Position numbers and translations under genes: made by a program
Notes under the pieces: generated by a model
What the model saw: only the letters and a program-made list of their open reading frames with translations
Database searches by the model: none
What the model was told of the DNA's origin: nothing
Shown here: positions 1-64,000 of the stretch, piece after piece
Numbering within the stretch: the first letter of the stretch is position 1
Layout of the letters: the number at the start of each line of letters is the position of its first letter
Virus record (IMG/VR): IMGVR_UViG_3300013093_000020
Source: a virus
Direction: 5' to 3' (one strand)
DNA length: 64,000 nucleotides

Positions 1-738
1 TTTCATACCTTCTTTACCGTATTTCATAACACCTTTAGCAGCACGGCTCATTGTTCTTTTTTCACCGTCCGCTTCTTTAATAGACTGATAATGATCAGTT
101 AGCCTCTGCACCAATGCCTCCATCTTAGGAGCACCGCGAACTAGTGTATTCTGACGTTGTGCATGCGATCCAAGATTACCGGAAAGATCATCTCCGCTTT
201 GGGTTATCTTTTCAATGCCGTATGTTATCGGATGTGGTTCATTATTCCATTCTTCTTCAGTTGGACTATATTTCTGTGGATGGTCATCCGGTAGTGTTTC
301 AGTATGTAGTACATCACCACCGTGTGCATCTGTAGGACTAAAGTCGTCTTCATTACCAGGAATATCCATAGCACCGCCCACTTCATCAACTCCGTGACCC
401 TGTTGGATAGCTTGTAATTTTTGCAACAAATCTCTAATTTCAGGATGTGCCTGCATTAGTTTTTCTTCTTCTGCAGGATTTTTTGGTATGATCCAATTTT
501 TATCATCTTGCGGAATCTGCCAATTAGGTTCACCTTGTGCATCTAACTCACCTGGGTGAACATCTAAAGTTTGATCAGGATTTTCTTCACCTAAACTTAA
601 ATGGCCACTATCTCCTGTTTCTGCAGGTGTTGCAGGAACGCTCGGAGTTGTTCCTATAGCCTGTACTGGTGGTTGCATAGATTCACTAACTGGTTTATCT
701 AACGCACTTATCTTTACTAATAAATCTTGAAAATTCAT
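1..738 (-). CDS. Hypothetical acidic protein, possibly head-associated; runs off the window start (not in the ORF track)
   Basis: Manual translation from ATG at 738, which overlaps the upstream TAA as TAATG, stays open for 246 codons to position 1 (MNFQDLLVKISALDKPVSE...MSRAAKGVMKYGKEGMK). Confidence 0.8.
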   Translation of the reverse strand, partial: MNFQDLLVKISALDKPVSESMQPPVQAIGTTPSVPATPAETGDSGHLSLGEENPDQTLDVHPGELDAQGEPNWQIPQDDKNWIIPKNPAEEEKLMQAHPEIRDLLQKLQAIQQGHGVDEVGGAMDIPGNEDDFSPTDAHGGDVLHTETLPDDHPQKYSPTEEEWNNEPHPITYGIEKITQSGDDLSGNLGSHAQRQNTLVRGAPKMEALVQRLTDHYQSIKEADGEKRTMSRAAKGVMKYGKEGMK

Positions 739-1364
739 TATCTTGCTCCCTTAGTTGGATCGGGTACTTTGACCTGCTTGGTAAAAAGATTCTTAATATT
801 AATCTTTGATTCTACTTGTTTAGCAGGAGTTTCGCCGCTGTGTTGAGGAGCACCTTTAGCTAGGATATGATCATTAACTCCAGTATACTGCTCGCCTTCA
901 TGCTTAGTTTTTGCTAATTCTTTTAAAAATGTCATGACCCATTTATCACCGACCATGTCTTGATGATTGCTTTCTTCATAGTCTTTACCTAGCAATGCTT
1001 CTTCGGTCGGCTCTGCATGCTCATGATTAATTTCAATCTCGTCTTGTTCTTTTAGATTACGGACTTTGATCCTATCTTCGGCAATTTTTAATTTTGATGC
1101 TATTTCATTTCGAACTTGCATACTAGTTGCGGGATATGATGTAACAATGTCAAAAATGGTAACATTGGTGTTTTTATGCTCAGGAAAGTCCATGTGCATC
1201 TCTGCTATAGGCAAACGCTTGCCGGCAGAACAGCTAACAACTCTAAACACATCGAGTGCTCTGGCGATGTCTTTGTTAAAGCTTCGGTCTAAATCTCCGG
1301 CAATTTTTATCTTAAATTCGTAGATTTTATGGCTATCTTGCAAGTATACTGAAAATGGTTTCAT
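738..1364 (-). CDS. Hypothetical phage protein, possibly head-associated
   Basis: 208-aa ORF with late promoter TAAATA at 1384-1389; N-terminus MKPFSVYLQD resembles T4 internal-protein capsid-targeting leaders. Confidence 0.7.
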   Translation of the reverse strand: MKPFSVYLQDSHKIYEFKIKIAGDLDRSFNKDIARALDVFRVVSCSAGKRLPIAEMHMDFPEHKNTNVTIFDIVTSYPATSMQVRNEIASKLKIAEDRIKVRNLKEQDEIEINHEHAEPTEEALLGKDYEESNHQDMVGDKWVMTFLKELAKTKHEGEQYTGVNDHILAKGAPQHSGETPAKQVESKINIKNLFTKQVKVPDPTKGAR

Positions 1365-1386
1365 AAGTGTAATCCTAGTACTATAT

Positions 1387-1866
1387 TTATTTCATATTCT
1401 TTAATTTTTCTAGTAGGCTATTACGATCGCTAACAATAAAGCCATCCCCTGGAATCGTAACACTATCATCTACACTAGTTGATTCTTGGTCTAACTTTAG
1501 TTTTTTAAGCTGTAGATCGACCATTTTTAATTTTTTATCTAATTTAGCACTCTTAGCACTGATCGCATGACCTAGCATGCTAGCTGCAACTTCAAACAGG
1601 CGGCCACTGAATCTAGCTTCAACATTCATACCTAAATCCATAATATCGTCATAGGCGTCTTCGGCTTTTTTTGCCAGTGCATCTAGTTCTTGATCACCTA
1701 AATCACCTAGACCTTTCACTTGCGGCAATGCAGCTGAAATTTTATCAAACTCAGCCATATTCCTTAAAAATGGTTCAGGTTTAGGTGGAATAATTTTTTG
1801 CTCATCAGCTTTGATAATTTTTTTACTATCAGGTAGATTGAGAATTTCTTCAAGTTTCTTTGTCAT
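1387..1866 (-). CDS. Probable terminase small subunit (T4 gp16-like)
   Basis: 159-aa helical protein with GRLFEVAASML, similar to the gp16 PRxxEVxxQL segment, followed by a coiled coil; lies next to gp4. Confidence 0.5.
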   Translation of the reverse strand: MTKKLEEILNLPDSKKIIKADEQKIIPPKPEPFLRNMAEFDKISAALPQVKGLGDLGDQELDALAKKAEDAYDDIMDLGMNVEARFSGRLFEVAASMLGHAISAKSAKLDKKLKMVDLQLKKLKLDQESTSVDDSVTIPGDGFIVSDRNSLLEKLKNMK

Positions 1867-1874
1867 GTTATTAC

Positions 1875-2312
1875 TTATGCCATTCCGCCTTGGTGGAAAA
1901 TATCATTTTCATTAATTACTCTAAAAACAATATTTTGTTGTTTACACCAATGTTGTGCGCTAGCCCATTTGGCTTGATTTTTTACAAACTGAGCTTGATT
2001 ATATTTGTTCTTGCCGACTCGTTCAAGTATTGTTTGACTAGCAGGTTTAATTTCAATTAGCTCAACGTGTTGTTTTCCAAATTTATCAACATACTGGATG
2101 AAAAAATCCGGTACATAGACAGTTTGTCTGCCAGATAGCGGATCTCTATAGGGTATTTGTACTGCTTCACTGGCCCATTTAAGAATGCTTTCATTAGTAT
2201 CACACATACGCATGAAGTGCCATTCCCAACTGCTACGATATATCGGAACCTTGTTACCGACATATTTTTCAGGATGTGTTAGTTGGAATCTGCCACGAGC
2301 AAATTTTGCCAT
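1875..2312 (-). CDS. gp4: Head completion nuclease (T4 gp4-like, TnsA-type fold)
   Basis: Motifs YRSSWE, WASE..IPY, YVPDF, IEIKP..QT and NQAKW. Confidence 0.9.
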   Translation of the reverse strand: MAKFARGRFQLTHPEKYVGNKVPIYRSSWEWHFMRMCDTNESILKWASEAVQIPYRDPLSGRQTVYVPDFFIQYVDKFGKQHVELIEIKPASQTILERVGKNKYNQAQFVKNQAKWASAQHWCKQQNIVFRVINENDIFHQGGMA

Positions 2313-2313
2313 G

Positions 2314-2682
2314 TTACACCAAGATATTTCTAGACTCGTACAAATTTGAAACAGGTGCTATCCTATATCCTAGCAGGCTAGTTTTTTCTCTATAACTGTT
2401 TAAAATTTGTGCAACAACTTGGCTTAATGCAAGATCATTAAGGCCTTTAAGTGTATCTACCACAGACATGACGTTGACATTTTCTGACTTGGCTTGATTT
2501 AATAAAACTATGGCTGTGCTACGGGCACTAGATGGATCAAATCCTTTTTTCGTAAAGAACCCTACTACTGCATCTATTTGTTCTGCTGGAAATGTAACTT
2601 GATTTTGATAAAATTTATCAAAGATTTGTTTAACTGCAGAATCACTAGATGTTTGTGTTTGTATTGGTAAATTAGTTTGCAT
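2314..2682 (-). CDS. Hypothetical protein
   Basis: 122-aa ORF tightly packed in the operon. Confidence 0.75.
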   Translation of the reverse strand: MQTNLPIQTQTSSDSAVKQIFDKFYQNQVTFPAEQIDAVVGFFTKKGFDPSSARSTAIVLLNQAKSENVNVMSVVDTLKGLNDLALSQVVAQILNSYREKTSLLGYRIAPVSNLYESRNILV

Positions 2683-2683
2683 A

Positions 2684-3673
2684 TTATGTTAACCTAGTAT
2701 TCTTTGCTTCATTAGGAGTATTAGTATTTGTTGACTGCGGGAATTTAACTCCCTGTGTTCCGTTGACCGGAGCAGAAGTATCACCAGAAGGCTTTACTCC
2801 ATTCACAGGCTGATTAGAGATGGGCAAATTATTTTGATTGTAACTACCGATAGTATCATTGATATTCTGCACAAAATTATATGCATTATCTTTGACTCCT
2901 TGCACATTAGCCCAGGTCGAAGTTCCTGGATTTTCACCGATTAGCGGACTAGGTGTTTGATCATAGTTGGTATCTGCAAATCCTTCTGGATATTCTAAAT
3001 TCATATCTCCTGACGAATACTCAACTGCTTCATATGCTATAGTCATAGTATTGTCAGCTGTAGAATTTTGACCATATTCCATCTTATTATGATTAAATGC
3101 TGTAATAATAGGATTTATAATTTTATAGCAAACAAATTCATGTCTAGCCATCTGATAAATTTTTATATAATTAAAAAATGGATTAGTGCTTCCGTTATCT
3201 AGACCGTATGGTGTGGGCTTTGCACTAGCATAGGCCTGTGTTGCATTCCTAGCAAATGCCCCTGCCACCGCTGCACTATTAGGATCAGCGAAATAGTAGC
3301 TATAATAATTTTGCCATAATTGATTAATAAGACCCATGTTGTCATCATGGAACACTAAATTAATGGGCTTATAACTCTGTATGTATTGGACATTTTTCTT
3401 ACGGTTATATTGATTTAGCGTATCAATTTTAATTTCATAATTAGGTAGATCTGCACTTTTAACTAACATACCTATAGTATTATTATAATTTTGCGATAAT
3501 GTTATTGTTGATAGTGCAGCCTTATTAATACTAAAATAAGTATGGAATAAAAATTTATGCTTAGGTGCAAATTGGAATTGATTATCAACAAATAGTCGAG
3601 CGGCATGCTTCCAGTCTTTTAATACTGTAGTAGATGTTTCTTTTAATAATTGATTAGGTGTAAATCCGGCCAT
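2684..3673 (-). CDS. Tail tube-like / baseplate-tube junction protein (gp19/gp54 fold)
   Basis: LVKSADLP...NQYNRK...YKPINLVFHDD...NPIITAFNH..MTIAYE pattern of tube-fold proteins; adjacent to the tube gene. Confidence 0.7.
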   Translation of the reverse strand: MAGFTPNQLLKETSTTVLKDWKHAARLFVDNQFQFAPKHKFLFHTYFSINKAALSTITLSQNYNNTIGMLVKSADLPNYEIKIDTLNQYNRKKNVQYIQSYKPINLVFHDDNMGLINQLWQNYYSYYFADPNSAAVAGAFARNATQAYASAKPTPYGLDNGSTNPFFNYIKIYQMARHEFVCYKIINPIITAFNHNKMEYGQNSTADNTMTIAYEAVEYSSGDMNLEYPEGFADTNYDQTPSPLIGENPGTSTWANVQGVKDNAYNFVQNINDTIGSYNQNNLPISNQPVNGVKPSGDTSAPVNGTQGVKFPQSTNTNTPNEAKNTRLT

Positions 3674-3721
3674 GTAAATATTTAGTGTTAAGAATTAAGT
3701 ATGTAGTTAATGATTAGTCAT

Positions 3722-3748
3722 AAAAAAGCTCGCCTTAGCGAGCTTTTT
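3722..3748 (-). terminator. Rho-independent terminator after the tail tube gene
   Basis: aaaaagctcgc-ctta-gcgagcttttt: 11-bp inverted repeat with A/T tracts, just after the gp19 stop. Confidence 0.85.
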
Positions 3749-3752
3749 ATTA

Positions 3753-4373
3753 TCATATACCGCCGCCAGTTGCGTTGGTACCTATAGTTCTCGATGTTGC
3801 TGCTGCTGCGCCACCACTTGTTTGTAAAGCGTTGTCAAACTGCACAGTTAAAGAAATCATTGCAGGAGTCATTTCACTGTATTTGATTTCACTATAGTCA
3901 ACATCAGTTAGATAGCAACCATAACATTCCCATGTTTCTAAAACATTAGGAGCTAATGCACCGTTACCACCATCAAGCATTTCAATGCGTAGTGTAAACT
4001 TATAGTCGCCACCTGAAGCTGCGCTCGACTGCTCAAAGAAATCAAATTGTTTCTGTAGTTGTTCTCCGACTAGTTTGCTGACAGCACCGGTAACATCGTC
4101 ACGGACCATAACCTTAAGAGGTTGCCATTTTGGTTTACCTGCATAATGGATCTGACTATTGTAAACCTCAATAACTTTGTCTTCAAACTGTACATGAGGG
4201 CGAGCCGCATCTTGTACTTGCTTAGTCATTTCAGTTGTCGGTGTACTTGTACCAAAATTTTCAAAGTTTAATCTGAAGCGATACTTCAGCTTTGGCATCA
4301 ACATACCTTGGCTAGTTGCGCTTTGGTCTGATGCCAGTGGTACTGTAAACTTACTTAATGATGAAATTGCCAT
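3753..4373 (-). CDS. gp19: Tail tube protein
   Basis: PKLKYRFR, YAGKPKW, RDD and ETWECYGCY...ISLTVQFD motifs; directly follows the sheath gene. Confidence 0.9.
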   Translation of the reverse strand: MAISSLSKFTVPLASDQSATSQGMLMPKLKYRFRLNFENFGTSTPTTEMTKQVQDAARPHVQFEDKVIEVYNSQIHYAGKPKWQPLKVMVRDDVTGAVSKLVGEQLQKQFDFFEQSSAASGGDYKFTLRIEMLDGGNGALAPNVLETWECYGCYLTDVDYSEIKYSEMTPAMISLTVQFDNALQTSGGAAAATSRTIGTNATGGGI

Positions 4374-4394
4374 TTAAATATTCTCCGTAATTTA

Positions 4395-7300
4395 TTAAGC
4401 CGTTCCGGTAGCCGCCGCAGCACCTAGTGCTTTGATCGCGCCAGTGTTCTCTAAACGGATTGGAATGTAGATGAATTCTGCGGCTTTAACCGGTTCAATG
4501 GCAACATCCAAATATAACTCACTAGCGTCAATGACTGCTGGTGGATTGTTGGTTGTGTCACAAACTGTGATAAAGTCATATAATGCTCGTTGACTTACTA
4601 ATTCAAGCAATAGTGTATCAGCATGGCCTTTTAGCTCATTGCGAGTAATAGTATCGTTTGGTTCAAACACATATGGTTTAGCCAATGTAGCAAACAAACG
4701 ACGTAGATATATTACTAAACGAGCAACATTAATACGATCTAATGCACTAGCAACTAACTGTCTAGTGTACTGTCCGTATGCAACTAGGCCAACACCTGCA
4801 AGGTATGTAATTGGATTTACATGAACTGATGCTAGTGTATCGCGTTGTCCAGTATTTAGAGATACTGCTTGGAATTCTCCAGTAGCATCAACATATCCTG
4901 CCGATGTTGCATTAGTGATAATGCCACGACGTGTTCCTGCTGGTGCATACCATGGATAGCTAACTTGATCGCTCAGTGCTATTGTGCGTAGCATCATGTG
5001 ACTTGGTGGAACAACGATGTTATTGCCTAGGTTATCTGTAGCATAACCCCATGGATAGTACACACCTAAATTAGAACTTGTTGTTAGCAATCCTTTTTCG
5101 CCGTCTGATGCTGCATTAGCCGCATTACTACCCCATGCATATAATGATGTTGCATCTGGTGTTAGTCTTGCAGGAGCATCTGCTACTACAAAACAATCCT
5201 GTCCGCGATCAGTTGATAAACTAACTAGATCTGGGATAAGTTCAGTGTATCCAGGTGCGGCAAGTAGATTAATGGTCAATGATTCTTCGTCTCTCATTGC
5301 TTGACTGCTTTCTATTAGAGCTTTCATGGCAGTAACAACAATTTGTCGTTGTGAATGACGACCAAACGAACCAGAACCATCTGCTTGATTAGCTGATGCT
5401 GTAACCCAACGATCGCTGAAATAATTAGTCATTAATTCTTGATTGTTGTAATTAGGATTACGGCTATTTGGATTAATATAATTTCTTACATATTTTTTAA
5501 CATTAAAACTAGAACGGCGTGTATTCCATAACAACATACCTTTTGGATATAGTGTTGGACTTGGGCAATCAAAATCAACAAAGTTACTTATCAACAAGGC
5601 TTGTATAGTATCTGGAGTGCCAGTTGCATTTGCACCAGTTACAGTCCAGCGAGCATCTGCAAAAATTATACCATTTGGTGATGTGTGATCTGCATTATTA
5701 ACAGCTACCCAAACTTTACTTAGATAATTCCACTTGTATAGCTTAGGGAAATGTTCTAAGTCGCTGCTGTCAATCCACAAATCACCATTTTGTAATTGAG
5801 AACCATTGCTCTGTGTAGTTGGTTGAGTAGCACTGATAATAGGTCCATTAGCATCTGTTCTTTGTGATGCATTGCTATTGTAATATGGACTAGTTGAGGT
5901 CAAATATCCAACCCACTTAGTTCCGTCGTTGATCATAATATCAACATCGGTAGTAGAACTATCATACCATAAAGTATTTGTTGCTGGAACTGTTGTTGGT
6001 GCAGTTTCACTAGGAGTAGCTAAACCACTTCCGGCAACTTGGTATTGCCATAGTGTTGCAACAAAGCGTCCTGTTGTACCGCTATAGGCATTATAAAAGT
6101 TTGTTGCTGTGCCTGGAACAAATAACTTAGTAATTGGTGTATTTGTACCGTCGATGAAATAAATTTCACCACCTTGCATGTGTGTTAGTGTAATGCTATT
6201 GTTAGAATTAACTTGCACACTTATATTTGTGCCAACTGGTAGTTGGGCACTTATAGCTGCAGCTAATGTGTTAGCGTCGGCACTTGTTCCTGCGGCAGTA
6301 AACGATACAGTTGTTGAGTTAACAAGATTGCTATTACCAGCAGCTGATTCGCTGATAGTAAATGTATTAGTGCCAGAAGTTAGTGTGCTAGATCCAATTA
6401 TAGAACTAGTTGTGATAGTTGGACCAGCCGTCAATCTTTCAAAAATTGTAAAATCTGCTATAGCAGGGCTGGCATCAAATGTATTATATTTCACATAGAT
6501 AGCACCTGCAGCAAGATTGATACCGCCACCTGTTGGATCTAAAGCTGCTAAAGCACTTTGATTATTAGCATATAAATTTGTTACTAGCGTGGTCCATTGG
6601 CTAGTAGAAGCTGAATATTTATTGACAAAATAATTAGCACCGGCATTGGGGCTAGTTGTCTTAACCCAAATACTACCTGTTGGAGCCCCACCTACAGTTG
6701 ATGAAAGGGTCGCTGCATCGTAAACAGGTACACTAGTATGTGGACTGATCGTCAATTCTGGAGCTATATATGTACCTGCTGTAACACCCATAGTAGATAA
6801 TGGAGTTCCATTACTATTAGCTAATGCAACGCTAACGCCAGTTGAATAAATTTGTAAGAAGCCACCTACAACAGCTGCTGAAATACCAGCCGTGGTTAAT
6901 GTTGAATTACCATTAATTGCTGTAGCTAAAGTAGTTAAAGACAGCCCTGTAGTTACTGCTGTCGAATTAACTGTAATAACATCAGTATTTAAAAATGTAA
7001 CACTACCTGATGCGATAGTGCTAGTAACTGTTGGCCAACTAGCAGCCCAAGCAGGAGTTCCTACTTCAACCCAAGTTCCAGCTGCAGTATTTGTCGCTGG
7101 TTTTTTATACCATAATGTATTAGCACTTGTTACAGATACTATTGCATAATCACCGATGGCACCATAACTTGTTACTGGTGCATACTTGTTCGACACCAAC
7201 ACAGTGTATGCTGAATTTGTAATAACTTTTAAATTGTTAGCAGTTTGTTGATTGTAAAATGATTGTCCACCTGACAGTGCTGATCCAGCCTGCCATTGGA

Positions 7301-7739
7301 ATACACCCCATTGTGTGTTGGCAGTATTAAGCCATAATGTACCATCTGCAGGAGGGCCTGCTGGAGATGTGCCACTTGGTGCCAATGCATCTAAATCAAT
7401 GTCTGCACGAACAACATACGCACGATTGCTTACACCTAACAAACTGTATGCTGCTTGCAGTCCGTATTCATTAATTTCGCTAGCATGAATAGGATTATTT
7501 TCTGCGTCAACTTGGAACATGGGTGTTCCAAATGTATCTGATAAATCTTTTTGGCTAGTTAGTAGGTAAACTTTGCCTGCGTTTGATTTCAGTGTGCCCG
7601 GTGCGATCGTGCCCGCAGCATTGGTTTTATCTTGTGCTGAAGCAACAACAACTAGAGGTACTGTTCCAGGTGCTCCTGGTACATAAAAACTTTCATCTAT
7701 AACTGTTACGCTTACACCTGGTGAATTTAATGTGGCCAT
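4395..7739 (-). CDS. gp18: Tail sheath protein with a large central insertion
   Basis: N-terminal SPGVSVTVIDES; C-terminal PWYAPAGTRRG, ALDRINVARL, FEPND and IEPVKAAEFIYIPI. Confidence 0.95.
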   Translation of the reverse strand: MATLNSPGVSVTVIDESFYVPGAPGTVPLVVVASAQDKTNAAGTIAPGTLKSNAGKVYLLTSQKDLSDTFGTPMFQVDAENNPIHASEINEYGLQAAYSLLGVSNRAYVVRADIDLDALAPSGTSPAGPPADGTLWLNTANTQWGVFQWQAGSALSGGQSFYNQQTANNLKVITNSAYTVLVSNKYAPVTSYGAIGDYAIVSVTSANTLWYKKPATNTAAGTWVEVGTPAWAASWPTVTSTIASGSVTFLNTDVITVNSTAVTTGLSLTTLATAINGNSTLTTAGISAAVVGGFLQIYSTGVSVALANSNGTPLSTMGVTAGTYIAPELTISPHTSVPVYDAATLSSTVGGAPTGSIWVKTTSPNAGANYFVNKYSASTSQWTTLVTNLYANNQSALAALDPTGGGINLAAGAIYVKYNTFDASPAIADFTIFERLTAGPTITTSSIIGSSTLTSGTNTFTISESAAGNSNLVNSTTVSFTAAGTSADANTLAAAISAQLPVGTNISVQVNSNNSITLTHMQGGEIYFIDGTNTPITKLFVPGTATNFYNAYSGTTGRFVATLWQYQVAGSGLATPSETAPTTVPATNTLWYDSSTTDVDIMINDGTKWVGYLTSTSPYYNSNASQRTDANGPIISATQPTTQSNGSQLQNGDLWIDSSDLEHFPKLYKWNYLSKVWVAVNNADHTSPNGIIFADARWTVTGANATGTPDTIQALLISNFVDFDCPSPTLYPKGMLLWNTRRSSFNVKKYVRNYINPNSRNPNYNNQELMTNYFSDRWVTASANQADGSGSFGRHSQRQIVVTAMKALIESSQAMRDEESLTINLLAAPGYTELIPDLVSLSTDRGQDCFVVADAPARLTPDATSLYAWGSNAANAASDGEKGLLTTSSNLGVYYPWGYATDNLGNNIVVPPSHMMLRTIALSDQVSYPWYAPAGTRRGIITNATSAGYVDATGEFQAVSLNTGQRDTLASVHVNPITYLAGVGLVAYGQYTRQLVASALDRINVARLVIYLRRLFATLAKPYVFEPNDTITRNELKGHADTLLLELVSQRALYDFITVCDTTNNPPAVIDASELYLDVAIEPVKAAEFIYIPIRLENTGAIKALGAAAATGTA

Positions 7740-7770
7740 TACATAGTCTCCATGATTACTATTCTATTTG

Positions 7771-7778
7771 TATTTATA
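7771..7778 (-). promoter_or_regulatory. T4-type late promoter TATAAATA for the sheath operon; representative of about 20 TAAATA/TAAGTA sites
   Basis: Exact TATAAATA here and at 59818-59825(+). Core TAAATA at 1384(-), 3679(-), 7841(+), 9652(-), 9666(+), 19683(-), 19740(-), 20936(-), 22854(-), 22893(+), 25385(-), 35635(-), 46720(-), 51304(-), 55338(-), 55644(-), 59836(-), 62595(-). TAAGTA at 1872(-) and 44550(-). Each lies upstream of a gene start in the matching orientation. Confidence 0.85.
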
Positions 7779-7850
7779 GTATTCTGGATATTATCGCCCG
7801 ATTAGAGGCCACAAAAAGGGCAAGAAAAGGTGCGGTTTAGTAAATAATCA

Positions 7851-8186
7851 ATGCGTCCATTGTGTATTTGCGGCCAAAGACCTGCCGCTATAAATTATTA
7901 TAAAAACGGAAAGGCCTATTATAGAAGGCTCTGTGAGGCATGCCTCCAAGGCGGAGTATATGCTGGAATACCGCGCTGGCAAAGAGCCGGGTATCAAATT
8001 AAAGCAACCTGTGATAAATGCGGTTTCAAATCTCCTCACAAGGAAGTATTTAATGTTTTCCATGTTGATGGAGATCTGAATAATTGCAAATTGCCAAATT
8101 TAAAAACTGTATGTGCTAACTGTGCTCGAGTCCTTCATAAAGAGGGAGTTCGGTGGCGTCAAGGGGACCTTGTCCCTGATCTATAA
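7851..8186 (+). CDS. Zn-finger HNH-type endonuclease
   Basis: CxC/CxxC pairs and HVDGDLNN...NL..VCANC..LH. Confidence 0.8.
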   Translation: MRPLCICGQRPAAINYYKNGKAYYRRLCEACLQGGVYAGIPRWQRAGYQIKATCDKCGFKSPHKEVFNVFHVDGDLNNCKLPNLKTVCANCARVLHKEGVRWRQGDLVPDL

Positions 8187-8805
8187 TTGTCAGAACTTGC
8201 TTGTATAACTCGTCTATAGTTCCGTTATTTTCTAAAACATAGTCAAATTTAGTGCCAACCCAAGCAGTTTCACTAGCGTGGATATTTAATTTTGACATAC
8301 GACTTTTAGCAAGGGCATAGTTCATACAGCGATCGCCAGCGTTCATGTCGGCAGCATCTCGATACCATTCTGGCTCAGGTCCTCGTTTTACACGGATTAC
8401 GATACCGCCCGCTTCTTTGATACTTTTAATTTCATTGGGGAAACGGCAATCGCTGATCACAATGTCATCTTTTGAGTTGCGTAGTTTGTTCTCCAACGAA
8501 GCAATCCACATATCATCGTGGAATCCGTTACGACATACTTCTGTGCCCCAATGTTGTAGTACCCAGCGAGGGGTAAGATTGGGCATATCTAAACGCTGTG
8601 CCCACCATGTATCTACTTGTTCTCGCCATTCACGGGCTTGTTTTGTGCGGCCTTCCAACATGGTTCTATCCCAACCAAATACTGCTGACACAGCATCTTT
8701 AAGGCTATTGGCAAAACTTTCTCGTCTGTAACCATGGAAATTTGTGAGATAGTCAGCAATGGTATCTTTGCCGCTACTAATAAAACCGCATACACCTATA
8801 ATCAT
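8116..8805 (-). CDS. Deoxynucleoside monophosphate kinase (T4 gp1-like)
   Basis: P-loop GFISSGKDT, SFANSLKD, TPRWVLQHWGTE, ISDCRFPNE and HASE. Confidence 0.92.
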   Translation of the reverse strand: MIIGVCGFISSGKDTIADYLTNFHGYRRESFANSLKDAVSAVFGWDRTMLEGRTKQAREWREQVDTWWAQRLDMPNLTPRWVLQHWGTEVCRNGFHDDMWIASLENKLRNSKDDIVISDCRFPNEIKSIKEAGGIVIRVKRGPEPEWYRDAADMNAGDRCMNYALAKSRMSKLNIHASETAWVGTKFDYVLENNGTIDELYKQVLTIIDQGQGPLDATELPLYEGLEHS

Positions 8806-8827
8806 AGAACCCCCGTAAAGTAGTGCT

Positions 8828-8856
8828 AGTATATAACACTTTTATTACGAGGTCAA
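8828..8856 (-). promoter_or_regulatory. Sigma70-type (early/middle) promoter of the dNMP kinase gene
   Basis: TTGACC-N17-TATACT on the minus strand. Confidence 0.75.
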
Positions 8857-8863
8857 GAATTTT

Positions 8864-9634
8864 TTAGCCTTGTACCCAGGTATATGGTATGCCGCCGCTT
8901 TCCAAATTAATAATTTCTTTTTCTAATTTGTCTAGCTCAGTCTGTGCTTCTTGTTTCAGTGCTGTACCATTTAATTGGATTGGGCTCTGTGGGCCTGCAA
9001 TAGATCCAAACTTAGAACGAGCCTCGCCTAGCATTTGTTTACATGTGGCCAGTGTAAAGTCTCGGAGCCATTGTTTGGCATAGATGTCTTGTAGTAAAAC
9101 CCAGTCGGGGCGATAGTTATAGGTGCGGATTAACACTTGTTCACCGCTGGCAAACGGCCTTTGTAGGATAGTTAAGATATGAGTTTGTTGCTTCCATTTA
9201 TATTCAATATAACTACCAAACATACGACCTACAAGCTTCTGATAACCTGCAAACATATCGTATGTGGCCAGCCCGCCCATCATAGTGCCGCTCAACAAAT
9301 AGGTATTAGTGTATGCTAAGTTAAATGGTTCAAACAGCGTTCCACCTGCACCTAGGCCGGTCCTAGAACCGATGCTTCTACGGAAAACTTCACGGACTTC
9401 AATGACTTCGTCGGGTAAACGATATTCGTTTACATCTTGTATAAGTTCTAAAAACATGAAACTTTCTTCAACAGCATTAGAACTACGCTGACGATAGCGA
9501 TTAAGTGCTCGATCTAGAGCAGTTTCGTAGTGTACGGGATCTAGCTCGACTTCGACCATACCGTCGCCAAGCATGGTTTTAGTATAGTCAAATACTGCGT
9601 TTCTTTCTTTAGTAGCTGGGTTTTCATCAGACAT
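8864..9634 (-). CDS. gp13: Neck protein (T4 gp13-like)
   Basis: LGDGMVEVEL, WLRDFTLA..KQMLGEARSKF and QLNGTALKQEA motifs. Confidence 0.85.
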   Translation of the reverse strand: MSDENPATKERNAVFDYTKTMLGDGMVEVELDPVHYETALDRALNRYRQRSSNAVEESFMFLELIQDVNEYRLPDEVIEVREVFRRSIGSRTGLGAGGTLFEPFNLAYTNTYLLSGTMMGGLATYDMFAGYQKLVGRMFGSYIEYKWKQQTHILTILQRPFASGEQVLIRTYNYRPDWVLLQDIYAKQWLRDFTLATCKQMLGEARSKFGSIAGPQSPIQLNGTALKQEAQTELDKLEKEIINLESGGIPYTWVQG

Positions 9635-9678
9635 TCTTAGCTCTCCTTGTATATTTAGCTATCGATAAATATACTACT

Positions 9679-11124
9679 ATGCCAAGAATAAGCCTTTACA
9701 AACCTAACTACGGTGTCGATTACAAATATATGGATCGAACTATCTCAGAGTCGTTTACTTTGGGTGGGACCGACATGTATTATCATAAGTTGCTAGGTAC
9801 GCAAAATCCCACAACTGCTTCAGCTGATCAGCCTACTTATAGTACTCAAAGTCCCAGTAATATACAAGACTTGTTGCTGTTAGAAAATCGCGATCGTGTT
9901 TACGATACTAGCATATACAGACTCCGTGGGCACTATACTGTTCAGTCTCTTGATTGGAATTTAAGCCAATTTGGTCTACTACTAGATTCAGATCAAATTG
10001 CTATCACAGTGCATATTAATGATATCGTAGCTATTATTGGTCGCAAACCCATCAGCGGTGATGTCTTTGAGCTTCCACATTTGCGTGATGATTTTGCCTT
10101 AAACAATTTAATGTATGGCATGCCGAGATACTATGTAGTTACAGATGTCAATAATGCTAGCGAAGGTTATTCAGTCACATGGCAACCTCATTTATATAGA
10201 CTCAAGTGCAAAAAGATGACCGATAGCCAACAATTTGCACAGATACTTAATTTGCCAATGACAGATGCTAATGGTGATCCTGTACCAGGTGTTACACTTC
10301 GTGATGTCCTAAGCACACAATCGGCTGACCTAACAATTAATAATGCTGTTATAGCACAAGCTGAAACAGATGCGGCACAGAGTGGATATCAGACTCGTCA
10401 ATTTTATACACTGGCAGTAGATCCTACAACAGGTAAGCCTGTGATCAACACTGCTGATACTGAAGAATTAGATACCAGTATCGAATCAGTGAATCTTGAA
10501 ACCAATTCAGACTCCGGAGTTCCAGTTAGAACAGGATATACAGGCTACTTAGTAGGTGATGGATACCCGGCTAATGGTTATGCCTTTGGATTTGGTATAC
10601 AATTTCCAGAGCATCCTATTAAACATGATTTTTTCCTAAGGGTGGATTTTGCACCTAATAGACTATTTCAGTTCAATGGCACTGCATGGGTCGTATCAGA
10701 GGATGCTGTGCGAATGAATATGACCAATAATGATTCTCGTCAAACACAGAAGACCAGCTTCATTAATAATACTGACTATATCTATAACAGTAGTGTATTA
10801 CAAACGCTTGTCGAGCTTACAGTTGATCAACATCAAATTAATACACTCACACCGTATGAAGCCAGTTATGGTAGTGTACCATATGTAGGTTTAAAACTAG
10901 GTACTTATCAGATGAACTTTGCCACTGCTGATTATCCAGGACAATATGTTATCACGACTTATACCTACAATGGCGGAAGTTACCTTCAAATTAATTTACC
11001 AGTAGTCAACGGTCAACAAACACTCATACCTTACAATGGACAATGGACCTTAGGGCTATATACAAACAGAGAAGCCGTAAGACAAAGTCTTAGCCAGGCT
11101 CTTAGACCTAGGGCGGATCTATAA
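9679..11124 (+). CDS. gp14: Neck/head-closure protein (T4 gp14-like), C-terminally extended
   Basis: LSQFGL, GRKPISGDVFELPHL and HLYRLKC motifs; position between gp13 and gp15. Confidence 0.75.
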   Translation: MPRISLYKPNYGVDYKYMDRTISESFTLGGTDMYYHKLLGTQNPTTASADQPTYSTQSPSNIQDLLLLENRDRVYDTSIYRLRGHYTVQSLDWNLSQFGLLLDSDQIAITVHINDIVAIIGRKPISGDVFELPHLRDDFALNNLMYGMPRYYVVTDVNNASEGYSVTWQPHLYRLKCKKMTDSQQFAQILNLPMTDANGDPVPGVTLRDVLSTQSADLTINNAVIAQAETDAAQSGYQTRQFYTLAVDPTTGKPVINTADTEELDTSIESVNLETNSDSGVPVRTGYTGYLVGDGYPANGYAFGFGIQFPEHPIKHDFFLRVDFAPNRLFQFNGTAWVVSEDAVRMNMTNNDSRQTQKTSFINNTDYIYNSSVLQTLVELTVDQHQINTLTPYEASYGSVPYVGLKLGTYQMNFATADYPGQYVITTYTYNGGSYLQINLPVVNGQQTLIPYNGQWTLGLYTNREAVRQSLSQALRPRADL

Positions 11125-12620
11125 TGCAATGGTTTTATGACGGTCAGATACGCAGATATCTTACACAAACAATTAGAGTTCTAAGTAACTTTGTAGTCAA
11201 ATACAGTGACGGTACACTTGTACAAGTCCCAGTGATCTACGGAGATCAAGACCGACAAGTCGGTGCAATTATTAATCAAAACAGTGCATCTGCTTTGCAA
11301 AGTGTGCCTAAAATGGCTGTGTACATTTCCGGTTTAGAACTTGATAATACTAGGCTAGCCGATGCTACTTATATCAATAAGTTACATCTAAGAGAAAGAG
11401 ACATTGATCTAACGAGTAATGCCTATACACAAGGGCAAGGTCGTAACTATACCATTGAACGGGTAATGCCTACCCCGTTTAAATTAACCATGAAGGTTGA
11501 TATATGGGCATCCAGCACAGATCAAAAATTACAAATACTCGAGCAAGTGCTTGTGCTGTTTAATCCTGCACTTGAGATACAAACTACAGACAACTATATT
11601 GACTGGACTAGTCTTAGTGTTTTAAATGTTTCGCAAATAAATTGGTCCAGCAAGCAAGTTCCAGTGGGTACAGATACCCCTATTGACATAGCCACCATTA
11701 CTCTTATTGCACCGATATGGTTAAGCCCGCCTGTTAAAGTTAAACATCTTGGTGTTATCACTCGTATTATTACCAGCATCTACGCTAATCAAGAAACTGA
11801 TAATAATAATTATATTGAGGGATTAGGTCAGCCGTTAGCAGGTCCTACAACATCATTTAAGGATTTATTAGACAGGAAAATAACCACCATTACCGATTAT
11901 AACATACAAGTCTATAATGGCCAAGCTGTGCTTTTAGATAAAACTAATGCAGATGTTCCTCACGAACCTACACTAGATATTCCCGTAGCTAGTGGACCAT
12001 TGCATAATTGGGTAGAATTATTTGAACAGTATCCGGGACAATATATCGCCGGGGTAAGTAAGATTTATCTTTATCAACCAAATGGAACGCAGGTGGTCGG
12101 TACTATAGCAACTAATCCCTTAGACGGCACGCTATTGACTATTAACTATGACATGAATACTATTCCTAGTAATACGCTGATAGATAGTTCAGGTCGATTC
12201 GGTACAGATCCTAATTATGATCAAGGTACCAATTATAGAACTAATAGTCCAGGAACATTTGATGCAATCATAGATCCTTATAAAACTTTCCCAGGCGACG
12301 GTATAACTAACCTACAAGCTGGAGATAGATTTTTAATTATAGAAGATATAGGGCATGCTGATGGACGAACTTATATCGACAACGCAGGCCATACACAAGC
12401 AGGAGTAGCAGCCTGGGGCTCCTTAAATGCTCATGCTAATGATGTTATAGAATGGGATGGAACTCAATGGAATGTAGTATTTAATAGTGGCCAAGAAAAT
12501 TCCACCATAGTTTATCAAACGAATATATATACTGGAGTACAGTATGTCTGGAATGGCACACAGTGGGCCAAATCGTTTGAAGGCGACTATAGGGCAGGAA
12601 ATTGGAGAATAGAACTATAA
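11124..12620 (+). CDS. gp15: Tail completion / sheath terminator (T4 gp15-like), extended
   Basis: FYDGQIRRY, VPVIYG, MPTPFKL and QILEQVLVLFNP motifs. Confidence 0.85.
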   Translation: MQWFYDGQIRRYLTQTIRVLSNFVVKYSDGTLVQVPVIYGDQDRQVGAIINQNSASALQSVPKMAVYISGLELDNTRLADATYINKLHLRERDIDLTSNAYTQGQGRNYTIERVMPTPFKLTMKVDIWASSTDQKLQILEQVLVLFNPALEIQTTDNYIDWTSLSVLNVSQINWSSKQVPVGTDTPIDIATITLIAPIWLSPPVKVKHLGVITRIITSIYANQETDNNNYIEGLGQPLAGPTTSFKDLLDRKITTITDYNIQVYNGQAVLLDKTNADVPHEPTLDIPVASGPLHNWVELFEQYPGQYIAGVSKIYLYQPNGTQVVGTIATNPLDGTLLTINYDMNTIPSNTLIDSSGRFGTDPNYDQGTNYRTNSPGTFDAIIDPYKTFPGDGITNLQAGDRFLIIEDIGHADGRTYIDNAGHTQAGVAAWGSLNAHANDVIEWDGTQWNVVFNSGQENSTIVYQTNIYTGVQYVWNGTQWAKSFEGDYRAGNWRIEL

Positions 12621-13051
12621 CTGATCGTATTGTTTGTAGCGGAGCTTTGTTCTACGCCAAAAATACACGACGGTTTTTACTACTACAAAAAGCTCGAGGG
12701 AAGCATCAGGGAACTTGGGGATTAGTAGGCGGTACTAATATTGAAGGAGAAACAGCATGGCAGGGTCTCCAGCGTGAAATTAAAGAAGAAATTGGTAGTG
12801 TTCCAAAAATAATTAAAACAATACCTTTGGAAACATTTGTCAGTAATGATAAAGTTTTTAATTTTCACACATACTTGTGTGTCATATCAGACGAGTTTGT
12901 ACCTATACTAAGTAGTGAACATATGGCATGGGCATGGGCAACATTAGATTTTGCTCCTAAGCCAATACATCAAGGCCTGCGAAATAGTTTTACTAACAAA
13001 ACTATTAAAACCAAACTTCAAACAGTATTCGATCTAGTTGAACTTATTTAA
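12602..13051 (+). CDS. Nudix hydrolase
   Basis: Nudix box GGTNIEGETAWQGLQREIKEEIG. Confidence 0.92.
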   Translation: MENRTITDRIVCSGALFYAKNTRRFLLLQKARGKHQGTWGLVGGTNIEGETAWQGLQREIKEEIGSVPKIIKTIPLETFVSNDKVFNFHTYLCVISDEFVPILSSEHMAWAWATLDFAPKPIHQGLRNSFTNKTIKTKLQTVFDLVELI

Positions 13052-13625
13052 AGGCTGGACCGGTAATCCATGCTACTAAGCTATAGCGAATCCCCTTTGT
13101 AACTGGTTGAACTCCGTGTAGCAAGTAGCTTGGAAAAGCTATTAATTTTCCTTGCTCTTTAGGGAGAATTTCTGGTATGGAACTAGTTTGTAAAATTAGT
13201 TCACCGCCTTCGTAATCATCCGGAGAGGATAGTTGCAAGGTCATTGATAACTTTCTAATACTTTGGTCAATTGATTTATCTAAATGTAAATCATATTTCC
13301 CCCCAGGTGCTGTATATTTTGTAAATTGTAAACCTTCTGCAAACCCAAAAAGATCAAACTTAAAAAAATTATCGTTAAGCCCGTTAGCAACATCAGTTAG
13401 CCTTTCAAAAACCCACTGTGCATCTGGTGGGAACAGCCAAGATATTTCGCTATCTCTAACGGTTTGATCTTCTCCCCTAACTATTCCAGAATTAAAGTTT
13501 TTAGAATTCCCTAATTCAATAATTTTTGCGCATTCGTCGGGACTAAACACATTATTCCAATAAGCCCAATTTTGCACATGTTCTGGCTTAAGTGCCCATG
13601 TTGTTAAAAGTCTGTCTTTGCTCAT
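13044..13625 (-). CDS. 2OG-Fe(II) oxygenase (PKHD/prolyl-hydroxylase type)
   Basis: HLD...RKLS...YEGGEL...FPSYLLHGVQPVTKGIRYSLVAW. Confidence 0.92.
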   Translation of the reverse strand: MSKDRLLTTWALKPEHVQNWAYWNNVFSPDECAKIIELGNSKNFNSGIVRGEDQTVRDSEISWLFPPDAQWVFERLTDVANGLNDNFFKFDLFGFAEGLQFTKYTAPGGKYDLHLDKSIDQSIRKLSMTLQLSSPDDYEGGELILQTSSIPEILPKEQGKLIAFPSYLLHGVQPVTKGIRYSLVAWITGPAFK

Positions 13626-14230
13626 ATGCCTATCCTTGGATATACTGTAATATCAAATGCTATTGATTGCCGTATCCCTGTAAATTCTTGCGGCGGAACA
13701 CTATGCATCAAATATGAAGGGAATAATATTAAAGTTCCTTCCTTAACAGGAATCCACCATGTTGAAGAATTACTTGTATTATATGTTTTTATATTTTTAA
13801 ATTTTTGTCTAAAACCATAGTCTGCAGGATTGTGAAAAATAATTTTTCCAGATTCTCCGGGACAATTTATATAATAAGTTCCGCTGTATGAATATCCATA
13901 ATGGGAATGTGGAGTTAAGTTCCCGCTAGATTCTTGTTCATTTAACCATATGTTTGGAATGTCAACTTCGTAACAATCATCAAGTCCGTTAGCTTGCATG
14001 AACTCAATGGTTGTTTTTTTTATAAAATTTATTAAAGGTCCAGTCCCATCAAAATTTAAAAAATTCCACCCTATATTTGCGTGGCCTGGGGAATACTCTT
14101 TTAATGTAGTTCTAAATCCGTTTTCTTCGTAATCATATTTGGGACAAGAATCAAATAGAGATTTACCGTATTCAATAAATTCAGTGTTAATGCAAGTATA
14201 GATAGGTATAGGAAATAACTGATGTATCAT
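13622..14230 (-). CDS. Putative 2OG-Fe(II) oxygenase (TIGR02466-like)
   Basis: WLN...PHSH...SGTYY...EGTLILFPSYLMHSV...RQSIAF. Confidence 0.85.
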   Translation of the reverse strand: MIHQLFPIPIYTCINTEFIEYGKSLFDSCPKYDYEENGFRTTLKEYSPGHANIGWNFLNFDGTGPLINFIKKTTIEFMQANGLDDCYEVDIPNIWLNEQESSGNLTPHSHYGYSYSGTYYINCPGESGKIIFHNPADYGFRQKFKNIKTYNTSNSSTWWIPVKEGTLILFPSYLMHSVPPQEFTGIRQSIAFDITVYPRIGI

Positions 14231-14778
14231 CTTATATTAGGTCCAGTTAACCATATAGAAATTGATGAACGAGTGCCTTTAGTGACGGGAGTAACGCGAT
14301 GAGGAATCCATCCTGGAAATATTAACAGGGTTCCTGCGTTGTCCAATTGATGTATATGTCGAGGTCCGCCACTTAGAAAAAGTTCAAATTTGCCGCCTTC
14401 GTAAGGTTCAGTTGAAGTGTTTAATATTACAGTTAATTTTGTATCATATATTTCATTTATATGACCGTCATAATGCCAATCATATTCGCCTTGGTTTTCT
14501 TCATGATACTGATTAAAATTTACACATGCCATTTCTCGCATAGTATACATATCAAAACCAAAATATTGTTCATTTATTAGTCTAGCATATTCTTCTAGTT
14601 TGCCAAGATATTTTTTAGCATCCTTCCAATGAGCTAATCGTACATTAGCAGTTTTAGTTGCACCTTCTGCAGGATTATGAAATAATTCACACTCTGCATG
14701 GTCTCTTATTAAATTATCATTTAATTCTTTACATTGTTCTACAGTAAACATAGAAGCGTGCCAATATTGATATTTCAT
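14227..14778 (-). CDS. 2OG-Fe(II) oxygenase (PKHD type)
   Basis: YDWHYD...KLT...YEGG...FPGWIPHRVTPVTKGTR. Confidence 0.92.
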   Translation of the reverse strand: MKYQYWHASMFTVEQCKELNDNLIRDHAECELFHNPAEGATKTANVRLAHWKDAKKYLGKLEEYARLINEQYFGFDMYTMREMACVNFNQYHEENQGEYDWHYDGHINEIYDTKLTVILNTSTEPYEGGKFELFLSGGPRHIHQLDNAGTLLIFPGWIPHRVTPVTKGTRSSISIWLTGPNIR

Positions 14779-14780
14779 AG

Positions 14781-15308
14781 TTATTCCGGTTGTAATTCAG
14801 CGTACACTGATAAGATAAATCTTGATTTGCCGTCCGGACATACTTGTCCTCGATGTGTATGAGTCCAAAATGTAGGAAAAATTATCATCCTTCCTTTTTT
14901 AGATAAAATTACTTCTCCATTATAGAATTCAGTTCCACAATTATGATTAGACAAATATACCAATGCACATAATATACGATAGGGATTTTTATATTCGTGT
15001 TCATGATGCCATCCACTAAAAGAATAGGATGGCGGAAAATGCTTAAATGCATAAGGTTGCATTAGCCAACGAGTATTTGTTAATTTTAATTCTGGATATA
15101 AATTAACATAATCTGCTACAATTTTTGAATTTAATTTATTTAAAATTTCTGCAATGTTGGGAGTTATGAACGGATAGTTAAAGTAATTACTTTCATATCC
15201 TAAATGAGTATTTAGATGATTGTCAAATGGAATTGAAACACCCTCAATTATGAGGGTGTCACATTCTTGTTCTGCAAGAGCATTGTCAATTGTTAGAATA
15301 TTTTGCAT
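14781..15308 (-). CDS. 2OG-Fe(II) oxygenase (HxE type)
   Basis: WHHE...VYL...GTEF...GRMIIFPTFWTHTHRG. Confidence 0.85.
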   Translation of the reverse strand: MQNILTIDNALAEQECDTLIIEGVSIPFDNHLNTHLGYESNYFNYPFITPNIAEILNKLNSKIVADYVNLYPELKLTNTRWLMQPYAFKHFPPSYSFSGWHHEHEYKNPYRILCALVYLSNHNCGTEFYNGEVILSKKGRMIIFPTFWTHTHRGQVCPDGKSRFILSVYAELQPE

Positions 15309-15339
15309 ACAACTATGTATGCCTAATACTGACTATCTC

Positions 15340-15675
15340 TTATTTTTCTGGGTCAACATCAGTCCAATTTTTGATGTCTTCATGCCACCACCACATGCCA
15401 GTTGTAGGCATTGGAACCGGTGGTTCCCAGTTACAAGTGTTTTCATCTAGTATCCAAGATGGATATGGTTGTGGATGATAAAATGCATCTCTATCTTTAT
15501 CATAAATCATGCCGCGAGTCGCCATATTTTTTCTATGGAGTGCTGTGCCGCCAGATCCATGCCATGTTTCTAGCCATGTTCCACCATGGACAGCCGCTTC
15601 TTCTGGAGTAGCGACTATTACTTGTGTTACGACGTTATTTTCGTCTAGTTGTGCTGAATATCTAATTATGCTCAT
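15340..15675 (-). CDS. Small fibre-associated protein, possibly an assembly chaperone
   Basis: AQLDENNVVTQVIV...YD..RDAF..PQPYPSW.LDE.TC.WEPPVP; follows the Gly-rich fibre genes. Confidence 0.65.
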   Translation of the reverse strand: MSIIRYSAQLDENNVVTQVIVATPEEAAVHGGTWLETWHGSGGTALHRKNMATRGMIYDKDRDAFYHPQPYPSWILDENTCNWEPPVPMPTTGMWWWHEDIKNWTDVDPEK

Positions 15676-16667
15676 ATGTAGTACCTTATAATAACTGCTC
15701 CCTGGCAGCCTCCGCCACTGTATCGTTGATCTCCACCAAGTCCACCGCCACCTGATCCAAATGTTTGACCATCACTAGGTCCGGTTTGACCAGAACCTAA
15801 ACCTCCATTGAATTCTAATGATGCATGGCCGCCACCGCCTTGACCGCCGGGCCCAGGCCATGTCATAGCTGGCCCTTGGACTCCGCCGCCGCCGCCTGCG
15901 GCAACCATATACCCTAATTCTGCAATCATAATGCCGGGCCCGCCTCGGCCGCCGCCTGGACCAGCACCAGAATTCACTGCTGAATTTCCGGCTCCACCTG
16001 CGCCGCCACCTCCGGCAGCAACATAATTACCGCTAGCGCCGCTAATTGACCCGTTGACATAATTAATACCGTTACCTCCGGGATAACCTTGTCCTGGTGT
16101 ACCTGCACCACCTGCGCCGGTGCCATAACTGCCGCCTCCTCCTGAACCATACGACCCACTGCCTCCGTGAGCTGTACTATTTCTATTTCCTTCACCGTTG
16201 CCACCTCCACCTCCATAAGCGGTAATTGTAGTTCCTGCATAGGTGAATGTAGTGTTGTTACCGTCACTGTAAGTACTGTCAGTTGGGCCGTATAATGCCG
16301 CGCCACCTGCGCCCACCGAATATGTTGCTGTGGCATATGATGAATTATAGTTAAATGTAGTCCAATTAAGAACGCCACCAGAGCCACCGCCACCTGCAGC
16401 TGTTCCAATTCCGCCAGCAGCTCCACCACCAATTAATAGGACATCCCATGTAGTAAGGCCACCAGGAACAGTCCAAGTAGTGCCACTAGTTAAAACAACT
16501 ACTCGCTTACTACTCATGTTTACCCAACCTGTACCGTTATAATATTCTGCAAAACCTGTTGTAGAATTATGTCTTAACATACCAACCGTTGGGGATGGTC
16601 TATTACCTGTTGTATCAGACGGTAATAAAATACCTTCGTTGCCTAATGATGTTGATGTGTTTGCCAT
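15672..16667 (-). CDS. Glycine-rich fibre/adhesin protein, paralogue 3 of 3
   Basis: LPSDTTGNRP..G.LR.N N-terminus, polyglycine GGGG motifs, C-terminal GAVIIRY. Confidence 0.8.
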   Translation of the reverse strand: MANTSTSLGNEGILLPSDTTGNRPSPTVGMLRHNSTTGFAEYYNGTGWVNMSSKRVVVLTSGTTWTVPGGLTTWDVLLIGGGAAGGIGTAAGGGGSGGVLNWTTFNYNSSYATATYSVGAGGAALYGPTDSTYSDGNNTTFTYAGTTITAYGGGGGNGEGNRNSTAHGGSGSYGSGGGGSYGTGAGGAGTPGQGYPGGNGINYVNGSISGASGNYVAAGGGGAGGAGNSAVNSGAGPGGGRGGPGIMIAELGYMVAAGGGGGVQGPAMTWPGPGGQGGGGHASLEFNGGLGSGQTGPSDGQTFGSGGGGLGGDQRYSGGGCQGAVIIRYYI

Positions 16668-16675
16668 ATGTTATC

Positions 16676-17632
16676 TCAGTTATAATATCTAATAACGACT
16701 GCGCCTTGTGCGCCTGCACCTGAAGGAAAATTCCAATCACTGCCACATCCGCCACCGCCTGCACCAAATGCTTGCCCTCCGGTCGTAGCATAAGAACCAT
16801 ACCCGGTAGCATTACTACCTGTACTTGTGCCGGGTCCGCCCCCGCCAAGTCCGCCTTTCCCCGCCCATTGACGAGCTTGCGTTCCGCCACCGCCACCACC
16901 AGCTACTGCAAACCCCAATTCAGGAATAAAAATACCTGGTCCGCCGCCGCCGCCACCATAACTGTCTCCGGTATTGCCAGGACCGCCCGCACCACCGCCA
17001 CCTGATCCTATCCACGGGTTAGCTTGATTTGTTCCTGAACCGCCGGGGTAACCTTGGCCTGATGTTCCCGGGTTTGAGCCGCCTGACCCATATGATCCGC
17101 CCCCACCCGAACCAAATGTTCCTGATTGGGTTGTGTTTCTGTTACCTTCTCCCTGGCCGCCACCTCCGCCATAGGCGGTAATTGCAGAACCTGCATAAGT
17201 GAATGTAGTATTGCTTCCGTTGTTATAGATTGTATCGTTTGAACCACTAATACCTGCACCACCTGCACCTACTGAATATGTTGCTGTAGTATATGAAGAG
17301 TTGTAGTTAAAGGTTGTCCATTGTAGTACTCCGCCAGCACCGCCTCCACCAGCAGCTGTTCCAATCGATCCAGCACCTCCACCAGCAATCAGCAACACAT
17401 CCCATGTAGTAATTCCTGGAGGTATAGTCCAAGTAGTACCGCTAGTTAATACAACAACTTGTTTATTTGCTCCGGTGACCCAACCGGTGCCATTATAATA
17501 TTCAGGAAACCCTGTTGTGGTATTAATTCTATGTTGGCCAGCAGTACCTGTTGGTCTGTTTGTTGTTGTATCTGCTGGAAAAGTAACTGCTTGGTTACCT
17601 AAAACTACCGAATTGTTGACTGGAATTGCCAT
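16676..17632 (-). CDS. Glycine-rich fibre/adhesin protein, paralogue 2 of 3
   Basis: Same architecture; shared WTTFNYNSSY.TATYSVGAGGA block. Confidence 0.8.
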   Translation of the reverse strand: MAIPVNNSVVLGNQAVTFPADTTTNRPTGTAGQHRINTTTGFPEYYNGTGWVTGANKQVVVLTSGTTWTIPPGITTWDVLLIAGGGAGSIGTAAGGGGAGGVLQWTTFNYNSSYTTATYSVGAGGAGISGSNDTIYNNGSNTTFTYAGSAITAYGGGGGQGEGNRNTTQSGTFGSGGGGSYGSGGSNPGTSGQGYPGGSGTNQANPWIGSGGGGAGGPGNTGDSYGGGGGGPGIFIPELGFAVAGGGGGGTQARQWAGKGGLGGGGPGTSTGSNATGYGSYATTGGQAFGAGGGGCGSDWNFPSGAGAQGAVVIRYYN

Positions 17633-17644
17633 AGTTTATATCCT

Positions 17645-18616
17645 TTACAGTATATATCGTATTACAACACAACCCTGGTACCCAGCTCCAGTTGCACAAT
17701 AGTCACTGCCACATCCACCTCCGCCTGCACCAAATGCTTGCCCGTCTTCAGCCCATAGGTAGCACCCGTTACCGTATCCTGGATTAGCTGCAGTACCGTC
17801 TTCATATGTGGAAGATCCCCTGCCACCACCACCTAAACCACCGACTCCGCCAGTTTGAAAGCCTTGTTGGCCACCCCCACCCCCACCACATACTGCCAAA
17901 CCTAATTCAGCAATAAAAACTCCATCCCCGCCTTTACCAGGTCCGTAAGGATTGTTGCCTTGAGCTCCAGCGCCTCCAGCGCCTCCACCTCCGCTACTTG
18001 GCCACGGATTAGCTTGATTTGATCCGGCACCTCCCGGATAACCTTGACCAGATGTTCCAGGTGTTGCCGAACCAGTTCCGTAACTGCCGCCTCCACCTGA
18101 ACCAAATGTGCCAGTACGACTAGTATTTCTTTGTCCTTCACCGTTACCACCACTTCCGCCATAGGCAGTGATTGTAGTTCCTGCATAGGTAAATGTGGTA
18201 TTGCTTCCGTCATTCCAGGTCGTATCTGTAGTACCAAATAAAGAAGCACCACCTGCACCTACTGAATATGTTGCTGTGGCATATGAAGAGTTGTAGTTAA
18301 ATGTAGTCCAATTTAATAATCCGCCTGCACCACCACCACCACCACTTGATCCAACTCCGCCTGCTCCGCCACCACCAATTAATAGGACATCCCATGTTGT
18401 AAGACCACTAGGGACTGTCCAAGTTGTTCCACTTGTTAGCACTAGCACTTGTTTATTAGCTCTAGTAACCCAGCCTGTGCCGTTATAAACTTCAATAAAA
18501 TTAGTAGTAGTATTGAATCTAGTCATTCCGGCAACAGGACTAGCTGGCCTATTTGTAGTCGAGTCTGAAGGAAGGGTAATTGATTCATTACCTAATACTG
18601 TGTAATTATTTGCCAT
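17645..18616 (-). CDS. Glycine-rich fibre/adhesin protein, paralogue 1 of 3
   Basis: Same architecture; C-terminal GCVVIRY. Confidence 0.8.
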   Translation of the reverse strand: MANNYTVLGNESITLPSDSTTNRPASPVAGMTRFNTTTNFIEVYNGTGWVTRANKQVLVLTSGTTWTVPSGLTTWDVLLIGGGGAGGVGSSGGGGGAGGLLNWTTFNYNSSYATATYSVGAGGASLFGTTDTTWNDGSNTTFTYAGTTITAYGGSGGNGEGQRNTSRTGTFGSGGGGSYGTGSATPGTSGQGYPGGAGSNQANPWPSSGGGGAGGAGAQGNNPYGPGKGGDGVFIAELGLAVCGGGGGGQQGFQTGGVGGLGGGGRGSSTYEDGTAANPGYGNGCYLWAEDGQAFGAGGGGCGSDYCATGAGYQGCVVIRYIL

Positions 18617-19655
18617 TGATTATACCTTTTAACGTCTCTACTTCTGCTCGCAACTCTTTAATTGCTTCAATTAATAGTGGAGCAAATCTATCATATTGGA
18701 CTGTTAAATATTTACTGTCAATAGGTGCTGGTGGTACAATTTCTGGCAAAACTTTTTGTGTACTTTGCGCACTAACACCAACTTCGCGTTTTACAGGATA
18801 TCCCAATGCTTGTGCTGTTTCATTAGCTTCATAATAGAATCCTTCTAATGAACATACTTTATCTAAGGCGTTTTCAATTTGACCTAAACGAGTTTTTAAA
18901 TTGTCATCTGAATAGTAAGCTGTTATTTGTCCAGTAGCACGGATTTCGCCTGATGTGCCGCTTGCTGATGTACCAACACCTAAGCTAGTTGTTTGCAGGT
19001 TAGTTAAAATGCCAACTGAAGTAATTGATGTTTGTGCAGCTGTGTTGATTGTTCCAGTAAATGATGTTGCTGTTACAGATCCACCAAAATTAGCCGCTCC
19101 ACTTGCGCCTAACCCGCCAGTGATGACCACAGTACCAGTACCAGTAGTTGTACTAGCAGTACCTGCTGAAAATGTAACTTGCCCTGTAGCAGTTAAAGCT
19201 AAAAAGCTACCTGCAGCTTTTGTAGTTCCTCCGACAGTTACATTATCCATTGTACCTGTACCAGTACTTGTTAATGTAATTAACCCACCTGTAAGACTAC
19301 TTGCACCGTTGACTGTTAATGCACTAGTTACAATGGGTCCACCATCTTCATTTAAAATAATATAGTTTGTGCCGTCTGACACAATTTCAATTGTTGCTCC
19401 AGCTGGTAGTGTTTGGCTTGATGTGCCACTTGACCCGCTACCGTTAAAAACACCTGTAGGGCTAGCAAGTGTTATTACGCCGCTAGTTGAATTGAAAAAT
19501 TGTTGTAGTTGTCCCGGAAATGATGCAGGGGGCGGAACAGTAACCGTATACGGAGCTGTTCCAGTTAACTCAGTAAATGCTCCTGAGTTAGGTGTCGCAA
19601 TAGTAGCAGTTGTACTAATGCTACTGCTTGTTTGTGTCGAGTTATATCTTGCCAT
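18606..19655 (-). CDS. Tail fibre protein with C-terminal intramolecular chaperone (peptidase S74-like)
   Basis: YSDDNLK...IENALDKV..L.G...GVSAQ..Q.VLPEIV...LLIEAIKEL; Thr/Gly-rich shaft. Confidence 0.85.
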   Translation of the reverse strand: MARYNSTQTSSSISTTATIATPNSGAFTELTGTAPYTVTVPPPASFPGQLQQFFNSTSGVITLASPTGVFNGSGSSGTSSQTLPAGATIEIVSDGTNYIILNEDGGPIVTSALTVNGASSLTGGLITLTSTGTGTMDNVTVGGTTKAAGSFLALTATGQVTFSAGTASTTTGTGTVVITGGLGASGAANFGGSVTATSFTGTINTAAQTSITSVGILTNLQTTSLGVGTSASGTSGEIRATGQITAYYSDDNLKTRLGQIENALDKVCSLEGFYYEANETAQALGYPVKREVGVSAQSTQKVLPEIVPPAPIDSKYLTVQYDRFAPLLIEAIKELRAEVETLKGIINGK

Positions 19656-19778
19656 GTTTTAGTCTCACAGTGGTATTCAATGTATTTATCGAAATACTAG
19701 CTTTACGCTTTATGGCTTTAAGAAAGTGCCAATATTAGATATTTATCTTAGCGTAAGCCCTGTGAGCACTAACACATG

Positions 19779-20477
19779 TTATTTGTAAGTTTTGTCTTGC
19801 CAAAATTCCTTGCGATATCCGCCTATAATATGTGTTTCATGTTGCATACGCTGACGTTCTTGATCTAGCAAATCTTGTTCAGTTTCGCCGACAATTTTAC
19901 TGGTCCAATGATCTCTAGAAAAGGGAATTATTTGACAAAGTGGGTCACCTTTTTTAATTTCTAGGGTGGTGTATTTTTTCATTACAATAATAAAATGTAC
20001 ACGCTGATAAAACACATCGGTGTCAACAACACCTTCGTAGACTTTGTGATTTAGTTCAGGGCGCCATTTAGGATTAGTAATCAGGGTGCTAGTTCCCTCA
20101 CTGGTCTTTATAGTCCAGGGGGTAATAATACGGATAAACACCTTCTCGTCTGTGGAATCAAATTGATATTTTTTACTCATTTCTGGCGAGAAAATATCAA
20201 ACATAGGCGGTTTCCAATTAGTTTCAACCGTATTTTGTCCGTCTTGTTTAAGATGTATGGAAAAATCACACCATGAAGGAACTACATATCCTAGACTAAA
20301 TGCATCTATGATACCAGGACATGTTTTCATAGAAACATTTCCTGCTACCGAGTCATTGTTTTCGTCGGATTTTAATGGCATTTTACTAAACCACTTGGGT
20401 ATAAATGAGTTTGCAGGTACTGGCTCTGGGATAATGCCAATTAATTTTGGATCTGCTCGGAATTCTATTTGGTGCAT
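19779..20477 (-). CDS. Hypothetical protein, possibly dUTPase-like fold
   Basis: KTCPGIIDAFSLGY...W.D...TPW...GVVDTD...IKKGDPLCQIIPF; has its own sigma70 promoter. Confidence 0.7.
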   Translation of the reverse strand: MHQIEFRADPKLIGIIPEPVPANSFIPKWFSKMPLKSDENNDSVAGNVSMKTCPGIIDAFSLGYVVPSWCDFSIHLKQDGQNTVETNWKPPMFDIFSPEMSKKYQFDSTDEKVFIRIITPWTIKTSEGTSTLITNPKWRPELNHKVYEGVVDTDVFYQRVHFIIVMKKYTTLEIKKGDPLCQIIPFSRDHWTSKIVGETEQDLLDQERQRMQHETHIIGGYRKEFWQDKTYK

Positions 20478-20497
20478 GCGTTCTCCACTTTCTTTTT

Positions 20498-20526
20498 ATT
20501 ATATGATATTATCATAATTATGTCAA
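20498..20526 (-). promoter_or_regulatory. Perfect-consensus sigma70 promoter
   Basis: TTGACA-N17-TATAAT on the minus strand, with GGAG before the ATG at 20477. Confidence 0.88.
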
Positions 20527-20541
20527 GAAAATCTAGTCAAT

Positions 20542-20566
20542 AAAAAACCCCACCAAAAGTGGGGTT
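20542..20566 (-). terminator. Rho-independent terminator
   Basis: Minus strand AACCCCAC-TTTTG-GTGGGGTT followed by a T tract. Confidence 0.85.
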
Positions 20567-20584
20567 GTTTATATATAAGAAAAA

Positions 20585-20914
20585 TTAAGCGTAGGTTGCG
20601 TTTTTAAATCTAGCAATTTCGCGAACTAGATATTCATAGCAAACAGTATAAATGTCCTTGGCTTCAAATGTGCTAGGCACATAATAACCATGTTCTTCAA
20701 TAGGTGCATTTCCTGCATCTGCTGATGCTTTATCAATAAATGTTTCAGTTCTAAACTGAATACTGTGTGTACCACGAATAGTAGGTACTGCATCCGGTGT
20801 TAGCGGAGTATTATATGTCGTCTGACGAAATACTTTAACGTCTGTTACACGAGTGTAGCTCTGTGGAGCTGGAACATTAAATCTATTGTCTGACCAATCT
20901 ACGATAAGTGCCAT
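20585..20914 (-). CDS. Small fibre-associated protein, possibly a chaperone
   Basis: 109-aa ORF after the paralogue triplet, with late promoter at 20936-20941. Confidence 0.65.
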   Translation of the reverse strand: MALIVDWSDNRFNVPAPQSYTRVTDVKVFRQTTYNTPLTPDAVPTIRGTHSIQFRTETFIDKASADAGNAPIEEHGYYVPSTFEAKDIYTVCYEYLVREIARFKNATYA

Positions 20915-20948
20915 GTTAAAAATCCTTATATAATTTATTTATCTCTTT

Positions 20949-21566
20949 TTACAGCAGGGCTATTTGGTATTTACCAGTAATACTAGTCACTGGGCTAAAA
21001 TAGTTAGATAGCCATTCTACATCAAATGTTGTTGTAACATACCCACCAAAACTTGCTATTACGGGGTATGTATAGTAGTCAGTATCCACAGTATTTCCGC
21101 TACGGGTTATAGTGCCCAGGCTTAGGGAAGCAGTAGGGCCGCCAGCTACTGAAATTGGATTGTATTGATAAGGAGTCCAATTTCCGCTGGCAGATCCGTC
21201 ACTGTTATAAAAGTAGTCACCAAACCCTGATCCTAGATAGCTGTAACCTCGTATGTAGACTCGGATACTGTTTTGACTCCAGCCGTAGTTAGGTGTGGCT
21301 GTTAATATGGTATATGTACCACTGCCGCTACCGCCCGGGCTTCCGATATTTTTTGTTGCTCTGCGATATACATTTCCGCCACGGGTTATTGAAGGCATTT
21401 CTGTCCAACTGTTGCCAAGACTATATGCAAATGATTGCTGTACATCAGGTACTTGCATCTCGCCAGAACTAGTCCAAGCAAACACCGACCTAGTACCATC
21501 ATTAAATGTAACTGAACTACCGTCACTGGTAACGGTGCCAGGCGTTGATCCTATGTTTAAACTCAT
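20949..21566 (-). CDS. Putative fibre-tip/adhesin protein, paralogue 3 of 3
   Basis: TPNYGWS motif; ends SPVTSITGKYQIALL. Confidence 0.7.
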   Translation of the reverse strand: MSLNIGSTPGTVTSDGSSVTFNDGTRSVFAWTSSGEMQVPDVQQSFAYSLGNSWTEMPSITRGGNVYRRATKNIGSPGGSGSGTYTILTATPNYGWSQNSIRVYIRGYSYLGSGFGDYFYNSDGSASGNWTPYQYNPISVAGGPTASLSLGTITRSGNTVDTDYYTYPVIASFGGYVTTTFDVEWLSNYFSPVTSITGKYQIALL

Positions 21567-21578
21567 AATTAATCTCGT

Positions 21579-22190
21579 TTAATAAAATACTATTTGGTAA
21601 GGTCCGGTAATACTAGTTACTGGACTAAAATTAAACCATTCTACTTCAATACCTCCACCCGCCCATGAAGACATGCTTAACTGTATGCTACAGTTAACGC
21701 GGCTAGCATCGTCATATGCGCTAGTACCGGAGACAGGAGTATTATCTGTAATAGTTGGAGTGTTTAGGCCAACGCCGCCTGACGGTCCTTGTAGCGTAAA
21801 TAATTGACATTTGTAATCGCCGGCAGTTGACGATATCATATACTTGGCCTGCCCGGCGCCTTGATAATAGTTATTGTAAAGTGTAAATGTACAGTAGTAA
21901 GAGGACCATCCATGGTTAGGAGTTATGGCAAACATAGTTTGATTATAACCTGGGGATCCACCACCTGCTAGATTAGTTTTGTACATTTTATATGTAGTAC
22001 CAAAGCCTTTGATTTCAGAAGTTGAATATTGCCAACCATTACCAAATGAACGACTAGTTGGGTACAGGCCAGTAAGTGTCGGCTTGCCTGTTGAATCTGT
22101 TGTGAAGTAATTAGTTGATGCTGAATTAGCAACTGTAAAATTACCGCTACCATTACCGCTTAACGATGCACCATTAATATTAATACTCAT
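21579..22190 (-). CDS. Putative fibre-tip/adhesin protein, paralogue 2 of 3
   Basis: TPNHGWS motif; ends SPVTSITGPYQIVFY. Confidence 0.7.
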   Translation of the reverse strand: MSININGASLSGNGSGNFTVANSASTNYFTTDSTGKPTLTGLYPTSRSFGNGWQYSTSEIKGFGTTYKMYKTNLAGGGSPGYNQTMFAITPNHGWSSYYCTFTLYNNYYQGAGQAKYMISSTAGDYKCQLFTLQGPSGGVGLNTPTITDNTPVSGTSAYDDASRVNCSIQLSMSSWAGGGIEVEWFNFSPVTSITGPYQIVFY

Positions 22191-22203
22191 TGTTTATTTC
22201 CAA

Positions 22204-22827
22204 TTATAGTAAAGCAACTTGCCATTTACCAGTGATACTACTAACAAGGCTTTGCACGTTTTGATCAAATTCTAATTCAACACAAACACCTGAATATGCC
22301 GCCACATTATAAGACAAGGTCACATCATAGTATCCACTATCTGGATAACCACCTACCTGCGTTTGTGTGCCTAGTGTAGGCGCGGTTGATCCTTGATATC
22401 CACCAGTCGGTGTTTGCCATGTGGCAATAGCCTGCGAGTATGAACCGCCGCCGCAGTAGATCAACCAAGAGCCTATGCCTAGCCCGTTATATCGATCGTT
22501 GGTTATTGTCATCTTCATAAAGTATTGAGTCCACCCGTCCGACGGGGTAAATCTAAATATTGGGTAATTTACTGCCGAGCCGCCTGTGGTGAATATTTTA
22601 CTAACACGCATGAGCGTAGGAGTATTACCACCCACATAGTATTCGTCGTGAATATTCCAGCTAGTGCCGCCAGGAGCAGATCTACCAGTGACGTTCCACT
22701 GACCCATGCTAACATCGCCGCTTGAATTAGAAGATAATAATGTTGTGCTTGAACCAGATGCAGTTCCCTGTACCGTAAAACTAGTACTACCGCTGCTCAG
22801 TGTGGTTCCGTTTATGTTAAAAGCCAT
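22204..22827 (-). CDS. Putative fibre-tip/adhesin protein, paralogue 1 of 3
   Basis: TPSDGWT motif; ends SLVSSITGKWQVALL. Confidence 0.7.
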   Translation of the reverse strand: MAFNINGTTLSSGSTSFTVQGTASGSSTTLLSSNSSGDVSMGQWNVTGRSAPGGTSWNIHDEYYVGGNTPTLMRVSKIFTTGGSAVNYPIFRFTPSDGWTQYFMKMTITNDRYNGLGIGSWLIYCGGGSYSQAIATWQTPTGGYQGSTAPTLGTQTQVGGYPDSGYYDVTLSYNVAAYSGVCVELEFDQNVQSLVSSITGKWQVALL

Positions 22828-22921
22828 TTATGCGTACTCCGCTGTATTATAACTATTTATCACTTTAGACTATCATCAAGTTTTCCAGCTGTTAAATATG
22901 CTGTTAATATAGGATCCCAAC

Positions 22922-24436
22922 ATGAAAGTGAATCGAGTCAAAGAAATTTGTATTGTAGGAGGCGGAACTGCTGGCTGGCTTACAGCGGCATTTATCAAGC
23001 GTAATTTGCCCATGATAAATTTAACCTTAATTGAAAGCCCAAATATTCCTACTGTAGGAGTTGGCGAAGCAACCATATTAAACTTTGATAAATTTTTAAA
23101 ATCATGTGGATTTGAAAAAGCAGAATGGATGCAGGCTGCAGATGCTGTATACAAGGCCGGTATTTTTAGTCCTAATTGGCGAGGAAACGACATTAATATT
23201 TGGCATCAATTTAGTCAGACTCCCAAGCAAGATCACTTTACCACAGCAGTTGACCTATTTTACAACACAGATTTCAGTGATGAATCATACTATCAACTAG
23301 CGCAGATGGACTATGATACTTGCGTATTGCACAACAAAATCCCCAATGCCGATCAGATGGCCTTTCACCTAGATGCTGTAAAACTTGCTAACTGGGTTAG
23401 TTCAAAAGTTGCACCCCACATTAAACATTATCAAGAAAATGTTGAAAATGTCGTAGTTGAGGACGGTGTAATATCTAAGATATTTGTCACTAATCTCGGC
23501 GAAGTCACAGCAGATTTGTTTATCGATTGTACTGGATTTAAACGATTGTTGTCTGGAGCCCTTCCTGGCAGTGAGTATGTTAATAAATCTTACTGCTTAC
23601 CTAATAATGCGGCCATTGCAACTCCTGTAGAATATGAAAATCCTGAAACAGAAATGAAACCTTATACCACTGCTCAGGCCATGGAACATGGTTGGATGTG
23701 GAAAACTCCGATTCAGACAAGAATAGGCAGTGGATTGGTCTACAACAGAGATTTGCTTGACGAGCAAGGCGCTATTGATTTGTTTGTACAACACTGGGGA
23801 GAAAAGCGTTTAAAGACTGGTGTTTTTAATCGTATCAAATGGGAACCAGAATACAATGCTTGCAATTGGCGTGGCAATGTTGTTAGTATAGGACTGGCTA
23901 GTGGATTTTTAGAACCCTTAGAAAGTACTGGCCTCGCACTAATCACCGACGGTGTTGTCCTATTGCACAACATGATATCTAAATTATTTTACACACAGAC
24001 CGAACGAGATATTTTTAATAATAGACTAGAACTGTTATACGACGATGCCACTGATTTTGTGGGGCTACATTATATGAATAATCAAAGATCGAGTGTATAC
24101 TGGGATCAAGTCCGTGCTAATTGGCGCCCTAGCGAAACTCTGCAAATGAAAATAGATCTTCATCAGGAAGATCTAACAAGACCTCAAAGCACAAATGATT
24201 ATTTAATATTCGGTCATCACAGCTGGAACATCTGGTTACACAGTGTCGGTATCAAAGGTAAACCGACGCCTATACACACTCCTGTGGTAAAAGACATGTT
24301 GATTAATTTCTATTTAAAACATAACAAGTATCAGCACACTAAATGTCCAACAAATTATGAGATTATGATGCAAAATAAGGAAACTATTCTTCACAAACAG
24401 TTTCCTTATGAGCTTGCTAGCGGATTAAAAGTTTAA
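22922..24436 (+). CDS. Flavin-dependent (tryptophan halogenase family) halogenase
   Basis: VGGGTAGW, GVGEAT, catalytic-position Lys in AVYKAGI, FIDCTGF, GWMWKTP and FLEPLESTG. Confidence 0.9.
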   Translation: MKVNRVKEICIVGGGTAGWLTAAFIKRNLPMINLTLIESPNIPTVGVGEATILNFDKFLKSCGFEKAEWMQAADAVYKAGIFSPNWRGNDINIWHQFSQTPKQDHFTTAVDLFYNTDFSDESYYQLAQMDYDTCVLHNKIPNADQMAFHLDAVKLANWVSSKVAPHIKHYQENVENVVVEDGVISKIFVTNLGEVTADLFIDCTGFKRLLSGALPGSEYVNKSYCLPNNAAIATPVEYENPETEMKPYTTAQAMEHGWMWKTPIQTRIGSGLVYNRDLLDEQGAIDLFVQHWGEKRLKTGVFNRIKWEPEYNACNWRGNVVSIGLASGFLEPLESTGLALITDGVVLLHNMISKLFYTQTERDIFNNRLELLYDDATDFVGLHYMNNQRSSVYWDQVRANWRPSETLQMKIDLHQEDLTRPQSTNDYLIFGHHSWNIWLHSVGIKGKPTPIHTPVVKDMLINFYLKHNKYQHTKCPTNYEIMMQNKETILHKQFPYELASGLKV

Positions 24437-25365
24437 AACTGTACGCCTTTTGGTGGAGCTGTTGATGGATCCACTTCTTGTGTTAAAAATTTATAAACTT
24501 TTCCGTTTTTGTTATTGTACAGAAACAGATCTTCTTCACCTTCAACAATAGTGTAATCACCAATACCATTGCTCAATGCTAAGTCGTTTGTGTAGACTGT
24601 GCCCCAACGCAAACTTGATGTTCCTAGACTTTGTCCGCCTGAACTGTTTGGCACAGGAGCTGATGCCCATTGTCCACTGCTGTTGATTGAAAATGCGCTT
24701 GAATTTCCAACTACTAAACTAGTCAAAGTACCTAGACTAGTAATATTAGGTTGCGATGCAGTTTGTATAGTTCCAGTTAATGGTCCACTTAAACTTGTTG
24801 CCGACAATGCTTGGAAACTCGAACTGCCTGCACTTACTGTCATACCGCTAGTAAAAGTAACAGTACTACTTGCTCCCAAGGTTGTAAAAGATCCAGTAGA
24901 TCCACTAATGGCCATGTTGCTAATAGATCCGGCAGTTGCTGGGCTGATTGTTACAGTGCCAGTTCCTGATGGACTAATAGTAACTGTGGCATTTGCCGGA
25001 CTCAATGTAACAGTACTCGTTGCTGAAATAGTAGTTGCGGCTAGTGCGCCGCCATCTTCATTCAGAATAATGTAGTTTGTACCGTCACTTACTATTGTAA
25101 TAGTAGTACCTGTTGGGAATGTTTGAGTGGAGGTGCCACTAGATGCACCTCCAGCAAATACTCCACTCGGTGTACTAAGTGTTAGTGTACCGGTACTTAC
25201 ATTATAATAAGTCTGTGTCTGGCCAGGATACAATGTTGGGTTTGGCAATGTAACAGTATAAGGAGCGGTGCCGGTTAATTCGGTAAATGCTCCCGAGTTT
25301 GGTGTACTAATATTTGTAGTAGTACTTACACTGGTAGATGCCAAGGATGTATTGTAACGAGCCAT
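24433..25365 (-). CDS. Tail fibre protein sharing its N-terminal ~105 aa with 18606-19655
   Basis: MARYN...TPNSGAFTELTGTAPYTVT...IVSDGTNYIILNEDGG is shared; different C-terminus (LGTSSLRW...IVEGEEDLFLYNNKNGK). Confidence 0.8.
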   Translation of the reverse strand: MARYNTSLASTSVSTTTNISTPNSGAFTELTGTAPYTVTLPNPTLYPGQTQTYYNVSTGTLTLSTPSGVFAGGASSGTSTQTFPTGTTITIVSDGTNYIILNEDGGALAATTISATSTVTLSPANATVTISPSGTGTVTISPATAGSISNMAISGSTGSFTTLGASSTVTFTSGMTVSAGSSSFQALSATSLSGPLTGTIQTASQPNITSLGTLTSLVVGNSSAFSINSSGQWASAPVPNSSGGQSLGTSSLRWGTVYTNDLALSNGIGDYTIVEGEEDLFLYNNKNGKVYKFLTQEVDPSTAPPKGVQF

Positions 25366-25399
25366 ATTATTTTCCTATTTTTAATATTTATCTATTATA

Positions 25400-25735
25400 T
25401 TAGGATGTACTTGTTTCAATACCGTAAACAGTAACGTTAACGCCGGTGTTTGATACCCATACCCAGACATAAGGACTTACGTTTGTGCTGTTAGCTGCAA
25501 CTAGTCCAGTACGCTCAAAGACACCGTTACCAATGATGGTAGTTCCATACTCAATAAATTCCTGAGTAGTCGGTGCGCTTGACGAGTTGCTGATAGCTAA
25601 TCTAACCGTAACCGCTGATGCGTTTGTGTTTGTAAAACTGACGTTAAACACTGAATAGTTATTAGCCGGAACGGTATAAACTAAAGTGTTTGTTGATGCT
25701 GAAGGCGCTGTGTTGCCTAATCTTCCTGTTGCCAT
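25400..25735 (-). CDS. Small beta-rich structural protein
   Basis: NTLVYTVP...VSFTN...VRLAI pattern similar to 48621-48968 and 44945-45541. Confidence 0.7.
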   Translation of the reverse strand: MATGRLGNTAPSASTNTLVYTVPANNYSVFNVSFTNTNASAVTVRLAISNSSSAPTTQEFIEYGTTIIGNGVFERTGLVAANSTNVSPYVWVWVSNTGVNVTVYGIETSTS

Positions 25736-25750
25736 GTTATATAATCTCCA

Positions 25751-28700
25751 TTATCTTTGGAAGAAGAACTGTAATGCCACTGGAGCGCCGTCTATGCCGC
25801 CAGTAAAGTTCATCTTTGCTTTTACAATAATACCAGTACCTTGTATGGTGCTAGTAATTGTGTTTCCTGATACATTTATCGAACCCGATGTTAACGAGTT
25901 AACATTTAATGAGCTCTGACCACCACCAATCTGTGATGTTATGTAACTTCTAATTGCTCGTTGTGTAGGTAATATGTTGTCACTGTTAGCAGTAAAATAC
26001 GGATCTGTTGAGAACTGTGTAATAACTGCTGAACCTGTACCAACGCTTACTGAACCCAATTGCAATGATTGTAAACCTGATAAATTAAATGCGCTAGCAT
26101 TCAATGTTGCTGTACCTGTTGCCTGTTGAACTGCAAACAAGTTACCGACGTTGAAGTTACCGTCTTGGTCAGTACTTGTAAAGAACACACGACCACCATA
26201 ACTACTTAATGTTTGATTTGACTGTATTGCAGAAGCAATGTTTACATTAGGATAGTTTGTGGTTGTTTGATTTCCGGTACCAATGTACAAGAAGTCATGT
26301 CCAGTTAAACGAACCTGGCTATACTTCAGGCGTGTTGTAATTTGTGTTCCGTGTGCTGGAGCCAAATACACACTTAATGCAGGGTTAATCTGGAATGTTG
26401 CTGAATAATTACCTAAAGAACCTACTAAATTATTCACCTGTACTAGTTTGTAGTAACTGGTTGTACCTGTAATAGTAGCAAATGTGACGTTAGCACCCGC
26501 TGTTGGTGCAGAATACAATCCAGTTACATTAACAAAGTTACTTGCCTGATAAATGTCACTGTATCCGTCACCTGCTACTGTTGTTGTAGCAGTGGCATTA
26601 TTGGTACCTCTGTTGCTGAAACTTGGGTTACCAAGAACACCAGTACCTGTTCTAACACGAGTAGGTGCTGTAATAGTTTGGTTAGGATCAGTTATGGTAA
26701 TAATCGGACCTGTAGTGTATGTACCGCCAATACTTGTGGCAGCAGTTAGCGCAGTTCCAGCTGTTGCTGAACTTGTTGTTGATACTGCAAAACTATTGGT
26801 TGTTGCACTTAAACTGCCAGGTACAATATAGTAAATTGTATTAGCTGTTAAACCTGCAGCTGTAGCATTTTGGAATTCTACAGGTTGGCTTACATAAGCA
26901 TTTTCAACTTGATCAACAATTACAATACTTTGTGTAGTTGCATTTACAGTCAATGCTGATGTAGTACCAACTGATGTTGCTGATCCGCCTACAGATGTTG
27001 ATACTGTTAGTGTAGTTCCACTTGCAGAAACAACATAATAAATTGTACCAGCAGTTAAACTACCAACGTTACTTGCAAATGTAATTGGTTGGTTAGCTAC
27101 TACCCCACTAATTGATGCAGAAACTGTAATGTTATTACCGCTTGAACTATTTACAACCATAGTAACTGGAGCATAAGATGTTGTAATTGCACCTTTAGCG
27201 TATCCACTACCTGGTTCGATCATACGAATCTCACTTAGTGCATTGCTTACTACTTTGGTACGAGCCTGTGCTGTTGCGCCTGTGTGTGCGCTAGCAGCTA
27301 CAGTACCACTAGAGTTGCTGACAGCGACAAATAATGGGTTACCGTTGATGTTGCCAAATGTTGCACCTGCCCAGTTTGTCGAACTTCCTGGAGCAGTTCT
27401 AACAGTCCAGTTAATACCTTCTGGACTTGTAGCCCAAACAGTACCTTGTGCTATAGCTAGGAATAATCCTTGACCATATGTAATCTTAGTCCATGTGTTG
27501 CTTGAGCTTAGGATACTTGTCGATGCACCTGAAGCACTTGGTGCTACAGTCCATGTTGTACCATAGTCTAAGCTATATGCAATCTGTCCTGCTGATCCCA
27601 TTGCAACAAAACGACCATTACCGTAAGTTATGCTTACAAATGTAGTATATGATCCGGCAATAGTTCCGCCTGCGGTCCATGTGCTACCGTTATAAACTGA
27701 TGTGACACCTGTTGATGCTAGTGCAACAAACACGCCTGCACCAAACGCAATGCCTACCCAGCTACCGCTACCTAATGTTCCTGGTGCTGTAGAACCCCAA
27801 GTACTACCATCAGTACTGGTAGTTCCGCTTGATGCACCACCGACTGCTACCCATAATGGTGTAGCTGTAATGACACCAAAAGCAATTGATGCAAAGTTGC
27901 TGGCAGGTAATGATGTTGCACTAGCTGTCCAAGAACTACCTAATCCAAGACCTGTAACAGTTTGGTATGCGGCATTAGTGCTTGCACCTGAAATTGCCAC
28001 AAATTTAGCATTTGTGTCAGTTATAGTTATCAACGGTGTTGTTGTATATCCGTAACCTGCTGTTGAAATTGCAATACTGCTTACGCCTGTGTTGGTTAAT
28101 GTAGGTGTACCAATTGCAGTTGTACCTACATAAGTTAGTGTTGCAGTACCGTTACTTTGTGAACCGCTGGTAAATGATGGGCCAGTTGTTGTAAATGTTC
28201 CGCCAACAGTGGCTTGGTACCAATTCTTAACCCCAGTTGTTACATAGTAGTAGTAGTTGTTTAATGTTGCTGTACCACTAGAAGTCCATGCACTACCAGT
28301 AAATGGATCTGCAATGGTTACTGTAGGATTACTTGAGTAGTTTCTACCCCATGTAGTCATTGTAATTGCTGTTACTACGCTAGTATTAGCTGTAACTGTA
28401 GGTGCGCTTGAATAGTTGCTGCCTGGAATTGTTACAGTAACTGATGTAATTGCACCGTTTAAAACTGCGCAAGTTGCTGTAGCGCCAGAGCCGCCGCCGC
28501 CACTAAACACAATGGTAGGAGTAGTAGTATATCCATATCCGCCAGCATTAATTGTAACGCTGACTACTTGACCTGCACTAGTACCAGTACCTAATACTGC
28601 TGTTAAGCTAGCTGATCCTCCACCTAAACCACCAACGGTTACTGTTGCAGCAGCACCTTGTCCACCACCATAAACAACATCAGTCCATGTTTGACTGCTT

Positions 28701-31700
28701 GGTAATGCACCAGCAGTTGTCCATGATTTTCCGTCTACTGAATATGCAGTGTTAGTTGAACCGCTTGCTACGGCAACATAGTTGTTGGATGCAAATGTCG
28801 CAGCTTTCCATGTTGCTGATGCTGGCAATGTTCTGCTAGTTGCAGCATATCCAGGAGCAGTATATGAAATACGAGGTTCAATAATGTATGTTGTAGTCAA
28901 GTTTAAAGATGATGCTATTGCTGTTCCAGGAACAACATGATCCCAACCTGCGGCATATAATGATACTGACTGTGCAGTAGTTGTTGTAATTGCTGTAGTT
29001 AGTGCTGCACCACCACTTGATGTTGCCACATTAAATGTCGTTGCACTAGCAATTGCCTGTACAAAATACACAGTGTTAACAGTTAGTCCGCCAACTGTGG
29101 AAGCCACATAGAATGGCATGTTAACATATAAAGTTGCTGTACTAGCCACTGTAACAGTTGATGGAGTACCTTGTGTAGTAGCAGTAATAGTCAAAGTAGT
29201 AAACGATTCTTTGCCAATCAGCGCAGATTTAGTACCGCTGTTATAGTTGTAAATGTAACCGTATTGTCCAACACCAGAACCAGCAGTTAACAATACTCTC
29301 ATTCCGGTGTATGTATTGCTTAAGCCTGTATCAGCTGCGGCAATTACAATGCTGTAATTATTGCTGTTACTACCTTGTGAAGTATTAGCGGCTGTGATAT
29401 ATCCAGCACCGCCATAACCGTTACCGTTGTTAAGGTCAATTAAACGAGTTTCATATACAGCAGCATCGCGATATTCGTCACCAATAGCAGTTGCATTAAA
29501 ACCACTGCCGTTAATCACATAGGCTGCATTTGAATATGCTGTACCAGCATTTGCATATTCTACACGATAAATTGCGTTTGCTGCATCTGTTACAGTGTTT
29601 GTAATATATGCTTGGTTAGCACGATTGTTTAAGTTAGCATAAAGTGGAGTTTCATATGTGTCAACACCTTCTGCAATAACACCGTATGTACCATATGAAC
29701 TATTACCGTTTGTAGCACGGATACGACCGCCTAGTTCTGCAAGGTAACCCGAGTATCCATAGTAGTTAAACACTGAAACTAGTTCAGTTAATGAGCCAGA
29801 TCCTGTACACCACACACCGATACCATCTGATAAAATTGTAGTAAAGTCGTTTTTAACCATTGACTTATTACCGCCTGCATGTAACGATGCATCAATCTTA
29901 GCACCAGTACATGCTGTACCAAACATAGTAACGTTTTGACTGTAGTGTGAGCGTGTATTCACCCATGCATTTGAGTCCCATGGTCCAAATCCTGGATCAA
30001 GTGATACAAACGCACCAGCTGTTGGGCGTTTTGTGCCATAGCTATTGGCTGCAGTTAATGTTCCTATTAGTCCATTTAAAGTACAATTTCTTAATCCAGA
30101 AGCGTTACGAACTAAGAACATGTTGCTTGTTTGTGAACCATTGATAGAATTGTATAACACTTGTGCATAGCGCAAGCTTCTATAATTACCGGTGTACTGC
30201 AAATCGTAAATAATACCATTTAAGAAATAACCAATATCACTTTGTGCAAATGCTACACTAAATGTATATACAACAGTCATTGCAGGACTTGCTACAGTTG
30301 TTATGGTAAACACGGTTCCATTAGTTGCTGTACCAGTAATACTGCCAGTCGCTGCCGACAATGTTATGCTTGACCCGCCTGCTGAAGTACTTAAAGTAAT
30401 TACTCCAGAACCATTAGTGCTTTGAGTGATAATGTTGGTAATGTAATATGTTGTACCAGATGTGATACCACCTAAACTACCGGTAAACACAACAGTTTGA
30501 CCAACTGCTAAGTTAGTTGTTGAATAGACTGTTACATAGTTTGTTGTTACTGCCGTTGCTGTTGCTGTTACAGCAAAAGTTGGACTTGTGCTAACTGTAA
30601 ACGATGTACTTGACGGCACTGTCATTACATAATAAGTTGTTCCAGAAACTAAATTGCCAACAATCGAAGTAGCAGTACCGGTCATTGTACCAGATGCAGT
30701 TATTAACTGGAACGCAGAACCTCCGCCTGTGTTGCTCACAGTAATATGTGTGCTGTCAGGTATAGTTGAAACATAATATGTAGTACCTGCTACAATATTA
30801 CCAAATGTTGTACCTGAAAACACAATTGGAGCTCCGGTAACTAGACCAGTTGTAGAGTTAACGGTAATTTGATTCGGTCTTGTACCGTCTGTTGACACCG
30901 TTGTTGCAGTAGCAGTGATTGTTATTGGACTAGCTGTAAATTGTACGCTGTCGCCAACTGTTAAATTGTGTGCTGCACTAGTATTAACTACATTACCTGA
31001 ACTAGCTAAACTACTTACAGTTCCACCAAAGTTAGCAGTTAACCATGCTGTAGATTCAGCTTTCAAGAACGGAATGTTAGCACGAATGATTTCAGCACCG
31101 TTAATAGTAGTTAAGGTATTATTATATGTTGTTTGCCCAGCAACTTGTGTAGTGTATCCGCTGATTGAACCACCATTTGACATAAAGTTATTAATATCGT
31201 CAACTAATGAGCTAGCTTGTGCAACTGCACCACTAGCCGCAATGGTCTTGGCTTTATAGGCTAAGAAGTTAATCATGCCTAGTTCAGCTGTTAGTTGGCT
31301 AGAAATAACTGTTTGAGCTGATGTATTTGTAAATCCAAATAGATAAGCATAGTATCTACGGTTGACAATTTGCGTAGCAAAGTTGCTGCCAAACACTAAG
31401 TCATAACTTAATGCATCAACAATATAGCCAATGTCTCGTTGGCAAGTTGCAACTACAAAATTTAGTGATTGATAGTACTTTTGTACCCATGCACTTCCGT
31501 CTAATTGAATCTGTGAGCGAGCTGCTTGTAAGTTTGTGAAGCTTGTTTGTAGTATAGCTGTTGATGAGCCTGTATACGGTGTAACTGTTGAAGGAGCTGC
31601 GCCAGTGTTAATCCATGTATTGATCACTGCTACGCAGGCTGTTGCAAATGTTCCTGCACCTGCACTACCAGCAGTACCTGTTGTTACTTGCGATTGTGCA

Positions 31701-34700
31701 TTACCGCTTTGGGCAGTAATAGCAGTTTTAGTTACAATGTTTGCAATTTCTGATTGTAAGAATGTCAAACTTGCAAGATATGCTGCTTTTGATGCTGATG
31801 AAATAGTTAAATTGTAGTATGAATAGTATGCGCTACCTGCAATAATACTTTGTGTATTACCACCATAGATCATATCATAAACCACAGCATCTAAAATAAA
31901 TCCAATTTGTGTTTGGAAGTTGGTTTGCCCTGATGATCCTAATCCTGTCCAAACACTTGAATAGTTGTTTTGGAAATATTGTGCAACATCGGCTTTGATA
32001 AATGTGTAGTTTTGTAAAATTTGTTTTACACCGTCGCCGTAGTTTGCAGTATTTCCTGTGGCATTTCCAGTTGAAGCATACGCTGTGTTAGTCAATGACG
32101 ATGTGTTATAGTTTACAGGCCATGGTAAAACATAACTGTTTAATGTGCCTGTACCTGCATTTAACAAACTAATCAATGTAGATGCGTTATTGACTACACT
32201 TGAAACAGCACTTGTACCATATGTAAATGACACATTTTGTGAAGTAGTGTTAGTCAATGAAACTGCCGATGATTGATTAGTTACTGGAGTTGCACTAGTA
32301 ATAGAGAATGTTGTAGTATTAATTACAGTGTTAACATAATATGTTGTTCCACCTGTAATGCCACCAAACGAGCTGGCAAATACTACCGGTGTGCCAACAG
32401 TTAACGCCGCAGTGCTTGCAGTTGTTACATAACCAGGTGATCCGCTAGTAGTAGCAGTAGCAGTTAATGTTAATGCAGAATAACTACCAACATCGCCTGC
32501 TGGCAATGTAGTAACTTGTGTTGCTGTATTACCGCTAGTAGGAGTAATAGTGGTATTGCTGATCAAACTTGGTAGTAATGACTTGATACGATTTAATGCG
32601 CTGGCATTTTTATTGGTAACAGATGTCAATACTGGGTCAGCTGCATATGGTTGAATTACGGTTGAGCGCAATTCGTCGCCTACTATTGCTGTATAGGTTG
32701 GTAAGTTGATTGGCAACACTTCGTTGTATGTGCCGGTTTTTACGCTGATAGTTGTATTTGGATTTAATGCTACTGGTATAGCTGTAGTTGTACCTGCTAA
32801 TAGTCCAGTGGTGATAATGCCTACTAGGTTTTGTGAAATTGTAGTACTACCAGTTTCTGCGGTATATCCTGTTGTAGTATTTTGAATTGCACGACTGCCT
32901 ACACTAATTCCGTTTAACGATTGATAGTTGTTTGTTGGCGCAGTATTGGCCAATACATTACCAATTAAAGTGCTTAGATATGCATATCCGCCTGCACTTT
33001 GTTTTACTTGGTAACTTAAAGTTGTTGTTATAAATGTGCTAACGCCGCTGAAATATGATAGTGCGGCTGCTGTAGTTTTAGCAGTACCACCATGGCCTAG
33101 GTCATATATAACTGCATCGACAATAATGCCAGTGTCTCGTTCGCATTTTGCTGAATTGTAGCTTAACTGTGCAACCATAGATCCGCTTCCGCCTGAGAAG
33201 CTAGTTGCAGATCCGTTATAAGTTGTACTTACACTGAATGTTGTACTGCCGCCAATGCTAACCACATAGTATGTTGTTGATGCATTTACACCGCCAAATG
33301 TAGAACCAGTAAACACAATAGGCATACCAACTACTAAGTTAGCGGTCGATGCTGCTGTGATGGTTGTTGCACTGATGTTTGTAACTGTTGCCTGATATGT
33401 ATAAACAATGAAGTTTGTAACTTCTTTCATCATGAATTGTTTATTAATCTGTAACAAATATTGAGCTTGTGGATTTTGATATCCTGCTTCAATTTGTTGG
33501 CAAGCATACTGAATTGTTTTCCATGGAGTATCAACTGTTAGACCATATGTTGGTGCTGGGCCGTCAACACCTGCTGGGCCAACATAGACTAGGTTGTTGA
33601 TCAATCCATAGTTTTGCCATGCTGGATAGCCGTTTGTTGAACGCAATACTTGGCCGTTAGTGCCAATTGGTAAGCGAGTTGGACCGTTAGGACCATAGTA
33701 GAATGTATCGCCAGCTGTGGTCAGTGTTGCAACTTCGGCTCCTGCAGCTAACAAGTTCCAGTATGTGCCAGTTGTATCAGCATCTGGTCTGTTACCTGAT
33801 GCTGCTGAATGTGCTTGGACACAAATATAACTATTTGCACCAAAGAATGCAACATCGCCTAAGACATAATTAGTGCCACTGGTCCATGTCACTGAAATAC
33901 CACTATATGTAAATGTAGCAATAGCACCAGTTGATACTGTTGATACTGTAATTAGTAAATCATTAACTGGACTTAGACCGCCAATGCTGGTTCCTAAAAT
34001 TTTAATTTGATTAGATGCTGCATATCCTGATCCAGGTGCAGTATTAGTTACTGTGTACACAGTGCCTGTTCTTACCACAGTAAATGTTGCACCATTACCA
34101 GTACCGGACACATTAGTACCACTTAGACCAGTGTATGTCTGCGGATTATTAGTCCACTGTAGGCCTGAATTTAATTTGCTCCAATATGTTGCATTTCCTG
34201 GTTGTGCAGCAATCGTTGCTGAAACGCTTTGTGCGCTGGTATTGCTTAATGCAAATGCAGAACCACCAGGTGTTAGGCTAACGCTAAATTGTGTTCCAGT
34301 AAATCCACTAAGAACATAATATGTTGTTCCTGCTACTAAGTTGCCGACGTTTGATGCGACAGTAACAGACATACCAGTAACAAAACCAGTTGTTGATGCT
34401 ACTGTGATTAAATTACCAGTACTAGATGTAGCTGTAATTGTTTGTGTTAATGTTGGGCTGTCGATAATTGATAGGTATGTATAACCGTGTAATCTTACAA
34501 CAGAACCAACTTTGTAGTATGTATTGTTTACCCAGTCGCCTTGGAAACTAAATCCAGTAGTTACCGGAGTCCAATAGCTAGGAGCATTACTCGGTTGTTG
34601 GTTAGTATTAATCTGTGTGGCCACATATGAGTAACCGCCATAAGTTACGATGTCGCCTACATTATATGCTGTACTATTAGTCCAAGAATTTAAAAATTCA

Positions 34701-35614
34701 AATCCGTTTAAGAAAATTTGGAAATAAACACCAGTGCTGTCAATGCTCGAGCTAGAAGTGTGTGGTGAAGTACAAATATATAAGTTAGCACCAGATTTTA
34801 CAACATCGTTTAATTTATAACGAGTGCTTGCTGCCCATGTGCCAAGGTATGAAATACCTGCATTAAAAGTTTGCCATGCACTTTGATTTTGTTCTAGACC
34901 TAACGAAGCAGTACTAGCAGAGACGTGTGCTGTTGCGCAGTAGTATGCGTACCCGCCGTAAGTTACAATATCACCTAAATGATAATAGGTGTTAGTAGCC
35001 CATGCGCTGCGATAATTTGTGCCTAATGCAAACTGATCCCAATATGCTATTTCAGCTTCTAGTCCGCCAACTGTGGTTACTGTACCGGCAACTGTTTGGC
35101 TACCCGTTGCTGAACTTGTATATGACACAGAGCTTGTTGTACATGCTGTAACAGTAAATGTTCCATTGTATGGACCAGTAGTATTAACACCAGCAACTGT
35201 AATAGTTTGGCCAACACTGTACGGTGCCGAACCCTGTGTACTAAATGTAATAGTTGCCACAGTACCGGTACCGCTTGCACCTGTGGTTGTTAATGTTACT
35301 GCGCCTGTCGATGCGGCAGAATTATGAGCTGTATTAGCTTGGTATACAATGCCATAATACTTAACCAAGTCGCCTTTGTTATAGTATGTTGATGTTGCCC
35401 AGTTGCTTTTCCATTGTTGACCATCAGCAACTAGACTCCAGTAGCTAGGTACAGCATTTAAGTCGGTAGCAAATAAACTTGAACTTGTATTGTTAATCAC
35501 GCAAATGTAGGTTTTTCCGCCTACTGTAACAACGTCATCAACTACATAGGTGTAATTTGACTGCCATGCACCTTGATAAACAAATTTAATTCTACCTAAT
35601 AGATATTCTGCCAT
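25751..35614 (-). CDS. Giant multidomain fibre/baseplate protein (3287 aa)
   Basis: W..YxxGDxVxYxG..Y carbohydrate-binding-like repeats, beta-helix entry (VKTGTYNE...VGDELR), propeller-like repeats, C-terminal YSQVRLTGHDFL. Confidence 0.85.
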   Translation of the reverse strand: MAEYLLGRIKFVYQGAWQSNYTYVVDDVVTVGGKTYICVINNTSSSLFATDLNAVPSYWSLVADGQQWKSNWATSTYYNKGDLVKYYGIVYQANTAHNSAASTGAVTLTTTGASGTGTVATITFSTQGSAPYSVGQTITVAGVNTTGPYNGTFTVTACTTSSVSYTSSATGSQTVAGTVTTVGGLEAEIAYWDQFALGTNYRSAWATNTYYHLGDIVTYGGYAYYCATAHVSASTASLGLEQNQSAWQTFNAGISYLGTWAASTRYKLNDVVKSGANLYICTSPHTSSSSIDSTGVYFQIFLNGFEFLNSWTNSTAYNVGDIVTYGGYSYVATQINTNQQPSNAPSYWTPVTTGFSFQGDWVNNTYYKVGSVVRLHGYTYLSIIDSPTLTQTITATSSTGNLITVASTTGFVTGMSVTVASNVGNLVAGTTYYVLSGFTGTQFSVSLTPGGSAFALSNTSAQSVSATIAAQPGNATYWSKLNSGLQWTNNPQTYTGLSGTNVSGTGNGATFTVVRTGTVYTVTNTAPGSGYAASNQIKILGTSIGGLSPVNDLLITVSTVSTGAIATFTYSGISVTWTSGTNYVLGDVAFFGANSYICVQAHSAASGNRPDADTTGTYWNLLAAGAEVATLTTAGDTFYYGPNGPTRLPIGTNGQVLRSTNGYPAWQNYGLINNLVYVGPAGVDGPAPTYGLTVDTPWKTIQYACQQIEAGYQNPQAQYLLQINKQFMMKEVTNFIVYTYQATVTNISATTITAASTANLVVGMPIVFTGSTFGGVNASTTYYVVSIGGSTTFSVSTTYNGSATSFSGGSGSMVAQLSYNSAKCERDTGIIVDAVIYDLGHGGTAKTTAAALSYFSGVSTFITTTLSYQVKQSAGGYAYLSTLIGNVLANTAPTNNYQSLNGISVGSRAIQNTTTGYTAETGSTTISQNLVGIITTGLLAGTTTAIPVALNPNTTISVKTGTYNEVLPINLPTYTAIVGDELRSTVIQPYAADPVLTSVTNKNASALNRIKSLLPSLISNTTITPTSGNTATQVTTLPAGDVGSYSALTLTATATTSGSPGYVTTASTAALTVGTPVVFASSFGGITGGTTYYVNTVINTTTFSITSATPVTNQSSAVSLTNTTSQNVSFTYGTSAVSSVVNNASTLISLLNAGTGTLNSYVLPWPVNYNTSSLTNTAYASTGNATGNTANYGDGVKQILQNYTFIKADVAQYFQNNYSSVWTGLGSSGQTNFQTQIGFILDAVVYDMIYGGNTQSIIAGSAYYSYYNLTISSASKAAYLASLTFLQSEIANIVTKTAITAQSGNAQSQVTTGTAGSAGAGTFATACVAVINTWINTGAAPSTVTPYTGSSTAILQTSFTNLQAARSQIQLDGSAWVQKYYQSLNFVVATCQRDIGYIVDALSYDLVFGSNFATQIVNRRYYAYLFGFTNTSAQTVISSQLTAELGMINFLAYKAKTIAASGAVAQASSLVDDINNFMSNGGSISGYTTQVAGQTTYNNTLTTINGAEIIRANIPFLKAESTAWLTANFGGTVSSLASSGNVVNTSAAHNLTVGDSVQFTASPITITATATTVSTDGTRPNQITVNSTTGLVTGAPIVFSGTTFGNIVAGTTYYVSTIPDSTHITVSNTGGGSAFQLITASGTMTGTATSIVGNLVSGTTYYVMTVPSSTSFTVSTSPTFAVTATATAVTTNYVTVYSTTNLAVGQTVVFTGSLGGITSGTTYYITNIITQSTNGSGVITLSTSAGGSSITLSAATGSITGTATNGTVFTITTVASPAMTVVYTFSVAFAQSDIGYFLNGIIYDLQYTGNYRSLRYAQVLYNSINGSQTSNMFLVRNASGLRNCTLNGLIGTLTAANSYGTKRPTAGAFVSLDPGFGPWDSNAWVNTRSHYSQNVTMFGTACTGAKIDASLHAGGNKSMVKNDFTTILSDGIGVWCTGSGSLTELVSVFNYYGYSGYLAELGGRIRATNGNSSYGTYGVIAEGVDTYETPLYANLNNRANQAYITNTVTDAANAIYRVEYANAGTAYSNAAYVINGSGFNATAIGDEYRDAAVYETRLIDLNNGNGYGGAGYITAANTSQGSNSNNYSIVIAAADTGLSNTYTGMRVLLTAGSGVGQYGYIYNYNSGTKSALIGKESFTTLTITATTQGTPSTVTVASTATLYVNMPFYVASTVGGLTVNTVYFVQAIASATTFNVATSSGGAALTTAITTTTAQSVSLYAAGWDHVVPGTAIASSLNLTTTYIIEPRISYTAPGYAATSRTLPASATWKAATFASNNYVAVASGSTNTAYSVDGKSWTTAGALPSSQTWTDVVYGGGQGAAATVTVGGLGGGSASLTAVLGTGTSAGQVVSVTINAGGYGYTTTPTIVFSGGGGSGATATCAVLNGAITSVTVTIPGSNYSSAPTVTANTSVVTAITMTTWGRNYSSNPTVTIADPFTGSAWTSSGTATLNNYYYYVTTGVKNWYQATVGGTFTTTGPSFTSGSQSNGTATLTYVGTTAIGTPTLTNTGVSSIAISTAGYGYTTTPLITITDTNAKFVAISGASTNAAYQTVTGLGLGSSWTASATSLPASNFASIAFGVITATPLWVAVGGASSGTTSTDGSTWGSTAPGTLGSGSWVGIAFGAGVFVALASTGVTSVYNGSTWTAGGTIAGSYTTFVSITYGNGRFVAMGSAGQIAYSLDYGTTWTVAPSASGASTSILSSSNTWTKITYGQGLFLAIAQGTVWATSPEGINWTVRTAPGSSTNWAGATFGNINGNPLFVAVSNSSGTVAASAHTGATAQARTKVVSNALSEIRMIEPGSGYAKGAITTSYAPVTMVVNSSSGNNITVSASISGVVANQPITFASNVGSLTAGTIYYVVSASGTTLTVSTSVGGSATSVGTTSALTVNATTQSIVIVDQVENAYVSQPVEFQNATAAGLTANTIYYIVPGSLSATTNSFAVSTTSSATAGTALTAATSIGGTYTTGPIITITDPNQTITAPTRVRTGTGVLGNPSFSNRGTNNATATTTVAGDGYSDIYQASNFVNVTGLYSAPTAGANVTFATITGTTSYYKLVQVNNLVGSLGNYSATFQINPALSVYLAPAHGTQITTRLKYSQVRLTGHDFLYIGTGNQTTTNYPNVNIASAIQSNQTLSSYGGRVFFTSTDQDGNFNVGNLFAVQQATGTATLNASAFNLSGLQSLQLGSVSVGTGSAVITQFSTDPYFTANSDNILPTQRAIRSYITSQIGGGQSSLNVNSLTSGSINVSGNTITSTIQGTGIIVKAKMNFTGGIDGAPVALQFFFQR

Positions 35615-35664
35615 TTTTTATTCCTTTGATATTATATTTATCTTATCCTAAAACTTCATGTTTG

Positions 35665-38600
35665 TTAACGGTGAGCAAAGTTCTTAATAAAGAACGCTTG
35701 CGCCATCATTCCACCGTCAACGCCGGCATATGGCCCTTGCATGTGTACAGTGACCGGTATTTTTACGCTAGATCCGGGAGTGCCAGCAACTACGGTGCTG
35801 CCAATAATATTTGGACCACCAATCGTTACAGTACCGGCTGTAGTGTTTCCAGTAAATGTATTTGAACCGCCCTGGCTTAGACGAGCTGCAAGATAAGTTT
35901 TTACAGCTTTTTGTGTTGATAAAATGTTGTCACTATTTGCCACAAAAGTACCGTCAGTACTGAATTGAGTAATAATCACACTTGATCCGCCAACACTAAT
36001 ACCACCCAATGTCAACTGATTTAAACCTTGTAGTCCAAATTGGCTGGCACTAATTGTAACTGTGCCAGTTGCTTGTTGAACTCCAAACAAGTTACCAACT
36101 TTAAAGTTTCCGTCTTGGTCAGTCGATGTATAGAATACACGACCGTAGTTGTTTTCAATTGTTTGATTTTGTGGTGACAGCAATGTAGTTCCTGGAACAG
36201 GTACTCCTGGGTAATTACTTTGGTATTGGTCCCCGTAGCCAATATTTAAGAAGTCATGGTTGGTAGCACGAACCTGACTGTATTTTTCTCTAATTATCAA
36301 TGCAGTTCCTGTAGAAGGAGCTAACAATGTGCTCATACTTGGAGAAATTGTCAATAGCGCAGTAAAGTTAGGTGCAGTTGTTCCATATAGTCCAGTAGCA
36401 CTGGTAACTTTATAAATTGTACTATTGTTACTAATAACCAAATCGTCTCCAGGTCTTGGAAGATTTGACAAATTGTTTATGTACAAGTTATAATTGTTTT
36501 GATATTGATCTGCTGATCCAGAGCCATTTACGGCAATACTAGTTCCAGACACTGTGTATCCAGCACCATTAGATACAAATGTTGGGGTAGCTAACACGCC
36601 ATTTGCTGTTCTTAATGCATAAGGTGCTGTTGAAGTATTGTTTGGATCAAATATACTCAATGTTGGAGTTGAGGTATATCCGCTACCAGGTTCAAACTCA
36701 TATACAGTTGCCATAGTACCTGCCGATATATTTGGTCGGCCTTTTGTTTGTGCTCCTGCACTAGTAATGCTTCCTGAGTTAACTCCGCCTGTGCCGCCAA
36801 CAGTTACAAAAATACCAGTATAAGGGACAGTATTCATCACAGCAGTTACTACAGCAGTTGTACCGCCACTAGGTGGTGCAGAAACTGTAATAGTTGGAGT
36901 AGAAGTATATCCACTACCTGGTGTAATAATTGTAACTGCGGCAATGCCGCCATTTAATATTGTGCAAGTTGCAGTTGCTTGAACTGTTGCACCACCTCCA
37001 CTAAATGTCAATGTTGGTGCTGTTAAGTATCCACTTCCTGCAACTCCAATATTGTAACCTGTTACATACGCAGTACCTGTAAAACCAAATGCAGTTGCTG
37101 CAGAAGTAATTGCAACGCCAGTTCTAATTTTCCAGAAATTGCCATCCTCACTTGTATAGCAAGTTGCATTTCCAGAATTAACTGCGGTAAACACCCCTTG
37201 TCCGTAAGTTATCGAAGTTGCTGTGATTGAGTATGTGCTAGTATACCAAGTTATTCCGTCAAAGCTATAAGCAGGAGTTGCGCTAGTGCTTGAAACTGCT
37301 ACAAATCTACCGTTACCATAGGCAACGCTAGACCATGCTGTTGACACTGGTAATGTTCCGCTAGTCCACGATGCACCATTGTTAATACTATATGCGCTTT
37401 GTGTACCGCCCGATGCAACGGCTACCCATTTGTTAGCACCATAGGCCAACCCAGTCCAGGTAGTGTTAGGTAATCCAGATCCAGAACTCCATGTACTTCC
37501 GTAACTTGTCGAATATGCAACATTGCTAGTTCCTGATGCAATGGCAACGAATGTACCGTTACCGTAGACAATATTAGTCCAAGTGCTAATACTTGGCAAA
37601 TACGCTGTCTTCCAGCTTTGACCGCTTGAGTTTGATGAAATAACAAATGATCCTGGAATACTTGTTCCGCCAGTTGATATAATTACCCAAGTTCCTTGAC
37701 CGTATGCAACTCCGGTCCATGCCGCAGAGAATGGGATCGTTATTGAAGACCAATTATTTCCGTCAGAACTTCCAATAATTGTAGATCCGCCCGCAGGTAC
37801 AGCAATAAAATAATTTGCGCCATACGCTATTGCGGTATATCCTGCTCCAGCACTCTGACTTGGTAGTGTCAAATATGTTTGAGTAAATGCCGGTTGTGAG
37901 TAAGTTAATCTTGGTTCAATGTAATAAATTGTACTAGTATCAAATACTGAAACTGGAGGCGTGCCAGCAATAACATGATCCCAGCCAACTTGGCCCATCT
38001 GCATTGATCCTGTAGAACTTGCTAAAGTTACGGCCGATACACCATTGCTAGTAGCAGTAATAGTAAATGTATTTGTGCTACCGGCATTAATTGCTAGAAC
38101 ATAATATGTTGTACCTTGTGTCACGCCGCCAAACAACGGTGTTTGGAATAGTGTTGACATGCTACCGTACCCAGATGTTAGTGATTTTTTAGCGGTAGTA
38201 CTAGTTAGTGTCATAGATCCAGATCCAACAGCAGTTAAAGTAAATGTTGTTGGAGCGGTTCTAATAGTCATATAACCAGTAGCAGTTGACAATGCTACAG
38301 CTGATCCGCCAACTGTATTACTAATAGTAAATGTTGTTGCGTTGTTAATCGCTAGTATATAATACTGCGTTTCAGACACAAGTCCACCAAAACTATTGCC
38401 TGTAAAGAAAATTGGATTACCTGCAATAAATCCAGTAGTTGAAGTTACTGTGATCAAGTTTGTAATAGCTGCTGTTGATGTTGCAGTAGTATTGATTAAA
38501 CTTGTTGCTAGTTGAATATGATAAGTGTCTGGAATATTAGCAATATAATAAGTTGTACCTGCTACAACACTACCAAAAGTAGTTCCAGAAAATACTATAG

Positions 38601-41600
38601 GATTACATGGAACTAAGTTTGTAGTCGCCGTAACTGTGATCACATTAGGATATGTTACTGTGTTAATGACTACACTAGTTGCTGTTGCTGTTGCAGTAGT
38701 AGTTACTAATGCTGTACTAATAGTAAATTGTGTGCTACTAATAACATTATTAACATAGTACAGAGTTCCTGCAACTACACCGCCCAGTGTATTTCCTGTA
38801 AACTGAATGGGCATGTTTGGAGACATGTTAGTAGTTGATCCGACCATATAACCTGTGTTAGATGGGTAGTTCAAACTCATATTACCTACCGCAGTGTATA
38901 ATGATAAAATAGATCCGCTCTGTGTTGCACTAACTTGAATAGTATTATTGTCAAGAATATTACTAATATAATATGTGTAACCGCTTACTAACCCACCGAA
39001 TATGCCGCCGGCAGTGACAGTTAAAATACCAGATCCATTAGTTAATGCTAGAGTGGCACCGCCTACATATTGGCCAATAGTAATTGTTCCGCCTACACCC
39101 GGAGTTGGTATTGATAGAACATAGTATGTATTGCCTGCAACAATATTACCGAAAGCAGTACCGTTAAACACTATCGGCATACCTATTGTTATGCCAGCAG
39201 TGTTTGATAGCGTAACAAGATTACCTGCCGCAGATGTTTGTGTAGCACTAGTTGTGTAGGTAAATGCGTTACTAAATGTAATTGCCATACCAGTTGATAA
39301 CACACTAGTACCTGAAGTATAAATTGTGTTTATTTGCCCACCAGTTGTAGCTGTAACTGTAACCGTGGCTTGTGATGTTTGTGTCACTATTGAGTTATAG
39401 TAATTTGGCACAAATTGAATTGGCTGATTAACGTATAGAGTGTTAACATCTGCACTAGGATCTAGGCTAAACGCATTTGTTGCCGAACTTGAAGCATTAA
39501 TTAACACCGGAGCAAATGATTCTTTTAAGACTGTTGTATATTTGTTGCTGGCATTATATGATGATATAAATCCGTATTGGCCAACACCGGTACCGCTATT
39601 GATAAAAATTCTCATACCAATATAGTTAGTGGCAGAGTTAACATCAGATTGCGCCAAAGTAATATAACCAGTAGAACTACTGCCACCTTGTGCATTGTTA
39701 CTTGCTGTTAAATAACCAAGACCGCCGACTCCATTGCCGTTGTCTATCATTCGTGTTTGGAAAACACTATTTGAACGAATTTCATCGCCAACGGTTTGAA
39801 CACCAGTACCACTAGAATTGATAATATAATCAGCATAGGCAGTATATAATCCAGAAGTATTAGTTAGATAGAAGCCAAGTGATGCTGATCTTTCTAATTG
39901 TGCTCCGTAGACATAGGTATTACCAATTGTGCCAAAGCGAGTTCTTGGATATATCCTATATTGCAAGTTTGTATTTTGTGCAGTGGTATCGTATACTGAG
40001 AACCAAATTCTATACCAACCATTTTGTAACGTGTTTACACCATACTGTGTTGGTAATAATCCGCTACCATCTTGACTTGACGGAATAAGAGTAGCTGTGC
40101 TAAAATTAAATGTTACTGCACTTGCTCGTGTACTTGTGCCTGTAAAGAACGCATATAAATCAATTGCAGAAGCAGTACCTTGTTTAACATGTAAACTTAA
40201 AATATATGGTTGGTTAGATCCTGCAGGAACAGTGCCTGCACTACTAATACCAGACGGTGTTGAAATAGCACTACCTGTTAGATTAGTAACTGTAATAGTT
40301 AAATCGTTAGTGACGTTAACACCGCCTAACTGGCTTCCATAAATTTTGATTTGGTTACCCACAACATACCCGCTACCGCCACTGGCCACTGTAACAGAAT
40401 ATGATGTTGCATTGATAGTGATATTAAACAATGCTCCTGCACCGCTACCACTAATGTTTGATCCAGCGACGTTAGTAAAACTAGTTCCTTGCGGTGTTAC
40501 TGATACATTTTGATACAAGTAACTTGTGTCAGTACCGCCAGTGGCAGAAATAAATGTCCATGCATCGGCCAATGAGTCAGGACTTACTGTATTTTCAGTA
40601 AATGTTATATTACCGTCGTTGATCCAAGCACCGTTCTGAAAATTATTGCTATATTGCAACAAATTGGTCACGGCTGAAACATAGTTTTGACCGGCGTTAG
40701 TGTAAGTGTATTTCATTAGACCGTATGATCCAGCTGATGGGTATGTAAATGCTGGAATAACTGTAGCTGGTCCATATTGGTTATTAACTGTTGCACTGAT
40801 CGGAGTTTCGGTTGTGTCATACCCTTCAGCTACTAGTCCAAATGTACCGTATGAGCTGTTACCGTTTGTTGCACGAATTTTTCCGCCCGCTTCAGCAAAA
40901 TAACTTGTGTAAGCATAGTAAGAGAATACAGACACACATTCAGTAAGTGCTCCTGGTCCATAACACCAAATACCAATACCATCACTAATAACCTGTGTAA
41001 AGTCGTTTGAAACAATAGATTTATTCCCACCATTATGCAGTGTTCCGTCAATTTTACATCCAACGCTGCCTACACCAAATGTAGTGACGTTTTGTACATA
41101 AGGAGATCTACGGAAAATCCACGCTGTTGTATCACTTGGACCAGTGCCTGGATCTAACGCAACATAGGCATTACCTGTTGGTCGTTGAGTCGCATATTGA
41201 TTTTGTGCAGTTAATGTACCTAATTTTCCAACTAGACTCATATTGCGTAAGCCGCTGCCGTTTCTCATGCGGAACATGTCTACGATTGCATGCCCGCCGA
41301 TGGCTTGCATTAAACCATTACCTCCGGATAATGTTATCAATACAGATCCAGTTACTAATGATCCTTGTGTTTGTGATAGGTTAGACACTGACCCCACAGC
41401 GTATGCTAACCCATTAGGAGTAGTGCTTACTGTTATTGCTCCAGTAGCTGTTGTTAGTATGTAGTATACTGCTCCTGGAATAATATTTCCAAACCCAGTA
41501 TTAAATGCTATAGGTGCCCCGACTGTTAAACCAGCAGAACTAGTAACTGTTATGGTGCTGCCTAACGCTCCGGTTACTGTTATAGCCGGAGTACTAGAAC

Positions 41601-44526
41601 TACTAATAGCAAAATTTGATGAAGTTACTGTTGACCCTACAACATAATAAGTCTGTCCGGCTGTGATAGCAGATTCAAAAGCTGTCAGTGTTACTGGAAG
41701 ATTGTTATTAGTTGTTACAAATTGTATAGGGCATCCGTCATACAGCCCAGTAGTCGAACTAACGGTGAATAATTGTGTTGCCGCTGTAGAAATTGTTGTA
41801 TATGTATTATAAATTATCTTAGGTTGTACAACAACTCCGCGCAACTCGTCGCCAACTAATGCACAGTTTTCTGGAACTACAATTGGTAAAGATTCAGTAT
41901 AAGTTCCTGTTTTAACATAAATTGTTGAACTGATGCCAGAATTAGGAGTTGGTAAGTTTGTAGTGCTTTGTGATGCTAATGAATTGTAAATTAAATTAAA
42001 CAAAATATCAACATAAGTGTTGCCTGCACCGTTTGGGGCTAGTGGATTTGCTAAAGTTGTTTGTGATTCTACACCATTTAATCCCACTACTTGATTAATT
42101 CTTGATCCAGCAGCTATACCGTTTAATGCTTGATAGTTGTTTGCAGGTGCAGATTGATTGAGTACATTATTAATCAAACTATACATGTAGTTTAATGCAA
42201 TTACAAAATTAGGCATGTCTGCCGCAACTATAGTGCTAATAAAGGAATTTACACTACCAAAAGCAAAATAACTTTGTGCAGCTGCTACTGTTTGACTATT
42301 TCCACCTCGTGTAATATCATAAACAATAGCATCAATAATATATTCTGCATCTCGGATTGTTTCTGAAGGACCAACTGAGCTTGTATACCAAGTTCCATTA
42401 GTAACACCATTTAAATTATTGTTTAAAGAATATACAAGATAATTGTACATCTCAGTCACAATCCATAATTTATTTTTTGTTAAAATATTAGCAGTGTTTG
42501 GATATAATGTACCATTTAAAACATAGTTACATGCATAAGCAATAGATGCAAACGGTTGATCCCAGGTAGTACCATTAGTTAAGCTATTATCAACACCATT
42601 AGGTGCAACATAAAACACATTCTTTGTTTGGTTAATAGTCGACCATGTTGGTAATAGCACACCGGTAGCGCCAATAGTTGATCGCAATAGTTGTCCGGTA
42701 GTTCCTATTGGTAAGGCTGTGTTAGTAGGCGTAGTTGTTGATATATTGTAAGTTATATTACCTACAGTATTCAATGCATTGTGGCGAGCATGTAACACAT
42801 AAGGAATCCAGTATTGATTTGTAGTATCTTGATCTGGACGAGATTGTTTTGGTGAAGCTTGTATACAACGATATGTTGCATTTTGCCAAATAACTAAATC
42901 ACCTAGTAGATAGGTTGTTGTTGAATTCCAGAAACTTGCCCAATATGCTCCAGGGACGATTAAATTCCATGATGTTGAGTTAACTCCATAGAAATTAATA
43001 GTTTGGCCGTTAGTAAGTGCAGAATCAGGTGCTGAGCTTAATACTACTGTAGGAGTTCCAAATGTTCCATTGCCGGCAACCGTACCAGTAGCTGGATAAG
43101 TTAATATAACTGTTGATCCACTAATGCTTGCGACTTGTGATAAGCCATTTATGCCTGCGCCAATAACGCCTTGATTTACTGCTATGCCAGATGTACTACC
43201 TACGGTAATAGCGTTAGTACCAAAAGATACTAGACCGCTAACAGCAGATACAGTGTTTGCACTTAATGTAATTGTATTTGTTGCAATATTTTGTATAGTG
43301 GTTCCGCCAGCAATACCAGATGCGCTGACATTCATGCCTACTACTAGTCCGGCATTTGATGTTACTGTAATAGTCGGTGATCCGCTAGTGCCTGTTGCTG
43401 TGACTGTTACTGCGGCTGATGCAACCGTAGTAGTTACGGAACTTGCTAAACTAGCACTAATAATACTCTGGCCGCTGGCAAATCCGGAACCTATGGCAAT
43501 CATACCAGGAACTAGGGTATAGATACTTGATACAATTACTGTAGAACCAGAACTACCTGTTGAATTATATGTAACTGCTGATGAATAATTATTGGGATCT
43601 TGTGATGTGCTGTTGGCAATAGCAACATACAGTTCACCGTTTCTACGAACTACATCACCAATTTGATAACTAGTACCGCCAGTCCAATCTCCTGATGCTA
43701 GATACCCTTGGTTGAATAATGCCCAATCAGTGGCATCAGTATTTGGAATGTTGTTAGTATTATTATTAGTTAAACAGATATAGTCATAACCGCCATATTG
43801 TACAACGTCACCAGGTTGATATGCAGTACCTGAATTCCAAGTACCTAGATATTCTTCGCCTGGTAAGAATAAACTAAAATTACCAGCGGCCATTACTGGA
43901 CCTGATGTGTGCGCGATTGTACAAATGTATAAGTTAGCATCAACTTTTACAACATCTTGTACTTTGTACCTAAAAGAAGCTAGCCATGGTCCTTTGTAAT
44001 CAATACCTTGATTTAGAATAGTCCATGAACTTTGGTTGGCTTCAAGGCCAAGTGTTGCGCTAGCGGCAGAAGTATGGTTAGTGTTACAGACATAAACAAT
44101 ACCGCCATACTTGACAGCATCGCCAACACCGTAATTAGTATTTGGTAACCATGCAGTGTGCCAATTGGTAAATGTAGCCAGTGTTGTAAATTTAGAAAGA
44201 TCAAGAGTTGTTGAGCTTGTGTGATTAGCAGTACACACATACACAGCACCGCCATAGGTAACAATATTTCCTAGACTATAATAGGTACTTGGTGACCATG
44301 CGTTAGTCCAAGTTTTACCATCAAGAATTAAATTCCAATAAGGAGTGCTAGCACCGGCACCGGTTACATGATATAAATCTTGATAAAAATCTCCGCTAGT
44401 ATGTGGTACTAGGCAAACATACATTTTACCTTGATATGTAATGACTGCGTCTCTGTTATATGTAGTAGTAGTGGCCCACTGACCTGTGTAGTTGAATCGT
44501 AAACTACTAATTCTAAATTCTGGCAT
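35665..44526 (-). CDS. Giant multidomain fibre/baseplate protein (2953 aa), paralogue of 25751-35614
   Basis: Same domain order and shared motifs (GGNKS.V.NDFT, IRATNGNSSYG, VF.TSTDQDGNF.VGNLF.VQQATG). Confidence 0.85.
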   Translation of the reverse strand: MPEFRISSLRFNYTGQWATTTTYNRDAVITYQGKMYVCLVPHTSGDFYQDLYHVTGAGASTPYWNLILDGKTWTNAWSPSTYYSLGNIVTYGGAVYVCTANHTSSTTLDLSKFTTLATFTNWHTAWLPNTNYGVGDAVKYGGIVYVCNTNHTSAASATLGLEANQSSWTILNQGIDYKGPWLASFRYKVQDVVKVDANLYICTIAHTSGPVMAAGNFSLFLPGEEYLGTWNSGTAYQPGDVVQYGGYDYICLTNNNTNNIPNTDATDWALFNQGYLASGDWTGGTSYQIGDVVRRNGELYVAIANSTSQDPNNYSSAVTYNSTGSSGSTVIVSSIYTLVPGMIAIGSGFASGQSIISASLASSVTTTVASAAVTVTATGTSGSPTITVTSNAGLVVGMNVSASGIAGGTTIQNIATNTITLSANTVSAVSGLVSFGTNAITVGSTSGIAVNQGVIGAGINGLSQVASISGSTVILTYPATGTVAGNGTFGTPTVVLSSAPDSALTNGQTINFYGVNSTSWNLIVPGAYWASFWNSTTTYLLGDLVIWQNATYRCIQASPKQSRPDQDTTNQYWIPYVLHARHNALNTVGNITYNISTTTPTNTALPIGTTGQLLRSTIGATGVLLPTWSTINQTKNVFYVAPNGVDNSLTNGTTWDQPFASIAYACNYVLNGTLYPNTANILTKNKLWIVTEMYNYLVYSLNNNLNGVTNGTWYTSSVGPSETIRDAEYIIDAIVYDITRGGNSQTVAAAQSYFAFGSVNSFISTIVAADMPNFVIALNYMYSLINNVLNQSAPANNYQALNGIAAGSRINQVVGLNGVESQTTLANPLAPNGAGNTYVDILFNLIYNSLASQSTTNLPTPNSGISSTIYVKTGTYTESLPIVVPENCALVGDELRGVVVQPKIIYNTYTTISTAATQLFTVSSTTGLYDGCPIQFVTTNNNLPVTLTAFESAITAGQTYYVVGSTVTSSNFAISSSSTPAITVTGALGSTITVTSSAGLTVGAPIAFNTGFGNIIPGAVYYILTTATGAITVSTTPNGLAYAVGSVSNLSQTQGSLVTGSVLITLSGGNGLMQAIGGHAIVDMFRMRNGSGLRNMSLVGKLGTLTAQNQYATQRPTGNAYVALDPGTGPSDTTAWIFRRSPYVQNVTTFGVGSVGCKIDGTLHNGGNKSIVSNDFTQVISDGIGIWCYGPGALTECVSVFSYYAYTSYFAEAGGKIRATNGNSSYGTFGLVAEGYDTTETPISATVNNQYGPATVIPAFTYPSAGSYGLMKYTYTNAGQNYVSAVTNLLQYSNNFQNGAWINDGNITFTENTVSPDSLADAWTFISATGGTDTSYLYQNVSVTPQGTSFTNVAGSNISGSGAGALFNITINATSYSVTVASGGSGYVVGNQIKIYGSQLGGVNVTNDLTITVTNLTGSAISTPSGISSAGTVPAGSNQPYILSLHVKQGTASAIDLYAFFTGTSTRASAVTFNFSTATLIPSSQDGSGLLPTQYGVNTLQNGWYRIWFSVYDTTAQNTNLQYRIYPRTRFGTIGNTYVYGAQLERSASLGFYLTNTSGLYTAYADYIINSSGTGVQTVGDEIRSNSVFQTRMIDNGNGVGGLGYLTASNNAQGGSSSTGYITLAQSDVNSATNYIGMRIFINSGTGVGQYGFISSYNASNKYTTVLKESFAPVLINASSSATNAFSLDPSADVNTLYVNQPIQFVPNYYNSIVTQTSQATVTVTATTGGQINTIYTSGTSVLSTGMAITFSNAFTYTTSATQTSAAGNLVTLSNTAGITIGMPIVFNGTAFGNIVAGNTYYVLSIPTPGVGGTITIGQYVGGATLALTNGSGILTVTAGGIFGGLVSGYTYYISNILDNNTIQVSATQSGSILSLYTAVGNMSLNYPSNTGYMVGSTTNMSPNMPIQFTGNTLGGVVAGTLYYVNNVISSTQFTISTALVTTTATATATSVVINTVTYPNVITVTATTNLVPCNPIVFSGTTFGSVVAGTTYYIANIPDTYHIQLATSLINTTATSTAAITNLITVTSTTGFIAGNPIFFTGNSFGGLVSETQYYILAINNATTFTISNTVGGSAVALSTATGYMTIRTAPTTFTLTAVGSGSMTLTSTTAKKSLTSGYGSMSTLFQTPLFGGVTQGTTYYVLAINAGSTNTFTITATSNGVSAVTLASSTGSMQMGQVGWDHVIAGTPPVSVFDTSTIYYIEPRLTYSQPAFTQTYLTLPSQSAGAGYTAIAYGANYFIAVPAGGSTIIGSSDGNNWSSITIPFSAAWTGVAYGQGTWVIISTGGTSIPGSFVISSNSSGQSWKTAYLPSISTWTNIVYGNGTFVAIASGTSNVAYSTSYGSTWSSGSGLPNTTWTGLAYGANKWVAVASGGTQSAYSINNGASWTSGTLPVSTAWSSVAYGNGRFVAVSSTSATPAYSFDGITWYTSTYSITATSITYGQGVFTAVNSGNATCYTSEDGNFWKIRTGVAITSAATAFGFTGTAYVTGYNIGVAGSGYLTAPTLTFSGGGATVQATATCTILNGGIAAVTIITPGSGYTSTPTITVSAPPSGGTTAVVTAVMNTVPYTGIFVTVGGTGGVNSGSITSAGAQTKGRPNISAGTMATVYEFEPGSGYTSTPTLSIFDPNNTSTAPYALRTANGVLATPTFVSNGAGYTVSGTSIAVNGSGSADQYQNNYNLYINNLSNLPRPGDDLVISNNSTIYKVTSATGLYGTTAPNFTALLTISPSMSTLLAPSTGTALIIREKYSQVRATNHDFLNIGYGDQYQSNYPGVPVPGTTLLSPQNQTIENNYGRVFYTSTDQDGNFKVGNLFGVQQATGTVTISASQFGLQGLNQLTLGGISVGGSSVIITQFSTDGTFVANSDNILSTQKAVKTYLAARLSQGGSNTFTGNTTAGTVTIGGPNIIGSTVVAGTPGSSVKIPVTVHMQGPYAGVDGGMMAQAFFIKNFAHR

Positions 44527-44562
44527 GGTTATTTCCTATGGTGTTAGTGTACTTATGCTATT

Positions 44563-44934
44563 TTAGCTGTATGAAGGATAGTTTGCGTAGGTTGAATTAA
44601 TTCTGGCAACAAGACTACCTGCAGCATTAATGTAATAGTACATGTTACGATTGTCCCAACGATATTGATCAAAGAATAAATTTGGATAAGGGCGACTGTG
44701 ATCTGTAGCTAGTCGACCATCAAAGTAGTCCACGCCCCACTCAAAATCTTCAAAGTTATTTGCAGCAGTACCTGTAATATTAACAGTGATTGTTTCTGTT
44801 GATGTTAAATTGTCAACACGAGTAAAATACAATTTACCGTCATCAGTTCTGCGTAGCCCGTAAAAATAACGAGGAACCCCTGCCCCTAAAACTTGATCTT
44901 GGTTTAATTCGCCTGCATAAAATGGTGATGCCAT
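44563..44934 (-). CDS. Hypothetical structural-module protein
   Basis: 123-aa ORF in the operon, preceded by an SD. Confidence 0.75.
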   Translation of the reverse strand: MASPFYAGELNQDQVLGAGVPRYFYGLRRTDDGKLYFTRVDNLTSTETITVNITGTAANNFEDFEWGVDYFDGRLATDHSRPYPNLFFDQYRWDNRNMYYYINAAGSLVARINSTYANYPSYS

Positions 44935-44944
44935 GATTTATTCC

Positions 44945-45541
44945 TTATTGAATGATGACATAGCTTGCAACTATATCTAATGTATTTGTAACATTGGCGC
45001 TAGCTGTGACAGTCATATTGGGACCTAAGACCAGTCTTTCCCCGCCGTTGATTAACTTGGCTGTTTGATTAGCTGGAATAGGAATTTGATAAGCATAGTT
45101 GGCTGTGTTATTATTGTTATTTCCATCAACTATTTGGATGGTTACAAATGCCAGTTGCGAACTTGTATTAGCAATACTTAGGCCAACTACAGTGACTCGA
45201 GCATTTGATGCACTAGCAACTATCGGAGTTGGTCCGCCTGCCACAACATTTAGACTGCTACCTGACTGTGTGGTTAGGACAAAAGCAGATCCACCGCTGG
45301 TTGCGCTGATAGTTATTTGAGCAGTGTTTACTATTGATGCAATGAAATATGTTGTTCCTGCAACAATATTACTACCGCTAAGACCATTTCCGCTAAACAC
45401 AATTGGCATGTTTACATACATGCCTGCGGTGCTTGATACTGTGACAATATTGCCCACTGATAATGTGGCTGTAGCTACTGTGCTAACTGTGGTTGTTGTG
45501 CTTATATTTGAAAATAAAGCGTTGCTAAAAGTTGTTGACAT
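44945..45541 (-). CDS. Small structural protein carrying an inserted beta-module
   Basis: Core VVGLSIAN...IPAN...LVL plus ~85-aa VTVSSTAGM..MPIVF module. Confidence 0.75.
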   Translation of the reverse strand: MSTTFSNALFSNISTTTTVSTVATATLSVGNIVTVSSTAGMYVNMPIVFSGNGLSGSNIVAGTTYFIASIVNTAQITISATSGGSAFVLTTQSGSSLNVVAGGPTPIVASASNARVTVVGLSIANTSSQLAFVTIQIVDGNNNNNTANYAYQIPIPANQTAKLINGGERLVLGPNMTVTASANVTNTLDIVASYVIIQ

Positions 45542-45547
45542 TATAAA

Positions 45548-46591
45548 TTATCCTAACATTAAGGCGGCTTGCACGCCAAGATCTTGTCCTACAGCAGCAG
45601 TAACCCCTGTGAGCAAACCTGCTATGTTAATCCATTGGGTACCATTCCAAACTTCAACTAATTGCTGTGTTGTATTGAAACGAGTCATACCAGTTTCATA
45701 TGCAGTGGGTCTTTGCTGGTCAGTTCCATTGGGTAACACTACACCGTTAGTACCGGCTATTTTTACATAACCAGAGCCACTTTCTGCAAAAGTTGAAATT
45801 GAGTTGGGTACTACGTTAATTATCTGATTATTAAGGAATTCAAAATTTCCTAATTGGACGCCACCAGTTCCGCTAGTATTGAAAACGATATTTGTATTTG
45901 TCTGCGTACTGCTGATAGTGTTTCCGCTGATATCTAATCCGCTGGTTTGAAAATCTGTGGTATTTACTGTGGTAGCATTTAGGGTTGTGATAGAAGCTGT
46001 TGCTGTGTAGATATTTTTCCAGCGTAAACTTGCACTGCCTAAATTATATGTTATATCTGTGTTAGGTACTATATTGCTGTTAACTTCACCGTCAAATGTC
46101 ACAGTATCAGTATTGGCATTACCTAGCGTAATATTGCCATCTGCGGTGATATTGCCGGTGGCATGCAGATTGCCGTTAACTAGAGTGTTAGAATTTACAA
46201 CGACTTGACCTGTTCCCGACGGGCTCAACTGTATATTTGTATTTGATCCTGTACTACTAACAGTATTTGAATTTAGGCTTAAACTACCAACATTGAGTGT
46301 GCCTTGATATACAACTCCGCCGCTGGCAGGAGTTAGGTTTATTGTAGTATTTGAACTGCTGATTGTGTTACCAGATATGGTAAAACTAGCTAAGGTAGCA
46401 GTGCCGGCTGTTAAATTTGTGGTGTTTGTTGTACCGTTTACATCTAGGTCGTAAGCAGGAGTGGCGGTGTTCACGCCCACACGCAGATTATTAACATCCA
46501 GATATAATAAGCTCGTCTCAAAAGCCAGATTCACGCCTTGGCGAACCAAGTTGGCTTTTAAGAGCGGGCCTGTAATTCGACCGACAGCCAT
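45548..46591 (-). CDS. Fibre/baseplate structural protein
   Basis: GRITGPLL.ANL.R.G..LAFETSLLYL; paralogue of 46750-47838. Confidence 0.8.
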   Translation of the reverse strand: MAVGRITGPLLKANLVRQGVNLAFETSLLYLDVNNLRVGVNTATPAYDLDVNGTTNTTNLTAGTATLASFTISGNTISSSNTTINLTPASGGVVYQGTLNVGSLSLNSNTVSSTGSNTNIQLSPSGTGQVVVNSNTLVNGNLHATGNITADGNITLGNANTDTVTFDGEVNSNIVPNTDITYNLGSASLRWKNIYTATASITTLNATTVNTTDFQTSGLDISGNTISSTQTNTNIVFNTSGTGGVQLGNFEFLNNQIINVVPNSISTFAESGSGYVKIAGTNGVVLPNGTDQQRPTAYETGMTRFNTTQQLVEVWNGTQWINIAGLLTGVTAAVGQDLGVQAALMLG

Positions 46592-46594
46592 CTG

Positions 46595-46714
46595 CTCTCC
46601 TTGACCCCGCGTTTCACGGTTAACCTAGTTTGGATTTCTCCGCATCCCTCTCGGGCTCTTTGTCGGTTTACCACAGTTTAGTATCGGGGGCTTAAAACGG
46701 TCTAGCCCCTCAGT
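46595..46714 (-). ncRNA. Candidate structured 5' leader RNA
   Basis: GC-rich ~120 nt between a late promoter and the SD; CCC-GAGA-GGG and GGA-GAAA-UCC GNRA hairpins inside an enclosing helix. Confidence 0.55.
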
Positions 46715-46749
46715 AATACTATTTAGCGTATTTGAGTTTTTGGGCTTGA

Positions 46750-47838
46750 TTAGAGGTTAAAAATAAGGGCCCAATCTGAAATGACATCGTCAAATTGAGA
46801 TGTGGTTAACGGAGGGTTAGCTCCTTCGACGGCAATCCATGAGTTACTATCTGTGCTATAAATTTCTGCAATACCAGTTTCTGTATTGTATCTGAATGTA
46901 CCGTTTTCTGGATTTGCAGGTCGTTGTCCGGTATTCCCCAACGGTATAACAACTCCATAGGTTCCGGCGAATTTTACATATCCATAACCAGTATTAGATA
47001 AAGTGAGAGCAGTATTGGTATAATTCTGTATGGCATTGCCTACTATCCAATTTACTCCGTTAAAACTAACATTGGCAAATCCATTAGGGGTTAAATTAAT
47101 AGGTTGACCAGGACTAGTGTTAGTAATAGTATTGCCGTTAAACTGTATATTACCAGCATTTAGAGTAGCACTAGATAAATTTGTACTATTAAATGTTGTT
47201 GGATTTAATGTTTGAGTATAAGCATTGTTCCATCGTAGACTAGGACTACCTAGCGTAAACAAGTTATCACTGCTAGGTAAAATATCACTGTTTAATTCTG
47301 CTTGAAAATTAACAGTATTGCCTGTACTGCTTCCTAAAGTAACATTGCCATCCCAAGTTATATTTCCTGTAGCATGCAGATCGCCATTGATCAATGTGTC
47401 AGAATTTATGACAACTTGTCCTAGACCGGAAGGTGATAAATTTATGTCTGTGTTTGATGTAGTTGCAGAAATACTATTGTTGTTTACTAGTAAATTAGCA
47501 GTGGTAACACCTTCTGTTCCTAATAGACCTACAACATTTATTGTAGGATTATTAGATTGGTTAGGATGAAATGTTATGGATCCTGAGAGATTTTGGATGT
47601 AGTTAGTACTAATACTAAACCCACTACTGATATTAGTGAATTGAGGGACCTGCAAAGTCGTAGTATTGGTAGTACCGTTGACTGTTAAATCACTAACAGT
47701 GGAATTAGTTTTTATACCTATCTGCTGCCCGTTTACTGCTAGGTATAATAAACTTGTTTCAAAAGCTAGGTCAGTGCCATGGCGATATAAATTATTCGCA
47801 AGTAGCGGGCCGCTTATTCTGCCTAGTTCGGCTCCCAT
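46750..47838 (-). CDS. Fibre/baseplate structural protein
   Basis: GRISGPLLANNL.R.G.DLAFETSLLYL; paralogue of 45548-46591. Confidence 0.8.
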   Translation of the reverse strand: MGAELGRISGPLLANNLYRHGTDLAFETSLLYLAVNGQQIGIKTNSTVSDLTVNGTTNTTTLQVPQFTNISSGFSISTNYIQNLSGSITFHPNQSNNPTINVVGLLGTEGVTTANLLVNNNSISATTSNTDINLSPSGLGQVVINSDTLINGDLHATGNITWDGNVTLGSSTGNTVNFQAELNSDILPSSDNLFTLGSPSLRWNNAYTQTLNPTTFNSTNLSSATLNAGNIQFNGNTITNTSPGQPINLTPNGFANVSFNGVNWIVGNAIQNYTNTALTLSNTGYGYVKFAGTYGVVIPLGNTGQRPANPENGTFRYNTETGIAEIYSTDSNSWIAVEGANPPLTTSQFDDVISDWALIFNL

Positions 47839-47848
47839 GGGCTAGTCC

Positions 47849-48619
47849 TTATTGATCAAATCCGATCAATACCGTCACTGGCGAACCAATAACACCTGAG
47901 TAGTATGGATCTGATGTAAAGTTTAGATAGTATCCTGATGCAGCTGTGAATGTCAGTGTAGTACCACTGGCAATATTTCCGCCGCTGATTGCTTTGCTAA
48001 GAGTAATACTGGTAGCACTTGTCACTGTTGCTACAGTACCTGTTTGAAGGTATGCACTGCCTGTTACAATGCTACCTTGTGGTATAGTAGCTGTGCTCGA
48101 CACTGTGATGGTTGTTGTGCCATTGTTAGCCTGTGCCGTTGTGGCCTTTGTGGCAACAGGATTTTGTGTAATTACATAGTTAGTGTTAAAAATTTGAAAC
48201 ACATTACCAATTAATACTATTAAATTTTGTCCGCCCCACGACACATTGATACTATATTGACCGGTTTGACTTCCTGATCCTGTTTGAACAACTGTGGGAG
48301 GTGCAGGATTCAACGGACCATAAAAATAGGTATATCCATCGATGTTACCAAGACTTTGCTGTGTAATACCTGTTGATTCTTTATAGCGAATAGCTCGCCA
48401 TGTAGCTGATCCACCTGTGCCCTGATAAACTTCAACTTCATGAGTTGTAGTATTGTAGCGCATCATACCTTCTGTTTGACTAGAAGTTAGTGAGTCATTG
48501 CTTTTTGGTAACACTAAGTTATCTATTGAATCTAGTTTAAAACTATTTCCAGTAGTGACACTCGCACGAGGATCATAGATTGCTCTGCGATTAAGTGTTA
48601 GTGTTTTTAAAAATCTCAT
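47849..48619 (-). CDS. Structural protein
   Basis: GMMRYNTTTHEVEVY fibre motif; operon context. Confidence 0.75.
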   Translation of the reverse strand: MRFLKTLTLNRRAIYDPRASVTTGNSFKLDSIDNLVLPKSNDSLTSSQTEGMMRYNTTTHEVEVYQGTGGSATWRAIRYKESTGITQQSLGNIDGYTYFYGPLNPAPPTVVQTGSGSQTGQYSINVSWGGQNLIVLIGNVFQIFNTNYVITQNPVATKATTAQANNGTTTITVSSTATIPQGSIVTGSAYLQTGTVATVTSATSITLSKAISGGNIASGTTLTFTAASGYYLNFTSDPYYSGVIGSPVTVLIGFDQ

Positions 48620-48620
48620 G

Positions 48621-48968
48621 TTAGACTGCCAATGTACTTAATACTACGCTAACACCAGTACCCGAATACGCAGAACTTGCTATCCCGCAGATAACGTCAT
48701 TATTACCCAGTACAAATTTTTCTTGATCAAAACTAACTGTTTCACCCGCAGGTATTGCCAATGCGCTGACTATAGTACATTCTGGATTTACATAGGCACT
48801 TTTTGTATTTGGTACAGCATATAATGTAAGATTAATAGAACTTCCGCTATTGTTACAAGCTATCATAGTTGTTATAGCGTTATTACCAGAACTAGTATAG
48901 ATAGTTGTTCCATTAGGTGTGCCGCTACTTACTGCTGTGGCTGTTATTGGTATAGCTGTCAATGCCAT
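48621..48968 (-). CDS. Small beta-rich structural protein
   Basis: TTIYTSSG..AIT...CN...IPAGET...EKFVL. Confidence 0.75.
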   Translation of the reverse strand: MALTAIPITATAVSSGTPNGTTIYTSSGNNAITTMIACNNSGSSINLTLYAVPNTKSAYVNPECTIVSALAIPAGETVSFDQEKFVLGNNDVICGIASSAYSGTGVSVVLSTLAV

Positions 48969-48978
48969 GTCTTGTTCC

Positions 48979-50175
48979 TTATAATAAAATACTTAGCAAC
49001 ACAGCTCGGTTCTTAGACACAAGTTCGTCTGATGTTGTGGTATTTGTAAAAAATATTCCAGATTTTCCAGGACCTGCACTAGTTGACTTGCTGTAAATTT
49101 TTGTCAGGCCTGTAGTAGTTGTTGGACTTGTTGTGGTATCATCAATATTCAAAACTCCATTAACTTCTACATTACCGCTAGCACTAACTAACAATAAATT
49201 GCTAGTGACTGTAGCATTTATGTATCCTGAATTGCTAGTGACTGTGAGATTCGTTCCGCCCGGACTAGTGCTGATTGTAATATTAACTCCGGATACAGAA
49301 GTTATATAATATACAGTACCTGCTGTAATTCCGCCGTATGGGCTACCTGAAAATACTATTTGAGCTCCTACTGCTAGTCCAGTGGCAGCGCTCATTGTGA
49401 TTAAATTAGGCGCTGTTGTCTGTGTCATCTGCACAGAATAAGTAGCTGTGCCCGTCGACAATGTATTGTTGTATACATTTAGATTATCAACTGTAACACC
49501 TGTAGCATTAGCTGTTAGTCTTACAGCTCCATTAACTGTTAAATCTATATGATCACTCCATGCACGACCAATTGAATTGATTGTAACATTGTTGTCGGGA
49601 GTATAATAGAATCTATCCACTTGTGCATTACCTTGATAGGCAGAAACATAGTGCTGCACCCAGTCTTTGCTAACTAATGCATTTAAATTTTGATTGAAAG
49701 TATAGTTTATACTTGATGCGTAGCTATTTTGATTTACAACACGAACTAAATTAGTTGTATTATTAAGGCTGATTAAAAAGTCATAACCCGTAGCAACACC
49801 ATAATTGGCTGCTGTTACTCCGGCAAATCCTCCACCGGCCAATGTGGCTTGCCACGAACCATAAGTATTTGTCTGTGTCTGCGGATTGTAAAATGGAATA
49901 CTTTCATTAAACAACCACTGAGCTGCAGGAGTACTTGGTCCTCGCTCTACTTCGATACCTGCTGTGCCTAATGAAATGCCATTGCCGAGCTCTCCATAAT
50001 TCAATTGAATGATGTTATCTTTAATAGTGGTATTAGAAGATTCAATGGTAGTCATCGTACCCTTGACATCTATATTACCATTAACGATAACATTGCCTGT
50101 GCCTGGGTTAAGCGAAATCGTACCGTTAGTTGAAATAACAGTATAGTTACCTTGTATCTTGACTACTCTTGACAT
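48979..50175 (-). CDS. Fibre-type structural protein
   Basis: VNGNIDVKG..T.IES....IKDNII.LN...AGIEVERG fibre motif. Confidence 0.75.
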   Translation of the reverse strand: MSRVVKIQGNYTVISTNGTISLNPGTGNVIVNGNIDVKGTMTTIESSNTTIKDNIIQLNYGELGNGISLGTAGIEVERGPSTPAAQWLFNESIPFYNPQTQTNTYGSWQATLAGGGFAGVTAANYGVATGYDFLISLNNTTNLVRVVNQNSYASSINYTFNQNLNALVSKDWVQHYVSAYQGNAQVDRFYYTPDNNVTINSIGRAWSDHIDLTVNGAVRLTANATGVTVDNLNVYNNTLSTGTATYSVQMTQTTAPNLITMSAATGLAVGAQIVFSGSPYGGITAGTVYYITSVSGVNITISTSPGGTNLTVTSNSGYINATVTSNLLLVSASGNVEVNGVLNIDDTTTSPTTTTGLTKIYSKSTSAGPGKSGIFFTNTTTSDELVSKNRAVLLSILL

Positions 50176-50214
50176 AGCGTTCCTTAGGAGGGGGTCGTAG
50201 CCCCCTATTTCCTA

Positions 50215-51213
50215 TTATACAGTTACACTAGGTTGGATATATACACCGGCTGGTGCAATAACCTTCCATGGAGCAGTTTGACCTGTTGTATATGTCCAAG
50301 GACCTGATCCGTATTGTGTGACTACTGCTCTACGAGCAGTTAGTTTTGTAATATAATATGTACCACCACCTGCATCACTAGCTGTTAAATTCATTTGACC
50401 TGCTGCCAATGAACCTGTAGCAACTGCAACCAATTTACATTGTCCAATGTATTGACCGGTGGCACCAGTCTTAACTAGATAACGATGACTTGATTCTTGT
50501 TTGATAATGTCATACTCTTGTGCGCTTCCTGAACCGGCGACATAGGCAAAACCAACTAATGATGGGCCAACTGGGAATTGTTGTGAGCTATCGCCTGAGA
50601 AAGTTGTAGTCAATGTTGGAACATTTAGGCTAGGACTTGTACCACCTAGTGTAGCCCATGTCAATGTTGGTGCTGAGTTATAACCACTACCTGCTGTTGT
50701 TACAGCAATGCTCTTAACACGGAATTTAACTGTGGCTTGTGCGTTAGAACCGCCAGCGCCTTGGATGCCCCAAGTAGTGATACCAGTTCCGTCAATGCTT
50801 GTAAATTCACCGCGACTTGTAATGTTGATAGCAGACACATTACCAGAACCGTTTGTGTTTATAGTAAGAACTGGGGTTACACTTGCTTGACCATACAATC
50901 CAACTAGAGCTGTAACAGCTGCACCTGTTTGATTAATTGTATAACCTGTATTTGTTCCACCGACAGTGATGGATTCAATTTCCCATGTAACCGCTAATAC
51001 CGCTGTTACACCAGTTGGCTCATCCGGAGCTGCAACTGTCAATGTTGGAAAATGTTTGTATGTATCGTTAATATTGATACTACCGCGACCTGCATCTGGC
51101 TGGCTAACGCTGGCAATTCCTTCGCCACCGATACCGCTGTTTACACCGATTTGACCATATGTCTCACCGGCATTTTTATTACCGAAAAATCTTTTCTTAA
51201 TTGGGCGTCCCAT
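50215..51213 (-). CDS. Structural protein after the capsid gene, possibly head decoration
   Basis: MGRPIKKRFFG start, Thr/Gly-rich, own late promoter and strong AAGGAG SD. Confidence 0.65.
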   Translation of the reverse strand: MGRPIKKRFFGNKNAGETYGQIGVNSGIGGEGIASVSQPDAGRGSININDTYKHFPTLTVAAPDEPTGVTAVLAVTWEIESITVGGTNTGYTINQTGAAVTALVGLYGQASVTPVLTINTNGSGNVSAINITSRGEFTSIDGTGITTWGIQGAGGSNAQATVKFRVKSIAVTTAGSGYNSAPTLTWATLGGTSPSLNVPTLTTTFSGDSSQQFPVGPSLVGFAYVAGSGSAQEYDIIKQESSHRYLVKTGATGQYIGQCKLVAVATGSLAAGQMNLTASDAGGGTYYITKLTARRAVVTQYGSGPWTYTTGQTAPWKVIAPAGVYIQPSVTV

Positions 51214-51240
51214 TTTGTTTCTCCTTAGTTGATTTGTGTC

Positions 51241-51298
51241 TAGCGTTCTAGGCTATACGCGGTTGGGGTTCCGCATAAACTCACCCTATGTGAGCGGA
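51241..51298 (-). ncRNA. Candidate structured 5' leader (three hairpins)
   Basis: CUCAC/GUGAG, UAUGCGG/CCGCGUA and UAGC/GCUA stems between the late promoter and the SD. Confidence 0.45.
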
Positions 51299-51317
51299 CA
51301 ATGTATTTATGCTAGTC

Positions 51318-51346
51318 AAGAGAAAGCCTACCGAAGTAGGCTTTTT
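51318..51346 (-). terminator. Terminator after the major capsid gene
   Basis: AAAGCCTAC-TTCG-GTAGGCTTT stem with C(UUCG)G loop, followed by a U-rich tail. Confidence 0.9.
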
Positions 51347-51366
51347 CATGTTTCTAAAGTAACGGA

Positions 51367-52536
51367 TTACTTGAATGAAACGTTTGCAATGCTTACACGA
51401 CCTAGATAGTCAGCAGCGTTACCTAGAGAAGAAGCAGTATTGCTTAACTCTACATAACCGTACCTAGTCATAAATGATACGACTGGTTCGAATGTGCTTG
51501 GATCTAGAACAACACCGCTTGACATCAATGGGATGTATGGGCAGTAGAAAGCTGCTGCATCACTCTCGCTTGCACCCTTGTAACCGATAAGAATATCAGT
51601 TGAGTCAGCTGAGTAGCTGTTTACATAAACTTTCATTGCGTTGTTTAGTGTACCAACTAACTTGGTGTTTGTTGGAGCTTCGAAAGTACCTTCTGTTGTA
51701 CGAGCAAATGCGCTTGTAGTAGCAGATTGTAAAATTGTCAAAGCAAATGGACTTACAACAGCCCAGTTACCGGCACCACGACGTGTACGCTGAGCAATTA
51801 AGTTAGCAACACGGTTGATTTGGATAGCTAGGGCAGCATGTTCGTCACCAACGAATGTTGCTGTACCAGAAACTTGTGATTGATCAAAAGTTTCAACTGC
51901 TGTACCTGCCAAGCTGTATAGGCTTGCTAGGATTTCTTGGTCAATTTCAGCAGTAATTTCTTGTGCTAGAGCTGCCATAACTTCAGCTTCGATATCAATA
52001 CCTTGCTGAGCTTGTGCATCTTGAGCAGCTTCAAAAGTCCAACGAGCTGATAGCTTACGAGTCTTAGCTTCAACTGTTTGTTTCAAGATTTGAATGCTCA
52101 TTCTGTTGCCAGGCAAACCTTCCAACGTTGCTGTTGAAGTTGCTTTACCTGCGGCTGTACCAGAATAGCCTTCAGCTATCTTGAATGGGCTTAGAGCCTC
52201 TTCGCCTGCTGCTATGCTTGGTGAACCACTTCCTGTGAAGTTGTCAGCGTAACGAACACGCAAAGTGTGGATTTGACCCACTGGACCAGTCATTGGTTGT
52301 ACACCTAGTAATTCGTTAGCAATAACGGTAGGCATAACACGGCGGATTACTGGAAGAATCACGCGGTTTAATGTTGCGACGTTGCCGGCAGAAGTGGCAC
52401 CAGCTGTTCCTGCTTCCATCAAATACTTGCGAGTATTTTCTAGAGTAGCGTTCATAACTGATTTTTTAGTGCCTTGTAAGCCTTCTAATAGGGCTTCTTT
52501 TGTTTCTACCCAACGGCTTGATAGTAGTTCAGACAT
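51367..52536 (-). CDS. gp23: Major capsid protein
   Basis: VIRRVMP...GVQPMTGPVGQI, VEAKTRKLSARWTFEAAQD, EITAEID, FYCPYIPL and MTRYG. Confidence 0.97.
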   Translation of the reverse strand: MSELLSSRWVETKEALLEGLQGTKKSVMNATLENTRKYLMEAGTAGATSAGNVATLNRVILPVIRRVMPTVIANELLGVQPMTGPVGQIHTLRVRYADNFTGSGSPSIAAGEEALSPFKIAEGYSGTAAGKATSTATLEGLPGNRMSIQILKQTVEAKTRKLSARWTFEAAQDAQAQQGIDIEAEVMAALAQEITAEIDQEILASLYSLAGTAVETFDQSQVSGTATFVGDEHAALAIQINRVANLIAQRTRRGAGNWAVVSPFALTILQSATTSAFARTTEGTFEAPTNTKLVGTLNNAMKVYVNSYSADSTDILIGYKGASESDAAAFYCPYIPLMSSGVVLDPSTFEPVVSFMTRYGYVELSNTASSLGNAADYLGRVSIANVSFK

Positions 52537-52547
52537 TTAATTTCTCC

Positions 52548-53642
52548 TTAAAATTTTAGTCCAGCTAGACGACGGATATCGATAATATTACCTTCGTCCG
52601 CGCTGCTACGGTTGCTGTTGGAAATTTTATTTCCTGTAATCTCTTTAGCCTCAGTAAGTGCCTGTTTCTTCTGCGGAGCTTTGCCAGCTACTACAGCTGG
52701 TAGATACTTGTCAAAACTTTCATAAAGTTTTGTCGTTTTCACGCTCTCCATTAACTCGCTCATGATTTCTTTTTGTTCGGTGTTTAAAGGACCTAACAAC
52801 TCGCTCATGATTTGTTTACGTTCTTGCGATTCTTTTAGAGTCGCAACTTCTGCATGTTTACTTTCTAACAAAGCCTCAGCTTCGGCAACAGCTTGTTCAG
52901 CTTCGCGGATAGCTTGCTCTTTCATGTCTATGACCTTGAGTAATTTTGCAGTTTCGGACTTCTCGTTTAGGTAACTGTTTTGATATTCTGAAGCATAAGC
53001 TTCGAATAACTTACGACCAAAATCATTACGACGAGCTGCATCAATGTCTTCTTTCAAGCTGTGTAGTTCAGAACGGAGTCCTTCGCTAACAACTGATTCA
53101 ACTTTTTGTGCGGCACGCTTAACGAAATCAGTCTTTACCTTAGCAAGCTGTTCGCGTCCTTCGCGGACTAAACGTACTTTGGTTTCTGCCAAATCTTGTT
53201 TGTCTTTGTAAAACTCAGCGATTTCTTGTGCTAGAGCTTCAACAACAAATTGTTCTAATTTACCAAACTTATCAGCCATTTCAACTTGATCTTCGTGTAG
53301 TTCACGAACTTCAGAAGCTAGTTGACGAGTAATAAATTCTTTTACTACTTCGCTATCTTTCTTCATTTTCTTTGCTAGCTTAACTTTCATTTCAGCTAGG
53401 GCCTTACGATCTTCAGCAAATTCTACAACCTCAGCTGATAATTGATCAGTGACCATACGGTCAATGGCTTCAATCATTACACTGCGATCGTGCTCATATT
53501 TTTGAGCGAACTCTTCGCGCAATTGACTAGCTACTAGTTCGCGATTCTCTGTGATCTTCGCGTCCCATGCTTGTTCAATGCTTTGTTGGATCTCTTCAGA
53601 AATCACATTGTTTTCAAATAACTGTTTTAGTGCGTCCAACAT
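52548..53642 (-). CDS. gp22: Prohead scaffold/core protein
   Basis: Glu-rich coiled coil between protease and capsid; GRKLFEAY..E. Confidence 0.85.
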   Translation of the reverse strand: MLDALKQLFENNVISEEIQQSIEQAWDAKITENRELVASQLREEFAQKYEHDRSVMIEAIDRMVTDQLSAEVVEFAEDRKALAEMKVKLAKKMKKDSEVVKEFITRQLASEVRELHEDQVEMADKFGKLEQFVVEALAQEIAEFYKDKQDLAETKVRLVREGREQLAKVKTDFVKRAAQKVESVVSEGLRSELHSLKEDIDAARRNDFGRKLFEAYASEYQNSYLNEKSETAKLLKVIDMKEQAIREAEQAVAEAEALLESKHAEVATLKESQERKQIMSELLGPLNTEQKEIMSELMESVKTTKLYESFDKYLPAVVAGKAPQKKQALTEAKEITGNKISNSNRSSADEGNIIDIRRLAGLKF

Positions 53643-53655
53643 GTGATTCTCCTTA

Positions 53656-54282
53656 TTATTGGAGTTTGCTTATTATACCTAATAAGCTCTCTTTTAGATA
53701 TTTTTGTGCTTTAGGATCACCCTTGACCTCTTGCGCTATGCGCAAGCTTCTAAGTCCACCGCGATTGTTCATCAAGTGTTCATAGATTGGTGTAGGATAT
53801 GCACCCGGTGCACTGGGTTGAGCTACCATATCTACCGTGATAATCTCAAAATCTGATACTTCACCGGAACCGTCTTCTTTGACATTTCCAGATCCGCGAC
53901 TGCTTACTCCTAATTTCACACCGCTTTCAAGCATAGTGCGAATTAGTTGTCCCATCGGTGTAGGTAAAATTTTCATTTTACCGTACCCATTTGGACCGTC
54001 CATCCACATTTGAGTTATCATATGGGACACACGGTCTAGGTTAATTTTTAGGTCATCTGGATGATCCACTTCACCAAGCACTGAATAACCGTTTTGAATC
54101 TGATCATTGAGAGTCTTGACAGCCTTGCCAATCTCGCTCACAGGATAAACTCGTTGATTTGCGTTTCTGATTCCGCCTTGGATACAGATACCGCTCATGT
54201 ACAAGTTTTTCCCATCTTTCTCGTCTGACTCGACGATCATTTTAGCTTGGTCGAAACTTAAATTTTCTCTTAAGTGAAACAT
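53656..54282 (-). CDS. gp21: Prohead protease
   Basis: NANQRVYP, GEVDHP, RVSH, PTPMG, GVSSRGSG and D.VAQPSAPGA. Confidence 0.96.
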   Translation of the reverse strand: MFHLRENLSFDQAKMIVESDEKDGKNLYMSGICIQGGIRNANQRVYPVSEIGKAVKTLNDQIQNGYSVLGEVDHPDDLKINLDRVSHMITQMWMDGPNGYGKMKILPTPMGQLIRTMLESGVKLGVSSRGSGNVKEDGSGEVSDFEIITVDMVAQPSAPGAYPTPIYEHLMNNRGGLRSLRIAQEVKGDPKAQKYLKESLLGIISKLQ

Positions 54283-54296
54283 CTATAAGGGCCTAA

Positions 54297-55298
54297 TTAA
54301 CGAACTTTCTTACCGTTGATTACAGTATTTTTACTGTCATCAACAAAACCTTGGCTGTGAGCGCCGGTTCCGACCATTCCGCCTTTACCGCCTTTCTTCT
54401 CTGCGCCATGTCCGTCTGTTACTTTCTTAGTAAATGCTTTTGTAGATGTCTTTCCTGGGGCACTATTTTGCTCCCAATCTGTACCAGTAAACTGTGTACC
54501 TGACTCTTGAGCAATACCCTTCATGTGCTTGTTAGGTGTTGTACCGTTTGGATCTTTTTCAGCAAAGTTCTGAGCAATATTCTTTGTTGAACCGCCCATG
54601 TTGTTTACCATTTTACCACTTACTGTACTTTGACGGTTAAATGCAGCTTTCATACCGCCGCCTGTGTTAGCACCTACATTGTGGTCTGCTGTACTAGCAA
54701 CTTTACCACCTTTGTATGGCTCACCAACTTTAACCATTTCTACACCTTCCATGAAAGACATTTCGTCTTCTTGGCTGCCCATTCCCATGTCGTTTGCCAT
54801 GTCTGTATCTGGCATTCCGTCACCGTGGATACCTGGGTGCTCATGTTCTTCGTGTTCTTCACCAGCCATTAGCTGTTCAAATTCTGCTTTTAGATCTTCC
54901 AAGGCGTCTTCTAGATCCATAACGCGGTCTTCTAACCCCTCGTCACCTTCTCCGCCTTCTTCGCCGTCATCTTCTGTGTCGTCAATGAAATCGTCGCCGG
55001 CATCACCGCCAACTTCACCATCGTCGTCTGACTCTTCACTGTCATCTGACTCTTCGCCATCATCTGACTCTTCACTGTCATCGCTTTCTTCTTCAGAACT
55101 TTCTTCTTCTGAACCTTCGTCGTCTTTAGCGAATGGGTTTGAATCACCTTCTGACAAGCTAAAATCGCTTTCTAGTAATTCTTGATAAATTTCGCGGCTT
55201 TTTGCAACCACTATATTATGAAATATTTCTTTTGCTGTTTCTTGATCTTCGTTGATCAATGCCTCAAGCATGGCTTCAAATTGGGTACGATCAGTCAT
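54297..55298 (-). CDS. Acidic prohead core-like protein
   Basis: Highly Asp/Glu-rich; occupies the position of T4 gp67/gp68 between portal and protease. Confidence 0.65.
   Translation of the reverse strand: MTDRTQFEAMLEALINEDQETAKEIFHNIVVAKSREIYQELLESDFSLSEGDSNPFAKDDEGSEEESSEEESDDSEESDDGEESDDSEESDDDGEVGGDAGDDFIDDTEDDGEEGGEGDEGLEDRVMDLEDALEDLKAEFEQLMAGEEHEEHEHPGIHGDGMPDTDMANDMGMGSQEDEMSFMEGVEMVKVGEPYKGGKVASTADHNVGANTGGGMKAAFNRQSTVSGKMVNNMGGSTKNIAQNFAEKDPNGTTPNKHMKGIAQESGTQFTGTDWEQNSAPGKTSTKAFTKKVTDGHGAEKKGGKGGMVGTGAHSQGFVDDSKNTVINGKKVR
55020..55091 (-). repeat. Four imperfect 18-nt tandem repeats coding EESDD(S/G/D)
   Basis: GAAGAAAGCGATGACAGT GAAGAGTCAGATGATGGC GAAGAGTCAGATGACAGT GAAGAGTCAGACGACGAT. 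Confidence 0.8.
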
Positions 55299-55399
55299 GT
55301 TAAAAGTCTCCTGTGATGGTTGTACAAGGCTGTAAGATATTTACAACTTATGGGTAAAAAGAGGTGCAATATGCCATAAAAACGACATATTTTGATAAT

Positions 55400-55639
55400 T
55401 TATACAGTTTGTTGCGGTGGCGTGTAGTACATGCTATGTATAAACGCTAACTCCTGTTCTTGCTCTAAGATATGAGCTTCGCTTGCTTTACGCAGTTCAT
55501 TGATCTGTTTCAAACTAAGCCTAGTCTTGCGAGTATCATTGCGCAACATGACATCGCTGTCACGCTTAGGCTCATAACGCAAATCATTAGATGTGCGCCT
55601 TGTTTCAGGATCAATATAAAAAAGCTCTCTTAGGATCAT
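55400..55639 (-). CDS. Small hypothetical head-module protein
   Basis: 79 aa, DTRKTRLSLKQINELRK; late promoter overlaps the portal stop codon. Confidence 0.75.
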   Translation of the reverse strand: MILRELFYIDPETRRTSNDLRYEPKRDSDVMLRNDTRKTRLSLKQINELRKASEAHILEQEQELAFIHSMYYTPPQQTV

Positions 55640-55646
55640 GCTTTAT

Positions 55647-57413
55647 TTATGCAGCTGGAGGTGTTCCAGCACCACCCGGTGCCATTCCCGGAGCTGCAGG
55701 TGCTGCTCCAGCGCCGGCTGCGGCAGCTTCGTCAGCTGGATTAGTCATACCTTCTGGTGCTTCTAGGTCGCCAGCAGTACTCATGTCGCTATCGATGCCG
55801 GCAGAACTGAGTCCTGCACTACGCAATTCTCCGCTAGAATCAGTATGTGTAGGTTCACCTTTACCTGCTTCCTCGGCCCACATGCGTTCATTTTCTGCCA
55901 TTTCTTCGTCGGTTAATCCTAAGAAACGCTTGAGTGCAAAACGCTTGCTCATGTAGGGAATAGCTTGTACTGTATTAAATGTATTGATGCGCTCAGTGTC
56001 CATAGCAGCTTGACGACTGCTAGCAAAGTTCATTGGCGGATTGAACTTCAACTCAAATAAACTTGTATCTATGTTAAGTCCTTTTGAGTAAACAAATCGT
56101 TTAAATTCTAAATCAAAGCGTTCTGTAAGCAACATTTGTAAGCGTTCACAGTACTTGTTGAAGCGCAATTCTTGGATATAAGCTGTTCCCACACGCCCGT
56201 CATTGTAACTGCTTTGACTGTCTTCAGCGCCTGTTGGCAAATAACTGCTAGGAATACGCAAGCCACGGAATAATTTATTAGTAAAATATTTTAAGTCTTC
56301 AATTTCGCCCAAATTTGTTCCGCCTGGCAGTGTTTCTACCTTAGATCCACGACCATCTGCGGTGCTTGGGAAGAAATAATCTTCATTAATACTCAATGGA
56401 TTATAAGCACTGTCTATGACATTGGCTCCACCACCAGTCTGGCTAGGTATGCGTCGTTGATGTATTTCATTCTTTACACGCTCGACAAATGCCATAGCCA
56501 TGTGTGCAGGCATATTTCCAACGTCTACATGGAAAACTCTGCGTTCTGGTGCTCGTTGTATACGATAAATGATAATCGCATCCTCTAGTAGTTCTTTCTG
56601 CTTGTAGACTTTGAAGACATCTTCAAGCAGGCTAGTACCAAAAGGATACATGTTGTCTAGCCCTTCGCTTAGGCTTAGATGTATCACATGCTCGGCATTG
56701 ATAGCATGTTCAGTTTGTCCCATGCTGAAGCGGCTGCCTGTACCGCTTTGTGGGAAACTACCGGCTCCACGAGCTTGCGATCCCGAACCTAGATAACCTG
56801 ATCCGCCACCGCCTGACCCACTACCGCCGGCCATTTCTCTAGGATTAACATTAGGTGTAATTTGAGTAGCAACTAGATTTTCAAAGTTAGGCGCCAGATC
56901 TTTGATAATGTATTGTTCTGGCTTTTTACCGTCACTTTCATTGACAATTACTTTAGTAACTTTGCTAGGATCAACATAGACCCATTTCTGTGTTTCTGGA
57001 TCGCGAATAAAAAATGCATCACCGTATTTGAATGTGTTACGGAAGATACGGAATATTCTTGTGTCAAATTTTTGTAGCTTTGACCACTGTTGTAGGTACT
57101 CGCCTAGGATCTTAATTTCACTATTTGTAGCCTTGTGGCGCCAAAAAACTTGAAAAGGTGTCTTACCATCTTTGTTCTTCTGTGTGCAGAATTCTGCTAG
57201 AATATCTAAGGCAGCATTAATTTCAGGATCGCTATCCATGGTCTCATACTGCATGTAACGCTCTGCACGATTAGGTGCTCCGGCGTATACATCTGGTAGA
57301 TAACTTGAATAATTTGAACGAGCAGGTCCAGCTCTATTGCTAGAATTAATGCCACTGACCGGGCTCATTATTGTGCCAACGGGTGCTGGGCTAAAATATT
57401 TTTTCCAACTCAT
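55647..57413 (-). CDS. gp20: Portal vertex protein
   Basis: LLEDAIIIYRIQRAPERRVFHVDVGNMP, EDYFFP, VETLPGG.NLGEI.D..YF. Confidence 0.97.
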   Translation of the reverse strand: MSWKKYFSPAPVGTIMSPVSGINSSNRAGPARSNYSSYLPDVYAGAPNRAERYMQYETMDSDPEINAALDILAEFCTQKNKDGKTPFQVFWRHKATNSEIKILGEYLQQWSKLQKFDTRIFRIFRNTFKYGDAFFIRDPETQKWVYVDPSKVTKVIVNESDGKKPEQYIIKDLAPNFENLVATQITPNVNPREMAGGSGSGGGGSGYLGSGSQARGAGSFPQSGTGSRFSMGQTEHAINAEHVIHLSLSEGLDNMYPFGTSLLEDVFKVYKQKELLEDAIIIYRIQRAPERRVFHVDVGNMPAHMAMAFVERVKNEIHQRRIPSQTGGGANVIDSAYNPLSINEDYFFPSTADGRGSKVETLPGGTNLGEIEDLKYFTNKLFRGLRIPSSYLPTGAEDSQSSYNDGRVGTAYIQELRFNKYCERLQMLLTERFDLEFKRFVYSKGLNIDTSLFELKFNPPMNFASSRQAAMDTERINTFNTVQAIPYMSKRFALKRFLGLTDEEMAENERMWAEEAGKGEPTHTDSSGELRSAGLSSAGIDSDMSTAGDLEAPEGMTNPADEAAAAGAGAAPAAPGMAPGGAGTPPAA

Positions 57414-57416
57414 TCT

Positions 57417-59792
57417 TTATGACATCCTGTTTTGACTTAGGTTATTCAAACCGCGGACTTGCTTGGTACTATTGTCTGCAACTACTTCAAAATGTTGAAC
57501 AAGAGTAGCCATCATAGTATTTAATTGATTGATGCCTGCTGACAGATTATCTTGAGCATTAGCCTCAGGAGCAGCCGATGTTGCATCCACTTTTGGACTC
57601 GAATCTTTTTCTTTCTTATCAGTTTGTAGAGTATCTGTGACCTGTTTAAATGCCTGCACAAAGGATCCAATCCTTGTTTCTACACTTGTAGCATTGGTAT
57701 TTGTTATACTAGCAAATGTTTCATTTGTTTTGGCAAAAAGTGTTTGTAACTGATCAACAGGATTAATGTTAGATATAGCCGTGACTATATCATTTTTATC
57801 AGATGTTATCGGTGTTGTATCAACTTGTCGTTGTATTGGCAATTCTTTTATAGCATTTACCACAGCTTCAATAGGTATACCCTGTGTAGCCGGATTCATA
57901 TTCTTACCAAAGGCAGCACCAGTGCTGGCCAAATTTCCAATCTGATCACTTAGACTTCTAAATATCATTGGCAAACTATTGACATAGTCCGTTTCTTTGG
58001 GATTAAGCACACGCTCTCCGCGTTCTACGCTAGTCACTATATCTTCAGGTTCAACATTAAGACCGATCATACCCGTTGTACCTAAATCTCTCGTTCGTGT
58101 TCCGTCAGGATTAAAACGCTCTGGGTATCGACGTCTTTCTTCTGCTTCGCGAGCTTGTTTATCGGCATCTGATTGTGGAGTTGGTTGTGTGTTAGGATTT
58201 ATAGCCGTTGATGGCACGGCTGCAGCTTTTTTAGCTTTTTCTATTAGGTCGTCAACAAATGTATTCAATTGACCCATAATGGTAGGCAAAATTTTTGATC
58301 GTTGTTCTGCTGTGATCATAGATTCATTCCACTTGGTCAAATTAGTATTCATTTCAGATAGTCCGGTTTTTATTGCGGTACTATTTGCTAGATATCTATT
58401 AAGTTCCTCTGTCACTGTTAGATTTACTTTATCTAATGCTTGTTTGGCATTGTTAATAGCTATACTAGCTTGCTCACCTACGGGTCTTTCATCAGGTTTG
58501 GTTATCCTTTGATTTTTAACCATTTCATTATACAATATTCTTAGGCTAACATCATCTGTAATTTTTTGTTTTGTTGCTTCGGCGTAGGCCTGTGTTTGTT
58601 TTCTTTGCTCTTCAGTCAATGGACCAAAATATTTACTTTGTAGGTCTGTGGTCAATTTATCTATATTCTGGCCAGCCGGACCACTACTAGCCAATGCCGC
58701 TACCATTCCTAAGAATTTAGGATCGTTGACCATTTCAGACATTCGCTGATTGATCCTAATAGCCGCGGCATCGGCTTCTTTTAATTTTGCAGCTCGTTCG
58801 TCAGGATTCTGTGTCCTTGCGGCTTCATCATATAATCGCTTGTTAGCAGCCATTTGATTTTGAATTTCTGCAGGTATGGCAGCTACTAGAGCTTGGTCTT
58901 TAGCATCCATTACCCCAGTTCTTAATATTCTATTAAAGTCTGCTAACACTGGTGATGCAGCTGCAAATATCAATTGTTGTTCTTTATAGGCCTTAAGTTG
59001 CTCTCCACTCATTAGACTTTCTGCTAGTCTACCTTTTATGCTGTCACTAATAGCTTTAGTTTCTTCTAATAGTTTGTCTTTTTGTACACCATATAAGCCA
59101 GCTAGGTCGTACAACACATCGCTTAGGTGTAGAGCAGTACTGGTTGCTGTTGTACTGGCTTTCCCTCCTGCTTCTGAAAATTTATTTGTGTTGAATGTTA
59201 CATATTCTAGTGTCTTGGCAAATTCAGCTTCACCTACTCCTAATCTAAGAAGTCCTTGACCAAATTGATCCATCTTCATTTCTTCAAGGCTACTCATAAA
59301 AGTATTGATGCTGTCCTCATAAGTTCCGCCCATTCTACGGAGACTGTTTGAATTATTTTTTATAATGTCATTATATTCTGCAGATGAAAGACCAGTAGCA
59401 ATAACCTGTCGTCTAAACTCAAGAAGATCTATTCTGGTATCTCCAAACTTGAGATTCTCTCGCATGTTTTGATTAGCTTCTAGTGCGTCTTTACTAAAAA
59501 CTTTAAGAGCTTCGCCGGCAAATCCGCCAATTATAGGAAATAATTTGAGTGTTTCTGCAGATAATTCAAATACATTAGCTAGTGTTAGTGTGCCTGTGGC
59601 TAGATGGGATAGTGCGTTGCCAGCTATAATTGCGCCTGATTGTAAAGTATTAGTTAGACCATTCAGGGCAGCTGTTGTACCTGCAGCCGCTCCTGCTGCT
59701 GAGGTTCCGCCTAAGCCGCCGCTTCCCGGTATACCTTTTAGCAAGTCATCTATTTTCGTGATCAGGGACTCGACACTAGTTTCTACATTCAT
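57417..59792 (-). CDS. Probable tape measure / baseplate hub protein
   Basis: 791 aa, Ala-rich and helical, without catalytic motifs; divergent from the gp26-like gene. Confidence 0.6.
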   Translation of the reverse strand: MNVETSVESLITKIDDLLKGIPGSGGLGGTSAAGAAAGTTAALNGLTNTLQSGAIIAGNALSHLATGTLTLANVFELSAETLKLFPIIGGFAGEALKVFSKDALEANQNMRENLKFGDTRIDLLEFRRQVIATGLSSAEYNDIIKNNSNSLRRMGGTYEDSINTFMSSLEEMKMDQFGQGLLRLGVGEAEFAKTLEYVTFNTNKFSEAGGKASTTATSTALHLSDVLYDLAGLYGVQKDKLLEETKAISDSIKGRLAESLMSGEQLKAYKEQQLIFAAASPVLADFNRILRTGVMDAKDQALVAAIPAEIQNQMAANKRLYDEAARTQNPDERAAKLKEADAAAIRINQRMSEMVNDPKFLGMVAALASSGPAGQNIDKLTTDLQSKYFGPLTEEQRKQTQAYAEATKQKITDDVSLRILYNEMVKNQRITKPDERPVGEQASIAINNAKQALDKVNLTVTEELNRYLANSTAIKTGLSEMNTNLTKWNESMITAEQRSKILPTIMGQLNTFVDDLIEKAKKAAAVPSTAINPNTQPTPQSDADKQAREAEERRRYPERFNPDGTRTRDLGTTGMIGLNVEPEDIVTSVERGERVLNPKETDYVNSLPMIFRSLSDQIGNLASTGAAFGKNMNPATQGIPIEAVVNAIKELPIQRQVDTTPITSDKNDIVTAISNINPVDQLQTLFAKTNETFASITNTNATSVETRIGSFVQAFKQVTDTLQTDKKEKDSSPKVDATSAAPEANAQDNLSAGINQLNTMMATLVQHFEVVADNSTKQVRGLNNLSQNRMS

Positions 59793-59854
59793 AAAAAAAT
59801 TCCAAGAAATATGCGTATATAAATACTACATATTATATTTATCTGGAGCCCAAA

Positions 59855-60679
59855 ATGGCCATAAACAACCCTTTACAAAAGTATTTTAGACAGCCTAAGA
59901 TCTTTATCAAAATCCCCAGCGGTGGTGTCTACTGCCAAACTGGCACTATCAGTGGAGATCCTAGCAAGTTGGCCGTGTTTGGTATGACCGGCATGGATGA
60001 AATACTGCTGAAAACTCCAGATGCACTGCTATCCGGAGAAAGTGTAGTTAGGATTATAGAAAGCTGTGTGCCAGAAATCAAAGATGCTTGGGACCTCAGT
60101 AATATTGATATAGATGCTGTACTAAGTGCTATAAGGATTGCTACATACGGACAATCAATGTCGGTTACAAGAAACTGCCAAAGTTGCGGAGAAGAAAACG
60201 ATTACGATCTAGATCTTAGTTACATAATAGATCACTATAGCAAATGTGTTTACAACAGTCGATTAGTGCTAGACGACCTAGTTGTTACGGTCAAACCATT
60301 AACATATCGTCAAATGACTGATTTTAATTTAAGAAATTTTGAAATACAGCAACAGCTAAAGCAATTAGATTTAGAAGACAAGGCTAATAAAAAAATCTTA
60401 GCTGACATGTTTATACAGCTAGGAGAACTACAAAATGAAATATTTGCCGCCAGTATCGAAAGTGTCAGCACAGACAGTGTCACAGTTACCGAACGCGGAC
60501 ATATCATCGAGTGGGTACAAAACGCTGACATGGTGTTATTTGATCAATTAAAAGAACTAGCAGTGTCTAATCAACAAAATTGGGAAATACCTCAATTTGA
60601 TGTTGTATGCTCTCATTGTAATGCAGAGGGAAAAACAGCTATTCAACTTGACGCCGCAAGTTTTTTCGCGAAAGCCTAA
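59855..60679 (+). CDS. gp26: Baseplate hub assembly protein (T4 gp26-like)
   Basis: NPLQKYFRQP...IPSGG, MT..DEILLKTPDAL, D.DAVL.AIRIATYG and two CxxC pairs. Confidence 0.8.
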   Translation: MAINNPLQKYFRQPKIFIKIPSGGVYCQTGTISGDPSKLAVFGMTGMDEILLKTPDALLSGESVVRIIESCVPEIKDAWDLSNIDIDAVLSAIRIATYGQSMSVTRNCQSCGEENDYDLDLSYIIDHYSKCVYNSRLVLDDLVVTVKPLTYRQMTDFNLRNFEIQQQLKQLDLEDKANKKILADMFIQLGELQNEIFAASIESVSTDSVTVTERGHIIEWVQNADMVLFDQLKELAVSNQQNWEIPQFDVVCSHCNAEGKTAIQLDAASFFAKA

Positions 60680-60785
60680 TTAGATTACCCGCCTCAGAAA
60701 TACAAGATTATCTAGTTAGGCTAGATGTGCAGATTAAACAATTCAAAGAAGAACTATTTAGACTAAGTTGGTTCACTAGAGGCGG
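60661..60785 (+). promoter_or_regulatory. Candidate -1 programmed ribosomal frameshift signal
   Basis: In-frame T_TTT_TTC (60661-60667), 5-nt spacer, 13-bp stem (60673-60685/60710-60722), loop CCGCCTC (60689-60695) complementary to GAGGCGG (60779-60785). Confidence 0.7.
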
Positions 60786-60900
60786 AGTGTCAGTAACAGA
60801 ACTGTTGCATTATTATTCTGCCGAAGACCGAGAAATCCTAGATAATGTAATCAAATCAAATCTTGAAACTACCAAAGATTCAGGACTACCGTTCTTTTAA
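60661..60900 (+). CDS. ATG-less ORF in the -1 frame, gp51-like; probable frameshift extension of the gp26-like protein (not in the ORF track)
   Basis: Open for 79 codons (FFRESLIRLP...LSWFTRGGVS...LETTKDSGLPFF*); TGA at 60649 closes the frame upstream; it fills the gap exactly up to the convergent gene. Confidence 0.75.
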   Translation, partial: FFRESLIRLPASEIQDYLVRLDVQIKQFKEELFRLSWFTRGGVSVTELLHYYSAEDREILDNVIKSNLETTKDSGLPFF

Positions 60901-61676
60901 TTTGCTGCAGGAGCAGTCGGAGCTTGCGTAGGAAATTTCTTTCTAAATAAATGACCGTAGGTTGGTGATCCCGGTCTTATATCCTTGTACATATTCCAGT
61001 AAACAGTTTCAGCTTCCTTGGGATTATTTTCATCAGGCAAATTACTATCCGGTGGCGGAACATTAGATGCCGGAGGTTTTGGAATTTTACCATCGTCGTT
61101 GCTCGGAGGTGACGAAACATTGTCTATGGTACTGATACCAGTTGACGGGCCACCTTTAAGCAACCAATGTACAGGATCCTTGTCAGGAATAGGTCGATAC
61201 CAACCTTGCTTTTCCATCCATCGTGGATCTACTGTCTTGGAAACATCGATGGCATTTTTATGGAATATAATATCTTTGCGACCTTTATACTTAGGATCGT
61301 CAGGGTTTATTGGAATATAGACATTAGGATCTTTGTTCAGCCAACGGTTGTATAAATCTTTCTGCTGTTGATATGTGCGCTCTTGGCTAGTGATAGGTAG
61401 TTCTTTACCAAATTCAGCTTTGTAAGCCTGTTTGAGTTTTTCCACTGCCTGTTTGAATTGGGGCTGTACAGTTGGTGCAGGTTCTGCATGAGTAATACCA
61501 GATGCTTCGTCCGGAGTAACATCATAGACATAGACTTTGACTTTGTCTATCTGAGCCTTGTATTGAGGATAAGTTTTAATAATATAAGCTTCAAAAGTCT
61601 CATGTGCCATATTGTCGGGCACATCAAATCTTTCTTCTTTACCATCAGGAAATACTACTAAAACTTTCCTGGTCAT
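60897..61676 (-). CDS. Putative Zn-dependent peptidoglycan peptidase (M15/DD-peptidase-like) with a Pro-rich tail
   Basis: ITSQERTYQQQKDLY...H..AIDV...GWYRP...DPVHW. Confidence 0.65.
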   Translation of the reverse strand: MTRKVLVVFPDGKEERFDVPDNMAHETFEAYIIKTYPQYKAQIDKVKVYVYDVTPDEASGITHAEPAPTVQPQFKQAVEKLKQAYKAEFGKELPITSQERTYQQQKDLYNRWLNKDPNVYIPINPDDPKYKGRKDIIFHKNAIDVSKTVDPRWMEKQGWYRPIPDKDPVHWLLKGGPSTGISTIDNVSSPPSNDDGKIPKPPASNVPPPDSNLPDENNPKEAETVYWNMYKDIRPGSPTYGHLFRKKFPTQAPTAPAAN

Positions 61677-62572
61677 TTTTTATCCCAGCCGTGGAATTCC
61701 ATGTGCCCAGCATCTGATTTTTCATCAGATGAAGATGACGAACTGCTGCTGTTTGATTGAGATTTAGGTACAGGTACAGGCACGGGCTCCGGGGTCGAAG
61801 ACTTTGCGGCTTCTTTCTGACTGGAGATCCAACTTAGGACCTGTCCTGGTAAAGGGTCTAACATGGCTTGATTGTTATCTGCCAGTTTGTCAACTTGTAG
61901 CGCATACCATTCACCAAATTTAGTCACTGTGTCCCAGAAAGCAGGATTACGATTTAGTTCTCCTCCAACCTTCATATCAGCATAAGTGCCGCACCATCCA
62001 GCTACTACATCTCTTACTCCGTCACTGTTGGCGATCCTTGATCCGATATAGTCAGGTACAGCACGGGGAATAAACCCTAGACCAAATTGGCGTAGTGCTC
62101 CTTTGAGCAGGCCACGACTGGCCATACCTGCTGCTAAATTACCTACTAGTTCAGCCAGTAAATGTTGGCGATTGGCAGTAAACTGCTCCTGTGTCATGCC
62201 ATTCTCATGATTGTCAAGCTGTCGCTTGAACATGGCATCTGCATTGATAAAATTTGTAATAGGTTGAAGTACTTCGGGTAGTACTACTAGATATCTAATA
62301 GCTAGATTTACACTCTTAACAGCTACAGATGTAGTAAGTTTAGCTGCTCCAACTCCAGGAATACTGCTACCAGTACGAGATTTTCTTAATTCTTTTTCAC
62401 GACGCTTCAGTTCTGCTTCTCGAGCTGCTAGTTCTTTTTCTCGAAGTGCTGCTTCTCTCGCAGCCAGTTTTTCAGCCGCAGTCATTTCTTTACCTGTAGT
62501 CTTTCCCCCAAACTTTAACCAGTCCAGTACGCCTTCATTTGTTTGTTCGCTGATAATATCTGTGATTTTCAT
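61673..62572 (-). CDS. Hypothetical protein, possibly an internal head protein
   Basis: Likely start is ATG 62572 (MKITDIISE, capsid-targeting-like leader) rather than the track's TTG at 62578; late promoter at 62595-62600. Confidence 0.7.
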   Translation of the reverse strand: MKITDIISEQTNEGVLDWLKFGGKTTGKEMTAAEKLAAREAALREKELAAREAELKRREKELRKSRTGSSIPGVGAAKLTTSVAVKSVNLAIRYLVVLPEVLQPITNFINADAMFKRQLDNHENGMTQEQFTANRQHLLAELVGNLAAGMASRGLLKGALRQFGLGFIPRAVPDYIGSRIANSDGVRDVVAGWCGTYADMKVGGELNRNPAFWDTVTKFGEWYALQVDKLADNNQAMLDPLPGQVLSWISSQKEAAKSSTPEPVPVPVPKSQSNSSSSSSSSDEKSDAGHMEFHGWDKK

Positions 62573-62611
62573 ATTCAATTCCGAGAAGTTTACATATTTA
62601 CCATTGTGTGG

Positions 62612-62692
62612 AGATGTACTGCGTACATCTGTTCTTCGCTTCCGCTCGAACTTGTCTTCTTATTAGAAAAGGCAATAAAACGCGAAGCGTTT
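62612..62692. repeat. Cluster of short inverted repeats, two with GNA triloops
   Basis: AGATGTAC-tgc-GTACATCT (62612-62630) and AAACGC-GAA-GCGTTT (62678-62692), plus two imperfect hairpins between them. Confidence 0.7.
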
Positions 62693-62694
62693 AA

Positions 62695-63070
62695 GATATT
62701 ATCCAGATTGTTCAGTCACACTTTGCCCAGGCAGGGCAAAGGACATTATCCGAGTTGAACATGTCACTTAGCGTTAGGGCATTACAGAGGCGGTCATCCG
62801 GTACCTCGAGCCCCGTCTTTATACGACGGCAATCTGCTGACATACGCTAACACATCCGCAGATCCGTGGGTTTTCCCCACTCCTTTAGCCTTTTTAAAAA
62901 TTTACGGCAAGCATCAAACTAGTTGTATGAAGGCATATCTAGTCATCGTCCGGTCAAGGATAGTGATGCATGACCCTGCCGTCAAGCAAGGAATTTCCGT
63001 GACTGCGATCCGAGATCCAGCTGTAAGGGCACAAAATTACATCGCCAGTGCGGGCTTATTTGACGGTTTT
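62695..63070 (-). ncRNA. Candidate large structured non-coding RNA
   Basis: About ten helices and several loop pairings in an interval with no credible ORF; G-U pairs favour the minus strand. Confidence 0.7.
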
Positions 63071-63075
63071 AGAGC

Positions 63076-63510
63076 CTAGTTTTCTTGGAGTTTACGAATG
63101 TGTGAACCATGTACACGCACTTGAATATGACCATTATAGTAGTCGTTTGATTCAAGAACTCTGCGTGAAAACTGTTCGCGGGCCTCAACATAGCTGCATT
63201 CTGCCTTGCTACGGCAATAAAAAAGTATCTCTCTACGGAAGTTTTCAACTCCTAGAGCTTGTACATCACGAGTTAATTCAGGTGACGATCCATAGTAATC
63301 TCGCCAGTCGGAATCAATTTTGCTTCTGATCTTCTTTTTCTTTTTGTTGCCGTTCTTTAATTTTACTGTTCGATATGTGGTCTTTGAGAATTTTGCCAGC
63401 TTTTTGCCTATATACATGCGCCCTGTTGAGATGTTAGTGATGATGTAGACGAAGCCCGCACAGTCGTCCGGGAGTTCTTCTACAGTTTGGGAATTGAAAA
63501 GCCATGTCAT
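63076..63510 (-). CDS. GIY-YIG family nuclease (catalytic domain only, Seg-like)
   Basis: GFVYIITN...MYIGKK...YYGSS...F.REIL...E...YYN. Confidence 0.88.
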   Translation of the reverse strand: MTWLFNSQTVEELPDDCAGFVYIITNISTGRMYIGKKLAKFSKTTYRTVKLKNGNKKKKKIRSKIDSDWRDYYGSSPELTRDVQALGVENFRREILFYCRSKAECSYVEAREQFSRRVLESNDYYNGHIQVRVHGSHIRKLQEN

Positions 63511-63515
63511 GACTT

Positions 63516-63779
63516 CTAATTATCATCATTGCCTTGTGCCTTGAGTTGTTTTTGAGCGAGCCTACGAGCTTTGGCCTGTTTCATGTCTTCGTTCTTCCAG
63601 TGACGCCATTCTTGTAGCACAATACGGCGTTCACTGCATAATCTGCGTATTTCACTCATAGCATTACGAGTGTCCATACATGCCCGTTTGGTCCCAGTGT
63701 TCATCCAACGCTGGTTAGCTTCGAAGTAAGTTCGAAATGCAGCCATTAACTGAGCATGTAATTCTTCATCCTGATGCAT
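63516..63779 (-). CDS. Hypothetical small basic helical protein
   Basis: 87-aa ORF translationally coupled (TAATG) to gp46. Confidence 0.7.
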   Translation of the reverse strand: MHQDEELHAQLMAAFRTYFEANQRWMNTGTKRACMDTRNAMSEIRRLCSERRIVLQEWRHWKNEDMKQAKARRLAQKQLKAQGNDDN

Positions 63780-64000
63780 TATTCTGTGACTTCTAGATCC
63801 GTGGCATATGATGTAAAGCCATTTTCTTTGATGACTTTGAGTACATTGTTAACACGACCTACAAGCTCGTCCCTGTGCGATATTAAGAACACATTCTTTT
63901 TGCGTTCTCGAGTCATCTTTTTCAGCACAGCCAGTGCAGATTCGACGCCTGAGCTGTCTAGTCCATTGTCTATGAGCTCGTCTACAAACAGCAAGTTTAC
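63779..64000 (-). CDS. gp46: Recombination exonuclease ATPase subunit (T4 gp46/SbcC), C-terminal fragment
   Basis: Walker B/D-loop LLFVDELIDNGLD and H-loop FLISH. Confidence 0.9.
   Translation of the reverse strand, partial: VNLLFVDELIDNGLDSSGVESALAVLKKMTRERKKNVFLISHRDELVGRVNNVLKVIKENGFTSYATDLEVTE

Follow-up and report, generated by a model that had tools for sequence, protein, structure and literature searches.

A conserved −1 frameshift of the tail assembly chaperone genes of long-tailed phages was reportedly described by Xu, Hendrix, and Duda in 2004. This G-T frameshift has been called conserved among long-tailed phages "except T4", a nearly universal feature to which T4 is named as the exception (Atkins et al. 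2016, PMC5009743). The T4 proteins gp26 and gp51 have been catalogued as chaperones of hub assembly; gp51 is essential and of unknown function, and the roles of the two proteins in hub assembly have been unclear for decades (Leiman et al. 2010, PMC3004832).

Here we analyzed a 64,000-nucleotide stretch of viral DNA (the window), taken from the 149.7-kb record (estimated completeness 41%) of an uncultured giant phage related to T4, in which a gene of the gp26/gp51 family ends in a slippery heptamer followed by an extending −1 ORF. Judged by comparison of related loci, this gene very probably undergoes a conserved programmed −1 ribosomal frameshift, stimulated by a hairpin, by which a hub chaperone of the T4 family is made in a short and a long version. 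As in lambda gpG/gpGT, the slip site is located close to the 3′ end of a small assembly gene adjoining the tape measure gene (here a tape-measure-like gene), and the predicted products are a major short form and one extended at its C-terminus. In contrast to lambda, whose heptamer is G GGA AAG, the window has T TTT TTC; its protein is much larger (274 aa), with Cys pairs of the zinc-ribbon type, and the gene runs divergently from the tape-measure-like gene instead of lying upstream of it. The original prediction had described the products as a G/GT-style pair, and the analogy proved apt: as in G/GT genes, every slip-type homologue examined had a conserved X XXY YYZ heptamer toward its 3′ end and a −1 ORF that extends the protein. 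The prediction had also remarked that it knew of no description of such a slip for gp26/gp51-like genes; full-text literature searches turned up no account of one in gp26-like genes, and we found no GenBank annotation of one.

Organization of the gp26-like locus

The features of the locus are summarized in Table 1. Direct reading showed that the gp26-like ORF ends in AGT TTT TTC GCG AAA GCC TAA, with the heptamer in frame as had been predicted, and that the −1 frame opens after the TGA at 60649-51, contains no ATG, and runs to its predicted stop. The predicted products, 274 aa and 271 + 77 = 348 aa, likewise agreed with direct reading; the junction tryptic peptide expected of the long product is ..TAIQLDAASFFR and the corresponding zero-frame peptide is ..TAIQLDAASFFAK. 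The G that follows the heptamer makes the next −1 codon CGN, which encodes Arg.

Table 1. Coordinates of features in and around the gp26-like gene (positions in the window)
Feature	Position	Strand	Basis or remark
Portal gene	55647-57413	−	Beyond the 791-aa neighbor; PF07230 match, E 2e-109
791-aa neighbor, probably tape measure protein	57417-59792	−	Divergent from the gp26-like gene; position, composition, language-model features
TATAAATA	59818-59825	+	About 30 nt 5′ of the gp26-like start codon, inside the 62-nt gap between divergent genes
Shine-Dalgarno GGAG	59846-49	+	5′ of the gp26-like gene
Short-product gene (274 aa; T4 gp26/gp51-family baseplate-hub chaperone)	59855-60679	+	PF12322, phrog_150
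Slippery heptamer T TTT TTC	60661-60667	+	X XXY YYZ register; direct reading; invariant in slip-type loci
−1 frame tail of the long product	60661-60900	+	FF + 77 aa, then TAA 60898-900; protein-level conservation, tail profile
Conserved 11-bp hairpin, core GCCUAA/UUAGGC	60674-60721 (60674-84 / 60711-21)	+	Covariation; begins 6 nt past the heptamer
Proposed loop-to-downstream pairing, CCGCCUC (60689-95) / GAGGCGG (60779-85)	60689-60785	+	Complementary here; unsupported as a conserved element

Over residues 55-271, the 274-aa protein matched the Pfam family PF12322 (T4_baseplate) with 55.6 bits, above the gathering cut-off of 24.5, and this match was reproduced by a six-frame genome search; it also matched phrog_150 ("baseplate hub"). 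Alignments showed little or no variation at C108, C111, C252, C255, F270, and F271. The two Cys pairs (C108/C111 and C252/C255) are kept in the short product, which carries the ..FF motif near its C-terminus. T4 gp26 ends in ..CPECG..KEFFELL, so that the conserved Cys pairs and the C-terminal FF are common to the window protein and T4 gp26. The closest cultured relatives were jumbo myoviruses at about 30% identity (RaK2, Atu_ph07, XaC1, PBECO4-like phages, and Serratia BF), and blastn at the DNA level returned no match among cultured phages.

AlphaFold2 modeled the short form of the window with a pLDDT of 94.6 and one natural long form with a pLDDT of 88.4 and a pTM of 0.85, its tail being composed of four helices. 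The viral predicted structures that matched were "baseplate hub" proteins from many myoviruses. The window proteins had no match to the tail assembly chaperone families of Pfam and PHROG; Foldseek against the PDB returned nothing, and a sequence search of solved structures returned nothing relevant. A wide VIA structure search gave a best Z of 4.6 with one model and 7.2 with the other (generic helices), its rows being at noise level, and one model alone hinted at the chaperone chains 3klu and 2ob9 (Z 3.9-4.6), which the window's own model did not reproduce. We accordingly regard the resemblance to G/GT as one of logic, not of family.

The gene had been placed beside a tape measure gene. It does adjoin the 791-aa gene listed in Table 1, whereas the tape measure identity of that neighbor is indicated by position, composition, and language-model features and not by a family match: the protein matched nothing in Pfam or PHROG, and its nearest language-model neighbors were tape-measure families (score 0.93). 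The order portal, 720-790 aa protein, and divergent gp26-like gene also occurs in RaK2, XaC1, and Turkey5. The RaK2 record annotates the counterpart of the 791-aa neighbor as similar to a tape measure protein, and BLASTP between the window protein and this positional counterpart found no similarity. The canonical G/GT position, between the tube gene and the tape measure gene, was seen only in a distant clade (L186), where the latter gene is tape-measure-like.

The predicted slip site, the −1 tail, and the downstream hairpin in related loci

Within the window, TTTTTTCG occurs twice against 2.0 expected, the second copy lying at 2545-2552 (+). The heptamer alone is thus not above chance, and its significance comes only from the comparison with homologues. 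Conservation of TTTTTTC among homologues had been proposed as a check, and the heptamer was found in every slip-type homologue examined: together with the following G, it was unchanged and in the same register in all of the approximately 170 related loci that have the tail in another frame, including eight cultured jumbo phages that share only about 30% protein identity. The figure of approximately 170 counts locus reads, in batches of 84/84, 73/73, 12/12, and 4/4 that share some contigs. The heptamer with a homologous −1 tail was present in 80 of 80 IMG/VR loci with 47-57% identity, in 73 of 73 further loci with 25-31% identity to a fused relative, and in 12 of 12 loci from a search with RaK2.

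Elsewhere in the slip-type genes Phe is encoded by TTT in 86% of cases, whereas TTC is used without exception for the motif's second Phe. At the codon usage of these genes, the spelling NNT TTT TTC for x-F-F has an expected chance of 0.046 per independent lineage. T4, which has no −1 tail ORF, spells its FF as TTC TTT. Because the register of the heptamer and its C are bound by two overlapping protein codes, the nucleotide invariance depends in part on the protein evidence. U UUU UUC is not known as the most efficient slip site in bacteria.

The tail begins at the slip site and is 72-79 aa long in each slip-type locus, and all 73 loci of one batch had it in the −1 frame. The tail alignment was gap-free, with the consensus FFRxSLIxLxxxEIEEYLVRLD..FKxELFRISWYMRGGV..DLL..YS.EDR....II.ENIE.TK...MPL. 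The protein is conserved from the first codon past the slip (FFR) while synonymous sites vary, with four codons in use for the Arg at codon 2 and five for the Leu at codon 8. The −1 tail alone had no match in Pfam or PHROGs. None of the GenBank records examined annotates slippage; the tail is either given as a separate hypothetical protein or omitted.

A 13-bp stem with one G-U pair at 60673-85 / 60710-22 had been proposed downstream of the heptamer. This stem is real and corresponds to the minimum-free-energy fold (−17.8 kcal/mol, z = −2.8), with the zero-frame stop TAA at 60677-79 within its 5′ arm. Covariation among homologues, another proposed check, was found for the 11-bp core (Table 1), a hairpin with a large loop of 26 nt: 93.8% of cells were paired across 51 distinct sequences, and five pairs had changed on both sides. 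None of 500 shuffles matched the observed values, and slid registers paired in only 14-54% of cells. The synonymous sites of the 3′ arm are frozen (GTT 91%, AGG 96%), whereas other Arg positions use up to six codons.

The same stem had been extended to a pseudoknot. The two segments, CCGCCTC and GAGGCGG in the DNA, are present and complementary as claimed, whereas in homologues their pairing is at chance level. A match of 7 bp was the modal best match of shuffled loops; across homologues, 64% of cells were paired in register compared with 33-54% when the partner was slid, and the synonymous sites of the partner codons (R-G-G) vary freely. We therefore rejected the pseudoknot as a conserved stimulator, the simple hairpin alone being conserved.

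Downstream structure differed in other lineages. Atu_ph07 has a different strong structure starting 7 nt downstream (z = −5.3), and the RaK2-like clade has weak downstream structure (z −0.3 to +1.4). Most members of the latter clade (L002-L004, L173-L178, L192, and L193) lack the GCCUAA hairpin and have weak predicted hairpins only, and in most of them a GCTTCTC-type word is conserved about 7 nt past the heptamer. The stimulator of the RaK2-like clade, if any, would thus appear to be unlike that of the window's clade.

Fused and two-gene relatives and the T4 pair

A profile of the tail matched 279 proteins among 1.84 billion representatives, many of which were miscalled fragments of 41-98 aa. 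Nineteen of the matches were proteins of 319-351 aa with the tail at the C-terminus, and in all eight that were scanned the tail lay in frame behind PF12322. The junction in the fused proteins, x-F-R-x-x-L, falls where the slip would join the two frames, and no heptamer is present there. A further match, P0196 (1435 aa; Listeria-Bacteroides repeats, PF09479), was hit at E 6e-10 over five stretches and is probably a compositional or repeat artefact.

In all seven loci with an in-frame long gene, a tail-less PF12322-like paralogue was directly adjacent, and this tail-less copy ended 4-8 codons past the conserved F in five of the six loci read. In contrast, no second PF12322 copy was found in any of the 73 slip-type loci within flanks of up to 8 kb, often shorter. 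T4 has two PF12322 genes, whereas RaK2, Atu_ph07, XaC1, and Turkey5 have one each in their complete genomes; the window's virus record, 41% complete, also has one.

The tandem pairs (L093-L099) consist of a long gene with the tail in frame and a short gene, the latter upstream in L093-L097 and downstream in L098 and L099. Their bodies and tails are like those of the slip-type gene, whereas they comprise two genes without a heptamer or an overlap. On this comparison, we take the pairs to be natural two-gene equivalents of the slip-type gene; lineages without the slip have a separate gene for each form, as apparently does T4 with genes 26 and 51. In a quick, unfinished tree, the long and short copies of L098 were sisters inside the slip-type lineages, the long and short copies of L093-L097 fell into separate clades, and T4 gp26 grouped with gp51. 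This topology weakly suggests that the duplication happened more than once, the signal being weak because of the long branches in the tree.

PF12322 covers residues 1-206 of 208 in T4 gp26 and residues 1-201 of 249 in T4 gp51, so the two T4 proteins are paralogues, with gp51 carrying an extra 48-aa tail on which a newer Pfam family, PF28602, sits. T4 gp26 ends a few residues past the conserved FF, like the short product here, and gp51, like the long product, extends the shared body by a C-terminal tail; genes 26 and 51 are adjacent. T4 differs from the window in having two diverged genes and no frameshift instead of one gene with a slip signal, and the tail of gp51 is 48 aa long compared with 77 aa in the window product. 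A shorter in-frame product, 26′, is annotated in the T4 record; the products predicted here include no counterpart of it.

The −1 ORF had been called gp51-like. By hhalign, a narrow tail alignment comprising the window's clade gave nothing against the T4-type gp51 tail, and a wide tail alignment gave P 0.0026 and a probability of 12% in the expected register. The natural long forms matched the gp51 family at E 1.1e-4 with a probability of 57%, and the alignment was collinear from residue 34 to residue 327 of 336, tail on tail. The label therefore suits the whole long product better than the −1 ORF, which at best resembles only the gp51 tail, and the comparison moderately supports a gp51-like long form.

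In a distant marine-type clade (L185-L191; e.g. L186:3207-7511), the PF12322 genes lack a slippery heptamer and end in ..ADFFW..stop. They are followed by a tail-like ORF (..LKYSGGWSFSEAYNLPVGLRKWFVERL..) that is in the +1 frame and has a conserved ATG of its own 4-8 nt past the stop; production of this tail may depend on coupling or reinitiation, or else on a +1 slip at TTT_T. The gene order in L186 is gp19-like tube, PF12322 gene, tail ORF, and an 850-aa tape-measure-like gene, which corresponds to the lambda V-G-T-H order.

Proposed decoding of the gene and alternative explanations

In the decoding that we propose, a single PF12322 gene would be read in two ways. Most ribosomes would pass the heptamer in the zero frame and stop four codons on, giving the 274-aa product. 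A fraction would pause with tRNA-Phe on UUU in the P site and on UUC in the A site while the hairpin stands at the mRNA entrance; these ribosomes would slip by −1 onto UUU UUU, read CGC as Arg, and continue through the remainder of the 77 codons to give the 348-aa product, whose additional C-terminal tail is helical. In the G/GT system both products are needed in a set ratio and are absent from the virion, the body binding the tape measure and the tail the tube. The analogy with lambda gpG/gpGT and T4 gp26/gp51 suggests that both forms may act together as non-virion chaperones for the hub and the tape-measure part of the tail, one task falling to the shared body and another to the tail that the minor long form adds. 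We infer the slippage itself, its efficiency, and the binding partners of each product.

The −1 ORF could instead be an independent small gene, translated either from an internal start, which here would be the GTG at 60727, or by ribosomes that reinitiate past the upstream stop. GenBank records do carry separate small CDSs for the tail in XaC1, Turkey5, Atu_ph07, Serratia BF, Munch, Phosso, and BF17, and the tail-like ORF with its own conserved ATG in L185-L191 shows that the tail can be encoded apart. However, the start-like codons of the window's −1 ORF are limited to two GTGs (codons 22 and 42) and one TTG (codon 48), with no ATG among them, and the GTG at 60727 was present in no other sequence compared; an independent start there was rejected because this codon is unique to the window. 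Among 54 distinct sequences, the −1 frame opened exactly at the heptamer in 10, and none had an upstream start-like codon in that frame. The first common start-like codon is codon 38, an ATG in 53 of the 54 that is absent from the window, and initiation there would lose 38 conserved residues. Since protein conservation begins at the slip site, where natural fusions also join, independent initiation is ruled out as a general mechanism, and we consider an independent small gene very unlikely at this locus.

Transcriptional slippage, in which RNA polymerase would add one U within the U6 run and a minority of mRNAs would carry the tail in frame, would use the homopolymer that is present and yield an identical protein (..SFFR..). 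However, useful transcriptional slippage in bacteria is known from runs of about eight or more residues, whereas the run here has six and never reaches T7 or longer in slip-type loci. A covarying hairpin also stands at a spacing typical of ribosomal frameshift stimulators, and to our knowledge such a hairpin has no role in polymerase slippage; this explanation is therefore improbable. That no recoding takes place, the open −1 frame and the heptamer being a by-product of composition or a decaying remnant, agrees with the chance-level frequency of the heptamer within the window. Against this, we estimate that a 79-codon open frame would arise by chance in only about 0.4% of cases at the window's composition, the approximately 170 locus reads, with identities of 25-57%, all keep the tail, and both fused and two-gene versions occur in nature, which leaves this explanation with hardly any credibility. 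Programmed ribosomal frameshifting remains our preferred reading, although the large loop of the hairpin, the weak downstream structure in the RaK2-like clade, and the rank of U UUU UUC among bacterial slip sites count against it.

The conserved slip signal and the natural fused and two-gene versions link the T4 exception to the problem of what gp26 and gp51 do, and this link predicts that the short form corresponds to gp26 and the long form to gp51. We give roughly even chances to the broader proposal that in the gp26/gp51 family the T4-type myoviruses have their long-sought tail assembly chaperone, the G/GT equivalent, with one −1-frameshift gene being usual outside T4 and T4 genes 26 and 51 representing a duplicated, frameshift-free resolution that has arisen more than once. 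If this is true, a textbook exception, T4 without a G/GT system, would be removed. The frameshift reading itself also corrects annotation in many phage genomes, in which the tail is at present unannotated or called a separate hypothetical protein.

Two further observations concern the flanks of the gene. The upstream sequence TATAAATA fits what we take to be the T4 late-promoter consensus and occurs in two copies in the window against about seven expected by chance; it may tentatively be viewed as a late promoter of the gp26-like gene. At the other end, a convergent 259-aa ORF (60897-61676, −) overlaps the −1 tail ORF over the final 4 nt of the latter, has weak PHROG matches to endolysins (E 6e-4), and is Pro-rich in its C-terminal part.

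What the first reader, a model, noticed from the sequence alone, without database searches (positions are those of the whole stretch)
62695..63510. Large, multiply pseudoknotted ncRNA candidate immediately downstream of a stand-alone GIY-YIG nuclease
Seen: the only ~500-nt gene-free gap in the window starts at the GIY-YIG stop and is densely paired. Helices: 62974-79/62986-91, 62911-16/62964-69, 62917-22/62939-44, 62866-70/62876-80, 62832-37/62858-63, 62813-17/62825-29, 62787-93/62798-807, 62721-28/62734-41 and 62709-14/62756-61. Hairpin loops have complementary partners elsewhere, implying pseudoknots: UUGACG(G) 62979-85 with 63060-66, UUAGCG(U) 62844-50 with 62768-74, GCCUU 62930-34 with 62888-92, and UGACC 62952-56 with 62971-75. 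Stem 62839-44/62851-56 needs three G-U pairs on the minus strand (A-C mismatches on plus), pointing to an RNA co-oriented with the nuclease. GGAUAAU occurs twice near the 3' end. The 144-aa protein has no separate C-terminal DNA-binding domain but has a very basic insert (KLKNGNKKKKKIRSK). Established: HEARO/omegaRNA-IscB is a precedent for an ornate RNA beside a nuclease gene. Inference: a nuclease-RNA ribonucleoprotein (possibly RNA-guided), or a new ribozyme/ornate phage RNA. This is my best candidate for an undescribed system in the window.
Basis: partly seen in the sequence, partly recalled or inferred. Interest (0 to 1): 0.87.

Follow-up and report, generated by a model that had tools for sequence, protein, structure and literature searches.

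The report
Extended Polynucleobacter-1 twin-box phage RNA
The gap behind the small nuclease gene of this uncultured T4-like lake phage encodes a real, multiply knotted non-coding RNA of about 455 bases; its first third is the catalogued orphan motif Polynucleobacter-1, the rest shows one 7-letter word twice, and it does not need the nuclease.

Summary
Window 63066-62612 (minus strand) is a conserved, covarying RNA of about 455 nt that starts 10 nt after the GIY-YIG stop codon.

- **Known part:** positions 63056-62908 are a full-length match to Rfam RF01718 (Polynucleobacter-1, 73.4 bits). That paper's own alignment file already holds a 3' tail with one pseudoknot and notes the upstream gene family, so novelty is partly refuted.
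- **Structure:** on 122 non-redundant homologues my 26-helix model, with five pseudoknots, pairs 87% of cells. Shuffles give 73% and slid controls 35-41%.
- **Not catalogued:** the 3' 200 nt. It carries two 7-nt boxes (62751-45 and 62704-698, GGAUAAU) that are identical in 121 of 121 homologues although four of their positions vary.
- **Partner search:** I found no base-pairing partner and no nuclease residue that tracks the boxes.
- **Independence from the nuclease:** Polynucleobacter chromosomes carry the same RNA in tRNA-Phe islands, beside DUF6641 and a 188-aa integrase, with no GIY-YIG gene. Three isolated phages that carry the nuclease lack the RNA.

An RNA-guided nuclease is therefore unlikely, and the function remains unknown. 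This scan has reported the same RNA before on other genomes.

The parts
63076..63510 (-). 144-aa stand-alone GIY-YIG nuclease gene (SegE-like); catalytic domain only
   Evidence: Pfam PF19835, E = 4.6e-33, covering residues 3-129; phrog_447; invariant Y22, Y33, G35, E109 and N126 in the family alignment
62612..63066 (-). Full structured RNA, about 455 nt, from pseudoknot A to hairpin P14
   Evidence: Conserved at 50-70% identity in homologues; 26-helix model pairs 87.3% of cells against 73.1% in shuffles, 0 of 500
62908..63056 (-). Rfam RF01718 Polynucleobacter-1 match (5' domain, helices P1-P5)
   Evidence: cmscan 73.4 bits, cut-off 37, model positions 1-141 of 141
63060..63066 (-). 5' strand of pseudoknot A (CCGUCAA); pairs with the P3 loop at 62979-62985
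   Evidence: helix 1: 88.5% paired; first pair AU 40, GC 37, UA 14, GU 12, CG 10
63044..63055 (-). Pseudoknot B: GCC 63055-53 pairs with GGC 63046-44 in the P1 loop
   Evidence: helix 2: 94.8% paired; GC 99 and AU 21
62832..62863 (-). Long hairpin P7 with conserved loop UUAGCGU
   Evidence: helix 11: 92.7% paired; all 12 pairs change on both sides
62768..62774 (-). 3' strand of pseudoknot D (ACGCUAA); pairs with the P7 loop at 62844-62850. This is the tail pseudoknot of the 2010 alignment
   Evidence: helix 12: 97.5% paired, 7 of 7 pairs covary; SS_cons_1 line in the alignment file
62794..62826 (-). Pseudoknot E: UCG 62826-24 pairs with the P9 loop UGA 62796-94
   Evidence: helix 13: 100% paired; UA 67 and CG 54 at one pair, GC 74, AU 37 and GU 10 at the next
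62777..62813 (-). Helix P8 enclosing hairpin P9 (GAGGUACCGGAUGACCGCCUC)
   Evidence: helices 14-16: 94-99% paired
62745..62751 (-). Twin box 1 (GGAUAAU), unpaired in an 11-nt bulge after invariant AACUC
   Evidence: Identical to box 2 in 121 of 121 homologues, with 4 variable positions
62698..62704 (-). Twin box 2 (GGAUAAU), in a single-stranded linker after invariant AAUCU
   Evidence: both boxes also change together in two paralogues within one bacterial genome
62721..62741 (-). Hairpin P11 between the twin boxes
   Evidence: helix 20: 93.7% paired
62678..62692 (-). Hairpin P12, terminator-like in this window (AAACGC UUC GCGUUU followed by a U-rich tail)
   Evidence: the stem covaries (helix 22), but the U-tract is not conserved in homologues
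62612..62650 (-). Hairpins P13 (UUCGAGCGGAAGCGAAGAA, conserved GAGCG..GCGAA core) and P14
   Evidence: helices 23-26: 83-98% paired; both are also present in the bacterial form
61673..62578 (-). Next gene (301 aa, no family match); not conserved across loci

Best explanation
The gap is the gene for a stand-alone structured RNA that belongs to mobile elements, here T4-like freshwater phages and elsewhere Polynucleobacter genomic islands. It is the full-length form of the Polynucleobacter-1 motif.

Shown: the fold, the twin boxes, and the fact that the RNA occurs without the nuclease.

Inferred:
- In this phage the RNA is made as the tail of the GIY-YIG transcript, because it starts 10 nt after the stop codon.
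- It folds into a rigid scaffold held by five pseudoknots.
- The scaffold displays two unpaired, identical 7-nt words (GGAUAAU) about 47 nt apart, each after a fixed pyrimidine-rich lead-in (AACUC or AAUCU).
- The RNA acts in trans, and the twin words bind two copies, or the two symmetric halves, of one outside partner. A nucleic acid is more likely than a protein.
- The 7-nt word sets which partner is bound.
For: - Fold: 87.3% of cells pair against 73.1% in shuffles (0 of 500) and 35-41% when slid; 91 of 114 pairs change on both sides. RF01718 scores 73.4 bits.
- Twin boxes: identical in 121 of 121 homologues with 4 variable positions and at least 9 word variants. Both lie in regions with no conserved pairing.
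- No internal partner: no column of the RNA pairs with them.
- Deep conservation of the design: the bacterial form has very different words (AGCGAAA), again twice, behind the same AACUC and AAUCU lead-ins. Two paralogues 18 kb apart in one genome differ by the same C-to-A change in both boxes.
- Not a 5' leader: in several loci the next gene is on the opposite strand, and the downstream genes vary.
- Independence from the nuclease: the bacterial islands have DUF6641, the RNA and a 188-aa integrase, with no SegE-like GIY-YIG detected.
- No room for its own promoter here: pseudoknot A begins 10 nt after the stop codon. Where an extra ORF is inserted, the RNA again begins right after that ORF's stop.
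Against: - No partner was found. The cognate word and its complement are not enriched within 3-7 kb of flanks compared with non-cognate words.
- Identity of two direct repeats could also reflect DNA-level sites.
- The near-constant adjacency to the GIY-YIG gene in phages remains unexplained if the two are unrelated in function.
Confidence: 0.45

Rival explanations
1. Nuclease-RNA ribonucleoprotein. The RNA binds the domain-poor GIY-YIG enzyme and aims or regulates it, with the twin boxes acting as two short guides for a two-fold symmetric DNA site.
For: - Tight adjacency in this phage clade.
- The protein is a bare catalytic domain with a basic stretch.
- In bacteria the same RNA sits beside another bare catalytic domain, a 188-aa tyrosine recombinase whose Pfam match spans residues 6-176.
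Against: - The RNA exists in genomes where no such nuclease was detected.
- The nuclease family matches 498 isolated-phage records, and the three inspected have no RNA or gap downstream.
- The basic stretch is family-wide.
- No nuclease residue tracks box variants: best normalised mutual information is 0.18-0.38.
- Extra ORFs can separate the two.
- There is no long variable guide segment.
Confidence: 0.12
2. A cis-acting part of the messenger RNA: a 3' structure that stabilises, terminates or processes the GIY-YIG transcript, or insulates it from the variable genes downstream.
For: - It starts 10 nt after the stop codon.
- P12 is terminator-like in this window.
- It lies at the border between the replication/recombination genes (gp46-like) and a variable gene slot ahead of a convergent baseplate gene.
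Against: - About 455 nt with five covarying pseudoknots and sequence-identical boxes is far more than stabilisation or termination needs.
- In bacteria it stands alone, divergent from its upstream neighbour, so it must have its own promoter.
- The U-tract after P12 is not conserved.
Confidence: 0.18
3. The twin boxes are DNA-level sites, such as iterons or recombination cores read by one protein, embedded in an RNA gene. Their identity would reflect that protein's specificity.
For: - Identity rather than complementarity is the pattern seen in iterons and in crossover cores.
- A tyrosine recombinase gene is the neighbour in the bacterial islands.
Against: - The phage record shows no integrase, although it is only about 41% complete.
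- The islands carry separate full-length integrase-sized genes (418 and 424 aa) next to tRNA-Phe end repeats.
- No inverted-repeat arms flank the boxes.
- The surrounding sequence evolves under RNA pairing rules with many G-U pairs.
Confidence: 0.1
4. A ribozyme, or an RNA that assembles with itself like other large ornate RNAs, whose boxes form contacts between RNA copies.
For: Its size and knotted fold, and its home in phages and islands, resemble other large ornate bacterial RNAs (my own knowledge; not tested here).
Against: - No Rfam ribozyme or intron match down to E = 10.
- Identical words cannot pair with each other by standard rules.
- No self-complementary element that varies with them was found.
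Confidence: 0.08

Closest known systems
Polynucleobacter-1 RNA motif (Rfam RF01718; Weinberg et al. 2010, Genome Biol 11:R31, PMC2864571)
   Same: The 5' 149 nt match the whole model at 73.4 bits. The upstream gene is the same family the paper noted: one of its scaffolds encodes the same ...YYNGHIQVRVHGSHI C-terminus. The paper's alignment file already has a tail up to the GGUACCGG..CCGCC hairpin and the 7-bp pseudoknot.
   Different: The Rfam model covers one third of the RNA. Three things are not in the motif, Rfam or the paper text: the 5' pseudoknot A that starts before model position 1, pseudoknots B and E, and the 3' 200 nt with the twin boxes and hairpins P12-P14. The paper found no example in a sequenced phage; here the RNA is in a T4-like phage contig and in most of about 150 further viral contigs fetched here.
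HEARO / omega RNA with IscB (RNA-guided nuclease)
   Same: An ornate RNA encoded beside a small nuclease gene.
   Different: Co-occurrence is not obligate in either direction. There is no variable guide at an end, the nuclease fold is unrelated (GIY-YIG), and no co-variation between protein and RNA was seen.
T4 Seg-type free-standing GIY-YIG homing endonucleases (for example SegB in the tRNA gene region)
   Same: A free-standing GIY-YIG gene next to stable-RNA genes in a T4-like genome; Pfam assigns the protein to the SegE-like domain family.
   Different: The protein lacks the DNA-binding extension of Seg enzymes. The family shows one matched place per record in 498 isolated-phage records, often mislabelled NAD synthetase, which is unlike a sporadic homing gene. 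Homing was not tested.
Type III toxin-antitoxin RNA repeats (ToxI-like)
   Same: Short direct repeats within a pseudoknotted RNA of phages and mobile elements.
   Different: Only a 7-nt core plus a few flanking bases is repeated, not whole tandem units, and no ToxN-like gene is adjacent.

Membership tests
Rfam RF01718 Polynucleobacter-1 RNA | Covariance-model score at or above the curated cut-off (37 bits) over the full model | tested here: met
   73.4 bits, model positions 1-141 of 141, minus strand
Rfam RF01718 Polynucleobacter-1 RNA | Model helices P1-P5 supported by compensatory changes | tested here: met
   P1 98.6%, P2 81.9%, P4 98.4% and P5 99% of cells paired, with changes on both sides. 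P3 reaches only 53% in this alignment
Rfam RF01718 Polynucleobacter-1 RNA | Location downstream of a GOS11034-type gene, and the tail pseudoknot from the authors' alignment | tested here: met
   The upstream gene shares its C-terminal sequence with the authors' scaffold. Pseudoknot D is 97.5% paired
RNA-guided nuclease system (IscB/omega-RNA type) | Obligate co-occurrence of the RNA and the nuclease | tested here: not met
   The RNA is present in 5 bacterial genomes where no SegE-like GIY-YIG was detected. Three isolated phages with the nuclease have no RNA
RNA-guided nuclease system (IscB/omega-RNA type) | A hypervariable guide segment at one end of a conserved scaffold | tested here: not met
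   Both ends are conserved structure. The only programmable-looking parts are two internal 7-nt boxes
RNA-guided nuclease system (IscB/omega-RNA type) | Physical binding of the RNA by the nuclease and RNA-dependent cleavage | not testable with these tools
   Needs biochemistry
GIY-YIG nuclease superfamily (SegE-like domain, PF19835) | Domain match and conserved catalytic-motif residues | tested here: met
   E = 4.6e-33. Y22, Y33-I34-G35, E109 and N126 are invariant in 7 diverse members
Group I intron carrying a homing endonuclease gene | Intron core recognisable and a host gene interrupted | tested here: not met
   No intron family matches down to E = 10. The flanking ORFs are separate genes that vary between loci
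Intrinsic terminator (hairpin P12) | G+C-rich stem followed by a conserved U-tract | tested here: inconclusive
   Present in the window, but the tail is not U-rich in many homologues and conserved hairpins follow it

The most novel reading that the evidence does not exclude
The RNA is a portable, programmable adaptor for bare catalytic DNA enzymes. Its two identical 7-nt words would pair with the two symmetric halves, or the shared crossover core, of a DNA site. It would bring in whichever minimal enzyme is encoded next to it: a 144-aa GIY-YIG nuclease in phages, a 188-aa catalytic-domain-only tyrosine recombinase in Polynucleobacter islands. That would be a new class of RNA-directed DNA cutting or recombination.
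Probability: 0.06. Interest if true: 0.95.

Novelty: new variant of a known kind. Interest (0 to 1): 0.6.

Why it matters
Polynucleobacter-1 has been an orphan motif since 2010. This work shows it is only the first third of a roughly 455-nt RNA with five pseudoknots, shared by lake T4-like phages and bacterial genomic islands.

Its core shows an unusual evolutionary signal: two words that must stay identical rather than complementary. That turns a catalogue entry into a testable question, namely what reads the two words.

The answer could reveal a new way for phages and mobile islands to recognise a partner, possibly each other, since related RNAs sit in both. If the RNA only serves its own transcript, the interest is modest.

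Tried and rejected
- **Conserved CACUAUCC (62965-58) as pairing partner of the boxes.** It fits 7 of 8 bases in the window but does not change when the boxes change. Rejected.
- **A partner inside the RNA.** Full 7-of-7 complements (G-U allowed) to the cognate word are no more frequent than to non-cognate words: 0.66 against 0.74 per RNA. No column covaries with the boxes.
- **A partner in the 3-7 kb flanks.** Neither the cognate word nor its complement is enriched compared with control words.
- **Extra copies of the box motif or its complement in the window.** Not enriched.
- **Co-evolution of the GIY-YIG protein with the boxes.** None beyond shared ancestry.
- **Boxes as a template-jump repeat giving an endless reading frame.** The complementary strand of the 47-nt unit is stop-free in the window by my hand inspection, but homologues printed carry UCA or UUA in the unit. 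Rejected.
- **A small protein encoded in the gap (43-aa ORF 62843-62712).** The two boxes fall in different frames and the region evolves by paired changes. Rejected.
- **The RNA gene as integrase attachment site in bacteria.** The island ends are repeats of the tRNA-Phe 3' end, not of the RNA. Rejected.
- **A 10-mer match to CTC plus the word at G051 position 408788.** It lies inside a coding region with no flank similarity; taken as chance.
- **Cultured phages.** blastn of the RNA against 50,697 phage records found nothing.
- **Literature.** Searches found no later work on this motif. One preprint could not be opened.

Full report
**Setting.** The window comes from a 149.7-kb uncultured virus record. 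It is T4-like:
- portal gp20 at 55647-57413;
- baseplate hub at 59855-60679;
- an SbcC/gp46-like gene at 63779-64000.

On the minus strand the order is gp46-like gene, an 87-aa ORF, a 144-aa GIY-YIG gene (63510-63076; PF19835, E = 4.6e-33), a 497-nt gap, then a 301-aa ORF with no family match.

**What the gap is.** Rfam places a full-length Polynucleobacter-1 RNA (RF01718) at 63056-62908 on the minus strand, at 73.4 bits against a cut-off of 37. No other family matches, even at E = 10.

The source paper (Weinberg et al. 2010, PMC2864571) says three things:
- most examples lie downstream of genes of family GOS11034, possibly related to a cyanophage P-SSM2 gene;
- the 3' half is not always detected;
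- none was found in a sequenced phage.

Its Stockholm file holds a tail and a 7-bp pseudoknot. One of its scaffolds encodes the same nuclease C-terminus and the same downstream sequence as this window.

**Conservation and linkage.**
- 579 viral stretches encode close relatives of the nuclease.
- In 46 of 50 of those records RF01718 is present once, above its cut-off.
- Three of the four misses still have the 3' domain. The fourth has only 377 nt of sequence left downstream.
- Searching the viral collection with a 17-nt RNA motif alone returned 80 loci. Of about 70 informative ones, 65 have the nuclease gene directly upstream. Four more have one extra ORF wedged exactly between the stop codon and the RNA start. 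Three hits were chance matches.
- The wider neighbourhood is: gp46-like gene, then an optional small ORF, radical-SAM or DUF6071 gene, then the nuclease, the RNA, variable ORFs, and a convergent baseplate hub gene.
- Because the next gene is sometimes on the other strand, the RNA is not a 5' leader.

**Structure.** I aligned the window RNA with 121 non-redundant homologues (A2) and scored a 26-helix model that includes five pseudoknots.

| Measure | Model | Control |
|---|---|---|
| Cells paired | 87.3% | 73.1% in shuffles (0 of 500 reach it); 35-41% when slid |
| Pairs with changes on both sides | 91 of 114 | 74 in shuffles |
| Covariation score | 0.370 | 0.153 in shuffles |

The pseudoknots:
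- **A:** 63066-60 with 62985-79. It starts 10 nt after the stop codon, outside the Rfam model.
- **B:** 63055-53 with 63046-44.
- **C:** 62934-30 with 62892-88. Moderate support.
- **D:** 62850-44 with 62774-68. All seven pairs covary.
- **E:** 62826-24 with 62796-94. 100% of cells paired.

Two conserved hairpins, P13 and P14 (62650-62612), follow the terminator-like P12, so the RNA runs to about 62612. Its helix 62813-17/62825-29 keeps only three pairs.

**Twin boxes.** Mutual information picked out column pairs that are always the same letter rather than complementary. On the independent alignment A2, the 7-nt cores 62751-45 and 62704-698 are identical in 121 of 121 sequences. Four positions vary: G/A, G/C/A, A/G and U/A/G. 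The three bases before each box are invariant and different: CUC before box 1, UCU before box 2. At least nine words occur. Both boxes lie in unpaired stretches of the model.

Every test was negative:
- an internal complement;
- the flanks;
- the rest of the window;
- residues of the nuclease.

**Bacterial form.**
- Six betaproteobacterial genomes, mostly Polynucleobacter, carry the same architecture with the word AGCGAAA twice, behind the same AACUC and AAUCU lead-ins, followed by P13- and P14-like hairpins.
- RF01718 scores 70-104 bits in the five searched, with one or two copies per genome.
- In one genome two copies 18 kb apart carry AGCGAAA and AGAGAAA; in each copy both boxes carry that copy's word.
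- In the copies examined the RNA has a divergent DUF6641 gene upstream. A 188-189-aa protein that is only the catalytic domain of a tyrosine recombinase lies downstream, directly or after one ORF.
- In the one genome examined in detail, both copies lie in tandem islands bounded by repeats of the tRNA-Phe 3' end. Each island also has a 418- or 424-aa integrase-sized gene.
- No SegE-like GIY-YIG gene was detected in these genomes.
- The phage record shows no integrase or DUF6641.

Conversely, the nuclease family matches 498 isolated-phage records at under 60% identity. Melnitz, S-SSM7 and phiM7 have neither the RNA nor a gap downstream. The basic stretch is shared by all of them.

**Reading.**
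- The RNA is real and autonomous. Its link to the nuclease is strong in this phage clade but is not required in either direction.
- I rate a trans-acting scaffold that shows two copies of a specificity word as the best explanation (0.45).
- Next come a cis role in the transcript (0.18), a nuclease ribonucleoprotein (0.12), DNA-level sites (0.10) and a ribozyme or self-assembling RNA (0.08).
- Both neighbours, nuclease and recombinase, are bare catalytic domains. That keeps a small chance (about 0.06) alive for a portable RNA adaptor for DNA enzymes.

**Earlier notes of this scan.** After I had found the twin boxes, a look-up showed that the scan had reported the same extended twin-box RNA on other genomes. 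A second look-up showed the bacterial island RNA beside a small recombinase. My results agree with those notes. What I add for this window:
- the helix-by-helix test;
- pseudoknots B and E;
- the paralogue pair with different words;
- the tRNA-Phe island frame;
- the negative test for co-evolution with the nuclease.

Noticed in passing
window 51211-51295 (-): A full-length match to Rfam RF02980 (freshwater-2 RNA, 69.9 bits against a cut-off of 49.9). It lies just upstream of the 332-aa gene 50215-51213, after a hairpin with a U-tail at about 51340-51318.
   Followed up: no
window 25751-35614 and 35665-44526 (-): Two adjacent giant ORFs of 3287 and 2953 aa in the structural region of the phage.
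   Followed up: no
L005, L006, L042, L063, L073, L098, L105, L149, L153: An extra ORF (278-341 aa where measured, no Pfam match) is inserted exactly between the GIY-YIG stop codon and the RNA start. The RNA again begins right after the new stop codon, which suggests a recurrent insertion point.
   Followed up: partly
GenBank phage records, e.g. L083 2471-2908, L084 2450-2863: Members of this small GIY-YIG family are widely annotated as 'NAD synthetase' in cyanophage and other phage genomes. Pfam assigns them to the SegE-like GIY-YIG nuclease domain, so the label looks like a propagated error.
   Followed up: partly
G051 contig 1, about 392080-423120 (L329, L324, L330, L325, L331): A complete tRNA-Phe gene is followed by at least nine copies of its 3' end, each with a terminator-like hairpin. 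They bound tandem islands and small cassettes; two of the islands carry the RNA.
   Followed up: partly
window 62632-62650 (-); also L213, L249, L284: Hairpin P13 keeps a GAGCG-loop-GCGAA core in both the phage and bacterial forms. It looks like tandem G-A pairs beside a GNRA-type loop and could be a protein-binding motif. In the bacterial form the 7-mer AGCGAAA also occurs in P13 and in the P9 loop.
   Followed up: no
L025, L028, L057: Contigs with the twin-box 3' domain but no detectable RF01718 5' domain. In L057 the RNA lies about 2.3 kb from the nuclease gene. This hints that the two RNA domains are separable modules.
   Followed up: no
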